DNA from: a bacterium
GTDB taxonomy: Bacteria; Omnitrophota; Gorgyraeia; Zapsychrales; Zapsychraceae
Reading direction: 5' to 3'
DNA: 64,000 nucleotides
Assembly (NCBI GenBank): GCA_030429765.1
Contig: JAUIER010000007.1
Location: 68,372 to 132,371 of the forward strand
Position 1 is the stretch's first letter. The number at the start of each line of letters is the position of its first letter. The position numbers and the translations under genes are program-made. Positions 1-64,000 of this stretch are shown here, one piece after another. The notes below the pieces were generated by a model. That model was not told where the DNA came from, ran no database searches, and worked only from the letters and a program-made list of their open reading frames with translations.

Positions 1-321
1 GGCGACCGCATCCACCTGTCCCAGGCTCAATGTATCCGGCGTGACCGGAATGTTCACATACTGCATCCCCAACCCGGTTACGGCCTCGCGTTCCGCCGCT
101 GTTTCTTCAACGCGCCTCAAATCAATGACGGTGCGGAATCCCAAATTACGTGCCCGGGCCAAGTCCGCCTCACTCGGCGGTCCTCCTGAAATTACATCGG
201 CACGAAGCAGCACCGCGTTTTTCATGCTGAACTCACCGGGATCGACGCGCTGCGACAGCTGACTCCAGGCCAACCAGGCCGCGACGGCCATGATAACAGT
301 TAAAATTCCAACCTTCTTCAT
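1..321 (-). CDS. Partial (3' end outside window) secreted DSP/PTP-like phosphatase-domain protein (TIGR01244-like)
   Basis: Hand translation of minus strand from ATG at 321: MKKVGILTVIMAVAAWLAWSQLSQRVDPGEFSMKNAVLLRADVISGGPPSEADLARARNLGFRTVIDLRR... signal peptide plus phosphatase-like domain; no stop within window, so absent from ORF track. Confidence 0.35.
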   Translation of the reverse strand, partial: MKKVGILTVIMAVAAWLAWSQLSQRVDPGEFSMKNAVLLRADVISGGPPSEADLARARNLGFRTVIDLRRVEETAAEREAVTGLGMQYVNIPVTPDTLSLGQVDAVA

Positions 322-329
322 CTCATCCC

Positions 330-761
330 TCAACTATGATTGACTTGAATGTCATGCGGATAAGGATTGCCTGTCCCCGTCTCCAGCAAATCTTTTAAGC
401 TCAGTAGAAACACCGCCCACTTGGTGTTGCAGTGCGGTAAGAGACCGTCGACGTGATCCCATCCGGAATGCTCAAAATTAACAAAGGTCTGCTCGGGCTT
501 TTCTTTGAGCTCGAACTTGACAATCGTGTCTTCCCATTCGGGGTGAACCTCAACACATTTCCAGACCACGGTTGTCTCGGTCTGTTCCTTGACCTTGAGC
601 GTGATCTTGGCATTGTCAAAGTCAACGATCAGCGGCTCTCCAACCTCGGTCGATCCCGACGCAAAACTCCACCACTGACTAATCCCGTCAATTGTGGTTA
701 ACTTCTCCATAATTTGAGGAACTGTGGCACGGATTCCCACCTGATGATAGATCGAGTACAT
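330..761 (-). CDS. SRPBCC/AHSA1 (activator of Hsp90 ATPase-like) family protein
   Basis: 143 aa; N-terminal beta-strand/helix pattern and W-rich core typical of AHSA1/START fold. Confidence 0.55.
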   Translation of the reverse strand: MYSIYHQVGIRATVPQIMEKLTTIDGISQWWSFASGSTEVGEPLIVDFDNAKITLKVKEQTETTVVWKCVEVHPEWEDTIVKFELKEKPEQTFVNFEHSGWDHVDGLLPHCNTKWAVFLLSLKDLLETGTGNPYPHDIQVNHS

Positions 762-793
762 ACAGCCGTTCCCTCCTCTGTCTGTAAATACAT

Positions 794-1003
794 CTAGTCG
801 CTAAGGCTTGACTGGTTCGACACAAACATAATCAGTATCGATGCGATCAGGACAATCCCGACAATCTTGATTGTCTTCAAAGCCAATTCGCGGGCCTCAG
901 CCCCCTGGAAAATCTCCAGCACGTAACAGATACTGATACTGGCCAACACCAAGATCAGAAATGTCGTCGAGAAGCGAAAAATAATCTGAATTTGTCGGTT
1001 CAT
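794..1003 (-). CDS. Small two-TM membrane protein
   Basis: ORF 794..1084 trimmed to internal Met (MNRQIQIIFRFSTTFLILVLASISI...); two hydrophobic helices. Confidence 0.3.
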   Translation of the reverse strand: MNRQIQIIFRFSTTFLILVLASISICYVLEIFQGAEARELALKTIKIVGIVLIASILIMFVSNQSSLSD

Positions 1004-1028
1004 CCCTTGTTCTCCCGTTCTGGATACA

Positions 1029-1679
1029 TTAGTCAAACTTGAGCAAGGCATTGACCACATTTTGCGCGCCCTGGGCAATCTCAATGATGTTCGAATCCAA
1101 CATATAGCATGGTCCGGTCACGATTTTTTTGTCGCGGTCGACGATCACGTCCTCGGCCTGCGTGTTTTCCGGAATCGCGCCCATGGTTCTGAGCGCCGCG
1201 TTGACATCCACGTCCTGACCGACGGTCACCCGCACATGATCGAGTAGCTTTCCGAGCAATACAGGCGCGATGCATAGCGCCCCGATCGGCTTGCCGGCCT
1301 CATGCGTACTGACAACCGCGCGCTTGACTTCCGGATGCACATCGCATTCCGGTCCATCCACGCCGAAGGTGCACAAATTAAGCGCCGCGCCAAATCCGCC
1401 CGGCATCAATAATATGTCATAATCTTCCGCCCGGTAGTCGGCCAGGTCCAGACAATCCCCGCGCGCGATGCGGGCCGATTCTTCCAGCACATTTCTGGTC
1501 TCATCCTTTTCTTCACCCGTGAGGTGATTTTTTACGGCGTGCTGATTGACATTCGGCGCGAAGCATTGATATGTGCATCCAGCCCGTTTAATGGCCAGGA
1601 GCGACATGGTCGCCTCGTGAATCTCACTTCCGTCCTGATATCCGCATCCGGATAACAACACTGCAAATTTTTTTGCCAT
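1029..1679 (-). CDS. elbB: Isoprenoid biosynthesis glyoxalase ElbB (DJ-1/PfpI superfamily)
   Basis: MAKKFAVLLSGCGYQDGSEIHEA...CFAPN...HLTGEE...PGGFGAA...CIAP closely follows E. coli ElbB. Confidence 0.8.
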   Translation of the reverse strand: MAKKFAVLLSGCGYQDGSEIHEATMSLLAIKRAGCTYQCFAPNVNQHAVKNHLTGEEKDETRNVLEESARIARGDCLDLADYRAEDYDILLMPGGFGAALNLCTFGVDGPECDVHPEVKRAVVSTHEAGKPIGALCIAPVLLGKLLDHVRVTVGQDVDVNAALRTMGAIPENTQAEDVIVDRDKKIVTGPCYMLDSNIIEIAQGAQNVVNALLKFD

Positions 1680-1708
1680 GGAATACCTCGCTATGTTGAC
1701 GCTTGAGA

Positions 1709-2098
1709 CTATCCGTCTGAAGCGATGACTTCAATTTCGACTAAACTGCCCAACGGCAATTTGGAGACTTCGACTGTTGATCGGGCCGGCGCGATCTCGG
1801 CCTTAAAATGTTCGGCGTAAATCGCGTTCATGGCGGCAAAATCCCCTAGATCGGTCAGAAAAACCGTCGTCTTCACCACGTGATCCAGCGTTAAACCGGC
1901 TTCGGCCAAAACGGCCTTGATATTGGCAAAGACCTGCCGCGTTTGATCTGCCACACCGCCTTCCACCATATTTCCGTCCGGGGTCAGCGGAATTTGACCG
2001 GCCAAATAAACAAAACCACCTTGCCGCACAGCCTGACTGTAGGGGCCGACGGGTTGTGGCGCTGATTGTGTAAGTATGATTTGCTTGGACATAATCAT
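1709..2098 (-). CDS. ridA: RidA family reactive-intermediate (enamine/imine) deaminase
   Basis: QSAPQPVGPYSQAV...VFLTDLGDFAAMNAIY...EIEVIA, classical YjgF/RidA motifs. Confidence 0.85.
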   Translation of the reverse strand: MIMSKQIILTQSAPQPVGPYSQAVRQGGFVYLAGQIPLTPDGNMVEGGVADQTRQVFANIKAVLAEAGLTLDHVVKTTVFLTDLGDFAAMNAIYAEHFKAEIAPARSTVEVSKLPLGSLVEIEVIASDG

Positions 2099-2189
2099 TT
2101 CCTCTATGAATTACGGATGGTCCGGCGCTGCGGCACAGACCGGTATTGATCGGCTAATTCAGATATTCTAACACAAAATGCGATTTTGG

Positions 2190-2726
2190 TTATGATTTTT
2201 GAGGGATTGTTTTGACAATTCGCGGCCAATGGATACGAAACAGCCACTGAAAGGAATGACGGCTGACAAAGAGTATCACCAAAACGGCAAACGACAGCCA
2301 GATCAGATCGGATAATTGAAATTGATCTTTGGCACTGTCAATGAAGGAGATGAAGGCCCCGGCCGAAACAGCGGCCAGCTCAACCGACATCTTGTGACTG
2401 TATTCCTGCTGAAAGAACATCTTCAGATTTCCAAAAAACAGGATGTAGCGTACCACCAGAAAACCGATGAGTACGGCCAGAACCGCGACGAGCTGATGAC
2501 TGCGCCGAACCCCGCCTACCGCCAGCCAACGGATGACCAGCGCGCTGATCAGCCCCATCATCACGACAGGCCACATCTGTGCGTGCTGCTGATGAACGGC
2601 GTACATGCCCCACAGGGATCCGAAACCTACAGTCCCGACGACCGCCGTGACAAACGCCGGCCCGATCGTGTCGACCGGTCCATGTTCAACTGGTGCAATT
2701 CGGGATTTTTCGAGTAGCTTCGGCAT
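2190..2726 (-). CDS. Hypothetical polytopic membrane protein
   Basis: 178 aa, about 5 hydrophobic helices; no recognisable motif. Confidence 0.4.
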   Translation of the reverse strand: MPKLLEKSRIAPVEHGPVDTIGPAFVTAVVGTVGFGSLWGMYAVHQQHAQMWPVVMMGLISALVIRWLAVGGVRRSHQLVAVLAVLIGFLVVRYILFFGNLKMFFQQEYSHKMSVELAAVSAGAFISFIDSAKDQFQLSDLIWLSFAVLVILFVSRHSFQWLFRIHWPRIVKTIPQKS

Positions 2727-2856
2727 AAGAATTATTCCTATGCCTCATGCTAGACCGATCGATCAATCGATGGAATGGTTTGATCCCGACAAAAACTAAC
2801 CTGAAGGATTCAAATGATGGCGTTTACTAGCTTTTTAAAACCTTGGCCTGACTTTT

Positions 2857-3282
2857 TTATTCGTCCCAGGCCGTGGTATCATACGATGTGTCAGCCGGCG
2901 CCGACGCCATTTCCGGTGATCCCGCGCCCTGAGAGCCCATCGATCCACCTCCGCCTTCACCGCGTTTGGGAAGAAAGTGAACATTATTCGCCACAATCCG
3001 TACCCGGCTTTGCGTCTTTCCGTCACGCTCCCATCGATCCTGTTTGAGCCGCCCCTCAACGATAATCCCGCTGCCGCGTGATAAATACTTCGAACAATTT
3101 TCCGCGACGACTCCCCAGACTTCGACATCAAAGTATGAAACTTCTGAAATCTTCTCGCCGTTCTTGGAATACACGCGGTTGTTGGCGATTGATAGATTAC
3201 ACACCGGCCGTCCCGACGAGGTGTATTTCATTTCCGGATCACGCGTTAAATTCCCCATAATACTCACTGTGTTTAAACTCAT
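2857..3282 (-). CDS. ssb: Single-stranded DNA-binding protein
   Basis: Start at internal Met (MSLNTVSIMGNLTRDPE...); OB-fold SSB core, Gly-rich linker GEGGGGSMGSQGAG; C-terminus ends AWDE rather than canonical D-I/L-P-F. Confidence 0.7.
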   Translation of the reverse strand: MSLNTVSIMGNLTRDPEMKYTSSGRPVCNLSIANNRVYSKNGEKISEVSYFDVEVWGVVAENCSKYLSRGSGIIVEGRLKQDRWERDGKTQSRVRIVANNVHFLPKRGEGGGGSMGSQGAGSPEMASAPADTSYDTTAWDE

Positions 3283-3914
3283 ACAGACCTCTCCTTTTGG
3301 ATGGATGATGTTTTGATGGATACGATATCTGAAACAAAGAGCAACACCATGCCCATGATTTGCGCTAAAAGACACATCATAAATCGGTCCTGCCGTTGGT
3401 TGACCAGACCGATGATCTTTGCACGCAGCTGCTGTTCCTCAATCACCGATTGCGATTGCAGCTGCTGATATTTAATTTCGTATTTTTTATGGTTCGCCCG
3501 CACGGGTGTGTATTGGTTGACCGAGCGAAAATTCTGGCTGAAGTCCTGACAGAATTTTTCATTGCCTGATCCGGCCTCTATGCCGCAGACCAGATTGACG
3601 AGGCTCAGCTTATAAGCATTGAGGATGGCCGTCTCCAGCGGATGATTGAATTTCTCGACGGGTGAACGGTATGTCCGTCGTAAAAATTCCAGATGGTCCT
3701 GCAGATCGGCCCATCGTGTGTGCTGCAGCCTGACATCCGCGGACAGTTCACGCAGAAATGTCCGCTGTCTGTGCTGCTCATCAAGGTCAAACCTCAACTG
3801 ATGGATACGCGTGTCCGTCTGATGACCCGACATCACAAGAACGGCCGCGCCGCCCACCAGACACAAATAGGCAAATGAACGGATCAAAATAAAAAGCGGT
3901 CGCGAATTACTCAT
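3279..3914 (-). CDS. Hypothetical membrane-anchored protein
   Basis: N-terminal TM, charged helical remainder; stop overlaps ssb start by ATGA. Confidence 0.35.
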   Translation of the reverse strand: MSNSRPLFILIRSFAYLCLVGGAAVLVMSGHQTDTRIHQLRFDLDEQHRQRTFLRELSADVRLQHTRWADLQDHLEFLRRTYRSPVEKFNHPLETAILNAYKLSLVNLVCGIEAGSGNEKFCQDFSQNFRSVNQYTPVRANHKKYEIKYQQLQSQSVIEEQQLRAKIIGLVNQRQDRFMMCLLAQIMGMVLLFVSDIVSIKTSSIQKERSV

Positions 3915-4857
3915 TCACCTCTCCGGCGACAACTTCCTCGGGCGTTTCCACCGGCTCGCGTGTCAGGCTTTTATAGATAATCGTGATCCATTTGTCGGTA
4001 TTGAGAAATCCCTTCCCCCACCGTTCGACGATCTCCGGATCCAACCCATCTTCCTGAGCCTCTTCCAACGATTTACCGTCTGCAACCGCCTCGGCAACCG
4101 TCTCACGTGAAAGTTTGAGCATCTCATGAAAGTCGGCCAGGTCTTGCCACTCGGCTAACGGCCCGTGGCCGGGAATAATCTTGGCGTCGGGATCGACGAG
4201 CGTCATCAGTTCCGCGACATTGGCGATGTACGCGTCGACATCACCGCCGGATTCCAGATCGATAAACGGATACATCCCGTTAAAGAACAAATCGCCTAAA
4301 TGGACCACATTCTCTTCCACAAAGAAGATCACGCTGTCGCCATCCGTGTGGCCGCCCGGAAAATGGAAAACCATCAGTTCATCACCGTTAAAGTGCACGG
4401 ACACCGATTCTTCATACGTAATGACCGGTAACGCGACCGCCGGACTGGGCTCCACGACCCGGTCAAAAAATTTCATTTCCTGACCGGCTGCCATACGTAG
4501 CCGGACATTATCATGCGCGATAATCGTCGCCTTGGCGCCGAAGTGCTCGTTGCCGCCCGTATGGTCCCCGTGCCAATGCGTGTTCAGGACATACCGGATG
4601 CGGTCCGATCCCAATTCAGCAATCGCCGCCTCAATCTTTTCAGATAACGGCGCGAACTGATCATCGATCATCAACACACCGTCCGCCCCCACGGACAATC
4701 CGATATTTCCTCCCGATCCGGTCAGCATATAGACCGACTTGGATAATTTCTGGACCTTGATCTCAACATCGGCGTGATCGGGTTCCGCCTGCACGGACGC
4801 AGCCAGACTGACGCACAAGGTTAAGATCCAAAGACATACAAATTTACGCATGATCAT
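3907..4857 (-). CDS. Secreted MBL-fold metallo-hydrolase
   Basis: Signal peptide; HWHGDHTGG (HxHxDH) zinc motif; GHG and later His/Asp ligands. Confidence 0.75.
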   Translation of the reverse strand: MIMRKFVCLWILTLCVSLAASVQAEPDHADVEIKVQKLSKSVYMLTGSGGNIGLSVGADGVLMIDDQFAPLSEKIEAAIAELGSDRIRYVLNTHWHGDHTGGNEHFGAKATIIAHDNVRLRMAAGQEMKFFDRVVEPSPAVALPVITYEESVSVHFNGDELMVFHFPGGHTDGDSVIFFVEENVVHLGDLFFNGMYPFIDLESGGDVDAYIANVAELMTLVDPDAKIIPGHGPLAEWQDLADFHEMLKLSRETVAEAVADGKSLEEAQEDGLDPEIVERWGKGFLNTDKWITIIYKSLTREPVETPEEVVAGEVNE

Positions 4858-4959
4858 CTCCTGTTAATGGTGGGCATTAAAGGAGCATTATAGCAAACCC
4901 GTCTGCAATTGGGGATAAATTTTGACGGATCCATGCACGGAAGTATGCCTAAATTTTGT

Positions 4960-5160
4960 TCATCGTGTTGGGACAGACTTTATTTGTAACTGTAATCGAC
5001 GGATCGTCTTTCGTTGTCGGTTCAGCATCACGATCAGCGCAATGGTTGCCGCCGGCCACAGCCAGCAAAAGATAATCACATTGATCTGCTTGTAAGTCAG
5101 ACCGGTCCAGTCCGCGATGTCATATAAAAGGGTGACGGCGATATCGAATGTCAGGTCCAT
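4960..5160 (-). CDS. Small membrane protein
   Basis: 66 aa, two hydrophobic helices. Confidence 0.25.
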   Translation of the reverse strand: MDLTFDIAVTLLYDIADWTGLTYKQINVIIFCWLWPAATIALIVMLNRQRKTIRRLQLQIKSVPTR

Positions 5161-5172
5161 TGCTCCTCCTGG

Positions 5173-5982
5173 TTAACGATTAAGATGCCTCACCTGCGAT
5201 CTAAGGCCTTTCAACTGCTCCGTCTCCATTAAAAAATGCCGGATACGCCGATACATCTCAAGCGAAATCCGCGTTTGCGCAATGGTTAAGATACAACGCC
5301 GCCGCCGATACCGGATCGCGTCCAGCACGTGCAGCCAGACCTCAGTCTCTGTGTATTGGTGTTGGATGACCTCAAGAATTATGTTCCAGCGTTCCGGCGG
5401 GATCAACGATAACACTGAAAACACAAAGGTCTTGAGATCATCCGCATGACGGATCACCGATGGACAGCGCGCGTCATGACATGTCTCAAAGTCAATCCAC
5501 TGGCCCGAGCGCGTTGTGTCGTCACAGATCACATTAAAAGTCGTGGCATCGGCATGACTGAGAAAGCGCGCGCGTTCATCAAACGGCAGCACGGTCAGAT
5601 GCAGACGGATCAGGGCCTCGACGGACGCGGTGATCGCGCTGACTTGGCGGGCTTCAGAACAGGCGGGATCCGTCAGGATCGCGTGAAGCGTCCGGCCGGA
5701 CCGCTCGGGGATATAGACGCGATGCCCATCCACAAAGACATCGTCGTTGTAAAGCAGTCGGTACATATCGCGCTCCCGATGCTCCCAGGCCGACCGATGC
5801 AGAAAACGTGTCCGCACACCGAACAGCTTGAACAAACCGTTGGCCGTGGCAATCATCAGAGCGCTATGCCAGCGACGCGACTTTCGGATAAATGGTTTTT
5901 TACAGTAAGTGATGGATTCGGTATGATTGATCCGGACCCGCATCATCGCGCGGGTCAGCATAGACAACGCGGCATAGATCAT
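5173..5982 (-). CDS. Protein-kinase-like / lipopolysaccharide-kinase (Kdo/WaaP-like) family protein
   Basis: Start set to internal Met giving ATGA overlap with upstream stop; SHADATTFNVICDD resembles a kinase catalytic loop. Confidence 0.35.
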   Translation of the reverse strand: MIYAALSMLTRAMMRVRINHTESITYCKKPFIRKSRRWHSALMIATANGLFKLFGVRTRFLHRSAWEHRERDMYRLLYNDDVFVDGHRVYIPERSGRTLHAILTDPACSEARQVSAITASVEALIRLHLTVLPFDERARFLSHADATTFNVICDDTTRSGQWIDFETCHDARCPSVIRHADDLKTFVFSVLSLIPPERWNIILEVIQHQYTETEVWLHVLDAIRYRRRRCILTIAQTRISLEMYRRIRHFLMETEQLKGLRSQVRHLNR

Positions 5983-6761
5983 CGGGTCACCTTCCAGTAA
6001 GACGGTCGCATCTTGAGCATGGCGCTGTTCAAACGACTCCGACACGCCCGTCGATAATCGCCATACGTTTGTCCGGCGGCTTGAAAGACCGGCCGATGAC
6101 CAAACCATACCACCCGTGACGTGACATCAAAAAACACCCGATAGATCACTTCGGTCATCCAGCTCATGACCCCGGGACGACGCTTACGCAAAATCGCCAG
6201 CCGCTGCGCCTGAAAGCTCACATGATCATCCTCATCGTCGATGATCTGATCACACAAAGCGATGAGAATTTTAGAGTTCGTTGCCTCACGCAACGCCGGG
6301 TAATATACCTGGGCGATAATCTCCGCCGCCACCAGAATCGACACGGACATCTCCAGATTCGCCAAATGCCTCAACCATCGAAAAACCGAATCAGTCGGTA
6401 TCTTTTTGATAATCGCGATTCCGTTTAATTGCATAAAGCGACCCAGGTCCCGGGCGTGCCGCTGTTCCTCTTTGATAAATAATTTGATCGCATCGTAATA
6501 AGGAAGATCATTGGTGGATTCGGCATGCTCCCGCGCACAACGGGCCAGGTGTTTACCCTCCGATCGTTCACCGAGCTGAAAGATTTGAACGGACGCCTGT
6601 ATCGCCCGGCGCTCGGATTCGGTAAGCTCCGCCCCGGCGCCCCAGGGAATCTGGCGTAAATTGTCATTATTTTCCTGAAAATATTCCAGCCACTGATTGG
6701 AATCCCGATCCTGCACCTGTGTGTGTTCATTGAGTAACATAATCCCTCCCCGTTGGGACAC
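5979..6761 (-). CDS. Ferritin-like diiron-domain protein
   Basis: Two E...ExxH motifs (KEEQRHARDL and DDEDDHVSF) spaced as in a four-helix diiron bundle. Confidence 0.4.
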   Translation of the reverse strand: MSQRGGIMLLNEHTQVQDRDSNQWLEYFQENNDNLRQIPWGAGAELTESERRAIQASVQIFQLGERSEGKHLARCAREHAESTNDLPYYDAIKLFIKEEQRHARDLGRFMQLNGIAIIKKIPTDSVFRWLRHLANLEMSVSILVAAEIIAQVYYPALREATNSKILIALCDQIIDDEDDHVSFQAQRLAILRKRRPGVMSWMTEVIYRVFFDVTSRVVWFGHRPVFQAAGQTYGDYRRACRSRLNSAMLKMRPSYWKVTR

Positions 6762-6833
6762 CTACGACGGCGTCCATTTTATACAATTATTTCTGTCATG
6801 ACTGAAATTTTGATCCAAAAAAATATAGGGTCC

Positions 6834-7382
6834 CTAGCCCTTTGATTTTCCTAAAATTTGACTGACTTTTCCCGCCATCTTGACATACTTCTTGATCGTC
6901 TCCACCGGCATGTTCTCGACCTTGGCGTACCAGCCGGTTGTCGTGTCAAAAAAGCCGATCATCTCGTTCATCTTGGTTTGGGCATAGGCGTCCTGCTTTT
7001 TGCGCTTGAGCTCGTCGTGGGCATGGGTCAGGGTCTCAATCATCGGATCGATCTCCCGTCGTTTCTGCTCATGCACCACGATCTGAAAGACCTCCCACAC
7101 GTCTTTGACACATTCAAAGTGCTTTTTCCGCTCGCCCGGCACCGAGATCACCCGAACAATCCCCCAGCTCTGCAGCTCTTTGAGGCTGCCGCTGACATTG
7201 GAACGGGCCACCTTTAGGGCGACGGTGATATCATCCGCCGTGAGCGGCCGCTCAGTCAGAAACAGCAGGGTGTAGATCTGCGCCTCGGTACGGTTCAATC
7301 CCCAATGCGACAACTTCTCCCCCCAATTCAGGATAAACGCCTCGAGCTCTGGACTTAACATTACTTCATTTTTTTCAGTCAT
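6834..7382 (-). CDS. GbsR/MarR-type winged-helix transcriptional regulator
   Basis: N-terminal HTH region LSPELEAFILNWGEKLSHWGLNRTEAQIYTLLFL...SNVSGSLKELQSWGIV typical of the GbsR family. Confidence 0.6.
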   Translation of the reverse strand: MTEKNEVMLSPELEAFILNWGEKLSHWGLNRTEAQIYTLLFLTERPLTADDITVALKVARSNVSGSLKELQSWGIVRVISVPGERKKHFECVKDVWEVFQIVVHEQKRREIDPMIETLTHAHDELKRKKQDAYAQTKMNEMIGFFDTTTGWYAKVENMPVETIKKYVKMAGKVSQILGKSKG

Positions 7383-7400
7383 GACAGAATTATATGTAAT

Positions 7401-7670
7401 TTATAGGGAATTGTCAACCTCAATCTGCTCACCCGAAGGACGCTCATAATATTCCATAGCTCTATCCAATTCTTTGGACACAGAACTTAAAACTGGAACA
7501 ACCAAAACCACTGAGACTAATAGTAATGATCTTTTGACGCCTTTGCGAAGCGGATACAAAGCCTGCGCGATGGCGACAAATATTACACTAAATGTAACCG
7601 CTGCTGAAGCATATCCCAAGGCGTAGGCGGTCGATTCTCCTTCATATCTCCCTTCCGCAAGCTTCATCCC
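7401..7670 (-). CDS. Small membrane protein (start trimmed)
   Basis: ORF 7401..7937 has an Arg-rich, out-of-character N-extension; likely real start MKLAEGRYEGEST... with two TM helices. Confidence 0.3.
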   Translation of the reverse strand, partial: GMKLAEGRYEGESTAYALGYASAAVTFSVIFVAIAQALYPLRKGVKRSLLLVSVVLVVPVLSSVSKELDRAMEYYERPSGEQIEVDNSL

Positions 7671-7747
7671 AAAATTGGCAATTACACATACAACACAAAA
7701 AATTATTTGAAAAACTATAAATGCTTTGTTGAGAAAGTTTTTCACCT

Positions 7748-8011
7748 TTACCAAACCCGCATCAACATGACATTGATCACCGCCCAGACCATCACGCTCA
7801 CCAGCATCGCGCTTTGCAGCGAGCGACTTTTGAATAAGTACATGGAGCAGCAAAACAAGGTGAACGGACAAATCACAAAGCACAGAATATGCTCGATGCC
7901 GGGATAGCCGTCGGAAGGCGTCAGCGGCGACAACCACCCCATCGCGTTAAACACCAGCGCCGCCAGCGCGTATCCGAATCCAAACAAATTGCGCACAAAA
8001 GATGATGACAT
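7748..8011 (-). CDS. Small membrane protein
   Basis: 87 aa hydrophobic; overlaps N-terminal extension of the next ORF in another frame. Confidence 0.3.
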   Translation of the reverse strand: MSSSFVRNLFGFGYALAALVFNAMGWLSPLTPSDGYPGIEHILCFVICPFTLFCCSMYLFKSRSLQSAMLVSVMVWAVINVMLMRVW

Positions 8012-8187
8012 GAAAACTCGCTTTTTTTAGTTGGTACCCACCGTTATATTACAAAAACTGGCCACTCCTTGAGCATGACTTCGCTTAATCCATAAATAGA
8101 TCTTCCATCAAAAAAGCCAACTCAACACTTCTCCATTACCAACATGACTTTATTTTTCCAGTGCTCTTCGAGAGATCGGAACGCGGG

Positions 8188-9486
8188 TCACTTATTGTTT
8201 ACAGATTCCGTCTCTATGCTCAACCAACTCCACTTTCTTGGAAACTTTCCCTGACTACGGTCAAACTTGATAGGCACTCTAAGCGAAACAGCTTGCGGCG
8301 TCTTATCTTCGAAAGGTCTAAACCTAAACAACTGGATCTCACTCGAAGAATCACTTTCGTTACTTGCAAGCGGCACGATTGGTATAATTATACTGTCATC
8401 TGACAAAAAGCTTCCCTGAGTACAGTGCACGGAATAGTCTTTTGCCGGAGTATACCGAAGAACCCGCTGATTTGATACCTCATAGAATGTCAATCGCGTT
8501 TGAAGATCTTTTGACCACCCCTTATAGCTTATCCTTTCGGGCTGACAACTAACCAACCGATCTCCATCTTTTGACCATTGCACCCCCGAATGTCGAACGT
8601 ATTCACTAAACAGATTCGTTAACTCTTTACCGTTCAGAGCGACAATGCTAAATTGATCCACTTCGCTCACGGCGAGGTTTTTTGCGTTCGGTGAGAGCGA
8701 TAGTTCAGAGAAATCATCAAATGGAAGACTGTCACATCCTGTAGTATCACAAATCAAAGGACTGCGTCCGTCATTCTCAAAGTTGATTATAAATGTTTTG
8801 CTGTGGGCGATAAAGTCAAAGTCCTCCACGTTCAGCGTAATATCGACAATCTTCTGAGCTTCCCCCCTGGATACTTTCATCTCACGTTTAGGAGGAAAAA
8901 GTTCGTCTGTAGATAAAACCTGTAAAACATCAACGAATACATCCTCTTGCCTATCATAATACGCCAGGCGAAAAAAATTTGTCTTTTTATCTTTGAGAAA
9001 CAGACCAATATACCGAGGGTTAACCCTATAAGCCTCGAGCTCTATATCAGTCAACTCAATCCCAATCCGCATTTTTCTAAGGCTTGAGTCGCTCAAATTA
9101 ACCACGTAAAGTCCATCTGGTCTTTGTTCGATGAGGGTGTCGTCATCTAAAAAGTCTAATCTGTCAAAACGTTCACAGGAAAGAATTTGCTTCAAATCAC
9201 CCGTTGTCCGATCCAGCAGAAATAATCCGTAGTCTTGGTAGCCCCCGCTTGCCTCGTCGTATCGGCGGGCGCCTAATAAGAACCATTTGTGGGAAGGACT
9301 TATTTTGATCTCATCAATAAATAGATCATTATGTGTCAGCGAGCTGGTCTCTAAAGTATGTATATCCGTCTGCCGCAGAGGGGATCCCCACGCCATGTGG
9401 GTAAGGACAGCTTCTACGGGAGGCTTGCGATCCTCAGCCTGTGCGGATTGAAACCCACCGGCACAGTCAACCAGAACTAAAACCAT
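8188..9486 (-). CDS. Secreted hypothetical protein, beta-propeller (TolB/WD40-like)
   Basis: Start set at MVLVLVDCAGGFQSAQAEDRK (signal peptide); repeated beta-rich segments; lower GC than surroundings. Confidence 0.35.
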   Translation of the reverse strand: MVLVLVDCAGGFQSAQAEDRKPPVEAVLTHMAWGSPLRQTDIHTLETSSLTHNDLFIDEIKISPSHKWFLLGARRYDEASGGYQDYGLFLLDRTTGDLKQILSCERFDRLDFLDDDTLIEQRPDGLYVVNLSDSSLRKMRIGIELTDIELEAYRVNPRYIGLFLKDKKTNFFRLAYYDRQEDVFVDVLQVLSTDELFPPKREMKVSRGEAQKIVDITLNVEDFDFIAHSKTFIINFENDGRSPLICDTTGCDSLPFDDFSELSLSPNAKNLAVSEVDQFSIVALNGKELTNLFSEYVRHSGVQWSKDGDRLVSCQPERISYKGWSKDLQTRLTFYEVSNQRVLRYTPAKDYSVHCTQGSFLSDDSIIIPIVPLASNESDSSSEIQLFRFRPFEDKTPQAVSLRVPIKFDRSQGKFPRKWSWLSIETESVNNK

Positions 9487-9604
9487 GACTAAAATACCCC
9501 AAAGGGGACAGTCCCCGAAAAGGGACAGGCCTTTCGTCGCTATGGTTGAATTATGCGTTAATCTTATGTGTCTCAATGGTTTAGGGAGTTCTGACACCAA
9601 TTTT

Positions 9605-10174
9605 TTACACCATTTCCCGCTCGAGCAGCATCGCGTAATATTCCCCCCGGGGGTTGCTTCGGAAATCTTCATATGCCTCCGGCAAATGCAGCCGGAAATA
9701 TTGAATCAAGTATCCCATGGCCCGGCAGAATTCCATTCCGACGGTATGCACCGCCTCGTTGTTAGCGCAAAGCCGGCGTTCACCCGCCTTCTCATCCGCG
9801 GACATCTTCTTGAACGCATCGATCCGGTCGAACATGGACGCATGCTGACGCACAAAAAATCGAACGATCTCCTGTTTGTTGACGAGTTGAGCGGATTGAA
9901 CATCCTGTTCAAACTTCCAGTATTGCCATACATCATATTTTCGCACCGGACGCTCCCCATCGTCCGGATTCCAATGATGCCAGTTAAATCTGACCCGGGC
10001 GTTGGTGAGATAATCCCACAAGACCGGCGCGACCAGCGCTTCTTCCTGAGTAAACTCCACCGGATAGCGCTGCGTGAACACCCGATGATCCGCGTAGTTA
10101 TAGGCGTCCCCTGTCTGCAGCTCCAGCCACTTGGAAACAAACACCAATGTCACACCAATCAAAAATAATTCCAT
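9605..10174 (-). CDS. Hypothetical exported protein
   Basis: 189 aa with N-terminal hydrophobic segment, Trp/Tyr rich; 12 nt from upstream TPR gene. Confidence 0.3.
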   Translation of the reverse strand: MELFLIGVTLVFVSKWLELQTGDAYNYADHRVFTQRYPVEFTQEEALVAPVLWDYLTNARVRFNWHHWNPDDGERPVRKYDVWQYWKFEQDVQSAQLVNKQEIVRFFVRQHASMFDRIDAFKKMSADEKAGERRLCANNEAVHTVGMEFCRAMGYLIQYFRLHLPEAYEDFRSNPRGEYYAMLLEREMV

Positions 10175-10185
10175 ACAGCTACCAC

Positions 10186-11172
10186 CTACTCCTCGTCATA
10201 AAAACTATACCCATTCGTCTCATAAACCCCCTTGGGCTGCGGCTCAGATTCAAGAATCTCACACTCTTCGACGGACAGAGAGTCACGAACCTCCCGCGGC
10301 TCGAATTCTTTGATAAATTCCATCGCCTCCTCGACGCTGTCGGCCACGACATCATAACTGGTCAAAAATCCAGGGACCACACCATCATCACCAATCGGCC
10401 CATGCCAGCGGCCGTCGACCATGATGCGATAATACTGCGCCTGTTCGTAGTCCTGATCATTTCGCAATTCCCGCAACAGATACTGCAATTCCGTATTGTG
10501 TTTATCAAACTGCAAGGCCGAGAGGATCAGATCACGCGCGACATCCTCCTGCTGCAGATTGGCATGCGCGTAGGCCAGCTCGTACAGGACACGCGCCCAT
10601 TCAATGCCGTTCTCAAACTTGGCTTGATCATTGATTTCCAGTTTTTCGAAATACGCAATCGCCGGCCGGAATTCCTTGCGGCAATTGAAATTCGACATCG
10701 ACAAGGCATGACATCGCAAACGCATTGCCGTATCGACATCCTTGAACTCAGGATGAGCGTAGATCTTGGCCAACTTGGCCAGACTGGTGTCGGTATCGCG
10801 TTGACGTAAGAGCGCCAGCGCGTAGTTAAACTGAAGCCCGATAAAATCCGTCGATTCACATTTCAGGCCCGCCTCGTACATCTCAAAGGCCTTGTCGTAC
10901 TTTTCCATATCCGAATAATAATTGCCGAGCATATTCCAGAACCGCCACAGGGCGGGAAATTTATCCACCGCCTCTTCGAGCACCGCGATTGCCTGTTCAT
11001 AATCGGCTTGATCTCCATAAACCAGCGCGCGGATCTCGAACGCCCCGGTGTAACGCAATTGCTCGAGCCGATCCGCGATCGCCAGGGCTTTGTCATATTC
11101 CTCAAACTCGATCAGGTCATACGCCTCATGCATCAGATCATCACACAAATTTTGCTTGTCGTTGGTGGTCAT
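10186..11172 (-). CDS. Tetratricopeptide (TPR) repeat protein
   Basis: Multiple about 34-aa repeats with A/Y/L pattern (AFEMYEAGL, AIAVLEEAV, ALALLRQRD). Confidence 0.6.
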   Translation of the reverse strand: MTTNDKQNLCDDLMHEAYDLIEFEEYDKALAIADRLEQLRYTGAFEIRALVYGDQADYEQAIAVLEEAVDKFPALWRFWNMLGNYYSDMEKYDKAFEMYEAGLKCESTDFIGLQFNYALALLRQRDTDTSLAKLAKIYAHPEFKDVDTAMRLRCHALSMSNFNCRKEFRPAIAYFEKLEINDQAKFENGIEWARVLYELAYAHANLQQEDVARDLILSALQFDKHNTELQYLLRELRNDQDYEQAQYYRIMVDGRWHGPIGDDGVVPGFLTSYDVVADSVEEAMEFIKEFEPREVRDSLSVEECEILESEPQPKGVYETNGYSFYDEE

Positions 11173-11222
11173 ACTAAGACTACTTTATAGGAAAGGCCTT
11201 TGCTAATCTATAGAAAATCACA

Positions 11223-12221
11223 TTACTCTCGGACTAGTTTTTCACCATCATAGCACCACGCATTCTCTTTTGAAAGCATGATACCTCCCACCTCATCCGT
11301 AACTTTATTTATATGACAAAAATTCTGATTTTTATCCAAAACATCTTTGCCAACATCTGTGAGGCAAACCATCAGTGTTTTCCAATCACAGAGATCCCCC
11401 TCTAATTTGAGCAATGGTTGATCCAGCTGAGGATCTACCATCCTCTTGAGTCGATAAAAAATATACCAATCGCCTACATAGTCGTAACGGTCCATGCAAT
11501 CAGCCAATATATAACCAATCACTAGTCTCATCTTCGGTCCTTTCTTGGACACATAACGAAGAATCTCCAAATCAAAAAAATTCAAGCCTGTCTTCGCGTT
11601 AGGAAATCGTCTGACAATCGATTTTTGGTGCCAACCCATGATATGGCCAGGCTCAAATTCCTTACTCAAGAAATCATTAATATTTTGTGGATTAGAACTA
11701 CAAACAGTCATCCAAAGATCTCGCAAGCAAGATTTTTCACCTGAACTTATGAGTTGAAGTTCAACCTTCTGACGGATCTTATCAGTCGCCACCAAATACA
11801 TTGATGCCGCGATTGTTCCGTTAAACAACTTGTCGCTAATTATCGGAGCATATACCTGTAAATTATGAATGCGCAAAGATTCAAGAATGAATAGAATACA
11901 GCCTATATTCAATTGCTCCCTATAGTCTAGACCACACCAAATAACAATTGGTGTCGGGTTGTTACGTTGTATGCATGTTCTGATATTGGGATATATATCA
12001 ATGACAGGTAAGGCCGCATCTCCATAGAGTTTTTTCTTGTAGCCCCTTCGAATGTCGACCCATTTGTCGGATTTATCCGGTGAAATCAGCGGGCCAATCG
12101 ACAGATCATCATTTATAAATATGCAAAACTCTACAGATAAATCTAAAACCTCGTTCATTTCTTTGAAACTATACTCATGAGGAAATATGTGTAGAGCATT
12201 ATCTGGAATGACCAATGACAT
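11223..12221 (-). CDS. Hypothetical cytoplasmic protein, possibly DUF1835/DUF3658-like
   Basis: 332 aa; DDLSIGPL motif recalled from DUF1835; about 40% GC island. Confidence 0.3.
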   Translation of the reverse strand: MSLVIPDNALHIFPHEYSFKEMNEVLDLSVEFCIFINDDLSIGPLISPDKSDKWVDIRRGYKKKLYGDAALPVIDIYPNIRTCIQRNNPTPIVIWCGLDYREQLNIGCILFILESLRIHNLQVYAPIISDKLFNGTIAASMYLVATDKIRQKVELQLISSGEKSCLRDLWMTVCSSNPQNINDFLSKEFEPGHIMGWHQKSIVRRFPNAKTGLNFFDLEILRYVSKKGPKMRLVIGYILADCMDRYDYVGDWYIFYRLKRMVDPQLDQPLLKLEGDLCDWKTLMVCLTDVGKDVLDKNQNFCHINKVTDEVGGIMLSKENAWCYDGEKLVRE

Positions 12222-12302
12222 ATATAATTTTTTGTAATTTAAAGATTAAACTTAATGCGAGGAACTATCGACCAACGCGACAATCGAAGCTGGTCGCGAA
12301 TA

Positions 12303-12329
12303 GGAGTCGCTATGCTTCAAAGCGACTCC
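12303..12329 (-). terminator. Perfect 9-bp stem/9-nt loop hairpin directly downstream of CDS 12339..12932 (no U-tract)
   Basis: GGAGTCGCT atgcttcaa AGCGACTCC read from sequence. Confidence 0.3.
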
Positions 12330-12338
12330 GTCACTTCC

Positions 12339-12932
12339 CTAGGAAACTATCTCAATCCGCTCCACCCAGATGACTTCACATGAACTGCCGCCGCGGTCGG
12401 TTCGGGTCAGCGAACTGTTCCAGTACCAGCCCTTGGGACCTTTGATCCAGACCAGCTGACCGCGGATGCGGACCACCTGTCCTTTGCGGGCCTGCTTGAT
12501 GGTCTTGAGGACTTTTTCATTCGCCGGGATCAGATGCATGTTGGCGCTGTGACTGACAATCTCGTCGAGCGGCAGCGGCGGCTCTTCATAGCGGTACTTG
12601 TACCAGCGGCCGGACTGCCAGATCTTCATCTGACTGATCACATTATAACTCGACATCGGTCCCCAGCCTAATGCAAAATCCATCGGCGAGAGCTTGGCGC
12701 CAGCATCCGACGAGTAATACTTCTTGCTGAGCAGCCGGGCCTCGATATCAAACTGGGCCTTGGGAGTGATGGTGTAGCCTTTGTGGTCGAATGGTTTTTT
12801 GTGGGTTGCCGTCTGGACCGGTTCTTTGCGAACCACGTGGGATTTGTCATAGTCCACCCAATCATTGAGGTGATGACTGTACCAGACGCCCGAACAGATC
12901 AGTAACGTGAGGATGATGACATGTTTACCCAT
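12339..12932 (-). CDS. Hypothetical membrane-anchored/secreted protein
   Basis: Likely start MGKHVIILTLLICSGVWYS; C-terminal beta-rich GQVVRIRGQLVWIKGPKGWYW segment. Confidence 0.3.
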   Translation of the reverse strand: MGKHVIILTLLICSGVWYSHHLNDWVDYDKSHVVRKEPVQTATHKKPFDHKGYTITPKAQFDIEARLLSKKYYSSDAGAKLSPMDFALGWGPMSSYNVISQMKIWQSGRWYKYRYEEPPLPLDEIVSHSANMHLIPANEKVLKTIKQARKGQVVRIRGQLVWIKGPKGWYWNSSLTRTDRGGSSCEVIWVERIEIVS

Positions 12933-13113
12933 AAAAAACCCCGGTGACGAAAGGGTCATCGGGTGACATGTGATCGATCCGGTAACCCAGCCGCCGTTTG
13001 AACAAGTTCAAGTAGGCCTGTCGGCTTTGCGAACCGCGCTTTCGCTGCGGCGTGCCTTTAGCGTTATACATTCAAGTATGCCTTATATGCGGTAACTCGT
13101 CAAATATCAGCCC

Positions 13114-13776
13114 TTACAAATCCTCCAGATCCGCCTGCATTTGAGGCTGAATCCCGTCAAAGCACCCGGATTGGATCGCGTTGGCTAATTCCTCCCGGGC
13201 CAGCTCACGCTCTGAACAATGCCTGGCCGTATACGCCGTATAAAACGACCGGACCGGCGACGGCTGATTGCCGAATCCCCACAGGCCACCGTCGATACAG
13301 GGAAGATCCTCCCTGAAAATCCGCAACACCTCGCGATCGTCCGCCAAACGGTCCAGCACCGGCAGCGCCCGATTGAGGATTTGATCGCGCGCGTCCGCCA
13401 CACACGGCTCAACATCCCGCTCCCCTTTAATCAGCCAAATATCCGGCCGCTTGAGTCGCCGTTGCGTCAAACCTTTATGAAGCGTCATCCGCAATGGACA
13501 TTCATATTCCTGCGGGATCAACTGGTCTGAGCGGGTCCGGATCGGATGTGTGACCGGAATGTACTTGAGAAAACAACCTATATTAACGGCAAATGAATAC
13601 GTCGTGCATCCCACGGATTCTGCCAGGTAGGCATTGAACGATTGAAAATTGATGACGTCGATGCGTTGCGCGCGATAGCGCCAGGAATTCCGGCTGGTGA
13701 ACTGGGTGAAGCCATGCTCCTTGAGAACCGGATGAACGACTTGTTTGATCGCTTTATTGACCACGCGGCTGTCCAT
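13114..13776 (-). CDS. DUF4304 family protein
   Basis: N-terminus MDSRVVNKAIKQVVHPVLKEHGFTQF matches the DUF4304 signature. Confidence 0.45.
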   Translation of the reverse strand: MDSRVVNKAIKQVVHPVLKEHGFTQFTSRNSWRYRAQRIDVINFQSFNAYLAESVGCTTYSFAVNIGCFLKYIPVTHPIRTRSDQLIPQEYECPLRMTLHKGLTQRRLKRPDIWLIKGERDVEPCVADARDQILNRALPVLDRLADDREVLRIFREDLPCIDGGLWGFGNQPSPVRSFYTAYTARHCSERELAREELANAIQSGCFDGIQPQMQADLEDL

Positions 13777-13779
13777 CGC

Positions 13780-14322
13780 TCACTCCACCGCCGTCCATTG
13801 ATCCGGATGATACTGATCGTCGAGATATGCATCCCACTCCTCATCGTACGGATGAACTCGGTCGACAAGCGTTTCGCCTCGATACACCGGACGCCCCTGA
13901 TTCGCCCATTGAAAGATCGATCCTTCAAAGTTCTGCACATTGGTGTATCCCCGGGATTGCAATTGCCGAGCCACCTCAGCCGAACGATACCCCACCGAAC
14001 AATACACCACGATCGGATCATCCCTAGATACATCAGCCACGACGGCGCCTATCTCCGCCCAACTCTCCGCCGGCACTGCTCCGCGCAGATGGCTCACCGC
14101 AAACTCATCCACCGAACGAATATCCAGCAACACCGGCTGAGTTCGTGATGGATCGTTCATCCAGTCATTGAGATCAGAGGTAGAGATTGATTTCACGTCG
14201 GGATATTTCGAGTGGATTTCCAATGTTAATTCCGACCATTCGTTGCTTACCGAATTGGTATTTACACAAGCAAGTAAACATAAACTCAACGATAGAACAA
14301 TTATTACCTTTAGTCGTATCAA
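13780..14322 (-). CDS. Rhodanese-domain lipoprotein (sulfurtransferase)
   Basis: Lipobox LLAC; rhodanese fold with active-site CSVGYRS. Confidence 0.7.
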   Translation of the reverse strand: MIRLKVIIVLSLSLCLLACVNTNSVSNEWSELTLEIHSKYPDVKSISTSDLNDWMNDPSRTQPVLLDIRSVDEFAVSHLRGAVPAESWAEIGAVVADVSRDDPIVVYCSVGYRSAEVARQLQSRGYTNVQNFEGSIFQWANQGRPVYRGETLVDRVHPYDEEWDAYLDDQYHPDQWTAVE

Positions 14323-14373
14323 TTTGCTACCCTTAGACGCATACTTCCAAGGTTTGTGCTTGTAACCTCTAAT

Positions 14374-14949
14374 TTAGACAAATACATCATTTACCCAAGT
14401 ATTCCTTGTTGCCTTTGTTTTAACCTTGATTAACATTTCCACTTCAGATGAATTTAAATTGCTGTAGAGCAATCTATCCGTTTCAACGGTTACTTTATTG
14501 ATTAAGGAATCATCCTCTAACAAACAAAAAAACGGACTTTCCTCTTCCTTCGGAGTATCATCCTTTGGAATTTCGGCAGATGACTTTGGCATCCGTAACG
14601 CGTCAAATAACGTTTTTAGGCGATTATCAATATCTCCTGATTGAGCGATTATCGATCCAGGGGGTTCTGGTCTAAGAAGCATGATGTGTAATTCAGCGTA
14701 TAAATTATGTTTATCGTTCACAAGAGGCACAAACAAAAATTCTCCTACAGCCTGAGCAGCAGAATATTCATTGTCAGGATTAAAGACATTCCGACTTTCT
14801 CTAAACTCCGAGAGTGGCAGCTGTCCCCACAATACTTGCAGTTGCGCATGGAAGTGGCGACGGATCAACTGCTTATCCAGAGGAGATCCACTGGATTCTA
14901 ACCTTCCTCTGTAATGTAAAATAAATTCCATAATTTTGTCCCAAAACAA
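14374..14949 (-). CDS. Hypothetical protein, low-GC ORFan
   Basis: 191 aa, about 38% GC, no TM; no confident family assignment. Confidence 0.3.
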   Translation of the reverse strand: MFWDKIMEFILHYRGRLESSGSPLDKQLIRRHFHAQLQVLWGQLPLSEFRESRNVFNPDNEYSAAQAVGEFLFVPLVNDKHNLYAELHIMLLRPEPPGSIIAQSGDIDNRLKTLFDALRMPKSSAEIPKDDTPKEEESPFFCLLEDDSLINKVTVETDRLLYSNLNSSEVEMLIKVKTKATRNTWVNDVFV

Positions 14950-15016
14950 AAAATTCGGAAAAAATAACTAAAACCAATGTGCTTGTTGAGTCTATATTCT
15001 GTCAAACCACTAGATA

Positions 15017-15178
15017 CTACCCCTCATTGCGCTTTCTTAATTCTTCCAGTATTTCCCTAAGAGTATTATTCATTAGGTTGATTTTGAAGTACCAACAAAA
15101 AAATTCTCTAGCACAAACAAACAACAGGACAGAAACGATCCAAATTCCTGCTATAAGCAAAAATTGTTCGCTAGTCAT
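15017..15178 (-). CDS. Small single-TM protein (53 aa) with strong SD
   Basis: Hand translation MTSEQFLLIAGIWIVSVLLFVCAREFFCWYFKINLMNNTLREILEELRKRNEG; AAGGAGGG 4 nt upstream of ATG; below the ORF-track size cutoff. Confidence 0.35.
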   Translation of the reverse strand: MTSEQFLLIAGIWIVSVLLFVCAREFFCWYFKINLMNNTLREILEELRKRNEG

Positions 15179-15240
15179 TTACCCTCCTTTAAGCTTACTG
15201 CTAATCCCTACCTATCAAACACTACCCCCTAACCGCTACC

Positions 15241-15552
15241 CTACTTCTTAAACAACCCACCCGTGTAATCAATCGGATGGCCATATTTTTTGTAGTCGAG
15301 GCCGACGTCTTCGAGATCGGTCATCATCGGGCCGTGAAATCCGAAAGGAGTTTCGGAGAAGAAGGCGTCGATCAATTCTTTTTCACCGACCTGATCGTTG
15401 CCGTTTTCTTTGGCGTTCGCCAGCGATTTTTTGGTGATCGCCTTCTCGGCCATCGGCCGGAGAAAGATCGGCATTTTCTTGAGGACCTGCTGATACAGAT
15501 CGGCCACCGCCGGGTCCCACTCGGCCCCGTACTTGCTTTCGGTGTCGCTCAT
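15241..15552 (-). CDS. Small PCP_red-like (protochlorophyllide-reductase C-terminal-like) domain protein
   Basis: WDPAVADLYQQVLKKMPIFLRPMAEKAITKKSLANAKENG resembles PF08369; GGAGGA SD upstream. Confidence 0.35.
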   Translation of the reverse strand: MSDTESKYGAEWDPAVADLYQQVLKKMPIFLRPMAEKAITKKSLANAKENGNDQVGEKELIDAFFSETPFGFHGPMMTDLEDVGLDYKKYGHPIDYTGGLFKK

Positions 15553-15554
15553 CC

Positions 15555-16406
15555 CTATTCCTCCATCGCCGGCGCGGTTTCAATGTCATCGGCCGCCTGG
15601 ATCAAATTGGTTGAAAACGATCGGGCCGCCTGGGTCAGCGCGACCTTAAGACCGCCGGTCACCGCCTTGTGATATTTCGTCCCGACCTCTGAATCGGCAA
15701 AGGCCAGGTACTGGGCGAGTTCGTCCTGGGACAGTTCCTGATAGGTAAACAGCATCGAGTCGACCACATATCCCTGATACTGACGTTTCATCATCGGACG
15801 GCTCATCTCGATCTTCTGATCAATCTGACGGGCGGTCATGCGTTGGTCACTCGGCAGATACGGCATCGCGCTCATCGCCACGGCTTTGTGTGTGTTGATC
15901 ATCACATCAAGCAGGGTGTCCGTGCCGCCGACCGAATCATCCAGTGCTGACATGATCTCGCGTCGGGCCGCGGGAATATCTTTGCTGTCGATCATCGCGA
16001 CAAAACGCTGACGTTCGAGTTCACTCTCCGGTGTGCTGCGGTCTTTTTCGATCTGGGTGATGCGCGCCCCGATATCCGAGTTCAGCCACTCGAGCGCACC
16101 GGTCATAGTGGCGTCATCGAGATTCGCCGCGAGGTGCTCCCGTAATGTATCCTTCATGACATCCGGATCATACGCGTCCTGCAGGACCGACTGCACATGC
16201 AGCAACCCCTGCGGATCCGCGTCACGGTTGGCCTGGACCGATTGATTGACGCTGACGGATACAACTTCCGGTATACTTTCGATCTGCGCGTTGAGACCGG
16301 ACTTTTCCATTAACTCATCAATCGACCCGGCATGGGCCGGCTGGGCCGCCGCGATCATGAGCACGGCCATGCAAAGGGTTGGTAGTATTCGTGCGATGCG
16401 ATTCAT
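15555..16406 (-). CDS. Periplasmic DUF2059-like protein
   Basis: Signal peptide then helical repeats; 2 nt from the downstream gene. Confidence 0.4.
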   Translation of the reverse strand: MNRIARILPTLCMAVLMIAAAQPAHAGSIDELMEKSGLNAQIESIPEVVSVSVNQSVQANRDADPQGLLHVQSVLQDAYDPDVMKDTLREHLAANLDDATMTGALEWLNSDIGARITQIEKDRSTPESELERQRFVAMIDSKDIPAARREIMSALDDSVGGTDTLLDVMINTHKAVAMSAMPYLPSDQRMTARQIDQKIEMSRPMMKRQYQGYVVDSMLFTYQELSQDELAQYLAFADSEVGTKYHKAVTGGLKVALTQAARSFSTNLIQAADDIETAPAMEE

Positions 16407-16472
16407 AAGATCTCCTTGGTAGGTTTTTGTGTATTGTCTTGCTTTTTCCCTGATTTGCTCTATAAATAAGGT

Positions 16473-17132
16473 ATGGCTAGATCGTTTTATATTAGCGTGT
16501 GTTGGGTTTTCCTACAAGCGGCAATTTGCGCCGCGCATCCGCCGAGCGGTATCGACGTGCAGTATGATGCATCACGGGGTAAACTGATGCTGGACGTCAA
16601 GCATCTGTCGCGTGACAATGTCGGCCATTACATCCAGCGCATCGAGATCCAGAAAAACGACGAACGGCCTCGCTCCTTTTCGTATCGCCAGCAGGTGCAT
16701 CCCAATTCATTTACAGCCGATATTACCTACTCCGTCGAAACGTTCGACAAGCTCAAAATCACCGCGTATTCACGCGAAGGCGGATCCAAGACCGTTGAAT
16801 GGGAAGCCACGGAAGAAGAAATGGCCCGCGAGGTTGAACCGCGCGCTAAGCGTCAGCGCAGTATCTCAACTCATCCCAAGGATTCAGACCGACTCAAACC
16901 CGCGGTGCCGACCGATCCGGAAATCTCCAAACCGGCGGTGCCAAAAGATTCCGACAAGATCCGTCCGGCGTTCACCCGTGATCCCGACATCGCCAAACCC
17001 GCCATTCCAACGGACCCGTCGAAGATTCGACCGGCGGTCTCGTATGATCCGGATGTGGCCAAGCCCACGCATCCCCGCGATCCATCCAAGCTCAAGCCCG
17101 CGGTTCCCCGCACCAATTCATATTCTAACTAA
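16473..17132 (+). CDS. Secreted SoxZ-like domain protein with C-terminal proline-rich 11-residue repeats
   Basis: N-domain HPPSGIDVQYDASRGKL...HYIQRIEIQKNDE...KITAYSREGGSKTVEW parallels SoxZ (HPMETG...HFIQ...KFSWTDNKGGSETE); tail is 7 copies of (K/R)PA(V/I)P(T/K)DPxxx. Confidence 0.45.
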   Translation: MARSFYISVCWVFLQAAICAAHPPSGIDVQYDASRGKLMLDVKHLSRDNVGHYIQRIEIQKNDERPRSFSYRQQVHPNSFTADITYSVETFDKLKITAYSREGGSKTVEWEATEEEMAREVEPRAKRQRSISTHPKDSDRLKPAVPTDPEISKPAVPKDSDKIRPAFTRDPDIAKPAIPTDPSKIRPAVSYDPDVAKPTHPRDPSKLKPAVPRTNSYSN

Positions 17133-17443
17133 GACGCCTGCTGCCAGGCATTGTATCCACCCGATAGACTCGCAACATTCGTAAAGCCGTTTTCCAGCAT
17201 GGCCGCGCAAAATGATAAGCTGCTGTTGCCGTAATAGCAATAACACACGATCCGATCGTCTTTACCGACGGTCGCCACAAATTCCTCAAAATTATGCGGC
17301 TGAACATGCACCGCGCCCTCGACATGCTCGGCCTCATAGTCCATCGGTGAACGGATATCAACGATCTTCACCGGTCCCTCGGCCATCCATTGTTTGGCGG
17401 TATTGACATCGACCTCTTTGATTTCCATATCTTCGTCACTCAT
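17129..17443 (-). CDS. Single-domain rhodanese sulfurtransferase (GlpE-like)
   Basis: 104 aa; IVDIRSPMDYEAEH...VCYCYYGNSS active-site loop. Confidence 0.75.
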   Translation of the reverse strand: MSDEDMEIKEVDVNTAKQWMAEGPVKIVDIRSPMDYEAEHVEGAVHVQPHNFEEFVATVGKDDRIVCYCYYGNSSLSFCAAMLENGFTNVASLSGGYNAWQQAS

Positions 17444-17457
17444 ATCTTCTCCTACAT

Positions 17458-18480
17458 TTATGGTATGGTTTTTAATTGATGATTATCATACAAGCATAAC
17501 AGTCCGCGTAACATTTTTTCACTAAAGACCTGTGCACCGGCCGCCGTCAGGTGACGTTCATCGCGCCAGTAATCAATTTGATACAGCGATTCAAGCTCTG
17601 GAATCAGCGCCAATCCCAATCGGCTGAAATACTGGAGCGCCTCCGGTGAAGGATACCCCTGCCTGAATTGGGGCAAGTACGTAAAATAGACCTTGGTGTC
17701 ATAGGCCTCGGCCAAGGCCACCATCCGCCGCAGATAAAAATCAGCCAGCGTTCCCTCAATCCCGTGGCCCGAAAAACGCGGCAGCGTCTTGGGCGGTTGC
17801 ATCCGTTTATACTGCTGTAAAAATGCCGGGTCCTGCTGCTGAGCGATATCCGGAAAATAAAATCCCCGTGCCTGATGATACTCCTGCTGAACACGGTCGC
17901 GAGATCCGTCGCGATTCTGTAACCAGGCCACCGCCCGCCCCATCCACACCCGCGGGACGCGTACAGCGATGTCACCAAGCATTTGCGAAATCGTCCGCCA
18001 CTGAAACTTCAACGATAATTCCGATTGCGGCTGCGGCTTTTGGGAGTCTCTCTGCAAGTATTGAATCTCCTGAAGCACATCATCGATCGACGCGAAATGC
18101 CGCATATAGCTGTGATGGCCGATCACCTCTTCCATGGAAAATTCCAGTATCAGATTTTTCACCCTGCGGTTTTGAAGGGTATGTTTAAGTGTAATATAAT
18201 CCACATCACGCCCCACCCAATTCCGTCCGAAATTAAGGACACGGGTATGCGTTCCGGCGGTCTGTTCCATAATCAGCGGATCCAGCGCCGTCCAGATCCC
18301 GGAACTGCCCACGATCAGATAATCCACCGGCCGCCGATTGCGTTCGTAGATCTGCGTCTCGATCCAGCTCCACTTGCTGTCCAGCACGCTCAATTGATAC
18401 CGCGGAAACATCTCGCTGACAATCAATGACAATCCGGAGAGCACAACAACGACGATAATAATTCGAAGTAGATTTTTCAT
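17458..18480 (-). CDS. Membrane-anchored SGNH/DltD-AlgJ-like acyltransferase partner
   Basis: N-terminal TM; LIVGSSGIW block I-like and DERHLTAAG block V (DxxH); adjacent to MBOAT. Confidence 0.45.
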   Translation of the reverse strand: MKNLLRIIIVVVVLSGLSLIVSEMFPRYQLSVLDSKWSWIETQIYERNRRPVDYLIVGSSGIWTALDPLIMEQTAGTHTRVLNFGRNWVGRDVDYITLKHTLQNRRVKNLILEFSMEEVIGHHSYMRHFASIDDVLQEIQYLQRDSQKPQPQSELSLKFQWRTISQMLGDIAVRVPRVWMGRAVAWLQNRDGSRDRVQQEYHQARGFYFPDIAQQQDPAFLQQYKRMQPPKTLPRFSGHGIEGTLADFYLRRMVALAEAYDTKVYFTYLPQFRQGYPSPEALQYFSRLGLALIPELESLYQIDYWRDERHLTAAGAQVFSEKMLRGLLCLYDNHQLKTIP

Positions 18481-18487
18481 ATAATCG

Positions 18488-19888
18488 TTAGAATTGAAAA
18501 TAAATAAAGGCCTGATGCGTCAGATTTAATTCACTCAATAATGCGATCAGCGCGCAAAACACGTAGACGATCCCGCCGCGCGCGCTCCAATGCCAATGCG
18601 TAAAGCCCTTGGCTAATTTTTCAATCCGCGGCTCGACGCCGGTATGAAGCCACCATGTCCCGCCAACAATGGCAATCAGCCAGCGCATATTAGTGATCGT
18701 CAAACGCCAATCCCCGGACCAAATGCCCTGGTAGTATTCCATGGCGAGCGACAGATTCGCCGACCGGAATAGCACCCACGTCAGACAGACGATCACAAAG
18801 AATATGGCTGTCTGAAAAAAACCCGGTATCCGTCGATGCAGACCTTCGCTGATCCGATAAACAACCAACAGCAAGCCGTGAACCCCGCCCCAAATAACAA
18901 ACGTCCAATTGGCCCCGTGCCACAAGCCGGCGAGCAGCATCACGATAAACAGATTACGCAGCGTCTTGGCCGTTCCAAATTGATTGCCGCCTAACGGGAT
19001 ATACAGGTAATCCCGGAACCAGGTCGACAATGTGATATGCCACCGTTGCCAGAACTCACTCGGGTTACGCGCGAGATACGGACTGCGAAAGTTCACCGGC
19101 AGCTGCAGCCCAAAGATCTTGCCCAGGCCGATCGCGATGTCTGAATACGCGGAAAAATCAAAGAATATTTGAAAGGCATATCCATACAGGGCCAGCGACA
19201 AATCGGCCGCTGTAAACGACGCCGGATCCGCGAACACCGGATCGACGACGGTGCTGCCCAGGATATCGGCCACAAAAAGCTTTTTGGCCAGTCCGTACAG
19301 AATATAAAATAATCCGGACTCATCACATTTCTCACAGAGGTTGTCACGCAGTTGCGGTAGAAACTCGCGGGCGCGCACAATCGGTCCGGCCACCAACTGC
19401 GGAAAGGAGGCCACAAACACCAGGAATTCCAGCAATGAATCCGTCGGCTGAATCTTGCGTTGATAGATATCAATGGTATAGCTGAGACTTTGAAAGGTAT
19501 AAAACGAAATGCCGACCGGCAGGATGATGTTCAGTGTCGGCAGGGATCCCGAAAGCCCTAATCCGCTTAACGCGCTGGAAAGGCTCTCCAGAAAAAAATT
19601 CATGTACTTAAAGTAGGCCAGTAATCCCAGGTTCCCGATGAGACTCATGGCCAGGAGCTGTCGACGGTGTTTGGGATCATCGGATCTCCCCATCGCCCGC
19701 CCGACAAAGAAGTCTAAACACGAACTGAAGACGATCAGAAACAGCAGTTCAACCCGCCACCAACCGTAAAAGATGTAACTGGCGATCAGCAGCAACACCA
19801 GCTGCAGAAAACGGGAACGCCGGCAGCACCCGAACAACACGAACGTACCGATCAAAAACGGAATAAAGATGATTTCAGTAAACAGCAC
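18488..19888 (-). CDS. MBOAT family O-acyltransferase (AlgI/DltB-like)
   Basis: WRLTITNMRW... and hallmark WHITLSTWFRDYLYIPLGGN with catalytic His. Confidence 0.85.
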   Translation of the reverse strand: MLFTEIIFIPFLIGTFVLFGCCRRSRFLQLVLLLIASYIFYGWWRVELLFLIVFSSCLDFFVGRAMGRSDDPKHRRQLLAMSLIGNLGLLAYFKYMNFFLESLSSALSGLGLSGSLPTLNIILPVGISFYTFQSLSYTIDIYQRKIQPTDSLLEFLVFVASFPQLVAGPIVRAREFLPQLRDNLCEKCDESGLFYILYGLAKKLFVADILGSTVVDPVFADPASFTAADLSLALYGYAFQIFFDFSAYSDIAIGLGKIFGLQLPVNFRSPYLARNPSEFWQRWHITLSTWFRDYLYIPLGGNQFGTAKTLRNLFIVMLLAGLWHGANWTFVIWGGVHGLLLVVYRISEGLHRRIPGFFQTAIFFVIVCLTWVLFRSANLSLAMEYYQGIWSGDWRLTITNMRWLIAIVGGTWWLHTGVEPRIEKLAKGFTHWHWSARGGIVYVFCALIALLSELNLTHQAFIYFQF

Positions 19889-19932
19889 TGGCTTTTGCGT
19901 TCCCCGTCCGTAACAGTGATTGACGGATCAAT

Positions 19933-20790
19933 TTACTTTTTGCGGGTATAGCTGATTTCCATGGAGCGGTATTCATCGCTGGTCCCCATGGCATTGGTAA
20001 ACATCTCGTAGCGGAAGTGGTCATCATCGATAAAGGTCGTGACCGCGCGAAAGGACTTCTGACCTTCCAACGGACACGTGAAAATACCTTCCTCGGTAAG
20101 GGTGTTCATGTCCGAATTGTACTGTCCTTTGCCCTTCATCATGCCTGTACTCATACTATCCAGCCAGATGGAGTTATAAACCTGTTTGCCGTTGTCGTAA
20201 CCGGTGATACCCATCCCTGTAAACGGCATCCCCATGGATTTACCATCCACATCATGCTGGATAAAGCGCTGTCCCAGAATCCAGCTGATTCGGCTCTGTC
20301 CGGTGGAGACATCCGGATCTTGATCGGGCGACATCCACCACTTGATTTCATGCTCCCATTCGCCGACCATCTGACCCAAGACCTCGTGATTCTCATTGGG
20401 TGTGGCGTAAGCCTCCCACTTTTTCATCATCGCGGCCTGCTGCGGGTCCGCGACCTCCATCAGTTCGGCGGCCGATTCGTGGCTCTCGCTCTCCACCTCA
20501 TCAAATGATTCAGCCTTTTTGAAAGGTTTGGCCGACTTTTTCATGGCCTCAACGGCATTGACGGCGGCATCGTCCGCCACCTTCAAGGTGTGATCCACCG
20601 CCTCTCCTACCGCTGACAGCGGACGGCTGTCCGCGGCGATCTGGATTTCTTCCGCATAGCGGCCGAATGTTCCTTTGGCCGACGCCTTGAAGATCTCGGG
20701 GCGTTCCGCCCTAACCGGCGTGGCTATCAATATTAGTCCCAAAGCTGCTGTGATACTGGTGTAGACATATGATCGAAATTTCATATTCAC
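19933..20790 (-). CDS. Secreted protein with C-terminal DUF1579-like beta-barrel domain
   Basis: Signal peptide; GQMVGEWEHEIKWWM motif resembling DUF1579. Confidence 0.3.
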   Translation of the reverse strand: MNMKFRSYVYTSITAALGLILIATPVRAERPEIFKASAKGTFGRYAEEIQIAADSRPLSAVGEAVDHTLKVADDAAVNAVEAMKKSAKPFKKAESFDEVESESHESAAELMEVADPQQAAMMKKWEAYATPNENHEVLGQMVGEWEHEIKWWMSPDQDPDVSTGQSRISWILGQRFIQHDVDGKSMGMPFTGMGITGYDNGKQVYNSIWLDSMSTGMMKGKGQYNSDMNTLTEEGIFTCPLEGQKSFRAVTTFIDDDHFRYEMFTNAMGTSDEYRSMEISYTRKK

Positions 20791-20869
20791 TCCATCTTGC
20801 TGCGATTAATAGTGGATTCATTCTGCTCCCCTAAAACAACCCTGAATCCGGGTGCGGTCCGTAATCGGA

Positions 20870-21106
20870 TTAGTCGGGACCGGCCCCTTCGGTCTGATGA
20901 TCGCGCAATCGGCGAATCTCTTCCATAAATTCGTTTCTTAATTGGGTCAGCATGTCATTGACTTCGTCAACGGTATAAACATCGTAACCGGGAATGGGCT
21001 GGGCCTGCGTGGGCGGGTGCTCGACACGATATTGCATGTTGTCCCGGTTGGCCGGACTGGAATAGTTTTCGTAGATGATCTTGTGATCGCAAACTTTGAC
21101 GGTCAT
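20870..21106 (-). CDS. Small hypothetical protein
   Basis: 78 aa acidic protein; no motif. Confidence 0.2.
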   Translation of the reverse strand: MTVKVCDHKIIYENYSSPANRDNMQYRVEHPPTQAQPIPGYDVYTVDEVNDMLTQLRNEFMEEIRRLRDHQTEGAGPD

Positions 21107-21150
21107 ATCGGTTCCTTTCGATGACGGTTGAGGTTCAATATCCTGCTATT

Positions 21151-22107
21151 CTATTTTTGATTGATGAAAAAATCAACTATCAATTCCGAGGCATTGATAT
21201 CCCGTGAAACACGCCCGACCACGCGTTCGGGAAAGTACTGAATCCCGCCCGGCCAGGTGTGACCGCCGCCCCGGATCTCGATCAGCACCACTTCTGCGCC
21301 GTCACGGCAGTCGGGATAACGATACTCGATGGCCGTGGTCTCATCACGGGCCGTAAGGTCGGGCAATTCCATATCCACCGGATCCGTCTCACAGCCGTTA
21401 AACCGGGCGAAGCGCTCCATACTCTCGCGCGTTGATAACACCTTGCCGCGCGAGCGGTCTTTGCTCAGGGTCACATCTCCCCCATCATAGGGAACCAGCG
21501 GATCTTCCGTACCGTTGATTATCAGGACCGATACCGGAGCCGTGGACTCTTTATCGGACATCGCCGCGGTGATCTGGGCGGTCACCGGCGCGATGGCCCG
21601 TATTTTATCGGAAAGCTCAAGGGCGAGCCGGATCGACATAAAACCACCGTTGGAGATACCGGTAGCAAAGACCCGGTCAGGATCGGTCTGGTATTCCTCT
21701 TCGATGGTCTCGATCAATTTTCGAAAAAAACCTACATCGTCCGGTGGATCAATCGGACGGAACATGTGTTCATAGATTTCGGCCCGACCGTCGTTCCAGC
21801 GCCGTTTGTGCCCCTGGGGGAATACCACCACAACGCCATGCTCATCGGCCGCGCGCAGCAAACGTCCGCGATCCATCCGTGAGAATTTATTGGCCCGGCC
21901 TCCCCCGCCATGCAGGGCCAGGATCAAGGGCGGATTTTCCAGCGTCGCGAAATGTTCAGGCAGGTACACATAATACGTCCGGTTGATGCCTTCATGCCGG
22001 AGATATTCAACCTTAAGTGTATCGGCGGCCTCTGCCCCCGAAACCATTAGGATAATCAACAGAAGCGACCACAACAGCGAATTCCAGTTTTGAATCACGT
22101 ATCTCAT
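21151..22107 (-). CDS. PHB-depolymerase-family esterase (alpha/beta hydrolase)
   Basis: Signal peptide; LALHGGGG oxyanion region; GISNGG nucleophile elbow. Confidence 0.7.
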   Translation of the reverse strand: MRYVIQNWNSLLWSLLLIILMVSGAEAADTLKVEYLRHEGINRTYYVYLPEHFATLENPPLILALHGGGGRANKFSRMDRGRLLRAADEHGVVVVFPQGHKRRWNDGRAEIYEHMFRPIDPPDDVGFFRKLIETIEEEYQTDPDRVFATGISNGGFMSIRLALELSDKIRAIAPVTAQITAAMSDKESTAPVSVLIINGTEDPLVPYDGGDVTLSKDRSRGKVLSTRESMERFARFNGCETDPVDMELPDLTARDETTAIEYRYPDCRDGAEVVLIEIRGGGHTWPGGIQYFPERVVGRVSRDINASELIVDFFINQK

Positions 22108-22353
22108 ACATCCCGTCCTTTCCTGATAGGCCTATGACGGCCTCCCATCACAGACCAGAAGCCAGGCAGCAAATTCTTCGCGCCGACCGGCTGAATCACG
22201 ATAATGTCATCATGTATCCCGCTCATGTAAGGCCCATACCCCTTCCTCTTGACGTAAAGACTCATTATAACTCAGCTCAAGTATCAATTTCGGATTATTT
22301 TGAATTATGCTAGAATACGGATATTAGTTGAAAATACGTAAGGAAACTCGTTA

Positions 22354-22887
22354 ATGACTCAATCCCTCAACACGTCCCAAGGATTAACCATTCGCTGGCC
22401 CAGCTTGCTGGTGGCGGGCTTCTTTTTAATCGGGGTGGAATTTGGATTTCAATGGTTTGCCGGCAGCACGCTGCAGCAGGCGGGCATCCGCTGGCACGCC
22501 GCCTTTGGCGGTGTCATCTTAATTGCGGTGAGCCTGTGTATCAGCGCGGTGTACGCCGCCTTTGAATTGGAAAGAAACGAACAACGCGCCAAGATCCTGT
22601 CGCGATCGACCAAGCGCGTTGATGATCTCACCCAGATTGAGGGGATCGGCCCCAAGTTCTCCCGTACCCTGATGGCCGCGGAGATCAAGACCTTTCATCA
22701 ACTGGCACGGACCACCGAGTTTGAACTGCGCCGGACCTTAAGAGAAGCCGGTTTCAAGTTTGCACCGGGCATTGACACCTGGTCGCAGCAGGCCGAGCTG
22801 GCCGCGCGTGAAGACTGGAATCGTCTTCGAGAGTACCAGGACATCCTGAAATCTACCCCCTCATTGTCCGAAGAATCGCCGATCTAG
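22354..22887 (+). CDS. Membrane protein with C-terminal helix-hairpin-helix (DUF4332-like)
   Basis: Two TM then LTQIEGIGPKFSRTLMAAEIKTFHQLA HhH motif. Confidence 0.45.
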   Translation: MTQSLNTSQGLTIRWPSLLVAGFFLIGVEFGFQWFAGSTLQQAGIRWHAAFGGVILIAVSLCISAVYAAFELERNEQRAKILSRSTKRVDDLTQIEGIGPKFSRTLMAAEIKTFHQLARTTEFELRRTLREAGFKFAPGIDTWSQQAELAAREDWNRLREYQDILKSTPSLSEESPI

Positions 22888-22899
22888 ATCAACCCGCCG

Positions 22900-25323
22900 T
22901 TATTTTTGCCAGTTTTCCCGAACCTGCTGAAGGATTCCCGGCAGGCGCGGATCATTCTTGGGACCCAGAAAATCCGGCACCGAACAATGCTGCACCATGT
23001 CCTTGAAGATCTCGTACTTGGTATTGCTGTTAATCGCCATCCCCGCCACATATTCCAGGCTCATATTATCATCAAGATTGAGCGGCGTATCTCTCACCCA
23101 ATCCCTGAGATCGTCGCCGCTGCAGATATACGTCCCGAAAAAGTTTTCGACCCGATTCAGGTCCACTTCCCCGAGTGATTGATCCAGACCGGGATTGTCA
23201 CTGATCAGGCGCTGCGTGGTGTTGAGGTCGCGGGCCGGATCATGCAGATGTCCGACCAGGACCGCGTCATAGATCCCGTGTTCCAGATTGGCCATCCACA
23301 CACTGGAATGAGTAAAGTTCTCAAAGAAGGTCTTCATCTGGATCTTGACCCCGTCCATGTTGGTTTCATACAACGGAACCCATTGGGTCACCACGCCGCC
23401 CGGATTCAGATGATCCTTGACCAGTTGATAGTACTCATCCGAGTACAACGCCGCCGCGCCGCGGACCCATGGATGGATCGGATCCGACGTGATCACATCA
23501 AAGGTCTCTTTGGTCGTTGCCAAAAAATGACGGGCATCGTCAAAGACAACCTCGACCTTGGGATGCGTCATGGCATCGTGATTGAAGCGTCCGAAGTAAT
23601 TCTTGGCCGCCTGATACACCGCCGGTTCAATCTCACAGATCACCACCCGTTCAATCGATGGATAGTTGATAAACGCGCCGGCCGTGGTCCCGGTTCCCAT
23701 CCCGACAATCAGCACGCTCTTGGGATCCTGATGCATGATTCCCGGCACATGCCCGAGCATCCGCAGAATCTTCAAGTCCTCAATAATCGTTGAGGCAACG
23801 ATCCGGCCGCTGACATGAAGCGCGTAGCGATCTCCGATATCCTGAACCGCGACGGTTGAATTGATCCCTTCACTGATAAAGGCAAATTTGCGTTCGTCAC
23901 CCGCCACATGCCGCAGACCAAAGGCCATCAGATTATTTGAGATCGGCCGGATATAAAACAAACTCCCGGCAATCAACACAGCCAGGATGATCAGACCGGC
24001 GGCAAACTTACCGCTGCCGCCCTGATTCGATGATTCATCCGACCGTTCTACCTGTAGTACCGCCCGCAGCATCAGGATGACTGACACCGCCAGCAAAAAG
24101 ACAATGATCCATTGCGCGAACTGTGTGCCCAATAATGGAATGGCGAACAATGAAAAAATCAAACTCCCAACGATACTCCCGATGGTGTTCGCCGCGTACA
24201 TCTTACCGGAGACCTCGGCCGGGTCACGCCCTTCAAAACCGACCGTCGCGACACACAGCGGAAAACTCGCCCCCCATAACAGCGTACACGGAAGAATCGC
24301 CAAAAAGCAGTTCAGGATGTTACTGCGATGCACGTCGCCGATGTTATCGGCGATCACGATCGCATTTTCCGGAATAAAAAACGCGATCATGTACGCCGCG
24401 TAACCGGTGGCCGGAATCAGCAGCAATTGACACAGATAAAGCAACTTGTGCGGCGCATCCGTCCGGCGGATAAAATGCGCGGCAGCGGCACTTCCCAGGG
24501 CCAGCCCGGTCAAAAAGACAGAGATAAGAATCGTGAAGGTAAACGTGGTTACGCCATACATGTTGGACAGAATACGCGTCCAGATGATCTGCGCGCCCAG
24601 CGCGGTGAATCCCGAGATCGCGGTCACGATATAAACCGTGCGCAGATGAAAGTACCGCCCGGTGGATGGCGCCGGTCGTTGATTTTCGACGGGACGATAG
24701 ATTAGTTTGGCAGCCAGCACCCACGCCAGCACAAAAATACCCGCGTTGAGTCCCACCGCGATCAGGTTGGACATCTTGATGCCGAAATTCGGCAGCAGTA
24801 CAAACCCGGTGATGGCGGCCCCGAGTACCGCCCCGGTAATATTGAATCCATACAACAATCCCAATTTACCCACGCCCGACTTGGAGTGTTCAAACCAGCG
24901 TGAGATCGCCGGCAACGTCGCCCCCATCAGGGTCGTCGGGATCAATAAAATCGAACAGCATAATACCCCGCGCAGCAGGATGCTGCCTATTCCGTATCCA
25001 ACCACATCTGTGTAGACCCCGCGTACAATCGGCAAGACGCTGGGGATAATCAACGCAACGATCCCGATCACGCCTTCCAGCACTGCGTAGACCTTGATCG
25101 GATGCAGACGTTCAGGCACGAGTTTCGCGAAGAACAGACTGCCGAGCAGCAATCCGCCCATGTAGGTTGCCAACAGCAATCCAAACGATACCGCTGAGGC
25201 ACCGATCACCAATCCCAGCAGCTTGAGCCAGATGATCTCATAAATTAATGCCGCACATCCGCTACAAAGAAATAAAAATAGAATAAGTGGGAATTCCAAG
25301 CGTTCGAAAATATTTTTCGCCAT
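22900..25323 (-). CDS. Fused MFS-like transporter/spermidine synthase (polyamine aminopropyltransferase) family protein
   Basis: About 11 TM N-domain followed by VLIVGMGTGTTAG...DVITSDPIHPW SpeE-type methyltransferase fold. Confidence 0.75.
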   Translation of the reverse strand: MAKNIFERLEFPLILFLFLCSGCAALIYEIIWLKLLGLVIGASAVSFGLLLATYMGGLLLGSLFFAKLVPERLHPIKVYAVLEGVIGIVALIIPSVLPIVRGVYTDVVGYGIGSILLRGVLCCSILLIPTTLMGATLPAISRWFEHSKSGVGKLGLLYGFNITGAVLGAAITGFVLLPNFGIKMSNLIAVGLNAGIFVLAWVLAAKLIYRPVENQRPAPSTGRYFHLRTVYIVTAISGFTALGAQIIWTRILSNMYGVTTFTFTILISVFLTGLALGSAAAAHFIRRTDAPHKLLYLCQLLLIPATGYAAYMIAFFIPENAIVIADNIGDVHRSNILNCFLAILPCTLLWGASFPLCVATVGFEGRDPAEVSGKMYAANTIGSIVGSLIFSLFAIPLLGTQFAQWIIVFLLAVSVILMLRAVLQVERSDESSNQGGSGKFAAGLIILAVLIAGSLFYIRPISNNLMAFGLRHVAGDERKFAFISEGINSTVAVQDIGDRYALHVSGRIVASTIIEDLKILRMLGHVPGIMHQDPKSVLIVGMGTGTTAGAFINYPSIERVVICEIEPAVYQAAKNYFGRFNHDAMTHPKVEVVFDDARHFLATTKETFDVITSDPIHPWVRGAAALYSDEYYQLVKDHLNPGGVVTQWVPLYETNMDGVKIQMKTFFENFTHSSVWMANLEHGIYDAVLVGHLHDPARDLNTTQRLISDNPGLDQSLGEVDLNRVENFFGTYICSGDDLRDWVRDTPLNLDDNMSLEYVAGMAINSNTKYEIFKDMVQHCSVPDFLGPKNDPRLPGILQQVRENWQK

Positions 25324-25399
25324 CGTCTATGTCCTTTGTTTAATTAAAATTCTAGTGATTATAACGTACCCATCCGTGTATCTCCACGACATTTTTTCT

Positions 25400-26626
25400 T
25401 TACCCGGGCGTGGAAGTCTGCCTGACCAAGGGTACTTCCCGCGTCTCATCCGTCCAGTCATCCAGCAGATACAGTCGTAGACCTTTGTCCAGACTCAGCT
25501 CATTCAAACTCAACGTCAAACTTTGAAGATCCAATCTTATTTGGACATCCGTCCAATTCTCCTCATAGAGTGATAAATGAATCACATAATCATCCCCGAC
25601 AACTTCGAGCTTTAAGATGTGGTATTCTTCTCCCATAAAAAAATTGCTCGTCTGCAATACGTCAATAATCTGCTGCACATGACCTAGCGGGATGTCATCC
25701 TGATAGTAAATTTCATGCTGCTGCTCTCCGAACTCTATCAGCGTTCCATCATAATACGGAGCGGTGATGGTCCGATAAATTCCCACACTGCATAGACTGA
25801 TCGCCAACACAGCCACCAACAATACGCCCAGCCGACCGCTGCTTTCGCGATCCGGCTGTGTCTCAACCGCCGAAATCTCCCGCGATGTCCCGACCGGTTT
25901 GGGATACGCGTCCGACAGTTGACGGACATCAAGATAAAACAATACGGAAATAATCACCCCCATAACAGCCAAGGCATTAATCGGGATATAACCCATGGCT
26001 TCCACGAGCGGACTGGCCTCATCCGGGAACCAGTAAGCCGCGCCAAAAATCAGCATGCCGTATATCGCAAACAAAGCCACGGAATACCCAAAATACCGCC
26101 CCTTATGCCCGGTCATATAGTCGTCGCTGGCCTTCAATGAGTCGTGATCATTCTTGCCTTCAAACACCGCGATCGGCGTGGCCAGTGCCAACCGGCACAT
26201 CATCATCACACCCGGAACAATCAACAACAGGCGCCAGGATATTTTCTTGAGTGCCAACAACATGATGCCCAACACCGTTCCGTACAAGTCACTCGACGCC
26301 TTATAGACCGGCTTCAGCTCAATCGTTTCAGCGGCGGCCATGCGTCGCAACACCTCGGTCTGCCAGGCCACGACGAATCCGTAGACAAACAGATCGATAA
26401 CGACTGAAATAAGAAAATACGCCCGGATTTTGGACGGTGTTGTTTTTTCGAAATATTGATAAAAGATCTCACTGGCCCAATCAAATGGAAACTCAATTAT
26501 TAAAGGAATCATGATCAAGAAAACTGGACTTCGCCACACGCACCGCCAGATATCCCGATGCATTTCTGCCAACGATCGAGGCTTAACTGGTCGGTCGGAT
26601 GTATTCAGGCTATTGTCGATGTCCAT
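25400..26626 (-). CDS. Hypothetical polytopic membrane protein with C-terminal soluble domain
   Basis: 6 TM helices; overlaps upstream SGNH gene by 17 nt. Confidence 0.35.
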   Translation of the reverse strand: MDIDNSLNTSDRPVKPRSLAEMHRDIWRCVWRSPVFLIMIPLIIEFPFDWASEIFYQYFEKTTPSKIRAYFLISVVIDLFVYGFVVAWQTEVLRRMAAAETIELKPVYKASSDLYGTVLGIMLLALKKISWRLLLIVPGVMMMCRLALATPIAVFEGKNDHDSLKASDDYMTGHKGRYFGYSVALFAIYGMLIFGAAYWFPDEASPLVEAMGYIPINALAVMGVIISVLFYLDVRQLSDAYPKPVGTSREISAVETQPDRESSGRLGVLLVAVLAISLCSVGIYRTITAPYYDGTLIEFGEQQHEIYYQDDIPLGHVQQIIDVLQTSNFFMGEEYHILKLEVVGDDYVIHLSLYEENWTDVQIRLDLQSLTLSLNELSLDKGLRLYLLDDWTDETREVPLVRQTSTPG

Positions 26627-27893
26627 AAATCCTCGTCAAGATAGGTAGCAGGTGCTCGGCCGCCAACGCGTGTCCGCGGGCATTAAAGTGATGATCAAAT
26701 TTATAGTACAATGACTCCGGGTCGGGCGCGGACGTGAATACCGGCATCAAATCCAGATGATGTATACCCTGCCCTTCCAAAAAGGCCTTGAGCTCGCGGG
26801 TGGGTTTTTGCAGGTCAAAGTCATCCGCATTCAGGATATAACGACGTTGGGCCACGTGCTCCTGCCAATATTGCGGCAAGACCTGTTCCCTGGCCGGGAG
26901 CATCAACACTACAAAATCCGCACCGATGGCCTGTGTTTCAGCCTTGAGCTTCAGCAACAGATGATGCATCAAACGCACGGATTCCTGAAGCTCGGGCGGA
27001 TAATCTTTACGGTAGACATCAAACGGATAATCATAGTCGGTGCGCAGCCCCAACCGATCGATCATATACAACTTGAGAAACTCAAGACTCTTTAAGTACG
27101 GCATTGACTGCGAGAATCGACGCAGGGTATTGACCCGGGCGGTTGCCGCGTCCAGGCGGTCGGATTGTTTAATGTGAATGGGATGGGAAATTAGAAGTTC
27201 CTCTTGAGAGGTGCGGTCAAACGGAAAGATCCTGATCTGACCGGAACGGTCGAATTCATAACGCGGGGCCAATTGCGGCCGCTCTTTTTTGTAATTAGGC
27301 GAATTATCGACGAGGTCATTTGGAAAGAAAGATAAAACAACAACATCGGGTTTGAGCCGGACGACCTCTTCTTGAAAGATACGGTATTGATGAATTGTCC
27401 CGATACTGGAGACACCAAAATTATAAACCATGGCATCAATGTCCGCCGACTCAAGCCCGGCTTCCACTTGTTCGGGAATCGATTCATCCTGTTCGACCTG
27501 AACTGCCTGAATAAATGAATCACCGAGGACCGCGACGCGGAATTTATGGGGGGCTACGATGTAGTCTTCTGTATCCCTAAAACCCTCAGTATTGATCGAC
27601 ACATTCGTCCGAAACTCGGCATGCGGATAGCGCCATCCCCTGAACTCGCCGTCATTGTTGGGCGTGTGCCGCCACCCGTAACGGTCATCGAGTTGATAAA
27701 ACTCTTCGGGAAATTGATAACCGGGATCCTCATGCGCCAGCGCGAACCAATGCGGACGGTCGATATACTTGAGATAAATCCCTTTGTGATAGATCAGATA
27801 GCGGACGGCAAGCTCCACACAAATCAAGCAGATAACGACAACCAACACAAAACTGATAAGCGCAAAGATTGATTCCTTGAGACGAAATTTCAT
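26610..27893 (-). CDS. Membrane-anchored SGNH/GDSL-fold hydrolase-like protein
   Basis: N-terminal TM; VAVLGDSF (block I) and C-terminal DHHFNARGH (block V). Confidence 0.45.
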   Translation of the reverse strand: MKFRLKESIFALISFVLVVVICLICVELAVRYLIYHKGIYLKYIDRPHWFALAHEDPGYQFPEEFYQLDDRYGWRHTPNNDGEFRGWRYPHAEFRTNVSINTEGFRDTEDYIVAPHKFRVAVLGDSFIQAVQVEQDESIPEQVEAGLESADIDAMVYNFGVSSIGTIHQYRIFQEEVVRLKPDVVVLSFFPNDLVDNSPNYKKERPQLAPRYEFDRSGQIRIFPFDRTSQEELLISHPIHIKQSDRLDAATARVNTLRRFSQSMPYLKSLEFLKLYMIDRLGLRTDYDYPFDVYRKDYPPELQESVRLMHHLLLKLKAETQAIGADFVVLMLPAREQVLPQYWQEHVAQRRYILNADDFDLQKPTRELKAFLEGQGIHHLDLMPVFTSAPDPESLYYKFDHHFNARGHALAAEHLLPILTRIYGHRQ

Positions 27894-27975
27894 AAATCGT
27901 TTGGGTATGGCAAAAAAATAACGCCCTACGGTTGTTCTCGGTTATGAGAACAGCCATAGGGCGTTGGTGTTGATC

Positions 27976-28830
27976 TTACATCCGCTCAAGCTCTTCGCCG
28001 GCGGCCTCGGAAGGTTTCCAGAAAAAACCTCCGTAATTGGGATCCCAGCACTGTGAGTAACTGAAATCCTTGATGAGTTTTTCAAACGCACCGCGCGCTT
28101 CGTCGGTCTGTTCCTGGGCCATCAGGGCCTTACCCTGAATAAAGTAGCTGGTCCCGACATCATTAAGCGCCCAGTAATTTTGATGAATTGAATCGGCGTC
28201 GCCGGTGGGAAACTCGGTGAGCTGCTTCTGCATCTCAATGGCCTTGTCCGAATACAACTCAATGACTTTGTCCGTGTAGATCTTGACGGCCTTGTAGTCA
28301 TTTTTGTCCAGTGCCTTCCAGGCCTGTGTTGTTAAAAAGGCCGATGACATATCGCCCATTTCCACATTGATGCCTGACTCGAGGATCACCAATTTGTCCT
28401 TGGCCGCGGCGGCCGGTCGCCAGAAAAATTCACTCTTCGGATCCCAGGTCTGTCCGTAGTGAAACTCATCGATGATCTGATTGTATGAAGCCTTGGCTTC
28501 GTCGATCATCTCGACGTCCTGATACATCTGGCCTTGAATAAATAGGATTGTCGCGACGTCATTCAGCGCCCAATAGCCGAAGACCTCTTTTTCCGAGCCT
28601 TGAGGAAAGGCATTCAGACGGGATTGCATGTCGCGCGCGATGTCGCCATACAATTCCAGACACTTATCGGCGTACTGCGCCACGGCTTCGATATCGCCTT
28701 CGGCTGACGCCTTCCATGCCTTGTTGACCAGCGTTTCCGAACTAAAATCGCCGAAATCCACCGCGAAACACGGCGCGCTGACCGCTAAACACACTGCACC
28801 TACAAACGTACGTAGTAACCAATTCTTCAT
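27976..28830 (-). CDS. Secreted protein with internal tandem duplication of an about 130-aa helical domain
   Basis: Signal peptide; two homologous halves sharing (N/T)(K/Q)AWKA...YWALNDV...FIQG...WDP...FFW(R/K)P. Confidence 0.4.
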   Translation of the reverse strand: MKNWLLRTFVGAVCLAVSAPCFAVDFGDFSSETLVNKAWKASAEGDIEAVAQYADKCLELYGDIARDMQSRLNAFPQGSEKEVFGYWALNDVATILFIQGQMYQDVEMIDEAKASYNQIIDEFHYGQTWDPKSEFFWRPAAAAKDKLVILESGINVEMGDMSSAFLTTQAWKALDKNDYKAVKIYTDKVIELYSDKAIEMQKQLTEFPTGDADSIHQNYWALNDVGTSYFIQGKALMAQEQTDEARGAFEKLIKDFSYSQCWDPNYGGFFWKPSEAAGEELERM

Positions 28831-28965
28831 ACATCCCCCTTTCGGTAGCACCCACAACATCTCTGCAAAGATACTCTATTATACCATAAAACCTCATAAA
28901 TGACGAAAATTCAGGGAGTTAAGGAAATTCTTCGAAAAAATCGGAAGGAGGGTATCAAGGAGAAA

Positions 28966-29307
28966 CTAGACGGCACCGGTCTCGGACAAGACCGTTCCGG
29001 AAAGCATCATGGCGGTGAGGACCAGCCACAAAATCCATAACAGCACAAAATATCCGCCCAGCATCCAGCGGCCGCGAAATAAACGGACCAGCACCGCAAT
29101 AAGCGAGGTCACCATGAAGACCATGATCAGGCTGCCCACCACCCAACCGGCGTAAAATTGAAAGTTACGGCTGCCGAGGACCACTTCAAACAGCGCGCAA
29201 ATCGCAGCAAAATTCAGGACCGTCATGACCAGGGCTGATATCCCGAGGATACGCCAAAATTTGTCACGCGTCATGGGTATTTTTTCTTCGGGCGGGATTG
29301 GATTCAT
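28966..29307 (-). CDS. Small three-TM membrane protein
   Basis: Hydrophobic 113-119 aa. Confidence 0.3.
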   Translation of the reverse strand: MNPIPPEEKIPMTRDKFWRILGISALVMTVLNFAAICALFEVVLGSRNFQFYAGWVVGSLIMVFMVTSLIAVLVRLFRGRWMLGGYFVLLWILWLVLTAMMLSGTVLSETGAV

Positions 29308-29388
29308 AGGATCAGTATACCACAACAGGCCACAGCCGTCCCCCCATGTCTGGGAAAAACGGCTGCCGCTTGCTGTACGATGAATCGA

Positions 29389-29817
29389 TTATTCAAACAC
29401 ACTTTTCTTGGACGTCACCGCGTGCCCTTGTGAATTTTCTTCGATGATCTTGATGAACTGGTCACTGGCAAGCTTGGCTTTCCCTTGACCTTGATAAATC
29501 TCGGCCAGTGAAAACCGGATCGAATTGCGCGCGGCCCGATCATGCACCACCTCAAGGGCCTGATTGAGAACTTGCTCCAGACGTTCGGTCTCTCCATTGG
29601 CCATATACAGATCCTTGAGACTGTTCTGTGCGATACCGATCGCGTTGGACGGATTATCAATCACTTCAATCCAGTGCGCGAGAAAGTCGATGTAGACATT
29701 CATTAGCTCGACACCTTTGATTTCATCGGCGATATCCTTGGCCTGAGCCGCCGACGGTTGCAGCGCTCCGCTGCATAAAATACCGATTAATACTGCGATG
29801 ATGCTGAATTTTTTCAT
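29389..29817 (-). CDS. Periplasmic TPR-like helical protein
   Basis: Signal peptide; helical A/L-rich repeats; downstream of the anti-sigma gene. Confidence 0.4.
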   Translation of the reverse strand: MKKFSIIAVLIGILCSGALQPSAAQAKDIADEIKGVELMNVYIDFLAHWIEVIDNPSNAIGIAQNSLKDLYMANGETERLEQVLNQALEVVHDRAARNSIRFSLAEIYQGQGKAKLASDQFIKIIEENSQGHAVTSKKSVFE

Positions 29818-29833
29818 GTTTGCCTCCTGTTGA

Positions 29834-30394
29834 TTAAGACTTCTGAATTCCTGATATGGTCTTTATGTGTAGATTGATTCTGGGTTTCCGCGGAAATTTT
29901 GGTTGGGTCATCGTCGACACGTTTGATGGACCCGACATCATGCTCACCGGCTTGACCGACGTGCGTAAACGAATCGTCGGTGTCTGTAGCCGCGATGACA
30001 TCGGTTCAGCCTTCACCAGATGCGACACGGATCCAGGCTGGACGACGGGACTGTCGGGCTTTTGATGGATCAGCTTGATCACCATCACGGCCATGAGCAG
30101 CACAATCGTTAATCCGGCCGCGGCCTGCCGAAATCTCCTGCTCCGTGACGAGACGATCTCCCGGCGTTCCATCTTGTGATGGATCTCATAGACGAATACG
30201 TCCCCGCCGGAGAAATCCTGCGGCGGTGGAGTGACACGGTTGAGAACGGTCAGCGTCGACTTAAGTTCTTCTGTCACTTTTTGACAGGCCATGCATTCTT
30301 TTAAATGACTCTCCATCCGCATCTGCTGTTTGGAAGAAAGCTCGCCTAGTAGATACCCGATCCATTCATTTCGCTTATGCCGACATTTCATCAT
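29834..30394 (-). CDS. Anti-sigma factor (zf-HC2 type, single TM)
   Basis: HLKECMACQ zinc motif, then TM (AAAGLTIVLLMAVMVIKLI); 20-nt overlap with the sigma gene. Confidence 0.55.
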   Translation of the reverse strand: MMKCRHKRNEWIGYLLGELSSKQQMRMESHLKECMACQKVTEELKSTLTVLNRVTPPPQDFSGGDVFVYEIHHKMERREIVSSRSRRFRQAAAGLTIVLLMAVMVIKLIHQKPDSPVVQPGSVSHLVKAEPMSSRLQTPTIRLRTSVKPVSMMSGPSNVSTMTQPKFPRKPRINLHIKTISGIQKS

Positions 30395-30944
30395 ACGTCT
30401 GCTCCTTCTTGACTATTTGACTCAACCGTTTCATCGCCTGGTTGAGCAAGGCCTTGACCGTTCCGGGGCGGCATTGCATCACCGCCGCTGTGTCTTCAAC
30501 GCTTAGCCGTTCATAGATCCTCAGTAGAACCACTTGATGCTGACGTTTGGGCAACTGCCCGAGCACGCGCTTGATCATCGCCTTCTGCTCCTGGTAATGC
30601 ATGCCGACTTGAGCTTCCGGATGCGTCTGCAGCTCCTTGTGCTCACCGATATACTCATAGTAGTCGAGGCGGCTGTGTTTGCGCCGCCAGTTCCGGGCCA
30701 GGTTCCAGGTGGTCTGATACAGCCACGTGAAAAACTTGGCCTTGAACCGCCACTTGGGCAGCATTTGATGGGCCTTGATGAAGACCTCCTGGGCGATGTC
30801 CCGGGACTCCTCCTGCTGTCCGATCACCCGGTACGCCATCCGGCACACCGCCGCCTGATGCCGCCGGACCAGATCATTGAAGGCCTCGACGGATCCGGCC
30901 TGAAATTCCCGGATAAGCTCTGCGTCTGGATCTTGAATTTTCAT
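30375..30944 (-). CDS. ECF (sigma-70 group IV) RNA polymerase sigma factor
   Basis: Region 2 (FNDLVRRHQAAVCRMAYRV...DIAQEVFIKA) and region 4 HTH (LSVEDTAAVMQCRPGTVKALLNQAMKRL). Confidence 0.85.
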   Translation of the reverse strand: MKIQDPDAELIREFQAGSVEAFNDLVRRHQAAVCRMAYRVIGQQEESRDIAQEVFIKAHQMLPKWRFKAKFFTWLYQTTWNLARNWRRKHSRLDYYEYIGEHKELQTHPEAQVGMHYQEQKAMIKRVLGQLPKRQHQVVLLRIYERLSVEDTAAVMQCRPGTVKALLNQAMKRLSQIVKKEQTYDEMSA

Positions 30945-31046
30945 AAATGAATTGTCCTAACCTCGCCTTTCATAGGTTAGTGTCGCATCAGAAGAAAAGG
31001 TTTAGATATTTGAATTAAAAATCGCTTAAGTGAGGAATCGTCAATA

Positions 31047-31919
31047 TCAGGCATGTTTGAATCTGTAGTAGGTCAGCCAAATCCCGTACCCGACCAATAT
31101 CAGACCAATCAAATACGATCCAGCAATGACAAGAACTTGAGGAATCATGATCCCAAATCCAAGCAGGATTTGAACGCCTTCATTCCAATCTTTGCGATCC
31201 AGGAACGTCGGTATAATCGGAAACCATTTATTGCGCAGCAGGATTGTCATGAGCGATGGGAAAAGTATGCCCAACGCAAAAAATGTTATGGGACGTTCAT
31301 TTTTTCCGGGCACGAAGGGTTTATTGATCTCGGCTTTGAGCTGCGCCTTGGGTTTCAATACACGGGCTTCCAACTCGGTTTTGGGATGGATTTTTCCAAC
31401 AGCATCGCCAAAGACCAGGGTCTGCCCAACCTCGAAGTGATCAATCCATTGAATCAGTCGATCACCAAATTCTTTGCGCAAACGTGGATACAGCGCCTCA
31501 ATGGCCAGAAAGTCCCGATAGTCCTCGGGCATCAAAACCCGCCAGCTGACTACTTTCCAAATGATACCAAGACCGGCAAAACACCAAAACACGGCCGTAG
31601 CTTCCCCTATACCCAGCCAGACCCGGTATTCACCCGCCGCCTGCCAATTACGCATGACCACCCAGGTCACAAGCGCGACCATGGGAATACTGAGCAAGGG
31701 CCAAATGATCTTTTGCAGGACCATTTGATGGCGACATGCGTGACACATGAAACATGATCGATCGGCAACAAACAGCCAGTCATCCAGATACTGATTGGCC
31801 TGAAGATACTCCCGCTCGCCTCTGCGCCACAGTGTAATCTTGTGCAGACGACCGGGCCTATTCTGACGTTGGCAACGAATACAAGTCGTTAAAGAAGTTT
31901 GCATAGATATTCCACCCAT
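31047..31919 (-). CDS. Membrane protein with N-terminal CxxC...CxxC zinc ribbon
   Basis: CIRCQ...CFMCHAC, then about 6 TM. Confidence 0.3.
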   Translation of the reverse strand: MGGISMQTSLTTCIRCQRQNRPGRLHKITLWRRGEREYLQANQYLDDWLFVADRSCFMCHACRHQMVLQKIIWPLLSIPMVALVTWVVMRNWQAAGEYRVWLGIGEATAVFWCFAGLGIIWKVVSWRVLMPEDYRDFLAIEALYPRLRKEFGDRLIQWIDHFEVGQTLVFGDAVGKIHPKTELEARVLKPKAQLKAEINKPFVPGKNERPITFFALGILFPSLMTILLRNKWFPIIPTFLDRKDWNEGVQILLGFGIMIPQVLVIAGSYLIGLILVGYGIWLTYYRFKHA

Positions 31920-31990
31920 AGAAAAGGACAGCCTCCATTTTAGTACAAAAACGGAAGGCTGTCCTCTGTTTTGATCCGTGAATGATCTGA

Positions 31991-34699
31991 CTACTTAAAC
32001 TGCATCGGTGGTTGCTGGTGGTATGGCTCCGCGTACGGATACGGCTGAGGCTGTGGATAATCATCATACGGAACCGGATAGGTTCGATATTGATAATCCA
32101 ACTGCCGTGCTGTTTCAACCAGGCCGATCAATTCGCTACGTTGTCCATCCTTATCCGAGCCCAAGGAACTGCGCACCGCTCGAAGCACGTGATCATACGA
32201 CGCGTGACCTTTGTAACGTGAATTACGCAACATCAAGCCAAACTCGGCGACCGCCGCGGCAAATTGCAGATCCCCGCTCGGCCGGGACAGAATATGATTT
32301 TGCTGCACCACCCGCTTGATCAATCGGCTTCGATTGCCGTTGGGTTTTTTATATCGGAGTTTGACCGTCATCAATTCCGGATTATTCCAGATGCTGGGGC
32401 GCCGTTGATACTTCAGCGGGTCCACGCCACTCTTGTACTGCTGGTACGGCATCGGCCGCATCCCGACGGGAACCACTTCATAAATTGCGGTCACAGTGTG
32501 TCCCGCGCCGATCTCGCCGGCATCCACCCGGTCGTCATTAAAGTCCTGTTTGGCCAACATACGGTTTTCGTAACCGATCAGACGGTACGCCTGAATATGA
32601 TCAGGGTTGAACTCAATCTGAACCTTGACATCCTTGGCAATGGTAAACAGGGTCGATCCTAATTCCTGCACCAGGACCTTTTCGCCTTCACGCAGACTGT
32701 CGATGTAGTGATATGTGCCGTTACCGTTGTCGGCAATCTTCTCCATCTTGGCATCCTTGAGATTACCGGTGCCGAAACCGAGTATCGACAGAAACACCCC
32801 TTCTTTGCGTTTGTCGCTGATCAAACGGACCAGCTCATAGTCATTCTGCATCCCGACATTGAAATCTCCGTCGGATGCCATGATGACCCGGTTGTTTCCG
32901 TTCTTGATATAATTATCACGCGCAATTCGGTAGGCCAATTTGAGACCGGCCTCACCGGCCGTCGATCCGCCGGCCCGTAGGCTGTCGATCGCGGCATGAA
33001 TGCGGGCTTTGTACGCGCCGGGTGTTGAGTCCAATACCAATCGGGCTGAGCCCGAATACGTGACAATAGCCACGCGCTGATCATCCCGCAATTGATCGAC
33101 CATCATCTTCAAACACCGTTTCAGCAACGGCAGTTTGTTGCGGTTGTTCATCGAACCCGAGACATCGATTAAAAACACCAGATTGCTCGGCGGAATTTTG
33201 CGCTCGGACGGAACAGCGCCCTGTAAACCGATCCGGACCAGATAATGACCGGGATTCCACGGACTCACCGCCGCATCGGTGTTGACCGAAAACGGCTCAC
33301 CGCGTTTGGGTTGATCGTAGTCGTAACTAAAGTAGTTGAGCATCTCCTCGATCCGGACCGATGCGGCCGGTGGCATTTGGCCTTGCTTGAGGAAACGGCG
33401 AATATTGGAATACGACGCCGTATCCACGTCCACGGAGAACGTCGATAGCGGATTATTCTTGGCCGACATAAACGGATTTTCATACACCGGATCATACTCT
33501 TCGGTATTCGAACGGCGGACGTTTCGAGGGCGATAACGATATTCGCCATCTCGGTCATCCTGCCAGTAGCCTTCCCGGTCAACGATCGCCTCTTCGGCTT
33601 CATACTCGTTTTCCAGATAGTATGGTTCATAGGTCGGGGCCGCCCGGCGCGATGAGACGGATGCCTGTCGTTCTGCCCGACCTCCCACAAAATCGGCCTC
33701 AGCCGGAGCCGGGCGTGATTGCGCCGGAAACGCCGGTTCCTGAATGCGTGCAAGCTGTCCGACCTGACTTGTCGATTCCTGGGTCACCCGCGGCTCATAC
33801 CCTGCCACTTGAAATCCTCCGCCTTTCAATCGATTGACCGATGCAACATTCTTGTCACGTTTATACGTTTCGGTCTTTCGAGGTGCGGGAGCCGGATCAC
33901 CTAGACCCTGAATTAACCCCAGGCTGGTGTCATAACTGGATTCCTGGAAACCGCCGGTTCCGCGTGTCCGTTGATTATCCTTCCGGGCCGGGGCGTTGGA
34001 GTACTTCGCTAATTGATCCACCGGCCCCGTTGGCGCGGCAACTTGATTTTGGACGACGGGTGAATCTATGCTGGATTCATCACGATAGGCGTCAGCGAGA
34101 TCAAAACCCGTATCCACTCTGGACGTCTCGACAGCCGCCACTGCCGCGGCCTTTTTGTCTTGAAGTTTACCGCCGACCGATTCTCGGAGAGTGGACGATA
34201 CGACCTCCGGCGCCTGCTTTGCCTTTTGCGCCAGCCGTTCTTTCTGATACGAGGCCTCATTGGCCTTCAGTTTAGCCATTTCCGTCCTTTGTTGCTGCTC
34301 TAAATAAGTTCGATCATAGTCGTCGACACGCTGAGCGTACTTGAATTGGGACTGGTTTGAAAATGTCTTGAGATAAATCGCTCCGATAAACACACATAAC
34401 GCGATGGCGACAAACGCTCCGCCGCCGATGCGCATTGACTTTTTACCTTCCATGATAGGTTCCTCCCGGAGCTTATCATCAAGCAACGATCGCTGTATCT
34501 TGTCCGTCAGGTCGCCGGACACCTGCTCATCCGGCCAATCCTGCAGTAAACTGGACACCTGTTTGAGTTCTTTGTAGTAATCCTGCCATTCCTTGGAATT
34601 CAGAATTAAATCCTCGGCCTGTTTTCGTTCCGCGTCGGACACACAGCCATCTATATATGCTGAAATAAGCTCTTTATATTTTTCGTTGTTGTTAGTCAT
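31991..34699 (-). CDS. Anti-sigma factor fused to vWA/YfbK-like (vWA + DUF3520) periplasmic domain
   Basis: N-terminal anti-sigma helix bundle, one TM, long Q/P/A-rich linker, then MSAKNNPLSTFSVDVDTASYSNIRRF...LVFLIDVSGSM MIDAS motif. Confidence 0.7.
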   Translation of the reverse strand: MTNNNEKYKELISAYIDGCVSDAERKQAEDLILNSKEWQDYYKELKQVSSLLQDWPDEQVSGDLTDKIQRSLLDDKLREEPIMEGKKSMRIGGGAFVAIALCVFIGAIYLKTFSNQSQFKYAQRVDDYDRTYLEQQQRTEMAKLKANEASYQKERLAQKAKQAPEVVSSTLRESVGGKLQDKKAAAVAAVETSRVDTGFDLADAYRDESSIDSPVVQNQVAAPTGPVDQLAKYSNAPARKDNQRTRGTGGFQESSYDTSLGLIQGLGDPAPAPRKTETYKRDKNVASVNRLKGGGFQVAGYEPRVTQESTSQVGQLARIQEPAFPAQSRPAPAEADFVGGRAERQASVSSRRAAPTYEPYYLENEYEAEEAIVDREGYWQDDRDGEYRYRPRNVRRSNTEEYDPVYENPFMSAKNNPLSTFSVDVDTASYSNIRRFLKQGQMPPAASVRIEEMLNYFSYDYDQPKRGEPFSVNTDAAVSPWNPGHYLVRIGLQGAVPSERKIPPSNLVFLIDVSGSMNNRNKLPLLKRCLKMMVDQLRDDQRVAIVTYSGSARLVLDSTPGAYKARIHAAIDSLRAGGSTAGEAGLKLAYRIARDNYIKNGNNRVIMASDGDFNVGMQNDYELVRLISDKRKEGVFLSILGFGTGNLKDAKMEKIADNGNGTYHYIDSLREGEKVLVQELGSTLFTIAKDVKVQIEFNPDHIQAYRLIGYENRMLAKQDFNDDRVDAGEIGAGHTVTAIYEVVPVGMRPMPYQQYKSGVDPLKYQRRPSIWNNPELMTVKLRYKKPNGNRSRLIKRVVQQNHILSRPSGDLQFAAAVAEFGLMLRNSRYKGHASYDHVLRAVRSSLGSDKDGQRSELIGLVETARQLDYQYRTYPVPYDDYPQPQPYPYAEPYHQQPPMQFK

Positions 34700-35273
34700 G
34701 GTTCCCCTCCTGAATGTGGGAAGCTAATTCGACTCTCAACGATTCTCTGGCGCGAAAGATCAGGACTTTTACATTCGCCAATGAACAATCAAGAATACCG
34801 GCAATCTCATCGTAAGAAAACCGATGATACTCCCGTAGGACTAATGCCTCGCGCTGCTGAACCGCCAGCTTCGCGATGGCCTGCTGAACCACCCGGGCAC
34901 GCTCCTTGACCGCCAACTCCTCTGAAGAATCCGGCTGATCATCCGCGATGTCCCACTGCTCAGTCTGTGAACTATCTTTTTTCGAAAAGGTCATGGAAAA
35001 GAATCGTCGGGATTTTCGGATCCGATCGATACATTTGTTCCGGGCAATGGTAAACAGCCATGTCGAAAACTTGGCCGTTGTTTGATACCTGTGCTTATGC
35101 CCCATCAAGGTGACAAAGACATCATGCGCGACATCCTCCGCCTCCGCCCGGTTTCCGAGCATCCGCAGACAGAAATTCAGAATTCGATTTTTGTATCGAT
35201 GAAATATCACAGAAATCGCCTCACGGTTTCCTGACTGGTAGTCCAGCATTATCTCTTCGTCGGTTTGATCCAT
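34692..35273 (-). CDS. ECF RNA polymerase sigma factor
   Basis: Region 2/4 motifs; 8-nt overlap with downstream anti-sigma gene. Confidence 0.85.
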   Translation of the reverse strand: MDQTDEEIMLDYQSGNREAISVIFHRYKNRILNFCLRMLGNRAEAEDVAHDVFVTLMGHKHRYQTTAKFSTWLFTIARNKCIDRIRKSRRFFSMTFSKKDSSQTEQWDIADDQPDSSEELAVKERARVVQQAIAKLAVQQREALVLREYHRFSYDEIAGILDCSLANVKVLIFRARESLRVELASHIQEGNHD

Positions 35274-35297
35274 TCTTTAAACCACTTTATGTCAATT

Positions 35298-35334
35298 AGT
35301 TACGTAACTATCGGGTTCGCGGGCCCGCGAACCG
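35298..35334. promoter_or_regulatory. Two adjacent perfect palindromes (AGTTACGTAACT and CGGTTCGCGGGCCCGCGAACCG) in the ECF sigma promoter / bc-operon 3' region
   Basis: Read directly; 12-nt and 22-nt perfect palindromes 4 nt apart. Confidence 0.4.
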
Positions 35335-35421
35335 CTCCTGACCTTTCATTGATTAAACGGATGAGATCAGGATAAGTTACAAAATATTCAGTCTTTTTTT
35401 GGAGCCCATCCAAGGGGTGTT

Positions 35422-35901
35422 TTAACGATACTTATCATATTTAAGCCCGATATGATGCAGAAACGGCTTAAACCGGCTGTGTTCACTGTCAAACCCGTGA
35501 AACTCACACCCGCAGCGATAGCAATTTAATATAAAGGGAACACGCTTATGCAGCAGCCAGTCAACGCCGGCGAAAACCGGCAGGCTCAGACCATAGGTCC
35601 ATGGCACCAGCACAATGCCGGCCAGCATGATCGTGCATCCTAGAAATTGATTGAAATTTTTGGAGAGGTAGAATTGGCGGCACGGGCACATCGGGCAACG
35701 GTCAAACATGTCATCGGCTTTGTGAACGGTCCCCCACGCCTTGTGGCAGGATGGACACTCGAGTTGGATTTGCCCGGTCCATTCCAGCTGGGCGTACTCA
35801 TGACAGTGTGGACAATGACGTGCGATGATTCGGCTCACAGCACAATTCCGTATTTGATAAGATAAAATTTGTAGGCCATATCGGCCAGTAATACCGCGCA
35901 A
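35422..35901 (-). CDS. Double zinc-ribbon membrane protein
   Basis: CPHCH-x17-CPSCH and CPMCPC...CYRCGC flanking a TM hairpin; 67-nt overlap with the upstream gene, so start uncertain. Confidence 0.3.
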   Translation of the reverse strand: MRGITGRYGLQILSYQIRNCAVSRIIARHCPHCHEYAQLEWTGQIQLECPSCHKAWGTVHKADDMFDRCPMCPCRQFYLSKNFNQFLGCTIMLAGIVLVPWTYGLSLPVFAGVDWLLHKRVPFILNCYRCGCEFHGFDSEHSRFKPFLHHIGLKYDKYR

Positions 35902-36623
35902 AGCACCACGTATAAAACGCCGGTCGCCGCCTGGGTATTCTTTAGCCGGATAATTTCTCGAACCATGAACAATCCGACCAGCGGAAACAACACGCCGAAG
36001 AATATAGGAATGATCAGCAGAAATCCGTCCATTTCACGGATAAACTCAAACAGGCTCAGCCGGTCGCCCTGATACATGACTGTTTGCGTAAACAAATTGA
36101 TCGCATCCCACACACCGCGGATGGCCACTAACATCAACAGGACCGCATTGGAATGACGTAGATGTTTGATCGGTAAGCCATGGACATTCAAATACCAATG
36201 CCCAAGGTTCATCGTATACAGTGATGCGCAAAAAATCAATCCACCCACTATCGAGATCACGAAGACAATCATGCGGGCATCGAACAACTCGACCTGCACT
36301 TGATAGCTGATCCACAGGCCGATCAGTGCCAGGACAGATACCGCTCCTGTAGAGACAGTCTCGCGCCGCCAATAAAACGCCGTTATCCCGATCGCCAACG
36401 CCATCCACAGAACAGAAATATAGCGAAGCGGACCATCAATCGGCATACGGTATACGAAGATCAAGGCGATCACACCGATGATTGTGGGCAGACCTAGATG
36501 AAAATGATGAAAATTGTTACGGAGTGGATCCCGGACACTAATCCAAAAACACAAGGGATACAGAAAGGCAAAATACAGACTGGTTGTTAACGTGATGGTA
36601 GAAAGCATACCGACACCGACCAA
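35835..36623 (-). CDS. Polytopic membrane protein (about 8 TM, conserved His), co-operonic with the bc complex
   Basis: 6 nt downstream of the cytochrome c gene; His-containing helices (HHFH, HWYLNVHG). Confidence 0.35.
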   Translation of the reverse strand: MVGVGMLSTITLTTSLYFAFLYPLCFWISVRDPLRNNFHHFHLGLPTIIGVIALIFVYRMPIDGPLRYISVLWMALAIGITAFYWRRETVSTGAVSVLALIGLWISYQVQVELFDARMIVFVISIVGGLIFCASLYTMNLGHWYLNVHGLPIKHLRHSNAVLLMLVAIRGVWDAINLFTQTVMYQGDRLSLFEFIREMDGFLLIIPIFFGVLFPLVGLFMVREIIRLKNTQAATGVLYVVLCAVLLADMAYKFYLIKYGIVL

Positions 36624-36629
36624 TGCCTG

Positions 36630-39611
36630 TTACGGATTGGATTCTGCGGGCGCGGCCTTCTTGGGGGCCGTCGTGGATTTCGGACGAGGTTTCGCCTTGG
36701 CTTCCGGTTCGGGCGTGTCATCTGACAAAGACATCAGGAAGTTTCGCAACACGCGGATCTGCTCGTCTTCATTTCCGTCCAGAATATCTTCCGGCCCGGA
36801 TTCCTCGTAGCTGTCCGGATCAAAGAATGTCGGCATTTTTGTGCCCGGCATCAGAGCTGACGGATTCTTCAGCCATTCAATCAGCCATTCCGGCTGCAGC
36901 CGGGTTCTGGCCAGGGCCAGGTTCGGCGCCCATGAATCCTGCGATCCCGACGGCAACTTGCCGCCGACCACGTGACACTGCGTACAGCCGAAGTAGTCTT
37001 CCGAGAAGAGTTTTTCTGCCGCCGCGTATTCTTCTTTGGTCATCTTGGTGTCCGGATCAAATTTGTATGGGAACGCATCACCGTCGACGGCTTGGAAATA
37101 CTGGATGAGTGAGTTCAGATGCGAAACGTTAAAGTTAAACGTCGGCATCCGCACGCGCAACCACGGCCGCACGATCTGCTTGGGCTCATGAAGGAAGTTA
37201 AACAGCCATTCCGGATCAAGTTTCTTACCGACACCGTGAAGATTCGGCGGACTGAAACTGTCACGTACCGTTGCCGCCTCGTTGTCTGTTTTCCCTTCGT
37301 ATTCCTTCAGCCACGTCTCAACGGTTGAGGCAATCGTACCGCCGTTGCCTTCCATGATGTGACACCCCTGACAGTTAAACTGAGCAATCAAATCCTGACC
37401 TTTCTCCTTGATCAGATTTTCCGGTGTTCGCGGAACCTTCTTGGCTTCGACGGTGCTGGTGTTCACAAATCCCATCAACGCCGTTACAATCGCCTCAATC
37501 TCCTCGTCCTTGAATTCAAAATTCGGCATCCGCAGCTTTTCATCCGGCGCCTTGATCTTTCCATGATCAAAACTTCGTGGATCCTTAAGCTTTTGTGTAA
37601 ACCAGGCATGCTTGCTGTGTTCAATGTGCAGGAAGCCAAAATCAAACTTATGGATCGACTTGCTGGCCTCTTCGGTCAGCTCAACCCCGATCGGTTTGGC
37701 GCCTTCAAATCCCTTGATGTTATGACAGCTGTAGCAGCCGTATTGGCTGATCAATTTTTCACCGGCAAAGTGAAGCTTCTCGCCGAGTTTCATTTGGGCC
37801 AGTTTGTCGCGCGCTCCCTGGTCAGTTAATCCGCGTTTTAAGAAATCGATCACAATTCCGTTTAGGATGTTGACATCAATCTCGGGGACCGGCTGAGCGT
37901 CAAACTCACGGTTTTTATCCCCTGATAGAAATTCGGCAATATCCGCCGCTTCCTGGTCCGTCAACCGCATATCCGGCATGGACGTTTTGGGATGGTAACG
38001 CGTCGGATCTTTCAGCCAATTGAACAGCCATTGCTTGGACGTCTTGGATCCCAAACCGATTAAGTTCGGACCATGACGTCGACGGAGATTGTCAATATCT
38101 GTCTTGACCAGATCGGCTTCAGGTTTGATTTGGTGGCACGCATAACAGCCGATGGATTTGACCAACTCCTCACCCGTCTCGGCGTTTCCTTTAACGGGGA
38201 GCTTGGCCTGCTGGAACGGCTGCGTGTTCTCGAATAGATAGTGGATCATCGCGTGAATCTCCTGCGATGAACGCTTGAGTGATACTGGATCGCTGTTGTT
38301 GGATTGATTAAAGTACGCCGGCATCATGGCGTTGTGACGGAATGAATGCGGATCATTGATCCAGCGATAGGCCCATTCCTTGGAAATCTTAGTATCCAGC
38401 TTGGTTAAATCAGGCCCCGGCTTGTTCCAGTGTTTGTACTTGTCGATCTCGTGACAGGCGTAGCATCCGGACTTTTCAATCAGGCTTAGCCCCAGATTCA
38501 ATTTATCGGCACCCTTGATGCGCGTTTCACCGCTGTGACACTTGAAACATTGAGACTGCGTCAACGGCAATGGAATCATCGGATCTTCCCATAACTCCAT
38601 TTGGTGATAACCGTACTTTTCTTCCCACTCGGCTTTTTGGGCCGGGCTTGAAGGCACGTGAACCGCTCCGTTGAAACTGGTCCCACGCGCCCGACCACCA
38701 TGACAGACGGTACAACCGAATTCCTCGATCGGATGCGGCGAGTTCTTGCCGACGTATTGCTCAAGATTTGGATGCGTCTTGAACGGCTGGACTTCATTCT
38801 CATAGTCCGGATTTGTGATTCCCAAATGGCAGCTGATACAGCGTTCCACTTTGGGAACGTTCATGAAATTCACGTTATCCGTAACATCCTTGAGGACAAC
38901 CTGCTCGATCTTGTTGTTGGGATTGGCCAGGTCAAGCACGGGAAGGTCCCGGACCAGATTGGCGATCTGATTGACAAAGGTCATTTCCGCCGGGTCAATA
39001 CTGTCCAGCTTTCGCTGCAACAGATCACGCTGACCGGCGATCTTGGATTGACTGCGGCGCAGCTGTTTAAGCTCTTCCCCGCAGCTCTTGATCTCCTGCT
39101 CCTTAGCCTTGAGCGCCTGCTTGCTGACTTCCAGCTGCAGACCCAGTTCGTTGACACGTTCTGATAAGGCCTGGAATTCCTCGCCATACTTCTCGGCATC
39201 GGCCTCCTGATAAGCCTCGGCATGCTCAAATTTGTACTTTAACGCGTCGAGTTCGGCCTTGCGGAATTTATAGTCCTGTTCCACAAGAATGGCCTGGTCC
39301 TCAACTTCTTTGAGGCTGGCCTTGATTTCATCGGTCAGCGCGCACTTGGCGTCAAACTCCGCCTGGGCCTTTTCCAGTTGCGCCACCAATTCATTGTACT
39401 CGTCCTGCGCTTCCAGCGTGAGGGTCTCTTTGTCCAGCTTGACCCTGGCCTTCTCGACTTCCATCGCGCGGAATTGCGTCTGATAGTCCTTCCACTCACG
39501 GTCATAGTCTTTCATGAACAATGACATGATGGCCAGCAGCAAAGCGATACTGGCAAACGCAAACAGCATGTTGAGCTTATTAATATTATAATGACGTTCG
39601 TCTTGTCCCAC
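36630..39611 (-). CDS. Octaheme c-type cytochrome with N-terminal TM and long coiled coil
   Basis: Eight CxxCH motifs (CISCH, CTVCH, CFKCH, CYACH x2, CYSCH, CQGCH, CTQCH); N-terminal heptad-rich E/K/Q segment. Confidence 0.8.
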   Translation of the reverse strand: MGQDERHYNINKLNMLFAFASIALLLAIMSLFMKDYDREWKDYQTQFRAMEVEKARVKLDKETLTLEAQDEYNELVAQLEKAQAEFDAKCALTDEIKASLKEVEDQAILVEQDYKFRKAELDALKYKFEHAEAYQEADAEKYGEEFQALSERVNELGLQLEVSKQALKAKEQEIKSCGEELKQLRRSQSKIAGQRDLLQRKLDSIDPAEMTFVNQIANLVRDLPVLDLANPNNKIEQVVLKDVTDNVNFMNVPKVERCISCHLGITNPDYENEVQPFKTHPNLEQYVGKNSPHPIEEFGCTVCHGGRARGTSFNGAVHVPSSPAQKAEWEEKYGYHQMELWEDPMIPLPLTQSQCFKCHSGETRIKGADKLNLGLSLIEKSGCYACHEIDKYKHWNKPGPDLTKLDTKISKEWAYRWINDPHSFRHNAMMPAYFNQSNNSDPVSLKRSSQEIHAMIHYLFENTQPFQQAKLPVKGNAETGEELVKSIGCYACHQIKPEADLVKTDIDNLRRRHGPNLIGLGSKTSKQWLFNWLKDPTRYHPKTSMPDMRLTDQEAADIAEFLSGDKNREFDAQPVPEIDVNILNGIVIDFLKRGLTDQGARDKLAQMKLGEKLHFAGEKLISQYGCYSCHNIKGFEGAKPIGVELTEEASKSIHKFDFGFLHIEHSKHAWFTQKLKDPRSFDHGKIKAPDEKLRMPNFEFKDEEIEAIVTALMGFVNTSTVEAKKVPRTPENLIKEKGQDLIAQFNCQGCHIMEGNGGTIASTVETWLKEYEGKTDNEAATVRDSFSPPNLHGVGKKLDPEWLFNFLHEPKQIVRPWLRVRMPTFNFNVSHLNSLIQYFQAVDGDAFPYKFDPDTKMTKEEYAAAEKLFSEDYFGCTQCHVVGGKLPSGSQDSWAPNLALARTRLQPEWLIEWLKNPSALMPGTKMPTFFDPDSYEESGPEDILDGNEDEQIRVLRNFLMSLSDDTPEPEAKAKPRPKSTTAPKKAAPAESNP

Positions 39612-39628
39612 GTATTAACCCTTCAAGC

Positions 39629-40747
39629 TTAAATATTAAAGAAGAACTCCGGAATCGCGATGATGTACTTGATATTGAACACCCAGCGCAACAGCATCTT
39701 GATCGGCAGACTGGCGGTAAAAAGCAGCAGGATAACAAACACACTGTAGCGCAACGGTCCGAGGTTCTTGAAAACATTCTTGAGCACAGTCTTGGCCAGT
39801 AACAGCGGCATCACACCGAAGTACACAAACACGGCCAAAAATCCCCACATTTCACGAAGCAATATATTCGATGGCAGCTGTTTCTTCATCCAGATCATGT
39901 AGATCAGCTCGGATAAATTCACGTTCGTCAACGCTTCCAGCTTGTGTAGGTCCCAATACTCGAATGGACCGAAGAAGTTCCAGTTCGGCCCCCTCAGGAA
40001 TGTCCCCACACTAATAAGGAAGATCCACAGGACAATCCAGAGAAACATAAAGATCGACACCGCCATCCGCCGATCGTTAAAGGTGTAATAACCCGATCCT
40101 TTTTTATTATTATCGATGTACGGAATGGCCATCAATCCGATCATGATCACCGTTGGAAAGACCACACCCGCCAGCCACGGATCAAAATAAACCAGCATTT
40201 CCTGTAAGCCCAGGAAGTACCATGGGGCCTTGGACGGGTTTGGTGACACCGAGGGATTCGCCGGTTCCTCGATCGGCGCCTGAAGCGCCATCGCCCAGAC
40301 AAGCAATAAGACCGAGCACAGGATCAGACAGATAAATTCAATGTAAACCAGATCGGGCCAGACCAAAATTTTTTCCTTGGCATCCTCCGCCTCTTGCGGC
40401 GGCTTGCCGGCCGCGATACGCGCGTCATTATCGTATGCCTGTTTCATGGATAGCCATAAGAAGAACACGACCAAAAACAGCAGTCCGACAATCGGCACAT
40501 TATCCGGTTTACTGACAATCTTACGGAAGTTCGGATCTGAAATACCAAAGCAGAAAAAGGCGAATAATCCCGACATCATCAGAATACCGCCGTTGCGTGT
40601 CCACAACTTGTAGATCCCCAGCTTGCGGTTGATCTTCTCGAAAAAGTTGTTCATTGGGAAAACGAACAGGTAACTGACGGCCAGAATCGGAAAGAGAATC
40701 TGCGGATTGGTGATTTTGTTTATGACTTCTTTGATGGTTTCAATCAT
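39629..40747 (-). CDS. Cytochrome bc complex subunit IV-like protein (C-terminal half of cytochrome b, extended)
   Basis: PSKAPWYFLGLQEMLVYF corresponds to the PEWY region of cytochrome b/PetD; extra TM helices at both ends. Confidence 0.6.
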   Translation of the reverse strand: MIETIKEVINKITNPQILFPILAVSYLFVFPMNNFFEKINRKLGIYKLWTRNGGILMMSGLFAFFCFGISDPNFRKIVSKPDNVPIVGLLFLVVFFLWLSMKQAYDNDARIAAGKPPQEAEDAKEKILVWPDLVYIEFICLILCSVLLLVWAMALQAPIEEPANPSVSPNPSKAPWYFLGLQEMLVYFDPWLAGVVFPTVIMIGLMAIPYIDNNKKGSGYYTFNDRRMAVSIFMFLWIVLWIFLISVGTFLRGPNWNFFGPFEYWDLHKLEALTNVNLSELIYMIWMKKQLPSNILLREMWGFLAVFVYFGVMPLLLAKTVLKNVFKNLGPLRYSVFVILLLFTASLPIKMLLRWVFNIKYIIAIPEFFFNI

Positions 40748-40811
40748 TTAAGTGACTCAATATGTTAGACTTGAAAATTATTCGATCCAAATTGGTGCGG
40801 CACGCATTGGA

Positions 40812-41609
40812 CTATGTCGGTCCGGAAATTCCTCCGTCTTTACGAACGCGCCAGAAATGCACGATCATAAAGATCATAATCACAAACGGCAGTCCAATAC
40901 AGTGAAGGACATAGAATCGAAGCAGCGCCCCCTCACCGACAAACCGACCGCCCAGCATCGCAAACTTGGCGTCACTGGTTGAGGTGACGAAATTGACATC
41001 GCCTATGGCCAACAAATTCGCGCCCGGACCGCCTGTCCCGGCAAACGGCGTGGCCCCTGCCATATTCGATCCAACCGTGATCGCCCAGATCGCCAGCTGA
41101 TCCCATGGCAACAGATATCCGGTAAAACTCAAAAGCATCGTCAACACAAGCAGAATAACACCGATCGACCAGTTAAACTCGCGCGGCGGCTTGTATGATC
41201 CGGTCATAAACACGCGGAACATGTGCAGCCACACAGTAATAACCATCAAGTGAGCCCCCCAGCGATGAATCTCACGCATGATACCCAATGGTACTTGTTC
41301 GCGCATGTCGATGATGTCGCCATAGGCGTACTCAACCGTCGGACGATAATAGAACATCAATAAAATTCCGGTGATAGTCAATACCAGAAAAACAAAGAAT
41401 GACAAACCTCCCATACACCAGGTGTACTTGACCTTCACCGCGTGCTTGGGCAGCCGGACCGGATGCAGATGCAGGAACACCCCGTTGAGAACAACCATCA
41501 TGCGTTGACGACGGGTGCGCGGGATGCCGGTACGGAAGACAGCCTTCCACACCTGTGAGTTGACTATGTAATCTTGGACTTTCTTGAACATATTGTTGTT
41601 GCCGGACAT
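40812..41609 (-). CDS. petB: Cytochrome b6-type subunit (N-terminal half of cytochrome b)
   Basis: Four TM with paired His heme ligands ([21 protein letters not shown]; [21 protein letters not shown]). Confidence 0.8.
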
Positions 41610-41636
41610 GCGTTCCTCCAGATCATTCCGATCCGC

Positions 41637-42353
41637 TTAGGCCAGGATGTAGGATTCGGGATCGTCCCACTCACCTTTTTCCTGCTGAAATTTTTGAGTT
41701 TTGTCAACGACGATCTCGCCATCATCCGCCAGGGAAATCTTGAATCGCTCCAACGGCCGCGGTGCAGGCCCTTCGAAGTGAATCCCCGTCTTGTAAAATC
41801 CGCTTCCGTGACACGGGCACTTAAACTTCTCTTCGTTCTCCAGCCAATTCGGTGTGCATCCCAGATGTGTACAGACCGTCGATAAGGCATAAATCTTTTC
41901 GCTGTCCCTGACGATCCAGGTTGCCTGCTGATCTTTGTAGCGCTCAGATACTTCCCCGACCACATAATCGTCCGGAAATCCGGCGCGGAAGGATTGTTTG
42001 GGTTCAAATAGGACATTGGGAAAGAGATATCTCAGTACCAGTGAACCGTAACCGCCGAGCACGGCCGCAAAGGCAGTCCACCCGATGGCCAACCATTTGA
42101 CAAACGTGCGTCGATCGACCTCGGGAGCGCTGGTTTGCGCTTTGGTCGCGGCCTTTCGTGTGATCGGCTTGGACACGATACCCGTTTTGCCCTGAAGCTG
42201 CGACGGTGTCACGCCGACTTGCTTGTCATCGCTTGATGTTGGATTGGCTGATGATCCGGCCGGTGGGACCGATGGCCGGGGTGGAATTTTCTTATCAGAT
42301 TTGGATTTGCCGCTGCTCTTTTTTGGAGGCTTGCTCGGATTGTTTTTACTCAT
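41637..42353 (-). CDS. petC: Rieske [2Fe-2S] iron-sulfur subunit
   Basis: TAT-like RRTFVKW signal anchor; CTHLGC...CPCHGS boxes; S/P-rich N-terminus. Confidence 0.8.
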   Translation of the reverse strand: MSKNNPSKPPKKSSGKSKSDKKIPPRPSVPPAGSSANPTSSDDKQVGVTPSQLQGKTGIVSKPITRKAATKAQTSAPEVDRRTFVKWLAIGWTAFAAVLGGYGSLVLRYLFPNVLFEPKQSFRAGFPDDYVVGEVSERYKDQQATWIVRDSEKIYALSTVCTHLGCTPNWLENEEKFKCPCHGSGFYKTGIHFEGPAPRPLERFKISLADDGEIVVDKTQKFQQEKGEWDDPESYILA

Positions 42354-42360
42354 AACTCGC

Positions 42361-43227
42361 TTAGTTCTGTATTTGTTTCATCGCTGCCGCGCGGATCTTC
42401 ATATTTTGATCGCTGGCGGACAACGATTGAATCCGCTGGCGGATATCGGGATCCCCGAACCGCGAACTGGCGGATATGGCAGATAGAATCAAATTGTTTT
42501 TTTCGTCCCGATCGACCTCCGGGAACTTGTCCAGATAACTCCGGTCGAGTAGCTGCATGAGGATTTCTTTGCCGCTCAAATCACCCATCTGAGCCAGTGA
42601 TATAGCTGATCCCCATTGTACATTGGGTTCAAAATCTTTCAATGCTTTTTTTAAAATCGGCAGTGATTCTGAATTACCCAGATTTCCCATGGCCACCACC
42701 GCGATGGATCGTATACGCGCGTTGCTGTGATCGGCATAATCGTGCAGTAACGGGGCGTTGGTGGTATCACCTAGCTGACCAATCGCATAGATCAGCGCGG
42801 GTAAATTTTCTTCCTTTTCGTTGATAAATCCTTCGGCCAATGCCTGGCTGAAGGCCATGTTCTGCGTCCGCCCCATCGCCAGGGCCAGGTACTGCCGCAC
42901 CCGGTTGTCGTCATGCCGCGCCTGTTCAAACGCGTTGATCATCTCGTTTTCAAAACGCTCTTCCTGGGGAACCATCGCCGGATTGGATAAAATCTTTGAT
43001 AACTCAAACGCCCCCTGCCAGCGTTTGTTGTGTCCGCCGGTCTTGACATCCTCGAGATAGTCATAAACGCTGCGCTTTTCCTGGGTCAGCAAGTGAATGC
43101 CGCCGAACAACAGCACGCAGAACACCGCAATCAAAAACGGAATGATAAAGAACGAGTGAACAATGACCCGCAGGAAAGAATACTCTTCCGGCGGATTCTC
43201 AGATGTATTTTGTGGTTCGCTACTCAC
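42361..43227 (-). CDS. HEAT/PBS-lyase-like repeat protein with N-terminal TM
   Basis: Repeated helical pairs (IRSIAVVAMGNLGN, VQWGSAISLAQMGD). Confidence 0.5.
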   Translation of the reverse strand: MSSEPQNTSENPPEEYSFLRVIVHSFFIIPFLIAVFCVLLFGGIHLLTQEKRSVYDYLEDVKTGGHNKRWQGAFELSKILSNPAMVPQEERFENEMINAFEQARHDDNRVRQYLALAMGRTQNMAFSQALAEGFINEKEENLPALIYAIGQLGDTTNAPLLHDYADHSNARIRSIAVVAMGNLGNSESLPILKKALKDFEPNVQWGSAISLAQMGDLSGKEILMQLLDRSYLDKFPEVDRDEKNNLILSAISASSRFGDPDIRQRIQSLSASDQNMKIRAAAMKQIQN

Positions 43228-43274
43228 TGAATACGTGTCCTATTATAGCAATGTTTATACGCATGCAAAGTGAT

Positions 43275-43580
43275 TTATCCGGTAATTGACGCGGCTTGTT
43301 CCCGGGCCGCCTCGGCGCTGTCGGCGGATACCGCATCACTGGTCAACAGCACACATCGATTGCGGTGATCGACCTCAAAAATCCCCGGTGTTATCGCATA
43401 GTAAAACGGCTGATCCTCGGTGGTAATACGTACCACGCCCTTCGTCAACATCGATACCATCGGCGCGTGATTCTTGAAAATCCCGAAACCACCTTCCACG
43501 CCGGGCAATGAGACAGATACAATCGTCTGGTCAAATACCTTGCCCTGCGGCGTCACAATTTTTAGCGCGAGTTCACTCAT
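43275..43580 (-). CDS. atpC: F0F1 ATP synthase subunit epsilon
   Basis: KIVTPQGKVFDQTIVSVSLPGVEGGFGIFKNHAP. Confidence 0.85.
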   Translation of the reverse strand: MSELALKIVTPQGKVFDQTIVSVSLPGVEGGFGIFKNHAPMVSMLTKGVVRITTEDQPFYYAITPGIFEVDHRNRCVLLTSDAVSADSAEAAREQAASITG

Positions 43581-43586
43581 AACCGG

Positions 43587-45005
<1,419 letters not shown>

Positions 45006-45018
45006 TCATTCCTCGTCT

Positions 45019-45888
45019 TTAATTTATTGCTTCGGCCCCCGCGACAATCTCGGTCAGCTCGGTGGTGATCGCCGCCTGACGGGCACGGTTACGTAACAGT
45101 GTGTATTTGTTAATCAGATCCGACGCGTTCTTGGTCGCGTTATCCATCGCCGACATCCGCGCCCCGTGTTCCCCGGCGGAATTCTCGAGTAAGGCGAAAT
45201 GAATTTTGAAATACAAATAGTGCGGAATCAGATATTCCAATAGCTCTCCGGCTTCGGGTTCAAAGATATACTCCTGCGGATGATCAATCGCCTCGTCGAC
45301 CAGTTCGCGCGGATCAATCGGCAGGATCTTCTGAAACACCGTCTTCTGCGAGATCGGACTCAAGAATTGATTGTATACCGTGTAAACCTCGTCGAAGTCC
45401 CCCTCGCGATAAACCCGGCTCAAATCCTGACCGATCCGTTCAGCGGTGGCAAAACTTGGCGTCGCTGTGACGTCCTCGTAATAGGTCAGGACATCCTCTT
45501 TGTTCTTGAAAAACTGATATCCGCGTCGACCGCAAAAACTCAGCGCGATACGTTCGTACTGAGCGCGTTGGCGATCCACCCATTTAACAACCTGCTTGTT
45601 GGCATTGTGGTTGAACGCCCCGCACAATCCGCGATCGGACGTGATCACCAGGATCAGCGCATTACGGACCCTGTCTTTGGGAACCAGCAGCGGATGTAGA
45701 CCCGGATGAATGGTCGCTGAAATCCGTGATGTCATATGGGCCAGTTGACGGGCATAGGCCTTGGCGTTGCCCTGCGCCTCCTGCGCCCGGCGCAGTTTGC
45801 TGGCCGCGACCATCTTCATCGTCCGCGTGATCTTTTGCGTGTTCTTCAAGCTCTTGAGCTTGTTGTTGTATTCCTTAATACTACTCAT
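45019..45888 (-). CDS. atpG: F0F1 ATP synthase subunit gamma
   Basis: [27 protein letters not shown]-terminus; C-terminal helix. Confidence 0.9.
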
Positions 45889-47404
45889 GCGTCTTGAAAT
45901 TCCGTTTCTTAAAATCGGTCAGCACGTTATCCAGTTCGCTTTTGACCTCGTCACTGAGCTGCTGTTCTTTGTGCAGCAGCCGCATAAAATCCGCGTACTC
46001 CGCGTCCAACGCTTCGTGTAACTTTTCTTCGAAGGCCTGCACCTGCGACACGTCGACGTCATCCAGATATCCGTTCACACCGGCGTAGATAATCACGATC
46101 TGTTTACCGACATCCAACGGAGAATAAATCCCCTGTTTGATCACCTGCATCAGTCGCTGTCCGCGCTCCAATTGCTTTCGCGTCGACTCATCAAGATCTG
46201 ACGCGAATTGCGAAAACGCCGCCAGTTCACGATACTGCGCGAGGTCCAGACGCAAAGTTCCGGCCGTTTGTTTCATGGCCTTGATCTGCGCGTCACCCCC
46301 GACCCGTGAAACTGACAGACCCGGATTGATCGCCGGACGCTGTCCGGAATTAAACAAATCAGATTCCAGAAAGATCTGCCCATCGGTAATCGAGATCACG
46401 TTCGTTGGAATGTACGCCGATACATCGCCGGCCTGTGTTTCAATTACAGGCAAAGCAGTAAGACTCCCCGCTCCTTTGGCATCGCTCATTTTCGCGGCAC
46501 GTTCGAGCAGACGGCTGTGCAGATAAAAGATATCACCCGGATAGGCTTCCCGTCCTGGTGGACGACGCAAAAGCAAAGATAATTGACGATACGCCTGCGC
46601 CTGCTTGGTTAAATCATCATAAATAATGAGCGCGTGTCGTCCTGTATCACGGTAGTACTCGGCCATCGCGCAACCTGAATACGGCGCCAAAAACTGCATC
46701 GGGGCCGGATCTGACGCGGTCGCCGCCACGATCGTAGTGTACTCCATCGCGCCGAATTTCTTGAGCGTTTCGTGAACCGACGCCACCGTTGAACGCTTTT
46801 GTCCGATCGCGACATAAAAGCAAAACACATTCTTACCGCGCTGATTGATAATCGTGTCGATCGCCAGCGCCGTCTTGCCGGTTTTACGGTCCCCGATAAT
46901 CAGCTCACGCTGTCCGCGGCCGATCGGTGTCAGCGCGTCAATAACCTTGATCCCGGTCTGCAAGGGTTCATGGACGTTTTTTCTCTCAATAATCCCGGGC
47001 GCTTTGATCTCGATCTGACGCATTTCCTTGGCCTCAATCGGTGCCAAACCGTCAATCGCCACTCCCAGGGCGTCGACAATGCGTCCGGTCAATCCCTCGC
47101 CGACAGGAACCGAGGCGATGCTTTCTGTCCGTTTGACCTGATCGCCTTCCTTGATACCCGTGTCAGAACCAAATACCGCCACCCCGACGTTGTCGGCTTC
47201 GAGGTTCAGCGCCATCCCCTTCACGCCATTACTGAATTCTACCAGCTCACCCGCCATGACGTCCGACAATCCGTGGATCCGCGCGATCCCGTCCCCGACA
47301 TTGAGCACGGTACCGACCTCATAGGTTTCACCTTTATTATCAAAATTTGTCAGCTGCTTCTTGAGTATCGAAGATATTTCTTCCGGTTTGAGTTTTGTCG
47401 ACAT
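45881..47404 (-). CDS. atpA: F0F1 ATP synthase subunit alpha
   Basis: Walker [10 protein letters not shown]; conserved alpha-subunit core. Confidence 0.95.
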
Positions 47405-47413
47405 AGAACGTCC

Positions 47414-47950
47414 TTATTGATTGATCACTGCTCTCTTAAATTTCTTCAACTTGTTTTCGATGGAATAGTCATAAATGGTATCGTCGATCTGGATCTTGAT
47501 CCCGCCGGACATATGGGGATCAATCACGATGCGAGGCTTGACCGTCCGGCCCGTGATCTTACCGAACCGAGTCTTGATCAGATCCAGCTGAGTTGCTGTG
47601 GGTTCAGTCCGGCTGGTGACAATCGCCTCGACGGTGTCGGTGGACTGCATATAGATCAGCTCATAGGCATTGCAGACGGCCTCCAGCAGATCCAGCCGTG
47701 ACTTGTCGATGAGAAAGTGCAGGAATGTCACCGTCTGCGGTTTGAGCTTTTTGGCAAACAGGTCTGTCACAATCGTCTTTTTTTCATCGGCCGACATCAC
47801 CGGATCACATATAAACGCGCGAAATGAATCCGAGTTCTGACAGACATCCCTCAACTGCTCGAGATCATGTGCAACAGCCTCTGATAATTTCGCTTCGTCG
47901 ACCCAGTCAAAACAGGCCTGGGCGTACCGTTGGGCGACTTGTACACTCAT
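47414..47950 (-). CDS. atpH: F0F1 ATP synthase subunit delta (OSCP)
   Basis: Size, helical N-domain and operon position. Confidence 0.8.
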   Translation of the reverse strand: MSVQVAQRYAQACFDWVDEAKLSEAVAHDLEQLRDVCQNSDSFRAFICDPVMSADEKKTIVTDLFAKKLKPQTVTFLHFLIDKSRLDLLEAVCNAYELIYMQSTDTVEAIVTSRTEPTATQLDLIKTRFGKITGRTVKPRIVIDPHMSGGIKIQIDDTIYDYSIENKLKKFKRAVINQ

Positions 47951-48498
47951 AGGTCTTTGAGATATTTCGAGATTAACTTTTTGTTTTTGGCATCGTCCAG
48001 CTCTTCGCCGAGGATTTTGTTCGCCAGCTCGATGGCGATGTTGGCGCTCTCCTCCCGCAATGAGGCCTGGGCCTCCTTGAGCTCTTCTTTCATATCCCGC
48101 TGCGCGTTTTCGAGAATGATCTGTGATTCCTTACGCGCCTCTTCGGTGATATGCTTGGCCGCTTCCTTGGCCGCTTTGCGGGAATCTTCGATGATGGCCT
48201 GTGCCTTGGCCTCCGACTCCTGCATCATCAACTTCTGGGTTTCGGCGAGGCTGGCCATTTCCTCACGGATCTTGTCTGCGTCCTCCACCGATTTCTTGAG
48301 ATGCTCCTCACGGGCATCGATCAGTGACAAAATCGGCTTCCAAGCGAATTTGGACAACACAAACAACAATCCAAAGAAGCAAAACCACGTCACGAATAAT
48401 AACGTCACGTCGGGAGTGAGAAAACCCGGGAGACCGCCATCCGCGTGCGCGTCATGCGGCACTTCGATTGTTTCTGTATTATCGTCTTTTTTTGCCAT
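47947..48498 (-). CDS. atpF: F0F1 ATP synthase subunit b
   Basis: One TM then long charged coiled coil. Confidence 0.75.
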   Translation of the reverse strand: MAKKDDNTETIEVPHDAHADGGLPGFLTPDVTLLFVTWFCFFGLLFVLSKFAWKPILSLIDAREEHLKKSVEDADKIREEMASLAETQKLMMQESEAKAQAIIEDSRKAAKEAAKHITEEARKESQIILENAQRDMKEELKEAQASLREESANIAIELANKILGEELDDAKNKKLISKYLKDL

Positions 48499-48502
48499 GA
48501 TA

Positions 48503-48721
48503 TTATTTGAAGAATAGTGTTAACAGACAAACGATACAGCTGATAACCGCGACCCCTTCAATCAGACCGGCGGCCACAACCATTGCCCCTCGAATATCCT
48601 TGGCGGCTTCCGGCTGGCGGGCAATCCCGTCCATCGCGCTGGAGGCCAGCTTTCCAATCCCAAACGCGGCACCGATTGTAATCGCGCCTACACCGATTGC
48701 TGCAAAAGTAGATCCATCCAT
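48503..48721 (-). CDS. atpE: F0F1 ATP synthase subunit c
   Basis: Start mapped by hand to MDGSTFAAIG...; helical hairpin with conserved carboxylate (LIEGVAV). Confidence 0.85.
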   Translation of the reverse strand: MDGSTFAAIGVGAITIGAAFGIGKLASSAMDGIARQPEAAKDIRGAMVVAAGLIEGVAVISCIVCLLTLFFK

Positions 48722-48800
48722 AATTTCATCCTTTCCTTTGAATTTTGAGTCATACAAGTTAAACGTAGCTAATTCTGTCTGCCGATACCGATCCCTGCGA

Positions 48801-49583
48801 CTAATGTTCAGGATGATACATCTGTCCGATAAAGATCGCCGACAAAAACGTGAAAATATAGGCCTGCAAAAAGGCCACGAAAATCTCAAGCAAGTAAACA
48901 AACAAGACCACCGGCACAACAAACGGCAGAGTAATGAGCCCCAGGACAACCGACATGCCGGTGAGTGATAAGAGCACAAAGTGTCCGCCCAGTAGATTGG
49001 CGAAGAGGCGAACCATCAATACAACTGATCGAATAATCAGCCCCAATACCTCAATCACAATCATCCCCGGATTCAGGACCTTGGGAACGCCCGGGATAAC
49101 AAACGCATGGCAAAAACCTTTGAAACCATTTTTCCGGATCGCACCAACCGTCAGATAGAAGAATGTCGCCAACATTAAGCCGCCGGTCACATTAAAATTA
49201 GCCGTGGCTGTGGAAAATAACGGAATTAGTCCCAGCAAATTCAGCGTAAGGATCATAAAGAACATCGTACAGAACACAGGCGTCATTTTTCGCCCATCCT
49301 CTTCACCCAGATTTTCGATGGCGATGTCGTTACGGATAAACAGCACGAACGACTCAAGCGCGTTGCTTAATCGCCCGCGCGGTCGATTGGATTGCTTATC
49401 GTACAGAACTACGAATAGTAAAATCAAAATTGAAGACGCAATCAGGATCATCAGCAAATGCAGGCTCAACGGATACGGTAACGGGACCGAAATTCCGAAC
49501 GGCAGATGCCACTCATGCGTATTCTCGACGTGATGCAAAAGATACTGGTCTAGTTTAAAGCCTTCACCTGACGGCTGTGCCAT
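48801..49583 (-). CDS. atpB: F0F1 ATP synthase subunit a
   Basis: 5-6 TM; essential Arg in MVRLFANLLGGH. Confidence 0.85.
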   Translation of the reverse strand: MAQPSGEGFKLDQYLLHHVENTHEWHLPFGISVPLPYPLSLHLLMILIASSILILLFVVLYDKQSNRPRGRLSNALESFVLFIRNDIAIENLGEEDGRKMTPVFCTMFFMILTLNLLGLIPLFSTATANFNVTGGLMLATFFYLTVGAIRKNGFKGFCHAFVIPGVPKVLNPGMIVIEVLGLIIRSVVLMVRLFANLLGGHFVLLSLTGMSVVLGLITLPFVVPVVLFVYLLEIFVAFLQAYIFTFLSAIFIGQMYHPEH

Positions 49584-49851
49584 AACGGTATAACCTGTAA
49601 AAAATTGTACAAAAATAAAAGCCGATGAAAAACAGAGTGAATTTCATCTGATCAACTTCACCGTAAAACAAGATCGCGGACAACACAATTACCAAACATA
49701 ATACCCGAAACGCGTTCCACTTCAATAAAAAAGTAATGCTCTCCGTCTCACTGCGACGTTGCGTGAGCGATTCCCCCAAACATAAAAAACCCATATTGAT
49801 GCAGACCACCGACAGCGCTGCCAGGGCTTCAAACAAATAATAAAATGTCAT
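49564..49851 (-). CDS. atpI: ATP synthase protein I-like small membrane protein
   Basis: 95 aa, 3-4 TM, immediately upstream of atpB. Confidence 0.4.
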   Translation of the reverse strand: MTFYYLFEALAALSVVCINMGFLCLGESLTQRRSETESITFLLKWNAFRVLCLVIVLSAILFYGEVDQMKFTLFFIGFYFCTIFYRLYRYGTAVR

Positions 49852-50057
49852 CGTCGCTCCTCACTCAAGATGAGCTTGTAGATCTGTAGCCCGCAAACCA
49901 TCATCCCTAATAAAAACCCGATAAATGTCGCAAATCGTGTCTGGAATTTTCGATCGATAAACATCCCGGCAAAGGTCAGTAAGACCATCCCGCCACACAT
50001 CGTCCATCCCAATCCGGCATACCGCAAAAACGTTCGCTGTTGTTCCTTGGTCATCAT
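49848..50057 (-). CDS. atpZ: AtpZ-like (putative F0F1-ATPase subunit, PF09527-like) small membrane protein
   Basis: Trimmed start MTKEQQRTFLRYAGLGWTMCGGMVLLTFAGMFIDRKF; two TM, GLG motif. Confidence 0.4.
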   Translation of the reverse strand: MMTKEQQRTFLRYAGLGWTMCGGMVLLTFAGMFIDRKFQTRFATFIGFLLGMMVCGLQIYKLILSEERR

Positions 50058-50061
50058 AACG

Positions 50062-52197
50062 TCACATATAAAGTTTTCGAAATTCCGCAATCCCCCGGCG
50101 GTCACCGATAATCGTCAACCGGTCACCGGCCTGCAAAATCTTTTCACCTTTGGGAACAATCGGCTTGCCGTCCCGATTGATAATGGCGATCAGCGACTCT
50201 TCCGGCATTTGCACGTCTTTGATACGCTGTTCAACAAGTTTGGCCGATTTACCTGACATCGACAGCCGTATCGTGACAAAACTTTCATCGCGCAACAACA
50301 CCTCCTTGAGGCGCTGATCATTCTCGGCCGACATCCATTCGTCCATAAAGCCGTCATCATCAACACGACCGGCGATCTTGGCGAGTATTCGCAAATGCTG
50401 CTGGGGATTTTCCTCGGGACTCACCAGAAAGAATATCGCCTTGATGTCTTCATCCGACGGCTTGTGCTGCCCCCAAAAATCTTTTCCCAGATCCGTCTTT
50501 AAGCCTTGCTTCGCGCGGACCAACAGCACCACCGGTTCAATCAAATGATGCAGACGCATATGCGGCAACGCGACACCGTGGGACACCGGCGTACCGCCGA
50601 CCTTGGTCCCGTCGAGAAATTCTTTTTCAATCTGCTCTTCGGGATGCGACAATGTCGCCGAAAGCATGAACGAGGCCTCGCGGATCACCTCATCAAACCC
50701 TACCTTCTCGGAAAGATCGATGGTCTGCGCCCGCGCGATGATTTCCTCGAACGGATCTTTTTCGCGCAATCCCTTCTCTTTGAGGATTCCACGCAGCTCG
50801 GTCTCCAGGCCTTCATGACGCCGTTTGCCTAGCCGTTCAAAGACGTGAAAGATCGCGCCGCCCCGTTCCACCTTGGGATAGGCATAATAGAAAAACCATA
50901 ATGCGCCGATCGCGATCAGTCCGCCGCTGAATAACGTCGGCATAATGCCCATTTCCACGATCAGCCAGAACGGTGATAAGATTCCCAGGATCGGCAGCCA
51001 CGGATACATCGGCGAACGAAATCCCGGATCATACGCCTCGATATGACTCTCGCGCATGATGATGACTGCCAGACAGCAAAACGCGAAGACCAGCAGCTGA
51101 AACGCGCTGGCCAATTTGGCAATCTTGAGCGGATTTAAGAACAGGATAATCGCGATGATACAAACGACTGTAAAGACCACACTGATCGTCGGAATACCCG
51201 AGCGATTGATACGGCGGAAAACCCGCGGGATCAAATGATCACGGCTCATCGCCAACGGATAGCGCGACGCGCTCATAATGCCGGCATTGGTCATCGATGA
51301 AAAGGCAAACACCGCGGCAATCGTCACACAAATCTTACCCCAGGCGCCGACCATTCGATCGGCGGCAATGGCCACGGGTGTCAGACTACTACCCAATTCT
51401 TTGACCGGCACCACACCAACCATCACATACGTCCCGACGATGTAAATAACCAGCGCCGTGGCAAACGCCAGCAGCATTCCCAGCGTCAAATTGCGTTCAG
51501 GGTCATGAACCTCTTCCGCCACGCTGGTGACCTTGGTGATCCCGGCGTAACTCACATACACCATCCCGGCGGTCGCCATAATTGACGTTCCACCGGCATC
51601 AAAAAAGTTCTGGAAATGATCCGTGTTGACATGAAACACGCCGGTTGAGATGAATCCACCCAGCAGCAACAAGATTCCAGCCACCATCAACACCTGGATA
51701 AACCCGGCCTCCTTGGCCCCGCGCATATTCACGACACCGAACAGGATCGCAAATCCCACGGCCAACGGGATCATCAAATCACCCGAAACAAAAAGATTGA
51801 GATACGCCCCCATACCAATCAGGGCAAATGCGGTTTTGAGAATGAGCGATAACCACGTCCCGAATCCGCCGATGGTACCGATCAACGGCCCCATACTGCG
51901 GTCGAGAAAATAATACGCGCCGCCCGATCGGGGCATGGCCGTGGCAAGTTCAATCATACAGAACATCGCGGGGATCAACGGAATCGCCGCGATGATATAG
52001 CTGAGTATCATCGCCGGACCGGCCTGCTTGGCCGCCAACCCGGGCAGTAAAAAAAATCCGGCACTCAAGGTTGTACCGGTCGCGATAGCATATACGTTTA
52101 AGAGCGAGAGTTCTTTTTTGAGTTTTTTAGAATCGGTTCGCTTATCCATGCTTCCCGGTCTGCGCGTTGACAGACAAACTATTTCATGATTTGACAA
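50062..52197 (-). CDS. APC-family amino-acid permease fused to PTS EIIA(Ntr)-type and TrkA_C domains
   Basis: 12-TM APC core; C-terminal GTPVSHGVALPHMRL (EIIA type 2 phospho-His region) and IINRDGKPIVPKGEKILQAGDRLTIIG (TrkA_C); start may be the internal Met at 52149. Confidence 0.65.
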   Translation of the reverse strand: MSNHEIVCLSTRRPGSMDKRTDSKKLKKELSLLNVYAIATGTTLSAGFFLLPGLAAKQAGPAMILSYIIAAIPLIPAMFCMIELATAMPRSGGAYYFLDRSMGPLIGTIGGFGTWLSLILKTAFALIGMGAYLNLFVSGDLMIPLAVGFAILFGVVNMRGAKEAGFIQVLMVAGILLLLGGFISTGVFHVNTDHFQNFFDAGGTSIMATAGMVYVSYAGITKVTSVAEEVHDPERNLTLGMLLAFATALVIYIVGTYVMVGVVPVKELGSSLTPVAIAADRMVGAWGKICVTIAAVFAFSSMTNAGIMSASRYPLAMSRDHLIPRVFRRINRSGIPTISVVFTVVCIIAIILFLNPLKIAKLASAFQLLVFAFCCLAVIIMRESHIEAYDPGFRSPMYPWLPILGILSPFWLIVEMGIMPTLFSGGLIAIGALWFFYYAYPKVERGGAIFHVFERLGKRRHEGLETELRGILKEKGLREKDPFEEIIARAQTIDLSEKVGFDEVIREASFMLSATLSHPEEQIEKEFLDGTKVGGTPVSHGVALPHMRLHHLIEPVVLLVRAKQGLKTDLGKDFWGQHKPSDEDIKAIFFLVSPEENPQQHLRILAKIAGRVDDDGFMDEWMSAENDQRLKEVLLRDESFVTIRLSMSGKSAKLVEQRIKDVQMPEESLIAIINRDGKPIVPKGEKILQAGDRLTIIGDRRGIAEFRKLYM

Positions 52198-52493
52198 ACA
52201 CTCAGCCCGCAGGCTATGAGACTCAAAAAGAACAACATGCCGGCCGGCATCATCTTACGTGTTTTGATCAGCCGGATCAGAAATGTCACCGTCAATATAC
52301 CGCTCATTGTCGCGATAATCGAATAGCCGCACACCGCGCTTTTGTTGGTCATCCCCACTCCGACGGCGATAACGATCCCGGACACCAGCCCCATTATGAG
52401 CGACATCCGGCTGCCGGCCTTTCGATAGCCCATGACACCGCCCGCGATCATCAAGACGGCATAAACACTGAATACAATCGGCCAGGTTCCCAT
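52179..52493 (-). CDS. TMEM14-family four-TM protein
   Basis: GGVMGYRKAGSRMSL and KMMPAG match human TMEM14C motifs GGIIGYVKTGSVPSL / KFMPAG. Confidence 0.5.
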   Translation of the reverse strand: MGTWPIVFSVYAVLMIAGGVMGYRKAGSRMSLIMGLVSGIVIAVGVGMTNKSAVCGYSIIATMSGILTVTFLIRLIKTRKMMPAGMLFFLSLIACGLSVCQIMK

Positions 52494-52496
52494 CGT

Positions 52497-53564
52497 CTAG
52501 ATCGTCTCCACTGATGAGCTGAGATCGTCCGTTTCGCGCTGATCCAGCTTTTCAAGCTTGGCATAAAATCCATTCATTTTGTCGGCAATAATCCCTTCAA
52601 CCGCCTGAACCGCGGCCTGTCGTTTGAGCCGGTTCGCCTCGACGACCGTCTCTAAATCATCAATATGATACAGGACTACATTCTCAAGCTGAGCAATTTT
52701 GGGATCAATATTTCGCGGCATCGAGATATCCATAAAGATCAGCTGACGGCCTTGCCGCAATTCCATCACGCGCTTGACCGTATCCGGATCCAAAATATAG
52801 TGCGGCGCGGATGACGAGCAGATACACAGATCCACCTCACCCAGCGTCTCCTTGATGTCGCAGAACGATACCACCTCGGCCTCAAACAATTCGGCCAACG
52901 CCTCGGCGTGCGCGATAGTCCGGTTCATGACGTAAAGTTTCTCAAAACCACGGTTGGAAATCTGCCCGACGGCGAGCTTGCTCATCTTGCCGGCGCCGAT
53001 CATCAGCACTTTTTTGTCTCCGAGCGATCCCAAATACTGTTCGGCCTTGGTGATCGCCGCCCAACTGACGGATGAACCGCCCGCCCCGATCTGCGTTTCG
53101 TTTTGCGCCTTTTTCCCGACACGGATCGCGACATTCGAGAGGATATTAAATCCCTGGACAAAGAATCCCCGGGTCTGCGCCTTTTCAAAGGCCGACTTCA
53201 ATTGTCCCAGGATCTGACGTTCGCCCAGGACCAATGAATCCAGTCCGGCGATCACGCGAAACAGGTGCTGTACCGCGTCTTGATTGGTATGTGTATAGAA
53301 ATAACCCATGAGGCCGCTGTTGTAGGCGATATCCCGGATCTGACAGATCAGCTGGACCAGCGATTCGGGCTCGTAAGCTGTATTGATCACATGGACATAG
53401 ACTTCGGTGCGGTTGCAGGTGGATATGACAAAGGCCTCGACCACGGCCGGGTCGGACTTGAGTTCGCTGAGCAGCAGGTCCTGCTGGGTCGAATTAAGAT
53501 AGAATTTTTCCCGAATGGAGATCGGGGCTGTTTTGTGATTGATTCCTACGTTGATAATCTGCAT
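52497..53564 (-). CDS. hemA: Glutamyl-tRNA reductase
   Basis: INHKTAPISIREKF...ISTCNRTEVY active-site Cys; NAD-binding GAGKMSKL. Confidence 0.9.
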   Translation of the reverse strand: MQIINVGINHKTAPISIREKFYLNSTQQDLLLSELKSDPAVVEAFVISTCNRTEVYVHVINTAYEPESLVQLICQIRDIAYNSGLMGYFYTHTNQDAVQHLFRVIAGLDSLVLGERQILGQLKSAFEKAQTRGFFVQGFNILSNVAIRVGKKAQNETQIGAGGSSVSWAAITKAEQYLGSLGDKKVLMIGAGKMSKLAVGQISNRGFEKLYVMNRTIAHAEALAELFEAEVVSFCDIKETLGEVDLCICSSSAPHYILDPDTVKRVMELRQGRQLIFMDISMPRNIDPKIAQLENVVLYHIDDLETVVEANRLKRQAAVQAVEGIIADKMNGFYAKLEKLDQRETDDLSSSVETI

Positions 53565-53656
53565 GAATATGTGTATGGATAATCGGTATGTCCGGGTTCA
53601 GTCGGAGTATATCAAAAAGGGCATACCGACGCAAATATTTTGTACTATTATTAGTC

Positions 53657-54700
53657 TTATAAGCTCATCGCGGCGTCCATCTGCCGCTCCAGCACCATTT
53701 TTTCCAGACATTCGATCCACAATGGATGGTCATTGAGGCTTTCCACGAGGTCCAGCGTCTCGCCGCCATGCTCCACAAAGAGCTCATGGTAGGTCTCACC
53801 GATCTCCACCGTGGTTTCCAGGCAATCCGCCACAAATGACGGCGAAAAGGCCAGAATCCGCTTCTTACCCTCCCCGGCCAGCCGCTCAATCTCGGCATCC
53901 GTGTACGGTTTGATCCACGGGTCCTTACCCAACCGGGATTGGAATGACACCGTATAATCCTTAGAATCAATGCCTAGCGCATCTGCCAAAACCCTTGTGG
54001 TCTGATAACACTGGGCCCGGTAACAATAGCGATTTTTGTCGTGAAACACCGAACAGCATTTGTCTGACAGCTGACAGTAACCGCTGGCCGATGATTTACG
54101 GATCTGCCGCTCCGGCAGACCGTGATAGGTAAACAGATAGTGATCATACGATCCCTGATCCATATACTTTTGACCGATGACTTTAAAGGCCTCAATAAAC
54201 GGCGGATAATCCGGGAACTGACTGACCATATCCAGCCTTGGAAAGGTTTGCCAGGCCTTGACCTCCTCCATGACTTTCTCAATGGTCGACCCCGTCGACG
54301 CGGACGCGTACTGCGGGTACAATGGAACCACGATCAAATCTTTAAGCCCGAGGCCATGAAATTCTTTGAGCGCGTCCCGGATACTGGGTGATTGATAGCG
54401 CATTCCCAACACCACTTTGAATCCGTCACCCAATTTCTGCTGAAGGAGCTCCGTAATACGCTGGCCATGCAGCAGCAACGGTGAACCTTTCTCGGTCCAC
54501 AACTTTTTGTATTCTTCCGACGAACTGCGCGAGCGAAACGGCGCGATGATCAGATTGATCAGCAAAAATCGCTGCCAATACGGGATATCGATGACGCGCC
54601 CGTCCATCAGGAATTCACGCAGATACTTGCGGACATCCGGGACATTCGGACTGTCCGGCGTTCCGAGATTAATGAGAAATACACCTGTGTGTGGTTTCAT
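53657..54700 (-). CDS. hemH: Ferrochelatase
   Basis: GVFLINLGTPDSP N-terminus; size and conserved core. Confidence 0.9.
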   Translation of the reverse strand: MKPHTGVFLINLGTPDSPNVPDVRKYLREFLMDGRVIDIPYWQRFLLINLIIAPFRSRSSSEEYKKLWTEKGSPLLLHGQRITELLQQKLGDGFKVVLGMRYQSPSIRDALKEFHGLGLKDLIVVPLYPQYASASTGSTIEKVMEEVKAWQTFPRLDMVSQFPDYPPFIEAFKVIGQKYMDQGSYDHYLFTYHGLPERQIRKSSASGYCQLSDKCCSVFHDKNRYCYRAQCYQTTRVLADALGIDSKDYTVSFQSRLGKDPWIKPYTDAEIERLAGEGKKRILAFSPSFVADCLETTVEIGETYHELFVEHGGETLDLVESLNDHPLWIECLEKMVLERQMDAAMSL

Positions 54701-54718
54701 AACGATTATTTTGCTGGG

Positions 54719-55765
54719 TTATGATTTGAGTTTGGCGACGAATTCGGCGATCTTGAGGACCAGTTGCTGCGTGTCCCCCCATCCCAGACATGGGTCGGTG
54801 ATCGATTTACCGTAAATCCCGCCGTCGACCGGCTGATTGCCTTCTTCCAGATAGCTCTCTATCATGAATCCCTTGACCATCTTGTTGAGCATATCGGAGC
54901 GTTCCATGCTCTGCAGGACTTCCATCGCCACACGCGGCTGCTCGCTGAAAATTTTGCCGCAATTGGCATGACTGACATCGACGATGATCGCCGGATTTTT
55001 AAAGTTCTTGGCGAGGTACATCTCGGTAAATTTGGTGATGTCCTCGTAGTGAAAATTTGGGATGTTCTGTCCGAACTGATTAAACGCCCCGCGCAGAATA
55101 CTGTGCGCGTATGGATTGCCGGACGTCTTGGCCTCCCAGCCTTTGTAGATAAATGTATGCGGTGCCTGGGCGGCCTGAATGGAATTCAACAGGACATTCA
55201 GGTCCCCGCTCGTCGGGTTTTTGAGTCCGATCGGGATATCCAGTCCGCTGACCGTCAGCCGGTGCTGCTGATTCTCGACGGAGCGCGCGCCGATCGCGAC
55301 ATACGTCAGCAAATCTTCGAGATAGGGATAGTTTTCCGGGTACAGCATTTCATCCGCGGCGGACAGATGCGATTCCTTAAGTACCCGAATATGCATGCGG
55401 CGGATCGCCTTGAGCCCGTCGACAATATGCGGCTCACCCTGCGGATTGGGCTGATGCGCCATGCCCTTGTATCCTTCACCGGTGGTGCGCGGTTTGTTGG
55501 TGTACACCCGTGGGATCAGTAACAGCTGGTCCTTGACCTGATCATTGAGCTTGGCCAGCCGTTGGATATATTCACAAACGGCGTCCTCGTTGTCCGCCGA
55601 ACACGGCCCGATCACCAGGATAAATTTTTGACTGGCCCCGGTAAAGACATCGATCACCTGCTGATCGCGGCGTTCCTTGATGATCTTTAAATCGTCGCTC
55701 AGCGGCATCTCGCCGAGAATTTCGTCAACGGTCGGTATTTTTCGGATGTACTCAAAACTCATCAT
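54719..55765 (-). CDS. aroG: 3-deoxy-7-phosphoheptulonate (DAHP) synthase, class I
   Basis: VIGPCS, KPRTT, IVDVSHANC, KSITDPCLGW align with E. coli AroG. Confidence 0.85.
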   Translation of the reverse strand: MMSFEYIRKIPTVDEILGEMPLSDDLKIIKERRDQQVIDVFTGASQKFILVIGPCSADNEDAVCEYIQRLAKLNDQVKDQLLLIPRVYTNKPRTTGEGYKGMAHQPNPQGEPHIVDGLKAIRRMHIRVLKESHLSAADEMLYPENYPYLEDLLTYVAIGARSVENQQHRLTVSGLDIPIGLKNPTSGDLNVLLNSIQAAQAPHTFIYKGWEAKTSGNPYAHSILRGAFNQFGQNIPNFHYEDITKFTEMYLAKNFKNPAIIVDVSHANCGKIFSEQPRVAMEVLQSMERSDMLNKMVKGFMIESYLEEGNQPVDGGIYGKSITDPCLGWGDTQQLVLKIAEFVAKLKS

Positions 55766-55950
55766 TCGCTCCTAACTATCTGACTATTAAATCTTTAGAT
55801 CGCCCGGTCCCGGGTGAAATTCCCGAGATTATACCATCAAAGCCAAGATACGGCAATCGCAAAATCCTATGGATCAATCACCCCGATGAGACTGATACGA
55901 AAGACATTTTAACGAAAAAATATAAACTAGATATACGTTCATATGTGCTG

Positions 55951-55979
55951 TTGAAATTTATACCAATCGTAATTATACT
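55951..55979 (+). promoter_or_regulatory. Near-consensus sigma70 promoter (TTGAAA-17 nt-TATACT) with no downstream CDS
   Basis: Read from sequence; spacer counted as 17 nt. Confidence 0.4.
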
Positions 55980-55985
55980 TAAAGT

Positions 55986-56050
55986 AACTTCGTTAGAGAA
56001 AGATTGAGTTACAGGATCAAGGCCAAGTGATTTTTGCTTGGCCTTTTTTC
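55986..56050 (+). ncRNA. Candidate about 65-nt sRNA: 5' stem-loop (GTAACT...AGTTAC) plus intrinsic terminator
   Basis: Promoter 7 nt upstream; terminator GGCCAAG tgatttttg CTTGGCC TTTTTT at 56021..56049; no ORF. Confidence 0.3.
56021..56049 (+). terminator. Rho-independent terminator hairpin with U6 tract
   Basis: 7-bp GC-rich stem, 9-nt loop, TTTTTT. Confidence 0.55.
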
Positions 56051-56081
56051 ATGGCCAAATCTGAAGAGAAATTTACCGAAG

Positions 56082-56510
56082 CTAATCTACCTCCTTCATA
56101 TTTAGCCGATCAGTCAAAGATGAATACGGAGAGCGCGTAACATCAACCTTGCAAACAACTTGATTCCATTTAGAGTGACCTACATCATAATTTACGACAA
56201 TCGAACCGAATTCTCCGAAATTTATATTGATTGTGTCGTTGCGAAACATATGATTAGGCACATATGTAACATAGCTTACATTCCATTTGTCACATTGTTT
56301 ATGCAGTGTGGCGAGGATCAAGTCGTGGGTTTCATACCCCGGGAGAATAATCTGTCGAGTAACTTCGCGCCCGCCCTTAAATCGAATATATTCCAATTCC
56401 CCAATTTCTACACTCGACAATTCGTCATGATAATTCCGTACAGCACAATACAATGCGATCGTTGCCAAAATGCATACGGAGAGAATCAATGAATAACAAA
56501 CCTTCCTCAT
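56082..56510 (-). CDS. Secreted hypothetical protein (low-GC ORFan)
   Basis: Signal peptide MRKVCYSLILSVCILATIALYCAV; about 40% GC; AT-rich flanks. Confidence 0.3.
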   Translation of the reverse strand: MRKVCYSLILSVCILATIALYCAVRNYHDELSSVEIGELEYIRFKGGREVTRQIILPGYETHDLILATLHKQCDKWNVSYVTYVPNHMFRNDTININFGEFGSIVVNYDVGHSKWNQVVCKVDVTRSPYSSLTDRLNMKEVD

Positions 56511-56672
56511 TTAATTTTATTCCGTTCCTGCTATAAAATACTATCTTAGAAAATCAATTACTTTGCGGTTATCTATTGCCACACATTGCGAATAGTGCCC
56601 CTATTGTACCCGCCGACTACCACATAAAGTAGGATCCATGCCGTACTCTTAATAGCAGGTCACCAGATACTG

Positions 56673-56945
56673 TCAAAAATACCACCACAGCAACAGAGTG
56701 CCGTAAATTATGGCCAGGGATATTGCGAACATCGGCCAGGTTGTTTCATCGATGTAGTTTTCCGAAACGCGATTGACCGGGCCTTTAGCGAGTAAACCCA
56801 CCACGACCATCAAGACAGGCGGTACAAAGAAAATAATCGTAAGCCCCAGGGCCACCGAAACAAACCACCCACCACAGATTCCAATCACAACGGATAAGGC
56901 CTGAAATGCCGAACGGGTATTACGTACATATCTATTTTTAGACAT
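56673..56945 (-). CDS. Small two/three-TM membrane protein
   Basis: Last gene of the resB...GDPD operon; hydrophobic. Confidence 0.35.
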   Translation of the reverse strand: MSKNRYVRNTRSAFQALSVVIGICGGWFVSVALGLTIIFFVPPVLMVVVGLLAKGPVNRVSENYIDETTWPMFAISLAIIYGTLLLWWYF

Positions 56946-56986
56946 CGAAACCTCCCGTAAAATAATTAGCTGATCTAACGCGGCTG

Positions 56987-57676
56987 TCACAACCGATCCG
57001 GAAAATCTGAAAAGATGCCGTCGACGCCGTAGTCCTTGAGACGTTTGATGTCTTCCAGCCGGTTGACGGTCCAGACGTAGACCTTCATGCCGGCCTTCTT
57101 CGCCTGTTCGATAATACGTGGATTGGCCAGATGCGCATTCAGATGCACGGAATGCGCACCGATCTTTCGGGCAAAATCCACAAAACCGAACGGCCGATAG
57201 GCCAACAGCGCGCCGATGCGGATATTGGGATCGATCTTTGCTAATTTTTTCAGTTTATGACGGGTAAAGGCCGAGACAATAAAGTGCTCATACGTCCAGC
57301 CGTGTTCTTTGATGTAGTGCCGGATGACCTTGGCGACCGGTCCGATGGTAAACTTGCCCTTGATCTCAATATTCACATTCGCGCGTTTGTCGACGAGGTC
57401 CAATACTTCGGTCAATAAAGGGATCCGCTGTCCGCCGCCGGCATCCAGGCTTTTGAGATACTCCAGAGATTTCTGCCGCACATAACCATGTCCATTGGTA
57501 GTGCGTTCGAGCTTGGCATCATGGATCACCACCACCTCACCGGTCAGGCAGGTATGCACATCGACCTCGATCATATCAACGCCCATGTCCAGGGCCGTCT
57601 GGATCGATAGCAATGTATTTTCCGGCGCGTGTCCCTTGGCGCCGCGGTGTCCGATTTTAAAGAAGGGTATGTTCAC
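56987..57676 (-). CDS. Glycerophosphodiester phosphodiesterase
   Basis: FKIGHRGAKGHAPENTLLSIQTALDMGVDMIEVDVH catalytic His/Glu/Asp motif. Confidence 0.85.
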   Translation of the reverse strand: MNIPFFKIGHRGAKGHAPENTLLSIQTALDMGVDMIEVDVHTCLTGEVVVIHDAKLERTTNGHGYVRQKSLEYLKSLDAGGGQRIPLLTEVLDLVDKRANVNIEIKGKFTIGPVAKVIRHYIKEHGWTYEHFIVSAFTRHKLKKLAKIDPNIRIGALLAYRPFGFVDFARKIGAHSVHLNAHLANPRIIEQAKKAGMKVYVWTVNRLEDIKRLKDYGVDGIFSDFPDRL

Positions 57677-58167
57677 GGGGTGGCAGGTTCAGTGGCGGTC
57701 TCGACGACTTCAGCCGGATGACCTTTCATCATCCATTCATACATCCCGCCGTTGTAATCATACACGTTTTTATAACCGATGCTCATCAATTTAGTCGCGG
57801 CGTAGTGGCTCATCTTGCACTTGCTGCTGGCGCAGTAAACAATGACCACCTCATCTTTATTGGGTAGGAGCGCCTGAATATCTTCGTAATTGGCGTAGGC
57901 GACAAACAACGACTTCGCCCCCTTGATATGTCCCCGGTTGTAACTGGATTCAGGCCGGACATCGACGAGTGTGTGTTTGAGTTTCTGATCGGTCCGGATC
58001 TTCATAAATTCATCATACGTCAGAGATTCCACCTTAAATTCCGGCGTGCCCGGCTCTTCTTCGGAACAACCGATATCGACGTCACAATCCTCCTCGGCCA
58101 ACACCGCCGATGTAAATGAAAGCACTATCATCGGCATCACCAATAGCCACAAATATTTTTTCATCAT
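57673..58167 (-). CDS. Secreted rhodanese-domain sulfurtransferase
   Basis: Signal peptide; DVRPESSYNRGHIKGA...VYCASSKCKMS active-site loop. Confidence 0.7.
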   Translation of the reverse strand: MMKKYLWLLVMPMIVLSFTSAVLAEEDCDVDIGCSEEEPGTPEFKVESLTYDEFMKIRTDQKLKHTLVDVRPESSYNRGHIKGAKSLFVAYANYEDIQALLPNKDEVVIVYCASSKCKMSHYAATKLMSIGYKNVYDYNGGMYEWMMKGHPAEVVETATEPATP

Positions 58168-58410
58168 CTATCCTCCGGCGACCGGTGGTATGAAGACAAC
58201 TTCATCACCGTCCGCGATTGCTGAGTCCCATGGAACAAATGCATTATTCACCGACACGCGCATCAGACGCGTAGTCATCTTAAAGCCGTGTTGCTGTTTT
58301 AATGCCTCGTACAATTCTTCGGCCGTCCCGGCTTGTGTTTCAACAACTTCCTGATCGAGCCCGCGCTCCTCTTTGAGCACCGCGAAATATTTGATTATAA
58401 TTTTTTTCAT
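58168..58410 (-). CDS. moaD: MoaD/ThiS-family sulfur carrier protein
   Basis: 80 aa ending ...VVFIPPVAGG. Confidence 0.6.
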   Translation of the reverse strand: MKKIIIKYFAVLKEERGLDQEVVETQAGTAEELYEALKQQHGFKMTTRLMRVSVNNAFVPWDSAIADGDEVVFIPPVAGG

Positions 58411-58411
58411 A

Positions 58412-59605
58412 CTACCACCTATACAACCGCACGCGCGTGCCTTTCAATGTTTGTTGACCTCCCGTCAGTTCGACAAAACCGTCCGTGTTGGCCATCGAGG
58501 CAAAATCGCCGGAACCGCCGGTCGCACATGGTTTGGCCGACAGTTCTTCATCAGATGCATGCCGCAATTGCACCGGACAAAAATACGTGAATTTGGTCGA
58601 CGGCGTGTAGTCTTCTGAGAGACGCACAAACTCTTCAATCACCTGTTCACCCGCAGCCCGTCGCAGATTGGGGATCACGTGCCGATATAGGCCCACCTGC
58701 GTCGAAACCGGATTGCCGGGCAAGGCAAACACCGGCGTACCGTTATCGCGTTGACCAAACCAAAATGGCTTCCCGGGCTTTTGACTGACCTTGTGAAACA
58801 GAGCCTTTACCCCTAGTTCATCCAATACCTGCGGAATCAAATCAAACTTTCCCATCGAGACACCGCCGGTCAGGATCACGACGTCGTAATTTTCCAGGAT
58901 CGCGCCGATCTGTTTACGTAGCACTTTTAGGTCATCGCGAAAGTGATACAGGTCCGCGTCATACATCAGGACCTTCCGTAATGCCGCTTGCATAAAATAG
59001 GAATTCGACCGGCGGATTTGATACGGCTCAATCGGCGCGTCGATATCGACCAGTTCATCACCATTCGAAATCAGGGCGATGCGCGGACGCTGGCTTACCA
59101 TCAGCTCCGCCTTACCGATAGCAGCCGCCGTGGCCACTTGAACCGGCCCTAGTGTTGAACCTTTGGTCACCAACACCCTGCCCTGTTTGTGATCCGCTCC
59201 CTGCGGCCGAATGTGCTGCATCTCGGATAATTCCAATCCATCCTCGACCTGGGCCTTGCCGTCGCTAATCTGAACACGCTCAATGGGGATCACGCAATCA
59301 CATCCCTCGGGGACAACCGCCCCGGTCATGATCTCAAAGCAGGCATGATCAAAACACAATGTCTGTTGCGGTTTTCCTGCCGACTGAATCCCCTCGATGG
59401 GAAATCTCCGTGTCCCCTTCTGATAAGCGGCCGCAACAATGGCGATTCCGTCCATCATCGACTTATGAAACGGCGGCAGATCGCGATCCGCCACAAGATC
59501 TTCCTGCAGGACACAGCCATATGACTTGGTCAACGACTGAGTGACCACAGGAAACGCGGTCATGGCATCCCGAATGATTTGATCGGCCTCGGCAACAGAA
59601 ATCAT
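58412..59605 (-). CDS. moeA: Molybdopterin molybdotransferase
   Basis: MoeA N-domain and GGVSMGKFD gephyrin-G-like motif. Confidence 0.85.
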   Translation of the reverse strand: MISVAEADQIIRDAMTAFPVVTQSLTKSYGCVLQEDLVADRDLPPFHKSMMDGIAIVAAAYQKGTRRFPIEGIQSAGKPQQTLCFDHACFEIMTGAVVPEGCDCVIPIERVQISDGKAQVEDGLELSEMQHIRPQGADHKQGRVLVTKGSTLGPVQVATAAAIGKAELMVSQRPRIALISNGDELVDIDAPIEPYQIRRSNSYFMQAALRKVLMYDADLYHFRDDLKVLRKQIGAILENYDVVILTGGVSMGKFDLIPQVLDELGVKALFHKVSQKPGKPFWFGQRDNGTPVFALPGNPVSTQVGLYRHVIPNLRRAAGEQVIEEFVRLSEDYTPSTKFTYFCPVQLRHASDEELSAKPCATGGSGDFASMANTDGFVELTGGQQTLKGTRVRLYRW

Positions 59606-61518
59606 TTCTTATTCATCCTCGATCGCGCCAGCGGATATGTGACACACAAAAACAACATTTGGCACAGACAGTAGATCGCGAGATTGGTGGCCAGTCCCGA
59701 CGTAAAACCATATGAGTGTAATCCGACGCTCAATAGATTGACACCGAACCAAGCCCACATGACCACGATAATCCCCAGGATACTTCCGACCGCGACACCC
59801 AGCGGTGAGATCATCCGCCCAATCTTGGCGTGAAAGATAATCGCCGTCCATAGAATGATCATCAGCGCGCCGTTTTCTTTGGGGTCCCATCCCCAGAACC
59901 GTCCCCAGGATTGATCGGCCCAGATGCCGCCGAGATTTGTCCCCAGAAATGAAAACGTCAGACCAAAGCCCAGTGTTCCCAGCAGCACGTTGTAGGTGGA
60001 GCGTAATAATTTTTTGTCGTTGGTTTTGAAGATCGCCTGAAGCATATACACATGCCCGACAATGCCGGCTACACATGTCCCGGCGTATCCGACGGTGATC
60101 GTTGTCACATGCGTCGCCAGCCAGAAATTGGAATTCAAAACCGCGACAAGCATCTGCAAGGTATCCCCCTCGACCGCGAACTTGGCCGCGATGCTTAAAA
60201 AGGCATACCCACTGATACTGGCCACAATAATCCCCAGCCAATTCTTCATGACCTTTTCGATCACCATCCCGCACATCGCGCTGATCAGTCCCACAAAAAT
60301 AAATGTTTCATACAGATTGGATACCGGTGGCCGCTGCAGAATCATGATCCGCATTCCAAGGGCAACGGTATGCGCGATCACCGCAATCCACAGCACCGTC
60401 CAACCAATGTTACGCAACAACGGTCGGTCAATCATCAGGCTCATGGAAAATAGCAGGAATGTCAGGAAGTAAAGAATCTTGGCGTACAGGAACAGATTGG
60501 AATTGTTGTAGAACAACTCGATCTGATTGCGTTTCATCGCCTCTTCGTAACCAGACCCGGAGCGTGAGCGGGCGGATTCGACAAAATTCTTCACGGCCAA
60601 ATCAAACTCCAGATCACGGCCATCCCAGTAATGCACCAGCATCTCTTTGAGCAGCTGGAGTTCCTGTCGACCGGACTTGAGCTTGAGCGCGATCGGCAAC
60701 GCGTCCCACGGACTATGCCAACTCTCGACTTTCGGATCATACGGCGGCACGATATGGACCGGCAGATTTTGATAGATCATCGACCATTGCAGCAGACTGG
60801 CGGCTAAGCGCACAATCTCCTGCTGACCGGCCGTCCATTGATCCTGCGGCAGACTTTCCAGCGGACGGACCAGTTCGTGCAACACATTGGCGTTGCTGGC
60901 CACATCGTAGTAACTGAAGACCTCCTGTCCGGCGGGCAACCCCATCCGCTGTTTGAGCTCCGCGTCCTGGATCATAAAGTCGGGATGCGGCAGGACAAAC
61001 GAAAAAGTCAGCGTCAACGAAGAAAACAATCGCAGGTTATTGTGCACCCGGATGAGTTCGGCCTCGACGATATCACGATCTTTGGACTCGATTCGCTCGG
61101 CGGCTTCGGCCAGTTTACGCAGTTCAGGATACTTGGCTTCCAGTTCGCTGTAACTGTAGCGCCGACCCTCGGCCACCTCAATCCCCAACGACTCGACGAT
61201 CTGCGGATTGTTGATCAAAAATATTTCGTACTGCAATGATTTCCCCGGATCAAACAGGACGCGCGCCAGCCATTCGATGGCCGGCTTCTTCTGGAAGGTT
61301 TGTTTACCGGAAAACTGCAGCAAGGTGCTGCGCGCGAAGGTATCGAGCGGTTTGACCCGTCCATTGTCCAGCACCGGAATGCTTTTAAACGCGTCGTAGG
61401 ACCCCACGGTCTTGGCGATCGGACACACACCGTCCGCCGTCGGCTCCTGAGCCGCAACAGCCGTTACGAGTCCGAGTAACAAAGGAAGAATCAAAAATGT
61501 TGATTTGAAAAACTTCAT
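59602..61518 (-). CDS. ccsA: Cytochrome c biogenesis protein CcsA (system II) with long N-terminal periplasmic extension
   Basis: WWD domain WGRFWGWDPKENGALMIILWTAIIFH plus conserved His. Confidence 0.85.
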   Translation of the reverse strand: MKFFKSTFLILPLLLGLVTAVAAQEPTADGVCPIAKTVGSYDAFKSIPVLDNGRVKPLDTFARSTLLQFSGKQTFQKKPAIEWLARVLFDPGKSLQYEIFLINNPQIVESLGIEVAEGRRYSYSELEAKYPELRKLAEAAERIESKDRDIVEAELIRVHNNLRLFSSLTLTFSFVLPHPDFMIQDAELKQRMGLPAGQEVFSYYDVASNANVLHELVRPLESLPQDQWTAGQQEIVRLAASLLQWSMIYQNLPVHIVPPYDPKVESWHSPWDALPIALKLKSGRQELQLLKEMLVHYWDGRDLEFDLAVKNFVESARSRSGSGYEEAMKRNQIELFYNNSNLFLYAKILYFLTFLLFSMSLMIDRPLLRNIGWTVLWIAVIAHTVALGMRIMILQRPPVSNLYETFIFVGLISAMCGMVIEKVMKNWLGIIVASISGYAFLSIAAKFAVEGDTLQMLVAVLNSNFWLATHVTTITVGYAGTCVAGIVGHVYMLQAIFKTNDKKLLRSTYNVLLGTLGFGLTFSFLGTNLGGIWADQSWGRFWGWDPKENGALMIILWTAIIFHAKIGRMISPLGVAVGSILGIIVVMWAWFGVNLLSVGLHSYGFTSGLATNLAIYCLCQMLFLCVTYPLARSRMNKK

Positions 61519-62636
61519 CGCTTTTTCCGTTTAAAGGCCATGACTAGAAAGTGAATCGCCAACCCGGCAAAGGTCACCAGGCTCGATACGTACGGCAACA
61601 ACCGGCCAAAATTTTTGACCACCGCCAGTGTCGAGCGTATGCGCTGCGCCGAATCGATCGAATACGACGCTTGGTAAAAGGTATAGTTCTTGAATCGCAG
61701 CGGATGGTTCATGTAAATCTCGGCCCGCCGTTCAATGTCGGCATGCTCAAACTCAACAAAACTGCGATAGCTGCTGGCGATCTCCGTACCCGGATGCTTT
61801 TCCATTTCAAAACGCTCAAGCGTCATCTGGATCGGCAACTCATAGCGTTTGCGCCGCAATTGCAGATGGTAATCAGTCCCATTAATCGACACCCGGGTCG
61901 GCCGTGATTCCTTACCAAACAGGATGACATCTTGTTCAGTTCCGTCAGCCTTAATGCTGAGTAACGCGCCGGGAAAGTTTTTTTCCGGTTCGATCTCGAG
62001 ATCTGTGCGCGCGATCTCGGTGATGCCTGACGCGTTTTGCGGCGGATCCGTCTTCTGGTCCGCACCGACAAAGGCCTGAGCATTGCGGTGATACGCCTTG
62101 ACGATGACATCAAATCCTAATTCGTTGAATCGCAGCGTGTCCGCACTCTTAAAATCATCGCTATCATACGCCCAAACATCCTTGGTTGTCGGATCATTGG
62201 TGGGCTGCCACACGGATAATTCCCAGTCATGGTACGACGCGGAAACATTCGAGGACTCCCCTTCCAACAGCGTGATGTTGGATTCTTCGACAAAGTGCAG
62301 CGTGACAAACGCCCCCACGAAGTAGGTGAGCAATCCCAAATGAATGACCAGGATGCCCAGATGCGACCAGCGATAAACAAACCGCGTGATCGACACCGCG
62401 CAGAGATTGATAAACAAGACCCACAACACCAGCTGAGCCCCGGGAAATGGAAAGAAATCACCGACAAGAAAATACCACGAATTGAAAAACCGTTCCTGCG
62501 ATTCGTACAGTCCAACGGTAACCTGGGACACAGTTCCCCAAAACGTCAGGATAAACAGCAGGATCAGACAGATCACCGTGATACGAATGGAGGCCAGCGT
62601 CCGGATGATCGGATTTTTTTTGAGTGAGGCTATCAT
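61515..62636 (-). CDS. resB: Cytochrome c biogenesis protein ResB/CcsB
   Basis: N-terminal TM pair, large periplasmic domain, C-terminal TM; 4-nt overlap with ccsA. Confidence 0.8.
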   Translation of the reverse strand: MIASLKKNPIIRTLASIRITVICLILLFILTFWGTVSQVTVGLYESQERFFNSWYFLVGDFFPFPGAQLVLWVLFINLCAVSITRFVYRWSHLGILVIHLGLLTYFVGAFVTLHFVEESNITLLEGESSNVSASYHDWELSVWQPTNDPTTKDVWAYDSDDFKSADTLRFNELGFDVIVKAYHRNAQAFVGADQKTDPPQNASGITEIARTDLEIEPEKNFPGALLSIKADGTEQDVILFGKESRPTRVSINGTDYHLQLRRKRYELPIQMTLERFEMEKHPGTEIASSYRSFVEFEHADIERRAEIYMNHPLRFKNYTFYQASYSIDSAQRIRSTLAVVKNFGRLLPYVSSLVTFAGLAIHFLVMAFKRKKR

Positions 62637-62639
62637 AGT

Positions 62640-63287
62640 CTACGGACGAATCTTGAGCGAGCGACACAGCTCTTGAAACGGTTTTATGTTGGCGGACACG
62701 GACTTGGCCGTTCCGGTCATTTTGATAAAAATGGTCTTGTCGGTGGTCTCAATAATGGCGGCGTACATCGAACTCTCGGCGGACGCGAATTCCGTCAGAT
62801 CAATCAATTGCACCGCCAGGTCCCCCTGCGATCCAATCGCCTCCTGCCGGGCCAGGAACGCTGTCAACGCCTCGGCGGACGGCGGTTGCGCCCCAAGTTG
62901 ACGGATCCAGCGGGTGACGTTCGCCGCGACACCGCCTGAACTGCCTGACAACGAAACAATGGTGCACTGGATCGGATCGGCGCCCCGGCTGTTGAATGTC
63001 GCCAACCGCATACCGCTTCCCTTTTGCTCATCCCATTCGGCCGGACGTTCCCATAGCAGATCCACGTCAGCCACCGACGCATCCAGCATACGCTGCAAAT
63101 TGGGATCATCCGTACGCTGCGACGGATCCACCCGCGTAAACATATTGCCGTGCGGATTGGGCATGTTGGCCATATCCGTGGGCGGGACCTCGATGACCTC
63201 GGTGTATCGACGCAGCTCCGGCCCCCGATCACAGGACACGGCTGTCATGCAGATAACAATCAAAACTATGTTGAATACTTGTTTCAT
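62640..63287 (-). CDS. Hypothetical lipoprotein
   Basis: Lipobox AVSC; 3 nt downstream of resB. Confidence 0.3.
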   Translation of the reverse strand: MKQVFNIVLIVICMTAVSCDRGPELRRYTEVIEVPPTDMANMPNPHGNMFTRVDPSQRTDDPNLQRMLDASVADVDLLWERPAEWDEQKGSGMRLATFNSRGADPIQCTIVSLSGSSGGVAANVTRWIRQLGAQPPSAEALTAFLARQEAIGSQGDLAVQLIDLTEFASAESSMYAAIIETTDKTIFIKMTGTAKSVSANIKPFQELCRSLKIRP

Positions 63288-63359
63288 GGCTGGAAATTTT
63301 ATCCCTTAATTGTAGTCGGATTCGATCGAAACTCAAGCAAATAATTTGCTTAACAACGC

Positions 63360-63387
63360 CTGACAGATCACTGATATGGTGTATAAT
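63360..63387 (+). promoter_or_regulatory. Sigma70-like promoter (CTGACA-16 nt-TATAAT) placing the TSS at or near the ABC ATPase ATG
   Basis: Perfect -10 TATAAT at 63382..63387; ATG at 63394. Confidence 0.35.
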
Positions 63388-63393
63388 GAGCCT

Positions 63394-64000
63394 ATGATCA
63401 GTATTAAGTCCCTTCGGGTCGATTATGAAAATGTCAGCGCGGTTCAAGACCTGGACCTGGAGATCCAGCAAGGGCAGATCTACGGCCTTGTGGGACCGAA
63501 CGGCGCCGGTAAGACATCGACCATTAAGGCCCTGGCCGGTATCATTGAACCCACCTATGGTGAAATCCGTATCGCCGGCATTGATCTGGAAATCGAACAT
63601 CACAAGGCCCTGCAACAGCTGGGATACATGCCTGACTTTCCGCCGGTCTACGAAAATCTCAAGGTTTGGGAGTATCTGGATGTCTTTGCGGCAGCCTACC
63701 TAATCCCGCACCGAGAACGACCGCAGAAAATTCTACACTGGCTGACCCGGGTCAATCTACTCGAAAAACAAAACACCTTCATTCGCGAACTGTCGCGCGG
63801 AATGCGCCAGCGCCTGGTGCTCGCGAAAACACTTTTGCATGACCCGAAGGTCTTATTGCTGGACGAACCGGCCAGTGGGCTTGATCCCATCGCCCGAAAG
63901 GATATGCGTGACATTTTGCTCAGCGTGGCCTCGGAAAACAAGACCATCATCATTTCCAGTCACATCTTAACGGAGCTCAAGGAATTTTGTAACGCCGTGG
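63394..64000 (+). CDS. ABC transporter ATP-binding protein (partial, runs off window end)
   Basis: Hand translation MISIKSLRVDYENVSAVQDLDLEIQQGQIYGLVGPNGAGKTST...; Walker A, Q-loop, LSRGMRQRL signature, Walker B LLLDEP. Confidence 0.85.
   Translation, partial: MISIKSLRVDYENVSAVQDLDLEIQQGQIYGLVGPNGAGKTSTIKALAGIIEPTYGEIRIAGIDLEIEHHKALQQLGYMPDFPPVYENLKVWEYLDVFAAAYLIPHRERPQKILHWLTRVNLLEKQNTFIRELSRGMRQRLVLAKTLLHDPKVLLLDEPASGLDPIARKDMRDILLSVASENKTIIISSHILTELKEFCNAV

What the first reader, a model, noticed from the sequence alone, without database searches (positions are those of the whole stretch)
13780..17443. Stand-alone secreted SoxZ-like protein with proline-rich repeat tail, bracketed by two rhodanese genes
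This is the only plus-strand gene in the first 22 kb. Its N-domain carries the SoxZ-like pattern HP(x)3G...G(K/E)L...H(Y/F)IQ...KxxxxxxxGGS(K/E)T. It has its own signal peptide and no adjacent SoxY. It ends in seven degenerate 11-residue (K/R)PA(V/I)P(T/K)DP repeats. It is flanked by a rhodanese lipoprotein and a cytoplasmic single-domain rhodanese. Together these suggest an undescribed periplasmic sulfur-binding or carrier module independent of the canonical Sox system.
Basis: partly seen in the sequence, partly recalled or inferred. Interest (0 to 1): 0.65.

Follow-up and report, generated by a model that had tools for sequence, protein, structure and literature searches.

The report
Exported SOR/SoxZ-like domain, proline stalk
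This gene encodes a small exported protein made of a β-sandwich domain distantly related to superoxide reductase and SoxZ, followed by a long proline-rich spacer; it belongs to a large unnamed family from uncultured bacteria, and nothing ties it to sulfur oxidation.

Summary
The gene is real: 16473-17132 (+), 219 aa, with a Sec signal peptide, a ~92-aa seven-stranded β-sandwich (AlphaFold pLDDT 95) and a ~90-aa proline-rich tail with 11/22-residue periodicity. Two active-site-bearing rhodaneses lie nearby.

It is not SoxZ. No Pfam, NCBIfam or PDB sequence model matches it. The window has no SoxY-type GGCGG peptide. The mature protein has no cysteine. The adjacent rhodanese is cytoplasmic and convergent, and it is conserved only in the three closest relatives.

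An exhaustive profile search places the N-domain in a large unannotated family (1205 representatives). Most members are just signal peptide plus domain. About half of the tested members give sub-threshold, colinear hits to the desulfoferrodoxin/SOR domain (PF01880). Fewer hit SoxZ.

Family-conserved residues align with SOR iron ligands: H22~H16, H52~H47, Cys100~Cys111 (Ser in this protein), and the fourth His is Gly. H44 and Q74 are invariant.

Best reading: an envelope protein with a SOR-derived, probably metal-binding His site held on an extended proline stalk. The biochemical function is untested. This is an uncharacterised branch of a known fold superfamily and is moderately interesting. 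The sulfur-carrier reading is not supported.

The parts
16473..17132 (+). Complete gene (219 codons plus stop) for the exported two-part protein (= P0001).
   Evidence: ORF list. There are 10 full-length homologues at 40-100% identity with the same architecture. The AlphaFold models are confident.
16473..16535 (+). Sec-type signal peptide, aa 1-21. Predicted cleavage is ICA-A|HPP, which makes His22 the mature N-terminus.
   Evidence: Direct reading of the sequence. Family statistics: median presequence 22 aa, Ala at -1 in 140/151, A/V/S at -3 in 118/151, K/R in the n-region in 138/151, RR in only 12/151. Cleavage itself is inferred; no signal-peptide predictor was available.
16536..16811 (+). 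N-domain, aa 22-113: a seven-stranded Ig-like β-sandwich of an unannotated family remotely related to the SOR (desulfoferrodoxin centre II) domain and SoxZ. Key residues: H22 (16536-16538), H44 (16602-16604), H52 (16626-16628), Q74 (16692-16694), and S100 (16770-16772; Cys in 72% of the family).
   Evidence: pLDDT 95.1 and pTM 0.82, with strands 26-32, 37-43, 54-61, 67-70, 79-85, 93-100 and 105-111. 1205 family representatives at E<=1e-3. Column statistics. Pfam/NCBIfam sub-threshold hits of family members. hhalign against SOR.
16812..16862 (+). Short acidic helix and basic linker (aa 114-130, EEEMAREVEPRAKRQRS).
   Evidence: Helix 114-118 appears in both models. The subfamily alignment shows a conserved R129.
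16863..17129 (+). Proline-rich tail, aa 131-219: eight 11-residue units (seven clear (K/R)PAxPxDPxxx copies, with a stronger 22-residue super-period), ending in NSYSN.
   Evidence: Same-residue matches at period 11 (28 of 77) and period 22 (34 of 66), reached in 0/20000 shuffles. No predicted secondary structure, pLDDT 53-67. Tail length of 99-109 aa is conserved in 11 of the 12 subfamily members (83 aa in P0027). The only model hit is the compositional proline-rich region of PspC (24.6 bits against a cutoff of 500).
17129..17443 (-). Neighbour, not part of the unit: a cytoplasmic single-domain GlpE-like rhodanese, convergent, with stop codons overlapping by 4 nt.
   Evidence: PF00581 E 1.3e-21; NF001195 GlpE 79 bits, below the cutoff of 102. 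This synteny is seen only in L006 and L135.
15555..16406 (-). Neighbour: a divergently transcribed secreted DUF2059 protein, separated by a 66-bp intergenic region. It is conserved beside the gene only in the closest clade.
   Evidence: PF09832 E 3.8e-7. Homologous fragments lie upstream in L006 and L135.
13780..14322 (-). Neighbour: a rhodanese lipoprotein (lipobox LLAC) 2.1 kb upstream, separated from the gene by three unrelated genes.
   Evidence: PF00581 E 1.3e-16; NF045521 113 bits, below the cutoff of 145. The lipobox was read from the translation.

Best explanation
The gene encodes a Sec-exported envelope protein with two modules.

Module 1 (aa 22-113) is a seven-stranded Ig-like β-sandwich. 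It belongs to a large family that is so far unannotated and comes almost entirely from metagenomes. The family is a remote offshoot of the superoxide-reductase (desulfoferrodoxin centre II) / SoxZ fold superfamily.

The family keeps residues at positions that align with SOR iron ligands:
- H22 aligns with H16.
- H52 aligns with H47.
- Cys100 aligns with Cys111.
- The fourth equatorial His (H114) is replaced by Gly.
- The family adds an invariant His (H44) and an invariant Gln (Q74).

By strand topology all of these sit at one end of the sandwich (inferred). That end is most likely a mononuclear metal- or small-ligand-binding site. Because export is Sec-type, the site would be loaded in the periplasm.

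The window protein belongs to a minority subfamily. In it the Cys is Ser and the mature protein has no thiol, leaving a His-only site (H22/H44/H52 plus Q74). This subfamily also carries module 2, a ~90-aa proline-rich repeat of conserved length. Module 2 most likely forms an extended polyproline-type stalk that holds the domain at a fixed distance from whatever binds its C-terminus.

What is shown: the gene, export signal, fold, family membership, conservation pattern, repeat periodicity and the lack of Sox features.
What is inferred: the homology to SOR (probable), metal binding, and the stalk or ruler role.

The protein is not a SoxZ-type sulfur carrier. The rhodanese neighbours reflect clade-specific synteny.
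For: Gene and fold:
- Real, conserved gene.
- Confident β-sandwich model, pLDDT 95.

Family:
- The profile search found 1205 representatives at E<=1e-3 and 303 at E<=1e-10, mostly 113-160 aa, i.e. signal peptide plus domain.
- No Pfam, NCBIfam or PDB sequence hit for the window protein.

Link to SOR and SoxZ:
- 26/55 family members hit PF01880 colinearly (protein ~38-105 against profile 25-93 of 98; best E 3.1e-5). 4/55 hit PF08770.
- 9/55 hit TIGR00332 neela_ferrous and 8/55 hit TIGR04490 SoxZ.
- About 0.002 hits per named family would be expected by chance across 55 searches.
- hhalign of 157 family domains against 120 SORs gives an 86-column colinear alignment that pairs AHPP/KHVP, HYIRKI/HHIRYI and CseGG/CNIHG (P = 0.019).
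- SOR and SoxYZ chains recur in the Foldseek lists.

Putative site:
- H44 and Q74 are invariant in 157/157. H52 is present in 135/157 (D/E in 18), C100 in 113/157 and H22 in 86/157.
- Positions 52 and 100 covary. When 52 is His, 100 is Cys in 111/135. When 52 is D/E, 100 is Cys in 2/18.

Export and tail:
- Sec-type signal peptide statistics.
- Tail periodicity is significant, and tail length is conserved at 99-109 aa in 11 of the 12 subfamily members (83 aa in P0027).
- The tail is predicted unstructured or extended.
Against: - Homology to SOR is remote. The window protein itself scores -0.1 bits against my SOR HMM. hhalign probability is only 2.4%.
- Foldseek E-values are never below 1e-3, and FN3 domains give TM-scores as good or better.
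- H22 is His in only 55% of the family. H44 lies two columns away from the residue aligned with SOR H41.
- No coordinates were available, so I could not check that the conserved residues cluster in 3D.
- Nothing was tested biochemically.
- Two subfamily members lack H22 (P0007 has Tyr, P0010 has Thr), and P0007 also lacks H52. A metal site is therefore not obligatory in the subfamily.
- The stalk or ruler role rests on composition and conserved length only.
Confidence: 0.5

Rival explanations
1. One reading: a periplasmic SoxZ-like sulfur-binding or carrier module that works with the two flanking rhodaneses, independently of the Sox system.
For: - The family is in the same fold superfamily as SoxZ: weak PF08770 and TIGR04490 hits in 4-8 of 55 members, and SoxYZ chains appear in the Foldseek lists.
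- A GlpE-like rhodanese is the convergent neighbour in the window, L006 and L135.
- A second rhodanese lies 2.1 kb away in the window, and a rhodanese fragment lies 2 kb upstream of P0008 in L007.
Against: - No SoxZ model matches the protein at E<=1.
- hhalign against Paracoccus SoxZ gives only a non-colinear 21-column match.
- No GGC[GA]G peptide occurs in any frame of the 64 kb, and no Sox-family gene appears among about 30 neighbours scanned.
- The mature protein has no cysteine (translation), so it cannot carry sulfur covalently. From established knowledge, SoxZ itself only scaffolds SoxY, whose cysteine carries the sulfur.
- The adjacent rhodanese lacks a signal peptide, so it is in a different compartment, and it is on the opposite strand.
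- Subfamily members at 41-50% identity have other convergent neighbours.
- The wider family never sits beside a rhodanese.
Confidence: 0.07
2. A purely structural envelope protein: an Ig-like module with no cofactor, acting as an adhesin, spacer or protein-protein interaction domain on a proline-rich tether. The conserved His and Gln residues would serve fold stability or partner binding.
For: - The best structural matches are FN3/Ig domains and archaeal pilin or archaellin Ig domains, with TM-scores up to 0.64.
- H22 and C100 are dispensable in many members.
- Family tails are variable, low-complexity and often end in a shared [SG]GY motif, which suggests tethering or docking.
- Synteny with AsmA-family envelope proteins occurs in four loci.
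Against: - Strict invariance of a loop His (H44) and a loop Gln (Q74) in 157/157 members, together with the H52/C100 covariation, is more typical of a ligand site than of a scaffold.
- The recurrent PF01880 hits place the family with a metalloprotein domain.
Confidence: 0.3
3. A copper protein with an N-terminal histidine brace (CopC/LPMO-like logic). After signal-peptide cleavage, His22 becomes residue 1. Its amine and imidazole, together with H44 and H52, would bind Cu(II).
For: - Predicted cleavage directly before His22.
- The mature N-terminus HPP resembles the HPxL start of CopC. This resemblance comes from my memory and was not tested.
- Sec export implies metal loading in the periplasm.
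Against: - Position 22 is His in only 86/157 members; it is Thr in 39 and Arg in 13.
- There is no Pfam CopC or other copper-family hit at E<=1.
- The cleavage site is only predicted.
Confidence: 0.1
4. A genuine exported superoxide reductase, analogous to the TAT-SOR class.
For: - Relationship to PF01880.
- Exported SORs are a recognised class (PMC3116461).
Against: - The Cys ligand is Ser and the fourth His is Gly in this protein.
- The signal peptide is Sec-type, not Tat-type.
- PF01880 and TIGR00332 do not match the protein.
Confidence: 0.03

Closest known systems
Superoxide reductase / desulfoferrodoxin centre II domain (Pfam PF01880, TIGR00332; e.g. P. furiosus SOR 1DO6, neelaredoxins 4BFF and 4BRJ)
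   Same: - Both are ~100-aa seven-stranded Ig-like sandwiches.
- Family members give colinear sub-threshold hits to PF01880.
- The motifs are aligned: (A/K)H(P/V)P at the start, H(Y/H)IR(K/Y)I in strand 3, and C-x-x-(G/H)-G in the last hairpin.
- SOR chains recur in the fold search.
   Different: - The window protein is below detection against the curated models.
- Only 2-3 of the 5 iron ligands are kept. Cys is Ser and the fourth His is Gly.
- It is Sec-exported, not cytoplasmic or Tat-exported.
- It has an invariant Gln74 and the YRQQV loop.
- It carries a proline-rich tail.
- No redox partner genes are nearby.
SoxZ (PF08770 / TIGR04490), the scaffold subunit of the SoxYZ thiosulfate carrier
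   Same: - The fold class is the same, and a few family members give weak hits (4/55 and 8/55).
- SoxYZ chains appear at Foldseek E ~7e-3.
- Both are periplasmic.
   Different: - There is no HMM match for this protein.
- The hhalign match is non-colinear.
- No SoxY partner or GGCGG motif is present, and there is no Sox operon.
- From established knowledge, SoxZ has no signal peptide of its own and is exported with SoxY; this protein has its own Sec signal and a tail.
TAT-SOR class of SORGOdb (exported SORs; PMC3116461)
   Same: A SOR-type domain preceded by an export signal.
   Different: TAT-SORs keep the full active site II and use a twin-arginine signal. This family uses Sec signals (RR in 12/151) and has an incomplete ligand set.
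Proline-rich envelope spacers (TonB periplasmic region; pneumococcal PspC proline-rich region)
   Same: - Both are Pro-rich, charged, periodic and predicted to be extended.
- The only model hit for the tail is the PspC proline-rich stretch.
   Different: - The similarity is compositional: 24.6 bits against a cutoff of 500.
- The 11/22-residue (K/R)PAxPxDP unit is its own repeat.
- There is no TonB C-terminal domain, LPXTG motif or choline-binding module.

Membership tests
SoxZ (PF08770 / TIGR04490) | Scores above the curated cutoff of the family HMM. | tested here: not met
   No hit at E<=1 in Pfam or NCBIfam for the window protein. Among wider family members, 4/55 (best E 1.3e-3) and 8/55 (best 1e-3) hit, all sub-threshold.
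SoxZ (PF08770 / TIGR04490) | A partner SoxY with a C-terminal GGCGG swinging arm, encoded adjacently. | tested here: not met
   No GGC[GA]G peptide in any of the six frames of the 64-kb window. Neighbours are DUF2059, rhodanese, MBOAT and others. The rest of the genome was not available.
SoxZ (PF08770 / TIGR04490) | Sox gene cluster context (soxAX, soxB, soxCD). | tested here: not met
   About 30 window proteins were scanned with Pfam and none belongs to a Sox family. None occurs in 15 related loci either.
SoxZ (PF08770 / TIGR04490) | SoxZ-type Ig fold. | tested here: inconclusive
Superoxide reductase / desulfoferrodoxin (PF01880, TIGR00332) | Scores above the curated cutoff of the family HMM. 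| tested here: not met
   No hit for the window protein, and -0.1 bits against my own SOR HMM. 26/55 family members hit PF01880 (best E 3.1e-5). The ten scanned individually scored at most 20.3 bits against a cutoff of 22.2.
Superoxide reductase / desulfoferrodoxin (PF01880, TIGR00332) | A complete Fe(His)4(Cys) ligand set (P. furiosus H16, H41, H47, H114, C111). | tested here: not met
   The hhalign register gives H22~H16, H52~H47, S100 (family Cys)~C111 and G103~H114. H44 is two columns away from H41.
Superoxide reductase / desulfoferrodoxin (PF01880, TIGR00332) | Superoxide reduction activity and iron content. | not testable with these tools
   Requires biochemistry.
Unannotated exported 'AHPP...H...HYIRKI...Q...C..GG' family (defined here) | Profile match over the whole domain, plus invariant H44, Q74 and G104, and near-invariant A21, P23, P24, Y31, L38, N62 and D92. 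| tested here: met
   The window protein scores 156.8 bits (E 1.3e-41) against the subfamily profile and 132 bits against the 55-member profile. All listed residues are present.
Rhodanese (PF00581), the two flanking genes | HMM above cutoff and an active-site Cys loop. | tested here: met
   61.3 and 77.3 bits against a cutoff of 22.2. The loops CSVGYRS and CYYGNSS were read from the translations.
Histidine-brace copper proteins (CopC-like) | His as mature residue 1, conserved across the family, plus a family HMM match. | tested here: not met
   Position 22 is His in 86/157 members only. There is no CopC or other copper-family Pfam hit at E<=1.

The most novel reading that the evidence does not exclude
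The ~1200-cluster family could be a previously unrecognised class of Sec-exported metalloproteins derived from the SOR fold. Its site would be a His/His/Cys/Gln mononuclear centre (H44, H52, C100, Q74, sometimes with the N-terminal His). It would act in envelope redox or metal homeostasis in uncultured PVC/Omnitrophota-like bacteria, and would be functionally linked to AsmA-family and DUF255-thioredoxin proteins. The window protein would then be a thiol-less derivative mounted on a periplasm-spanning stalk.
Probability: 0.25. Interest if true: 0.6.

Novelty: new variant of a known kind. Interest (0 to 1): 0.36.

Why it matters
If the family binds a metal through a pared-down SOR-type site, it would extend the SOR/SoxZ superfamily into the Sec-exported proteome of poorly known phyla. 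It would also give a name and a testable hypothesis to more than 1000 'hypothetical' protein clusters. For this window, the practical result is negative. The locus should not be annotated as a Sox-like or sulfur-carrier module. The rhodanese 'bracket' is synteny confined to one small clade.

Tried and rejected
Searches that found nothing for the window protein:
- Direct Pfam, NCBIfam and PDB sequence searches gave nothing except a compositional PspC hit.
- Profile searches of PDB sequences with the 10- and 55-member alignments gave only chance hits: uracil phosphoribosyltransferase and a ZF-HD homeobox protein.
- Foldseek against PDB with two models gave generic Ig/FN3 hits. SOR and SoxYZ were not separable from that background.

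Weak or limited results:
- hhalign against single SOR and SoxZ sequences, and against a 120-member SOR alignment, gave the expected register but weak statistics.
- A narrow archaeal SOR HMM barely detects the family: 2/157 members above 10 bits, against 0/785 shuffled sequences.
- The genome-contig scan found only the Omnitrophota MAG copy of P0007 plus a 25-residue Pirellula match that I did not pursue.
- The word-indexed search with the family profile returned 19 unnamed proteins.

Tools or inputs that were unavailable or failed:
I replaced it with a back-translated HYIRKI...KN DNA pattern. Only 9 of its 120 matches were true family loci.

Other negatives:
- TRF found no DNA-level repeat in the tail.
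- The promoter/terminator scan was uninformative.
- Three literature searches found no description of such a family.
- The organism could not be named. The exact proteins are in an unnamed NCBI MAG contig of 149,562 bp and in Logan run SRR24442552.

Hypotheses rejected: a SoxZ carrier, a true SOR, and functional operon coupling with either rhodanese.

Full report
**What is at the coordinates**

The flagged interval 13780-17443 holds six genes.
- Five are on the minus strand:
  - a rhodanese lipoprotein (13780-14322)
  - a 191-aa protein with no family (14374-14949)
  - a 103-aa protein with weak DUF2621/PCP_red similarity (15241-15552)
  - a secreted DUF2059 protein (15555-16406)
  - a 104-aa GlpE-like rhodanese (17129-17443)
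- One is on the plus strand: the 219-aa ORF at 16473-17132.

Pfam and NCBIfam confirm both rhodaneses. Their active-site Cys loops are visible in the translations. The lipoprotein has an LLAC lipobox. The GlpE-like protein has no signal peptide.

A crude gene call puts 66 of 72 ORFs in the window on the minus strand. The target is the only convincing plus-strand gene before 22 kb. 'Bracketed by two rhodaneses' overstates the layout. Three unrelated genes separate the first rhodanese from the target. The second rhodanese is convergent, with a 4-nt overlap of the stop codons.

**The protein**

- Residues 1-21 form a signal peptide. Residue 22 (His) is the predicted mature N-terminus.
- AlphaFold2 with 55 homologues gives a very confident model for residues 22-113: pLDDT 95.1, pTM 0.82, seven β-strands in an Ig-like sandwich. 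An earlier model built from 10 homologues agreed, and left the tail without secondary structure at pLDDT 53-67.
- The tail (aa 131-218) splits into eight 11-residue units. Seven are clear (K/R)PAxPxDPxxx copies. Same-residue matches are 28/77 at period 11 and 34/66 at period 22, reached by none of 20000 shuffles.
- There is no repeat at the DNA level, so the repeats are ancient and maintained at the protein level.
- The mature protein contains no cysteine.

**Is it SoxZ?**

No, for the following reasons:
- No Pfam or NCBIfam model matches the protein at E<=1, including SoxZ PF08770/TIGR04490 and desulfoferrodoxin PF01880/TIGR00332. The only hit is a compositional one, from the tail to the PspC proline-rich region.
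- No PDB sequence matches.
- No GGC[GA]G peptide, the SoxY hallmark, exists in any frame of the window.
- No Sox gene is among about 30 window proteins scanned.

**What family is it?**

A word-indexed search of 5.8 billion proteins found only ten full-length relatives. They share 40-62% identity, are all about 210-224 aa long, and all carry the same tail.

An exhaustive HMMER search with the N-domain profile found 1205 cluster representatives at E<=1e-3 and 303 at E<=1e-10. Nearly all are 113-160 aa, i.e. signal peptide plus domain.

The family consensus is A|HPP..I.L.YD.....L.....H.S.....HYIRKI...KN.EEP.......Q..P..F.......A..GD.I.VKA.C..GG.

Over 157 members:
- H44 and Q74 are invariant.
- G104, D92, N62, L38 and Y31 are nearly invariant.
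- H52 is His in 135 members (Asp or Glu in 18).
- Position 100 is Cys in 113, Ser in 28 (as in the window protein) and Ala in 9.
- Position 22 is His in 86, Thr in 39 and Arg in 13.

Positions 52 and 100 covary. With His at 52, position 100 is Cys in 111/135. With Asp or Glu at 52, it is Cys in 2/18.

The presequences fit Sec signal peptides cleaved after (A/V/S)-x-A, and twin arginines are rare. No member carries a name or a precomputed Pfam domain.

**Relation to known families**

When 55 members are scanned individually:
- 26 hit Pfam Desulfoferrodox (best E 3.1e-5). The hits are colinear, covering profile positions ~25-93 of 98 and scoring up to about 20 bits against a cutoff of 22.2.
- 4 hit SoxZ.
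- In NCBIfam, 9 hit neela_ferrous and 8 hit SoxZ_true.

The chance expectation for any one named family over 55 searches is about 0.002, so the recurrence is meaningful even though each hit is weak.

hhalign of the 157 domains against 120 genuine SORs gives one 86-column colinear alignment. The SORs were retrieved with the P. furiosus sequence, which matched its database entry at 100%. The alignment pairs:
- AHPP with KHVP (SOR ligand H16)
- HYIRKI with HHIRYI (H47)
- C-S-E-G-G with C-N-I-H-G (C111, with H114 replaced by Gly)

H44 lies two columns from H41. The statistics are weak: P = 0.019, probability 2.4%. A narrow archaeal SOR HMM sees only 2/157 members above 10 bits and scores the window protein at -0.1 bits.

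Foldseek against the PDB returns no hit below E = 1e-3. FN3/Ig domains lead the list. SORs from five organisms and SoxYZ chains follow at E 7e-3 to 2e-2, with TM 0.40-0.54.

I conclude, with roughly 0.75 confidence, that the family is a remote branch of the SOR/SoxZ Ig-fold superfamily and is closer to SOR. It is certainly not a member of either curated family. From memory only, structural classifications group SoxZ with the SOR-like superfamily; I did not verify this.

**Genomic context**

The arrangement DUF2059 <-| |-> target |<- GlpE-rhodanese is found in the window, in L006 (P0002, 62% identity) and in L135 (P0003, 59%).

More distant members of the same tail-bearing subfamily have a different convergent neighbour:
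- AdoMet decarboxylase (P0004)
- a GFA-family gene (P0005)
- a PMT_2 glycosyltransferase (P0007, an Omnitrophota MAG)
- an alcohol dehydrogenase, with a PilZ gene upstream (P0009)

P0008 has a rhodanese fragment 2 kb away, across five opposite-strand genes.

In the wider family:
- Four independent loci place an AsmA-family gene 0-2 genes downstream (L030, L130, L019, L074).
- Two of those also have a DUF255 thioredoxin-like gene immediately downstream (L030, L130).
- One lineage has an HTTM+DCC1 thiol-disulfide oxidoreductase fusion upstream.
- Other loci show none of these.
- The window has no AsmA or DUF255 homologue.

The rhodanese link is therefore inherited synteny within one small clade. 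What context signal exists for the family points to the cell envelope and thiol redox, not to sulfur oxidation.

**Most likely mechanism**

Shown:
- The protein is exported.
- It has a confident Ig-like domain.
- The conserved polar residues are H22, H44, H52, Q74, the subfamily-invariant YRQQV.P loop, residue 100 and the GG turn.

Inferred from strand order:
- These residues all lie in the N-terminal segment and in the β2-β3, β4-β5 and β6-β7 connections, i.e. at one end of the sandwich.
- That is the end where SOR binds iron.

Inferred function:
- This end is a mononuclear metal- or small-ligand-binding site. It would be loaded in the periplasm, because export is Sec-type.
- The window subfamily has exchanged the thiolate for Ser, which leaves a His3(+Gln) site. 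That rules out SOR chemistry and covalent sulfur carriage.
- The tail is conserved in length (99-109 aa in 11 of the 12 subfamily members; 83 aa in P0027) and in its charge-alternating PxxP pattern. It most plausibly forms an extended stalk. About 90 residues of polyproline-II would span roughly 25-28 nm, which is on the order of the periplasm's width. This estimate is my own inference.
- The tail ends in a conserved NSY motif that may dock the protein.

My confidence is about 0.85 for the descriptive classification, about 0.35 for metal binding and about 0.5 for the stalk role.

**Rivals**

- A cofactor-less structural or adhesive Ig module: about 0.3.
- An N-terminal histidine-brace copper site: about 0.1. 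It is weakened because residue 22 is His in only 55% of members.
- A true exported SOR: about 0.03. TAT-SORs are known (PMC3116461), but they keep the full site and use Tat signals.

**Novelty and verdict**

The gene and its features are real. The SoxZ/sulfur interpretation is not supported beyond a correct hunch about the fold superfamily.

The find is an uncharacterised, unnamed, metagenome-dominated family of exported SOR-like domains. The window protein is a Cys-less variant of it with a proline stalk. I rate it a new variant of a known kind and of moderate interest (0.36). The function remains inferential. The homology signal is weak, and no striking system-level context emerged.

Noticed in passing
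window 12978-13066 (-): A c-di-GMP-I riboswitch (RF01051, 55 bits against a gathering score of 35, E 6.4e-9) lies directly upstream of the 206-aa gene 12339-12959 (-). That gene encodes a membrane or secreted protein with no Pfam family. PilZ (c-di-GMP receptor) genes also sit beside family members in L004 and L130.
   Followed up: no
family proteins P0014, P0028, P0030, P0033, P0042, P0047 and others: 37 of 157 family members end in Tyr, usually as ...[KS][SG][GS]Y after a 20-50-aa acidic or lysine-rich low-complexity linker. The window clade ends in NSYSN. This may be a shared C-terminal docking or sorting motif.
   Followed up: partly
L030 6867-11346; L130 1986-7061; L019 3-1841; L074 3-3009: There is recurrent synteny of the short (tail-less) family members with an AsmA-family gene in four loci, and with a 716-aa DUF255 thioredoxin-like/GlcNAc-epimerase-like gene in two loci. 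An HTTM+DCC1 thiol-disulfide oxidoreductase fusion lies upstream in the L019, L031, L114 and L123 lineage.
   Followed up: partly
P0018, P0032, P0051: Some family members carry a different long tail made of (D/E)VYGSK-type Tyr/Gly/Lys repeats instead of the proline repeat. The domain has therefore acquired repetitive C-terminal extensions more than once.
   Followed up: no
window 1-64000: Strand bias is extreme: 66 of 72 ORFs, covering 56 kb of 59 kb coding sequence, are on the minus strand. GC skew is uniformly negative across the whole window.
   Followed up: no
window 17129-17132; L006 1100-1103; L135 925-928; L004 8624-8627; L136 686-689: In five subfamily loci the gene's stop overlaps the stop of a convergent gene by exactly 4 nt, although the partner gene differs (rhodanese, alcohol dehydrogenase, GFA).
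   Followed up: no
window 36630-40747 (-), 43587-47404 (-), 59602-62636 (-): The window also holds a 993-aa multihaem/cbb3-type cytochrome c fusion next to a cytochrome b-like protein, the F-type ATP synthase alpha and beta subunits, and the cytochrome c biogenesis pair ResB/CcsA. No sulfur-oxidation genes were seen.
   Followed up: no
window 17458-19888 (-) and 26610-27893 (-): An MBOAT (AlgI-like) O-acyltransferase sits with an adjacent 340-aa protein of no known family, and an AlgX/SGNH-like protein lies further on. These look like polysaccharide O-acetylation genes. In the syntenic relative L006 the MBOAT pair is absent between the rhodanese and the DUF1579 gene.
   Followed up: no
window 14950-15240: A 290-bp gap between minus-strand genes contains only a doubtful 90-aa plus-strand ORF (14979-15248). 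Rfam found nothing there at E<=1.
   Followed up: partly
L009 4901-4975 (Pirellula sp. MAG JBJSXX010000354.1): A 25-residue match (48% identity) to the YRQQV.P.F segment of the domain turned up in a Pirellula MAG. It may be a divergent family member or a chance match.
   Followed up: no

Follow-up and report, generated by a model that had tools for sequence, protein, structure and literature searches.

Gene content of the locus

The stretch of DNA analysed here, referred to as the window, comprises 64,000 nt of Omnitrophota DNA (assembly GCA_030429765.1, contig JAUIER010000007.1, forward-strand positions 68,372–132,371). Positions 35422–42353 hold six co-directional ORFs on the minus strand, encoding a Rieske protein, a cytochrome b6-type subunit, a subunit IV (SUIV), a cytochrome c and two membrane proteins, here termed g5 and g6 (Table 1). 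Since strong homologues of every one of these ORFs are found in dozens of genomes, they represent genes and not chance ORFs. A seventh gene, missed by the preliminary description of this DNA, which had counted six, precedes the Rieske gene at a distance of 7 nt; it codes for a HEAT-repeat protein and is syntenic in all related loci with enough upstream flank. The locus is a respiratory cluster of seven genes on one strand, in the order HEAT protein, Rieske protein, b6, extended subunit IV, octaheme cytochrome c, g5 and g6.

Table 1. Features of the gene cluster, with positions counted from the first nucleotide of the window.
Feature	Position	Strand	Description and matches
Promoter-like site	43242..43269	-	TTTGCA-16 nt-TATAAT with upstream TG; in the 47-nt atpC/HEAT gap; weak lead only
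HEAT-repeat (PBS-lyase-like) protein	42361..43227	-	288 aa, N-terminal TM helix, first in cluster; PF13646 1.5e-17, PF03130 6.8e-10
Rieske 2Fe-2S subunit	41637..42353	-	238 aa, Tat-like DRRTFVK signal, CTHLGC and CPCHGS boxes; PF00355 1.5e-11
Cytochrome b6-type subunit	40812..41609	-	265 aa, WCMGG heme-ci motif; PF00033 3e-42, PF13631
Extended subunit IV	39629..40747	-	372 aa, Qo motif APWY (KAPWYF); PF00032 only residues 162-248, ExtQ 139-262
Membrane-anchored octaheme cytochrome c	36630..39611	-	993 aa; Pfam Cytochrom_C, Cytochrome_CBB3, Cytochrome_C7
g5	35835..36608	-	257-aa membrane protein, 8 TM helices, without sequence family; ATG start at 36608
g6	35422..35838	-	138 aa, two Cys4 ribbons and a helical membrane hairpin (~64-99); GTG start at 35838
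GC-rich palindrome	35314..35333	-	GGTTCGCGGGCCCGCGAACC; ~90 nt past g6 stop, no T-run

Comparison with homologues led to corrections of the gene starts. The 262-aa reading of g5 from a TTG codon is a longest-ORF artefact, as homologues mostly measure 257–258 aa (among 120 listed, 91 have exactly 257 residues and the majority of the others 258). The same applies to the 159-aa reading of g6 and its 67-nt overlap with g5, as the homologues of g6 span 136–138 aa and align from residue 1. The two products thus measure 257 and 138 aa, and the g6 start overlaps the g5 stop by only 4 nt (GTGA), which suggests translational coupling of g5 and g6. With the corrected starts, the intergenic gaps from the Rieske gene through g5 are 27, 64, 17 and 21 nt, replacing the 6–60 nt given before.

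A scan for promoters and terminators returned no more sites in this region than in shuffled sequence. No promoter- or terminator-like site was present in the 21-nt gap between the cytochrome c gene and g5, where such a signal would have spoken against a common operon in the preliminary description. The palindrome GGTTCGCGGGCCCGCGAACC folds with an 8-bp stem and may be where the transcription unit ends at its 3' side, the z-score of the whole spacer being only -1.1 and not significant. Because the minus strand holds every gene of the 64-kb window, little can be read from their common orientation by itself. COX genes, COX1 included, were searched for across the window without a match, and a System II cytochrome c maturation system (ResB/CcsA) is encoded elsewhere in it.

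The Rieske/cytochrome b/octaheme cytochrome complex

The four core genes almost certainly encode a quinol:cytochrome c oxidoreductase of the APWY clade, as judged from the Qo motif APWY, the predicted heme-ci motif WCMGG and the Pfam and NCBIfam matches, which bear out the minus-strand operon of Rieske protein, split cytochrome b and multiheme cytochrome c as originally proposed. In the Rieske protein, the PetC-type NCBIfam matches remain under cutoff, and both boxes are conserved in 21 of 21 relatives. The b6-type subunit carries b6-like His pairs in helices B and D (IHRW...LH, 14 residues apart, and LHC...VHF, 15 residues apart, as read from the translation), and its TWCMGG sequence, the predicted heme-ci site, recurs as WCMGG in 24 of 25 relatives. 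Subunit IV is indeed extended, the core SUIV region (approximately residues 130–262) being flanked on both sides by extra hydrophobic helices, about eight in total when counted by eye; APWYF is found in all 25 relatives, whose lengths range from 370 to 390 aa.

The octaheme cytochrome c starts with a TM helix (residues ~14–33), followed by a charged, coil-like stretch of about 175 aa (residues ~34–210) with weak SMC-like matches at residues 34–207. The N-terminal helix and the eight CxxCH motifs of the preliminary description were recovered, but the coiled coil is considerably shorter than the roughly 300 residues assumed there. Exactly eight CxxCH motifs occur, at positions 258, 300, 355, 383, 489, 626, 747 and 876. 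All 29 relatives of this cytochrome also contain eight, the first of them at residues 252–263.

Both the APWY clade and its WCMGG motif have been described before (Kao and Hunte, 2014; PMC4122944), and heme ci binding by this motif is given there as untested. The type of bc operon is consequently not new, and the window adds a further member to the clade; our literature search on bc complexes of Omnitrophota returned nothing directly relevant. In line with other APWY-clade complexes, the system comprises a split b6 and subunit IV, the Qo motif APWY, WCMGG replacing YCxGG, standard Rieske boxes and a multiheme c-type partner. It departs from them in the extra helices on both sides of its 372-aa subunit IV, in the anchored octaheme cytochrome, whose charged stalk spans about 175 aa, and in the addition of the HEAT protein, g5 and g6 to the operon. 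The top NCBIfam matches of the core complex are ExtP, ExtQ and ExtS. Unlike the b6 and SUIV proteins of the Geobacter ExtP/ExtQ type, however, those of the window score under the curated cutoffs (e.g., 262 bits against a cutoff of 290 for b6 with ExtP), and ExtP and ExtQ are therefore not regarded as orthologues.

The membrane proteins g5 and g6

As initially stated, the last two genes belong to no recognisable family, and Pfam, NCBIfam and PDB sequence searches all remained without significant match. In detail, Pfam and NCBIfam gave no match for either protein of the window; Pfam returned nothing at E<=1 for g5 proteins from five phyla and nothing significant for g6 proteins from four phyla, where all ribbon matches were under threshold; and PDB sequence-profile searches yielded no match at E<=10 for g5 and only chance Cys-rich matches for g6. 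The g5 family comprises 2,174 representative clusters at 50% identity (E<=1e-3), and the best 150 of these are mostly ~250 aa long (range 151–321) and without added domains.

The structural model of g5 is a high-confidence eight-helix protein resembling the fold of cytochrome bd (CydA/B) and NrfD, and its close structural neighbours are all respiratory quinol-interacting subunits. No internal repeat between the two halves was detected by hhalign (probability 0.3%). A universally conserved core consists of G136-H137-x-Y139-L140, R164, Q226, T229, Y233 and D/E243. Of the description as an 8-TM His-rich protein, the eight TM helices stand, while the richness in histidine amounts to seven residues, five of them in two motifs kept only within the Omnitrophota-type branch. 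The cluster H34, H37, H143 and H149 is specific to this branch; as a mark of bc-linked copies it was rejected, since it is missing in the bc-linked loci L031 and L036. Conserved residues gather on a K/R-rich face (6.2 K+R versus 2.9 on the other face), and this patch, like the g6 ribbons, is predicted to face the cytoplasm. Conservation within the cluster is lowest in g5 (37–60% identity), a pattern expected more of accessory subunits or assembly factors than of a subunit with a catalytic quinone site.

In agreement with the description of g6 as a double-ribbon membrane protein, its eight cysteines form two Cys4 ribbons around a hairpin (C9, C12, C28 and C31 in the first; C48, C51, C106 and C109 in the second, which is split by the hairpin), each site offering two CxxC knuckles for a predicted metal. 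All eight are invariant in 26 close homologues and 89–100% conserved in distant ones. Ribbons of the Cys4 type usually bind structural zinc.

Genomic distribution of the g5-g6 pair

Neighbouring genes were assigned by HMM and tblastn searches and precomputed gene calls, which replaced a crude ORF clustering that was noisy in high-GC loci. The pair emerged as a separate conserved two-gene module, which is very probably separable from the bc genes. Across 81 loci, which represent at least five phyla, about 90% keep g5 and g6 adjacent; g6 comes next after g5 in 33 of the 34 loci linked to bc genes and in 43 of the 47 others. In the 34 bc-linked loci (titled Omnitrophota, Planctomycetales and Poribacteria), the bc genes precede the pair, a cytochrome oxidase cluster often follows it immediately, and the order HEAT-Rieske-b6-SUIV-cytochrome c-g5-g6 holds in all of them as far upstream as the contigs extend. 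This includes loci with a g5 identity down to 33–40%, e.g., the Poribacteria-titled L036 and the unclassified bacterium L031. As synteny in the bc-linked lineage also takes in the ATP synthase genes, part of the bc linkage reflects inherited gene order. The co-occurrence with bc complexes expected from the preliminary description is therefore only partly realised: the 47 other g5 loci (from Spirochaetia, Acidobacteriota, Planctomycetota and others) are without Rieske, cytochrome b, SUIV and cytochrome c genes within 10 kb, and so is L086, a close relative at 46% identity whose neighbours are an MCP gene and UvrD.

Instead of one fixed partner, the pair is joined to different redox sets, namely the junction of bc complex and heme-copper oxidase, the oxidase alone in Spirochaetia, and a YdiJ-like FAD/FeS/CCG dehydrogenase in Planctomycetota. 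Many genomes carry it directly upstream of a COX1-COX3-COX2-CtaA-CtaB cluster. Seven loci (L005, L006, L023, L028, L031, L036 and L087) have it immediately flanked by the cytochrome c gene on one side and cupredoxin-like/COX1 genes on the other, the last of these loci displaying an unbroken string of atp, HEAT, bc, g5-g6, COX, CtaA, CtaB, SCO and CtaM, and at least six other bc-linked loci are without oxidase genes within 10 kb downstream. In Spirochaetia, g5-g6 is followed by a cupredoxin-like gene, COX1, COX3 and COX2, bc genes being absent; COX1 was found downstream in all six loci long enough to reach it. In Planctomycetota (9/9 genome-scan loci and Blastopirellula marina), the pair directly precedes the gene of a ~1000-aa FAD_binding_4/Fer4/CCG protein (YdiJ-like).

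The Acidobacteriota pair is near neither bc nor oxidase genes, and most of these loci lack any redox neighbours; together with other groups, about 30 loci show no consistent redox neighbour. In the Acidobacteria locus L059, a HEAT homologue (HMM E 5e-32) is encoded directly 3' of g5-g6, the three genes being contiguous and adjoining MoaA and an IscU-like gene. Downstream of the pair in B. marina lie MoaD, MoaE, MoaA and a class V aminotransferase gene. In Lignipirellula, FolE neighbours the pair, and a 132-aa Fer4 gene is located two genes upstream of it.

Discussion

The bc complex of this locus represents a well-conserved Omnitrophota-type addition to the poorly studied APWY clade, whose direction of electron flow and heme ci binding await testing. 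Of greater use is the delineation of g5-g6 as a module, which comprises approximately 2,000 clusters at 50% identity without any sequence relative in Pfam, NCBIfam or PDB and combines a fold common to quinol-handling respiratory subunits with a fixed Cys8 partner and recurrent positions at bc/oxidase junctions or next to YdiJ-like genes. Present in cultured Planctomycetes, e.g., Blastopirellula marina and Lignipirellula cremea, the module offers a tractable candidate for a component of aerobic respiratory chains in bacteria, or a factor in their biogenesis, that has so far gone unrecognised.

Known NrfD-type subunits are partnered by a four-cluster FeS protein and have their quinone site in the first bundle, on the side where this partner binds. 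They form cofactor-free, quinone-binding and proton-conducting pairs of four-helix bundles (reviewed in PMC8076601). Like NrfD-like subunits (PsrC, ActC/ActF, DmsC, HybB), which have eight to ten TM helices, g5 arranges its helices as two four-helix bundles. It differs from them in lacking a PF03916 match, in having the Cys8 ribbon/hairpin protein g6 as constant partner, and in the position of its conserved patch, which occupies chiefly the second bundle and is predicted to face the cytoplasm. A gene for an NrfC/PsrB-type four-cluster FeS protein adjoined g5-g6 in none of the eight loci looked up by gene calls with Pfam, the rest of the 81 scanned loci having been checked by sequence clustering alone. 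In CydA, heme is ligated by His19, His186 and Met393. Judged without residue-level alignment, no counterpart of these ligands was found in g5, whose single universally conserved His is located at the opposite membrane face, and neither PF01654 or PF02322 matches nor a Q-loop as in CydA/CydB are present.

For g6, the closest parallel is DUF983 (PF06170), whose members are small zinc-ribbon proteins that have two TM helices and are encoded in alphaproteobacterial COX operons (PMC4013037). Both have a CPxC ribbon with a TM hairpin after it and are located in or near oxidase gene clusters, but g6 has a second full ribbon, one of the two being split across the hairpin. An assignment of g6 to DUF983 was rejected, as the sole Pfam signal was a non-significant E-value of 0.78 in one Spirochaete homologue, with no match for the protein of the window.

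As best overall explanation, we tentatively favour an accessory module, separable and connected to the quinone pool, that acts at the cytoplasmic face of the membrane. Here, g5 would be a membrane subunit of the NrfD or CydAB type, i.e., two four-helix bundles forming a scaffold free of cofactors, which would bind quinone or quinol and conduct protons. The putative site would comprise the universally conserved H137, Y139, Q226, T229 and Y233 at the cytoplasmic leaflet and a buried R164-D/E243 pair. The hairpin of g6 would insert beside g5, so that the two Cys4 metal sites cap the cytoplasmic face. There they could serve as a docking site for a cytoplasmic partner or, when they carry iron, pass electrons on to that partner. 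In this way, cytoplasmic redox partners would be connected by the pair to the quinone pool oxidised by the bc complex. This mechanism is put forward with considerable reservation: what points to quinone binding or proton conduction by g5 is its set of conserved residues (H137, Y139, R164, Q226, T229, Y233 and D/E243), and the absence of a cytoplasmic dehydrogenase from the Omnitrophota cluster counts against it. So do the missing sequence link of g5 to NrfD and CydA/B, the unlike partner and patch position compared with NrfD-type subunits, the usual zinc-binding role of Cys4 ribbons, the low conservation of g5 and the Acidobacteriota loci without redox neighbours. In a further, improbable reading, the pair would be a new minimal cytoplasm-facing quinone reductase, consisting of an NrfD/CydAB-fold scaffold and a membrane-anchored rubredoxin-like protein. 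The main alternatives to the quinone-linked role, a cytoplasm-side assembly factor and an extra subunit of the bc-oxidase chain, each have a rather low probability.

With g5 only 21 nt past the cytochrome c gene, no signal in between and a gene order conserved across 34 loci even at 33–40% g5 identity, the pair could at first sight be taken for dedicated extra subunits of the Rieske/cytochrome b complex. Such a role, which the preliminary description had envisaged, is nevertheless very doubtful and was framed too narrowly, as the pair is not specific for bc genes and also accompanies the oxidase or the YdiJ-like dehydrogenase; 47 loci in other phyla and L086 do without bc genes within 10 kb, Spirochaetia place the pair with the oxidase cluster only, and the linkage is partly one of inherited gene order, ATP synthase genes included. 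A role as additional subunits of the heme-copper oxidase, or of a supercomplex of bc and oxidase that the octaheme cytochrome wires together, would agree with the seven loci in which the pair separates the cytochrome c gene from cupredoxin-like/COX1 genes, with its position upstream of COX1 in the six sufficiently long Spirochaetia loci, and with its location among structural genes, outside the assembly-factor block. We consider this option unlikely, however, in view of a 64-kb window that retains g5-g6 without COX1, the at least six other bc-linked loci lacking oxidase genes within 10 kb downstream, and the Planctomycetota and Acidobacteriota pairs near neither complex.

A membrane module unrelated to respiration, e.g., a transporter or lipid-modifying enzyme, whose position merely reflects gene order inherited in one lineage, would account for the ~30 loci without consistent redox neighbour, for neighbours such as the MCP gene and UvrD in L086 or FolE in Lignipirellula, and for the single strand shared by all genes of the window. 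It is quite improbable, though, as the three independent conserved contexts (bc, oxidase and YdiJ-like dehydrogenase) are all quinone- or cytochrome-linked, all close structural neighbours are respiratory quinol-interacting subunits, and the position of the pair is kept across deep divergence in more than one phylum.

Another option, to which we assign a small but appreciable chance, is that g5-g6, possibly together with the HEAT/PBS-lyase-like protein, acts as a cytoplasm-side biogenesis factor that inserts or attaches heme or metal into membrane respiratory complexes. PBS-lyase-type HEAT proteins attach tetrapyrroles to cysteine, and the neighbourhood of g5-g6 with MoaA and the IscU-like gene in L059 and with MoaD, MoaE, MoaA and the class V aminotransferase gene in B. 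marina would be consistent with such a function, as would the predicted cytoplasmic orientation of the conserved g5 patch and the g6 ribbons and evolutionary rates of g5 and g6 similar to that of CtaA. In a narrower and highly unlikely version, the pair, perhaps with the HEAT protein, would be the missing cytoplasm-side system attaching or inserting heme ci (cn) in b6 of the WCMGG/APWY clade. Cytochrome b6 of the locus carries WCMGG, whose heme ci binding is untested (PMC4122944), and the insertion system for heme cn outside cyanobacteria is stated to be unknown (PMC5600118).

If true, the heme-ci reading would supply a step known only from the CCB system of cyanobacteria and chloroplasts (CCB1-4) and treated as a mystery elsewhere in the literature. 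As in that system, the pair would act on the n-side on a b6 with a CxGG cysteine, and it is likewise membrane-embedded and encoded apart from the general cytochrome c maturation system. Unlike CCB1-4, it is usually not found beside cytochrome b genes, and neither g5 nor g6 has a CCB-family or other Pfam match that would indicate homology to CCB1-4, CcsA or CcmF; the functional analogy is thus speculative. Apart from g5-g6, the atp-bc-oxidase string of these lineages includes the HEAT protein and a cupredoxin-like protein as a further two conserved members.

Gene models and layout of the cluster

Six minus-strand ORFs occupy 35422-42353, and Pfam and NCBIfam matches confirmed the preliminary description of a run including a Rieske protein, a split cytochrome b and an octaheme cytochrome c. 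The observation holds, with two gene models corrected and a seventh gene added to the cluster: a previously overlooked HEAT-repeat gene, whose end lies 7 nt upstream of the Rieske gene and which also opens the bc cluster in relatives. The corrections concern the last two genes, here called g5 and g6: 91 of the 120 listed g5 homologues have exactly 257 aa and most others 258, with alignments beginning at the ATG at 36608, and the g6 homologues of 136-138 aa begin at the GTG at 35838. These lengths and starts replace the earlier models of 262 and 159 aa and reduce the supposed 67-nt overlap to 4 nt (GTGA), which, judged from the sequence, would be a classic translational-coupling arrangement; after start correction, intergenic gaps of 27, 64, 17 and 21 nt remain.

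Nearly all predicted genes in the window lie on the minus strand and every 2-kb bin has a negative GC skew (cumulative -2.98), consistent with a long gene stretch co-oriented with replication. With an orientation so widely shared across the 64 kb, co-orientation alone is no operon evidence. A simple promoter/terminator scan yielded no more sites than shuffled sequence and none within the 21-nt gap preceding g5, where such a signal had been named as speaking against the proposed link of the tail genes to the cytochrome c gene.

Features of the window and of related loci
Feature	Position	Strand	Description
HEAT gene	42361-43227	-	288 aa; N-terminal TM helix; PBS-lyase-type HEAT repeats (PF13646, PF03130)
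Rieske protein		-	238 aa; PF00355, 1.5e-11
Cytochrome b6-type protein		-	265 aa; PF00033, 3e-42; best NCBIfam match ExtP, 262 bits, under the cutoff of 290
Subunit IV		-	372 aa; PF00032 (cytochrome b C-terminal/PetD) at residues 162-248 only; ExtQ at 139-262
c-type cytochrome		-	993 aa; exactly eight CxxCH, at residues 258, 300, 355, 383, 489, 626, 747, 876
HemA, ferrochelatase, ResB-like and 638-aa CcsA-type protein (system II cytochrome c maturation)	59602-62636 and 52497-54700	-	further upstream of the ATP synthase/bc region
MoeA	58412-59605		with a rhodanese gene, between the two preceding blocks
ECF sigma factor and 902-aa vWA/YfbK_C anti-sigma-like protein	31991-35273	-	downstream of g6; sigma 34692-35273; 8-nt overlap
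Second ECF sigma gene	30375-30944		
290-aa protein without family	31047-31919		no counterpart in related loci
Palindrome GGTTCGCGGGCCCGCGAACC	35314-35333	-	perfect, GC-rich; in 148-nt spacer after g6; no T-run
Cupredoxin-like and oxidase genes	L084 14754-20774; L087 11391-18919; L037 11837-16517; other related loci		directly downstream of g6
g5-g6 with FAD_binding_4/Fer4/CCG gene (Planctomycetota)	L083 10001-17390 (Blastopirellula marina); L051, L054, L056, L064, L065, L069, L073, L074, L078		FAD_binding_4/Fer4/CCG gene after g6

The bc core

The window carries KAPWYF in subunit IV and TWCMGG in cytochrome b6, a combination of APWY and WCMGG by which the "APWY clade" of Deltaproteobacteria, Chloroflexi, Nitrospirales, Planctomycetes and other groups was defined; heme ci binding by WCMGG is untested according to the same authors (Kao and Hunte, PMC4122944). 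On these motifs, the first four of the six genes are a new member of this already described clade. In related loci, APWYF is found in 25/25 subunits IV (370-390 aa), WCMGG in 24/25 cytochromes b6, eight CxxCH in 29/29 cytochromes c and the CTHLGC and CPCHGS boxes in 21/21 Rieske proteins. Notable features of the core, phylum-wide, are the extended subunit IV, with about eight hydrophobic helices in the window (counted by eye), and the stalked, anchored octaheme cytochrome. For the latter, the N-terminal TM helix (~14-33) and the eight CxxCH were described correctly, but the coiled coil of ~300 residues was an overestimate, as the charged, SMC-like stretch spans only ~34-210 and the first CxxCH lies at 258.

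Distribution of the g5-g6 pair

A protein on a Logan contig of identical gene order matches the window's g5 at 100% identity, and the nearest named relatives of this g5 belong to Candidatus Omnitrophota MAGs. A broad g5 profile matched, at E ≤ 1e-3, 2,174 representative clusters (50% identity); of these, the best 150 are mostly ~250 aa long (range 151-321) and have no added domains. A Pirellulales query gave 3,384 clusters at 90% identity, including the cultured B. marina and Lignipirellula cremea. In a scan covering one genome per GTDB species, at least 494 g5 relatives came up; 80 loci were fetched and searched by tblastn and by HMMs derived from the cluster in the window. The order HEAT-Rieske-b6-subunit IV-cytochrome c-g5-g6 is present, as far as each contig extends, in 34 loci titled Omnitrophota, "uncultured Planctomycetales", one Poribacteria and a few unclassified, usually directly after ATP synthase genes, as in the window. 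By contrast, 47 loci with g5 (g6 in 43) have no Rieske, cytochrome b, subunit IV or cytochrome c gene within 10 kb; these derive from Spirochaetia, Thermoanaerobaculia and other Acidobacteriota, Planctomycetota, one Bacteriovoracaceae and unclassified bacteria. Bc genes are absent, too, from a metagenome contig with a g5 46% identical to that of the window. Consequently, g5 and g6 belong together rather than to the bc complex, and form a tightly paired module, probably with 1:1 stoichiometry, that is separable from the bc genes.

Several MAG records titled "uncultured Planctomycetales" or "Lysobacterales" (L006, L007, L010, L011, L013, L015, L018, L023, L027, L028, L030, L034) show Omnitrophota-type atp-bc-g5-g6 synteny at high identity, and their taxonomic labels may be unreliable.

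Neighbouring enzymes

The pair recurs beside three kinds of quinone- or cytochrome-linked enzymes, and its definition as a module together with its position at the bc/oxidase junction are new here. In many loci with bc genes, among them L031 (unclassified) and L036 (Poribacteria), g6 is followed by a cupredoxin-like gene, COX1, COX3, COX4, COX2, CtaA and CtaB, with small ORFs between COX4 and COX2 and, in some relatives, SCO and DUF420 after CtaB; locus L087 holds an unbroken string from atp, HEAT and bc genes over g5-g6 to COX genes, CtaA, CtaB, SCO and DUF420. The secreted cupredoxin-like protein (Pfam CarboxypepD_reg) has a conserved ligand-like set, LHNVH...CDVHPWM, and could be an electron carrier between octaheme cytochrome and oxidase. 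In Spirochaetia, g5-g6 precede an oxidase cluster and bc genes are not upstream.

In all nine Planctomycetota scan loci and B. marina, g6 is followed at 18-69 nt by a ~1000-aa FAD_binding_4/FAD-oxidase_C/Fer4/CCG protein, which we take to be YdiJ-like; in B. marina, MoaD, MoaE, MoaA and a class V aminotransferase come next, some with 4-nt overlaps. Lignipirellula is an exception to this neighbourhood, with FolE upstream. The Acidobacteria locus L059 has the order MoaA, g5, g6, a HEAT homologue (E 5e-32) and an IscU-like gene.

Predicted structures of g5 and g6

As described before, neither protein has a recognizable family: Pfam and NCBIfam gave no match for either, nor did Pfam for g5 from five and g6 from four phyla. 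Profile searches of all PDB sequences gave no g5 match at E ≤ 10 and only chance Cys-rich matches for g6. The high-confidence g5 model (pLDDT 94.6) has eight TM helices in a predicted CydAB/NrfD-type fold. NrfD-type subunits are cofactor-free paired four-helix bundles that bind quinone and conduct protons (PMC8076601). The invariant core of g5, taken over 79 sequences from all contexts, comprises G136-H137-x-Y139-L140, L150, R164, G205, P209, Q226, T229-G230, L232-Y233 and G242-D/E243; in the model, these residues lie on one membrane face, presumably cytoplasmic since it is K/R-rich, or in the second helix bundle. Further histidines (H34, H37, H143 and H149) occur in the Omnitrophota-type branch only. 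The g6 protein has a Cys8 ribbon/hairpin architecture, with invariant C9, C12, C28, C31 and C48, C51, C106, C109, the second set being split by a helical hairpin (~64-99), and no structural neighbour in the PDB.

Possible functions of the module

We tentatively prefer a role as accessory module tied to the quinone pool, which best reconciles the g5 fold with neighbours of the bc, oxidase and YdiJ-like kinds. In this view, quinone binding and proton conduction at the cytoplasmic leaflet would fall to g5, and g6 would cap that face as docking or electron-relay element. Against this speak the missing sequence link of g5 to NrfD or CydAB, the absence of an FeS partner and the rapid evolution of g5, the fastest of the cluster proteins; moreover, Cys4 ribbons usually bind structural zinc. 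The mechanism is testable in cultured Planctomycetes.

Rather unlikely is a biogenesis factor on the cytoplasmic side, which might even supply the heme ci attachment system that Dibrova et al. (PMC5600118) describe as unknown. Less likely again is an additional subunit, either of the oxidase itself or of a supercomplex of bc and oxidase, for which the oxidase neighbours argue: unlike in many relatives, COX1 and the cupredoxin-like gene are found nowhere in the 64-kb window. A membrane function unrelated to these enzymes, as the lack of a consistent redox neighbour in most other Acidobacteriota loci might suggest, is improbable. Least probable is a dedicated bc subunit: the preliminary reading of the tail genes as bc subunits or assembly factors is partly supported, in that they are co-operonic here, but the bc-free loci point to an independent, widespread module.

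Region downstream of g6

Folding of the spacer after g6 gives no significant gain in stability over shuffled sequence. Synteny with relatives stops past the anti-sigma gene, near 31991, and the genes below this break have no counterparts in related loci. In some relatives, certain of them close to the window, the oxidase genes are separated from g6 by the sigma/anti-sigma pair, which is still near g5-g6 in locus L086, where bc genes are absent.

Follow-up and report, generated by a model that had tools for sequence, protein, structure and literature searches.

An AT-rich gap beside aroG in a contig assigned to the Omnitrophota raises the question of whether a promoter-like element, two hairpins and a T-tract, which follow one another on the plus strand, form a gene for a small RNA (sRNA). 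The gap lies in a stretch of 64,000 nt (the window), and all positions refer to this window unless another locus is named. An earlier note had proposed a stand-alone sRNA gene at this place. The parts of the candidate unit and the features around it are compiled in Table 1. Relatives of the aroG product were mostly source-named Candidatus Omnitrophica or Omnitrophota. In the genome collection no species representative closer than 64% was found, and exact-protein look-ups with aroG (as a 348-aa ORF and as the 347-aa P0001), the 90-aa gene and GDPD gave no match.

Table 1. Candidate transcription unit and neighbouring features in the window.
Feature	Positions	Strand	Basis or remark
Candidate -35 hexamer TTGAAA	55951-55956	+	sequence match
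Candidate -10 hexamer TATACT, 17-nt spacer, without TG extension	55974-55979	+	sequence match
5' hairpin GUAACUU/GAGUUAC, purine-rich loop AGAGAAAGA	55984-56012	+	fold
Terminator hairpin	56019-56045	+	9 Watson-Crick pairs, extended to 12 bp
T6 (terminator U-tract)	56044-56049	+	abuts the stem
Predicted transcript, ~64 nt, A55986 to end of U-tract	55986-56049	+	start deduced from the -10 hexamer
GDPD	56987-57676	-	
90-aa predicted membrane protein, second insertion gene	56673-56945	-	
142-aa gene, convergent with the candidate	56082-56510	-	stop codon 36 nt from the hairpin
aroG	54719-55765	-	divergent from the candidate
aroG promoter TTGCCG-17-(TG)TATAAT	55828-55856	-	type conserved in five relatives
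Lineage-specific insertion, ~1.1 kb, GDPD stop codon to aroG promoter	~55857-56986		

The promoter TTGAAA-17-TATACT on which the proposal had been built is present at 55951-55979 (+). It agrees with the sigma-70 consensus at 10 of 12 positions, has a spacer within the usual 16-18 nt and was the top-ranked match of a 3-kb scan. Compared with the promoter type of aroG in this lineage, the -35 hexamer and the spacer fit, but the TG extension is absent and the -10 hexamer is imperfect (not TATAAT). A start 7 nt past the -10 hexamer falls on A55986, and the predicted RNA would then be 64 nt long (55986-56049), close to the ~65 nt originally suggested, with its 5' end placed by the -10 hexamer. The inverted repeat GTAACT (55984-55989)/AGTTAC (56007-56012) with a loop of 17 nt, which had been described as a 5' hairpin with a 6-bp stem, exists in the DNA. 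With a start at A55986, however, G55984 and T55985 are outside the RNA, so that the 5' stem retains 5 outer pairs and not 6. The 5' hairpin is thus marginal with the expected start site.

The arms of the terminator hairpin, AAGGCCAAG (56019-56027) and CTTGGCCTT (56037-56045), enclose nine nucleotides. Two G-U pairs and one A-U pair, which form on the plus strand only, lengthen the stem to 12 bp, and the first two T of the T6 are able to pair with A56019-A56020. Judged by eye, the linker ACAGGAUCA is not U-rich, and the terminator tail consists of U6 only. Hfq-dependent sRNAs are characterised by a long U tail and a U-rich or ARN motif beside it. The predicted 64-nt RNA folds with -20.3 kcal/mol (z = -3.3). 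The transcript had been described as free of ORFs, and indeed none of at least 30 codons lies within it. A 37-codon GTG ORF (56027-56140) merely starts in the terminator hairpin, and the sole start-to-stop ORF found inside the transcript by eye is an 8-codon TTG ORF at 56004. An imperfect 13-nt tandem repeat, TTTTTGCTTGGCC/TTTTTTCATGGCC, was observed at 56031-56056 (+), where it covers not only the loop but also the 3' arm and the T6. A local duplication may have given rise to the U-tract, and an alternative fold is conceivable in which GGCCAAG pairs with CATGGCC. The repeat is perhaps due to chance, since its TRF score of 38 is lower than the default threshold of 50.

The terminator was scored with the d'Aubenton-Carafa formula for sites of hairpin plus tail. 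The candidate obtained d = +16.2 on the plus strand vs. -37.4 on the minus strand, and on the plus strand it combines a stem of 10-12 bp, a 3-nt loop and T6. Its hairpin has a z-score of -3.98, and none of 200 shuffled sequences folded as well. As plus-strand RNA, the hairpin is more stable (-16.8 kcal/mol) than as minus-strand RNA (-13.4 kcal/mol, z = -3.95), and for the 5' hairpin the values were -7.0 kcal/mol (z = -2.55) on the plus strand vs. -1.9 kcal/mol (z = -0.46) on the minus strand. Three of the four gene-end hairpins native to the window likewise fold better on the transcribed strand.

When the stem and the tail had to be strictly adjacent, d > 5 was reached at just three sites in the window (both strands, 128 kb), all of them intergenic, i.e., at the candidate and at the 3' ends of two minus-strand genes (27963-27922 and 31964-31926). 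Both native sites carry their U-tracts on the gene's own (minus) strand. A first census, which took perfect stems only and missed 27922-27963, was superseded by these later counts. When a spacer of 0-2 nt was allowed, seven sites had d > 5, three of them intergenic and four in or across coding sequence, and simple arithmetic from these relaxed counts gives a chance of ~2% for such a site in this gap. When the 316-nt gap was simulated 600 times with a Markov model, d > 5 occurred in 0.3% of the simulated sequences and a value of 16.2 in none. The intrinsic terminator with U6 claimed in the earlier note was therefore upheld. On sequence grounds, we conclude that the hairpin and T6 probably arose in evolution to terminate plus-strand transcription, be it at this locus or in a donor genome.

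Several other hairpins of the window are recorded here in their own right. Of the native terminators at 27921-27964 (-) and 31926-31964 (-), one is of textbook form (dG about -30, U7, d = 23-37), and the other is weaker (d = 8.9). Strong gene-end hairpins without a U-tract are found at 12303-12329 (d = -28) and 29331-29367 (d = -49), and many 3' ends in this genome may therefore not need canonical intrinsic termination. A terminator-like hairpin with U8 at 52058-52079 (-), with d = 25.7 at a 1-nt spacer, lies in sense orientation within an amino-acid permease gene (50062-52149) and falls in the conserved first transmembrane region of the permease. It is probably a coincidence of the coding sequence; an intragenic attenuator is a conceivable alternative.

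For the promoter, the chance level is higher. The local chance rate for a match of this quality (10/12 with a 17-nt spacer) is 4-8%. At local composition, the probability of a match of at least 10/12 on the same strand is 0.078 for the 159 nt upstream of the hairpin, and it is 0.036 if the match is confined to 20-80 nt upstream. In the 128 kb of both strands, 15 matches of at least 10/12 were counted. Five of the seven on the minus strand sit directly upstream of minus-strand genes, which indicates that the consensus is predictive in this organism, and seven of the eight on the plus strand fall within genes. The evidence for the promoter thus appears weaker than that for the terminator. A perfect promoter (12/12, TTGACA-17-TATAAT) was seen at 7389-7417 (-). 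Its end is only 7 nt away from the start codon of the gene at 6834-7382, the mRNA of which would accordingly have no leader or almost none.

On the minus strand, the genes and elements are arranged in the order GDPD, 90-aa gene, 142-aa gene, hairpin, aroG promoter, aroG, hemH and hemA, and aroG is divergent from the unit, as had been noted. The -35 hexamers of the aroG promoter and of the candidate stand back to back, 95 bp apart. A plus-strand gene was found neither upstream of the unit, in agreement with the earlier statement that there is nothing to terminate, nor between 56050 and the window's end. The whole window shows an extreme strand bias: a greedy ORF map places about 64 of 69 ORFs of at least 90 aa on the minus strand, and several of those on the plus strand probably just shadow genes of the opposite strand.

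Comparison with related loci delimited the insertion. In the relative loci L084-L091, whose aroG products are 77-84% identical, GDPD is followed by aroG within ~110 bp. The insertion is lineage-specific, since GDPD in these relatives directly abuts the conserved aroG promoter. Its AT-rich core extends over ~55870-56670. The gap 55860-56081 has a GC content of 34% vs. a mean of 44% for the other intergenic regions, and the 142-aa gene has a GC3 of 0.41 vs. 0.62-0.69 in the neighbouring genes. By its composition and its distribution, the insertion is in all likelihood foreign DNA that was acquired horizontally and that carries the candidate unit. No mobility gene (e.g., an integrase), tRNA or convincing flanking repeat was found in or at the insertion. 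ARAGORN detected no tRNA- or tmRNA-like gene or fragment at 54000-58000, and a tRNA or tmRNA fragment as integration site was rejected on this ground. In the relatives, no terminator was found between GDPD and aroG.

The aroG promoter, TTGC..-17-TGnTATAAT with an AAnTTTCA-like motif, occurs in the window (55810-55856 (-)) and in five relatives (L083 at 4875-4920, L084, L085, L090 and L091). The AAnTTTCA-like motif is partly palindromic, lies near the start site (GAAATTTC in L084) and may be an operator. In the window, the putative 5' UTR of aroG comprises ~55 nt and contains a CCCGG-GA-CCGGG hairpin (55790-55830). L083, the closest relative by aroG (87%), has a different upstream neighbourhood. 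There, two copies of a ~75-nt repeat (~4585-4665 and ~4805-4880) were observed. They contain GTTCGTTTAC...GTAAACGAAC palindromes as well as a CATGAAATTGATCGATGC...GATCAATTCATGACCGC segment that is conserved, and may represent a small repeat element.

The gene that converges with the candidate had been described as a low-GC ORFan. The low GC content is borne out by its GC3, but the ORFan label had to be given up, since an exhaustive phmmer search with the 142-aa protein retrieved 17 remote relatives of 100-160 aa. They have G47, W76, TYAP, N97, N107 and W..Q in common, and many have lipobox-like N-termini. No Pfam family was found across the 15-member family. The AlphaFold model of the 142-aa protein, which is confident (pLDDT 81), combines a membrane anchor with an alpha/beta domain, and a PDB fold search with this model gave just a weak lipoprotein match and nothing informative. 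The 142-aa protein and its relatives form an undescribed family of small proteins with signal or lipobox N-termini. Family members were inspected in their loci (L096, 1-3423; L094 and L095, 3001-3390). One of the relatives directly follows a 2190-aa Rhs/YD-shell toxin, the ~125-aa C-terminal domain of which starts past a DPYGL motif, and overlaps the stop codon of the toxin. Another is part of a small-gene array beside IS21 and an integrase. Since a relative takes the immunity position of an Rhs system and no toxin is near the copy in the window, the 142-aa gene is plausibly an orphan Rhs-type immunity gene. A hairpin like that of the candidate was not found downstream of the homologues.

Searches for relatives of the unit itself were negative throughout. 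The Rfam scan that the earlier note had called for gave no overlapping match in Rfam 15 over 55951-56050 even at E <= 10, so that membership in a curated RNA family was rejected. Besides the window, just two Logan contigs were found to contain the unit; they are 100% identical across the region and belong to the same strain, and the relatives with 77-87% identical aroG lack the whole insertion. A conserved sRNA gene was rejected for this reason; the earlier note had named lack of conservation together with an inactive promoter as refuting its proposal, and the first of these applies, since the hairpins are not conserved in related genomes. When the insertion was compared by BLAST with 91 loci and with the window, only short matches at chance level were obtained, a covariance model built from the element (R1) matched nothing in the window or in 18 loci, and BLAST against phages and plasmids gave no match. 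Two patterns had 0 matches in the metagenome scans. Three patterns scanned against viral sequences gave either 0 matches or two generic terminators, which have only a 7-bp stem in common with the candidate and were rejected as relatives. Thus, no homologue, paralogue or covariation of the unit was found in any collection searched. A REP or MITE repeat was rejected because the unit is single-copy in the window and in the loci, and an integron attC site because, by inspection, the nearest core-like words (CTCTAAC, GTTAGAG and GTTACTT) break the RYYYAAC...GTTRRRY consensus. Target prediction, also suggested earlier, did not help: a duplex search over all translation-start regions of the window was not significant, with 90% of shuffled RNAs doing as well, and no target in the window was better than for these. 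A literature search on sRNAs of Omnitrophota yielded nothing relevant. The proposal of an sRNA gene was thus confirmed in its anatomy and in the plus-only terminator, while the step to an sRNA gained no support from Rfam, homologues, covariation or targets. Since it is found nowhere else, the unit stays an ordinary small-RNA candidate.

Three other explanations were weighed against transcription from the candidate promoter. The hairpin may be a relic, namely the terminator of a lost donor gene that was convergent to the 142-aa gene, with nothing transcribed into it and with a promoter match due to chance. The unit is an unconserved singleton in the most AT-rich part of the foreign insertion (34% GC, next to a gene with a GC3 of 0.41), where promoter matches of at least 10/12 occur by chance at 4-8%, and seven of the eight such matches on the plus strand are inside genes. 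This explanation requires, however, that a well-placed promoter with a 17-nt spacer arose by this 4-8% coincidence and that the plus-strand bias of the 5' hairpin is also chance. Moreover, no remnant of an ORF is seen before the hairpin (upstream of it, plus-strand ORFs of at least 30 codons reach no further than 55912), the hairpin and T6 are intact, and no donor was found by which the transfer could be dated. We consider a relic rather unlikely.

The hairpin could also serve the minus strand. It would then stabilise the 3' end of the 142-aa mRNA or terminate this mRNA weakly with the help of a factor, and would shield the aroG promoter from read-through coming from upstream, with the T6 being incidental or left over from a bidirectional terminator. 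It is located 36 nt past the stop codon of the 142-aa gene, the usual place of a terminator, in a neighbourhood of exclusively minus-strand genes; as minus-strand RNA it still reaches -13.4 kcal/mol (z = -3.95), and the native gene-end hairpins at 12303-12329 and 29331-29367 also lack U-tracts. Against such a role, the minus-strand tail UUGAUCCUGU yields d = -37, chance would hardly place a T6 directly against the stem on the wrong side, and the two G-U pairs lengthen the stem on the plus strand only. In addition, the native terminators with d > 5 (27963-27922 and 31964-31926) have their U-tracts on the strand of the gene. A role on the minus strand is therefore unlikely in our view. A plus-strand leader or attenuator, or a small-protein gene such as the 37-codon GTG ORF or one starting at the in-frame ATG 56051, is highly improbable. 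An AGGA stands 10 nt upstream of GTG 56027, and the ATG directly follows the T6, but ATG 56051 has no Shine-Dalgarno sequence, and the ORF would have to cross the terminator and runs into the 3' end of the 142-aa gene, for which real homologues exist. A cis-regulatory leader, attenuator or riboswitch was rejected because no plus-strand gene lies downstream up to the end of the window.

The explanation we tentatively prefer, at slightly under an even chance, is a self-contained plus-strand transcription unit that gives rise to an RNA of ~64 nt. The elements, their strand specificity, their non-randomness and their foreign context are shown by the sequence analysis, whereas promoter activity, the start site and any regulatory role are inferred. 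A sigma-70-type promoter (55951-55979) would start the RNA near A55986, and the intrinsic terminator (56019-56049) would release it as a ~64-nt RNA that does not code for protein. The promoter is counted for the unit because it matches at 10/12, has the optimal 17-nt spacer and is positioned such that a 64-nt RNA results. The unit would ride on the horizontally acquired AT-rich insertion, convergent with the 142-aa gene. Since the hairpin is a poor terminator on the minus strand, transcripts of GDPD and of the insertion genes probably read through towards aroG, and, as the relatives have no terminator between GDPD and aroG, read-through there is plausibly ancestral. The small RNA would be perfectly complementary to this minus-strand read-through, which makes an action in cis most likely: antisense pairing or convergent transcription might limit or process the read-through between the insertion and the aroG promoter. 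As a second possibility, the RNA might act in trans by pairing via the exposed purine-rich AGAGAAAGA/ACAGGAUCA region.

A further-reaching version of this explanation, which we regard as improbable, is that the insertion constitutes a mobile orphan-immunity cassette that brings along a convergent gene for an antisense RNA. By this RNA, expression of the 142-aa gene would be controlled or insulated, and transcription would be kept from crossing between the cassette and the host aroG promoter. If this is true, Omnitrophota, a phylum without described sRNAs, would possess an immunity cassette regulated by RNA. At present, the unit is a single prediction that lacks conservation, and its type is very common. 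Should the RNA be made, it would rank among the first candidate small regulatory RNAs of the uncultured and poorly understood Omnitrophota, and foreign DNA would have brought its own promoter-terminator unit beside the core biosynthetic gene aroG.

In its architecture, the candidate resembles sRNA genes from screens in E. coli. In 2001-2002, the combination of an orphan promoter and a Rho-independent terminator in intergenic regions reportedly led to stand-alone sRNA genes there. Genes of this type have a sigma-70-like promoter, a non-coding body of 50-400 nt and a GC-rich hairpin with a U-tract, and no ORF is associated with them. The E. coli sRNAs were backed by conservation and Northern blots, whereas the candidate is a sequence-based prediction and an unconserved singleton in an uncultured Omnitrophota-like genome.

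Bidirectional intrinsic terminators occur between convergent genes, and in the candidate one hairpin likewise lies between two convergent units. Since its U-tract is one-sided and d on the minus strand is -37, the candidate is not a symmetric A-tract/U-tract terminator. The unrelated viral locus L092, which has the same stem, is a symmetric terminator and differs from the candidate in this respect.

In the Bacillus type I toxin-antitoxin pairs txpA/RatA and bsrG/SR4, a convergent antisense RNA overlaps the 3' end of the partner mRNA. The candidate, too, would be a small RNA convergent with a protein gene, with the terminator hairpin between them, and would show complementarity to the 3' UTR of its partner or to the read-through. 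The toxins of these pairs are peptides of at most 60 aa, whereas the partner here is a membrane-anchored protein of 142 aa with an immunity-like context. The candidate RNA does not overlap the coding sequence, and the overlap with the mRNA is a prediction. A type I antitoxin was rejected because the partner is a folded alpha/beta protein of 142 aa and because the coding sequence is not overlapped.

sRNAs are also encoded on acquired islands and prophages, as are the island-encoded sRNAs of Salmonella and DicF of E. coli. The candidate has no sequence or Rfam relationship to them, and its insertion comprises just ~1.1 kb without a mobility gene, but like them it is located on AT-rich, recently acquired DNA beside cargo genes.
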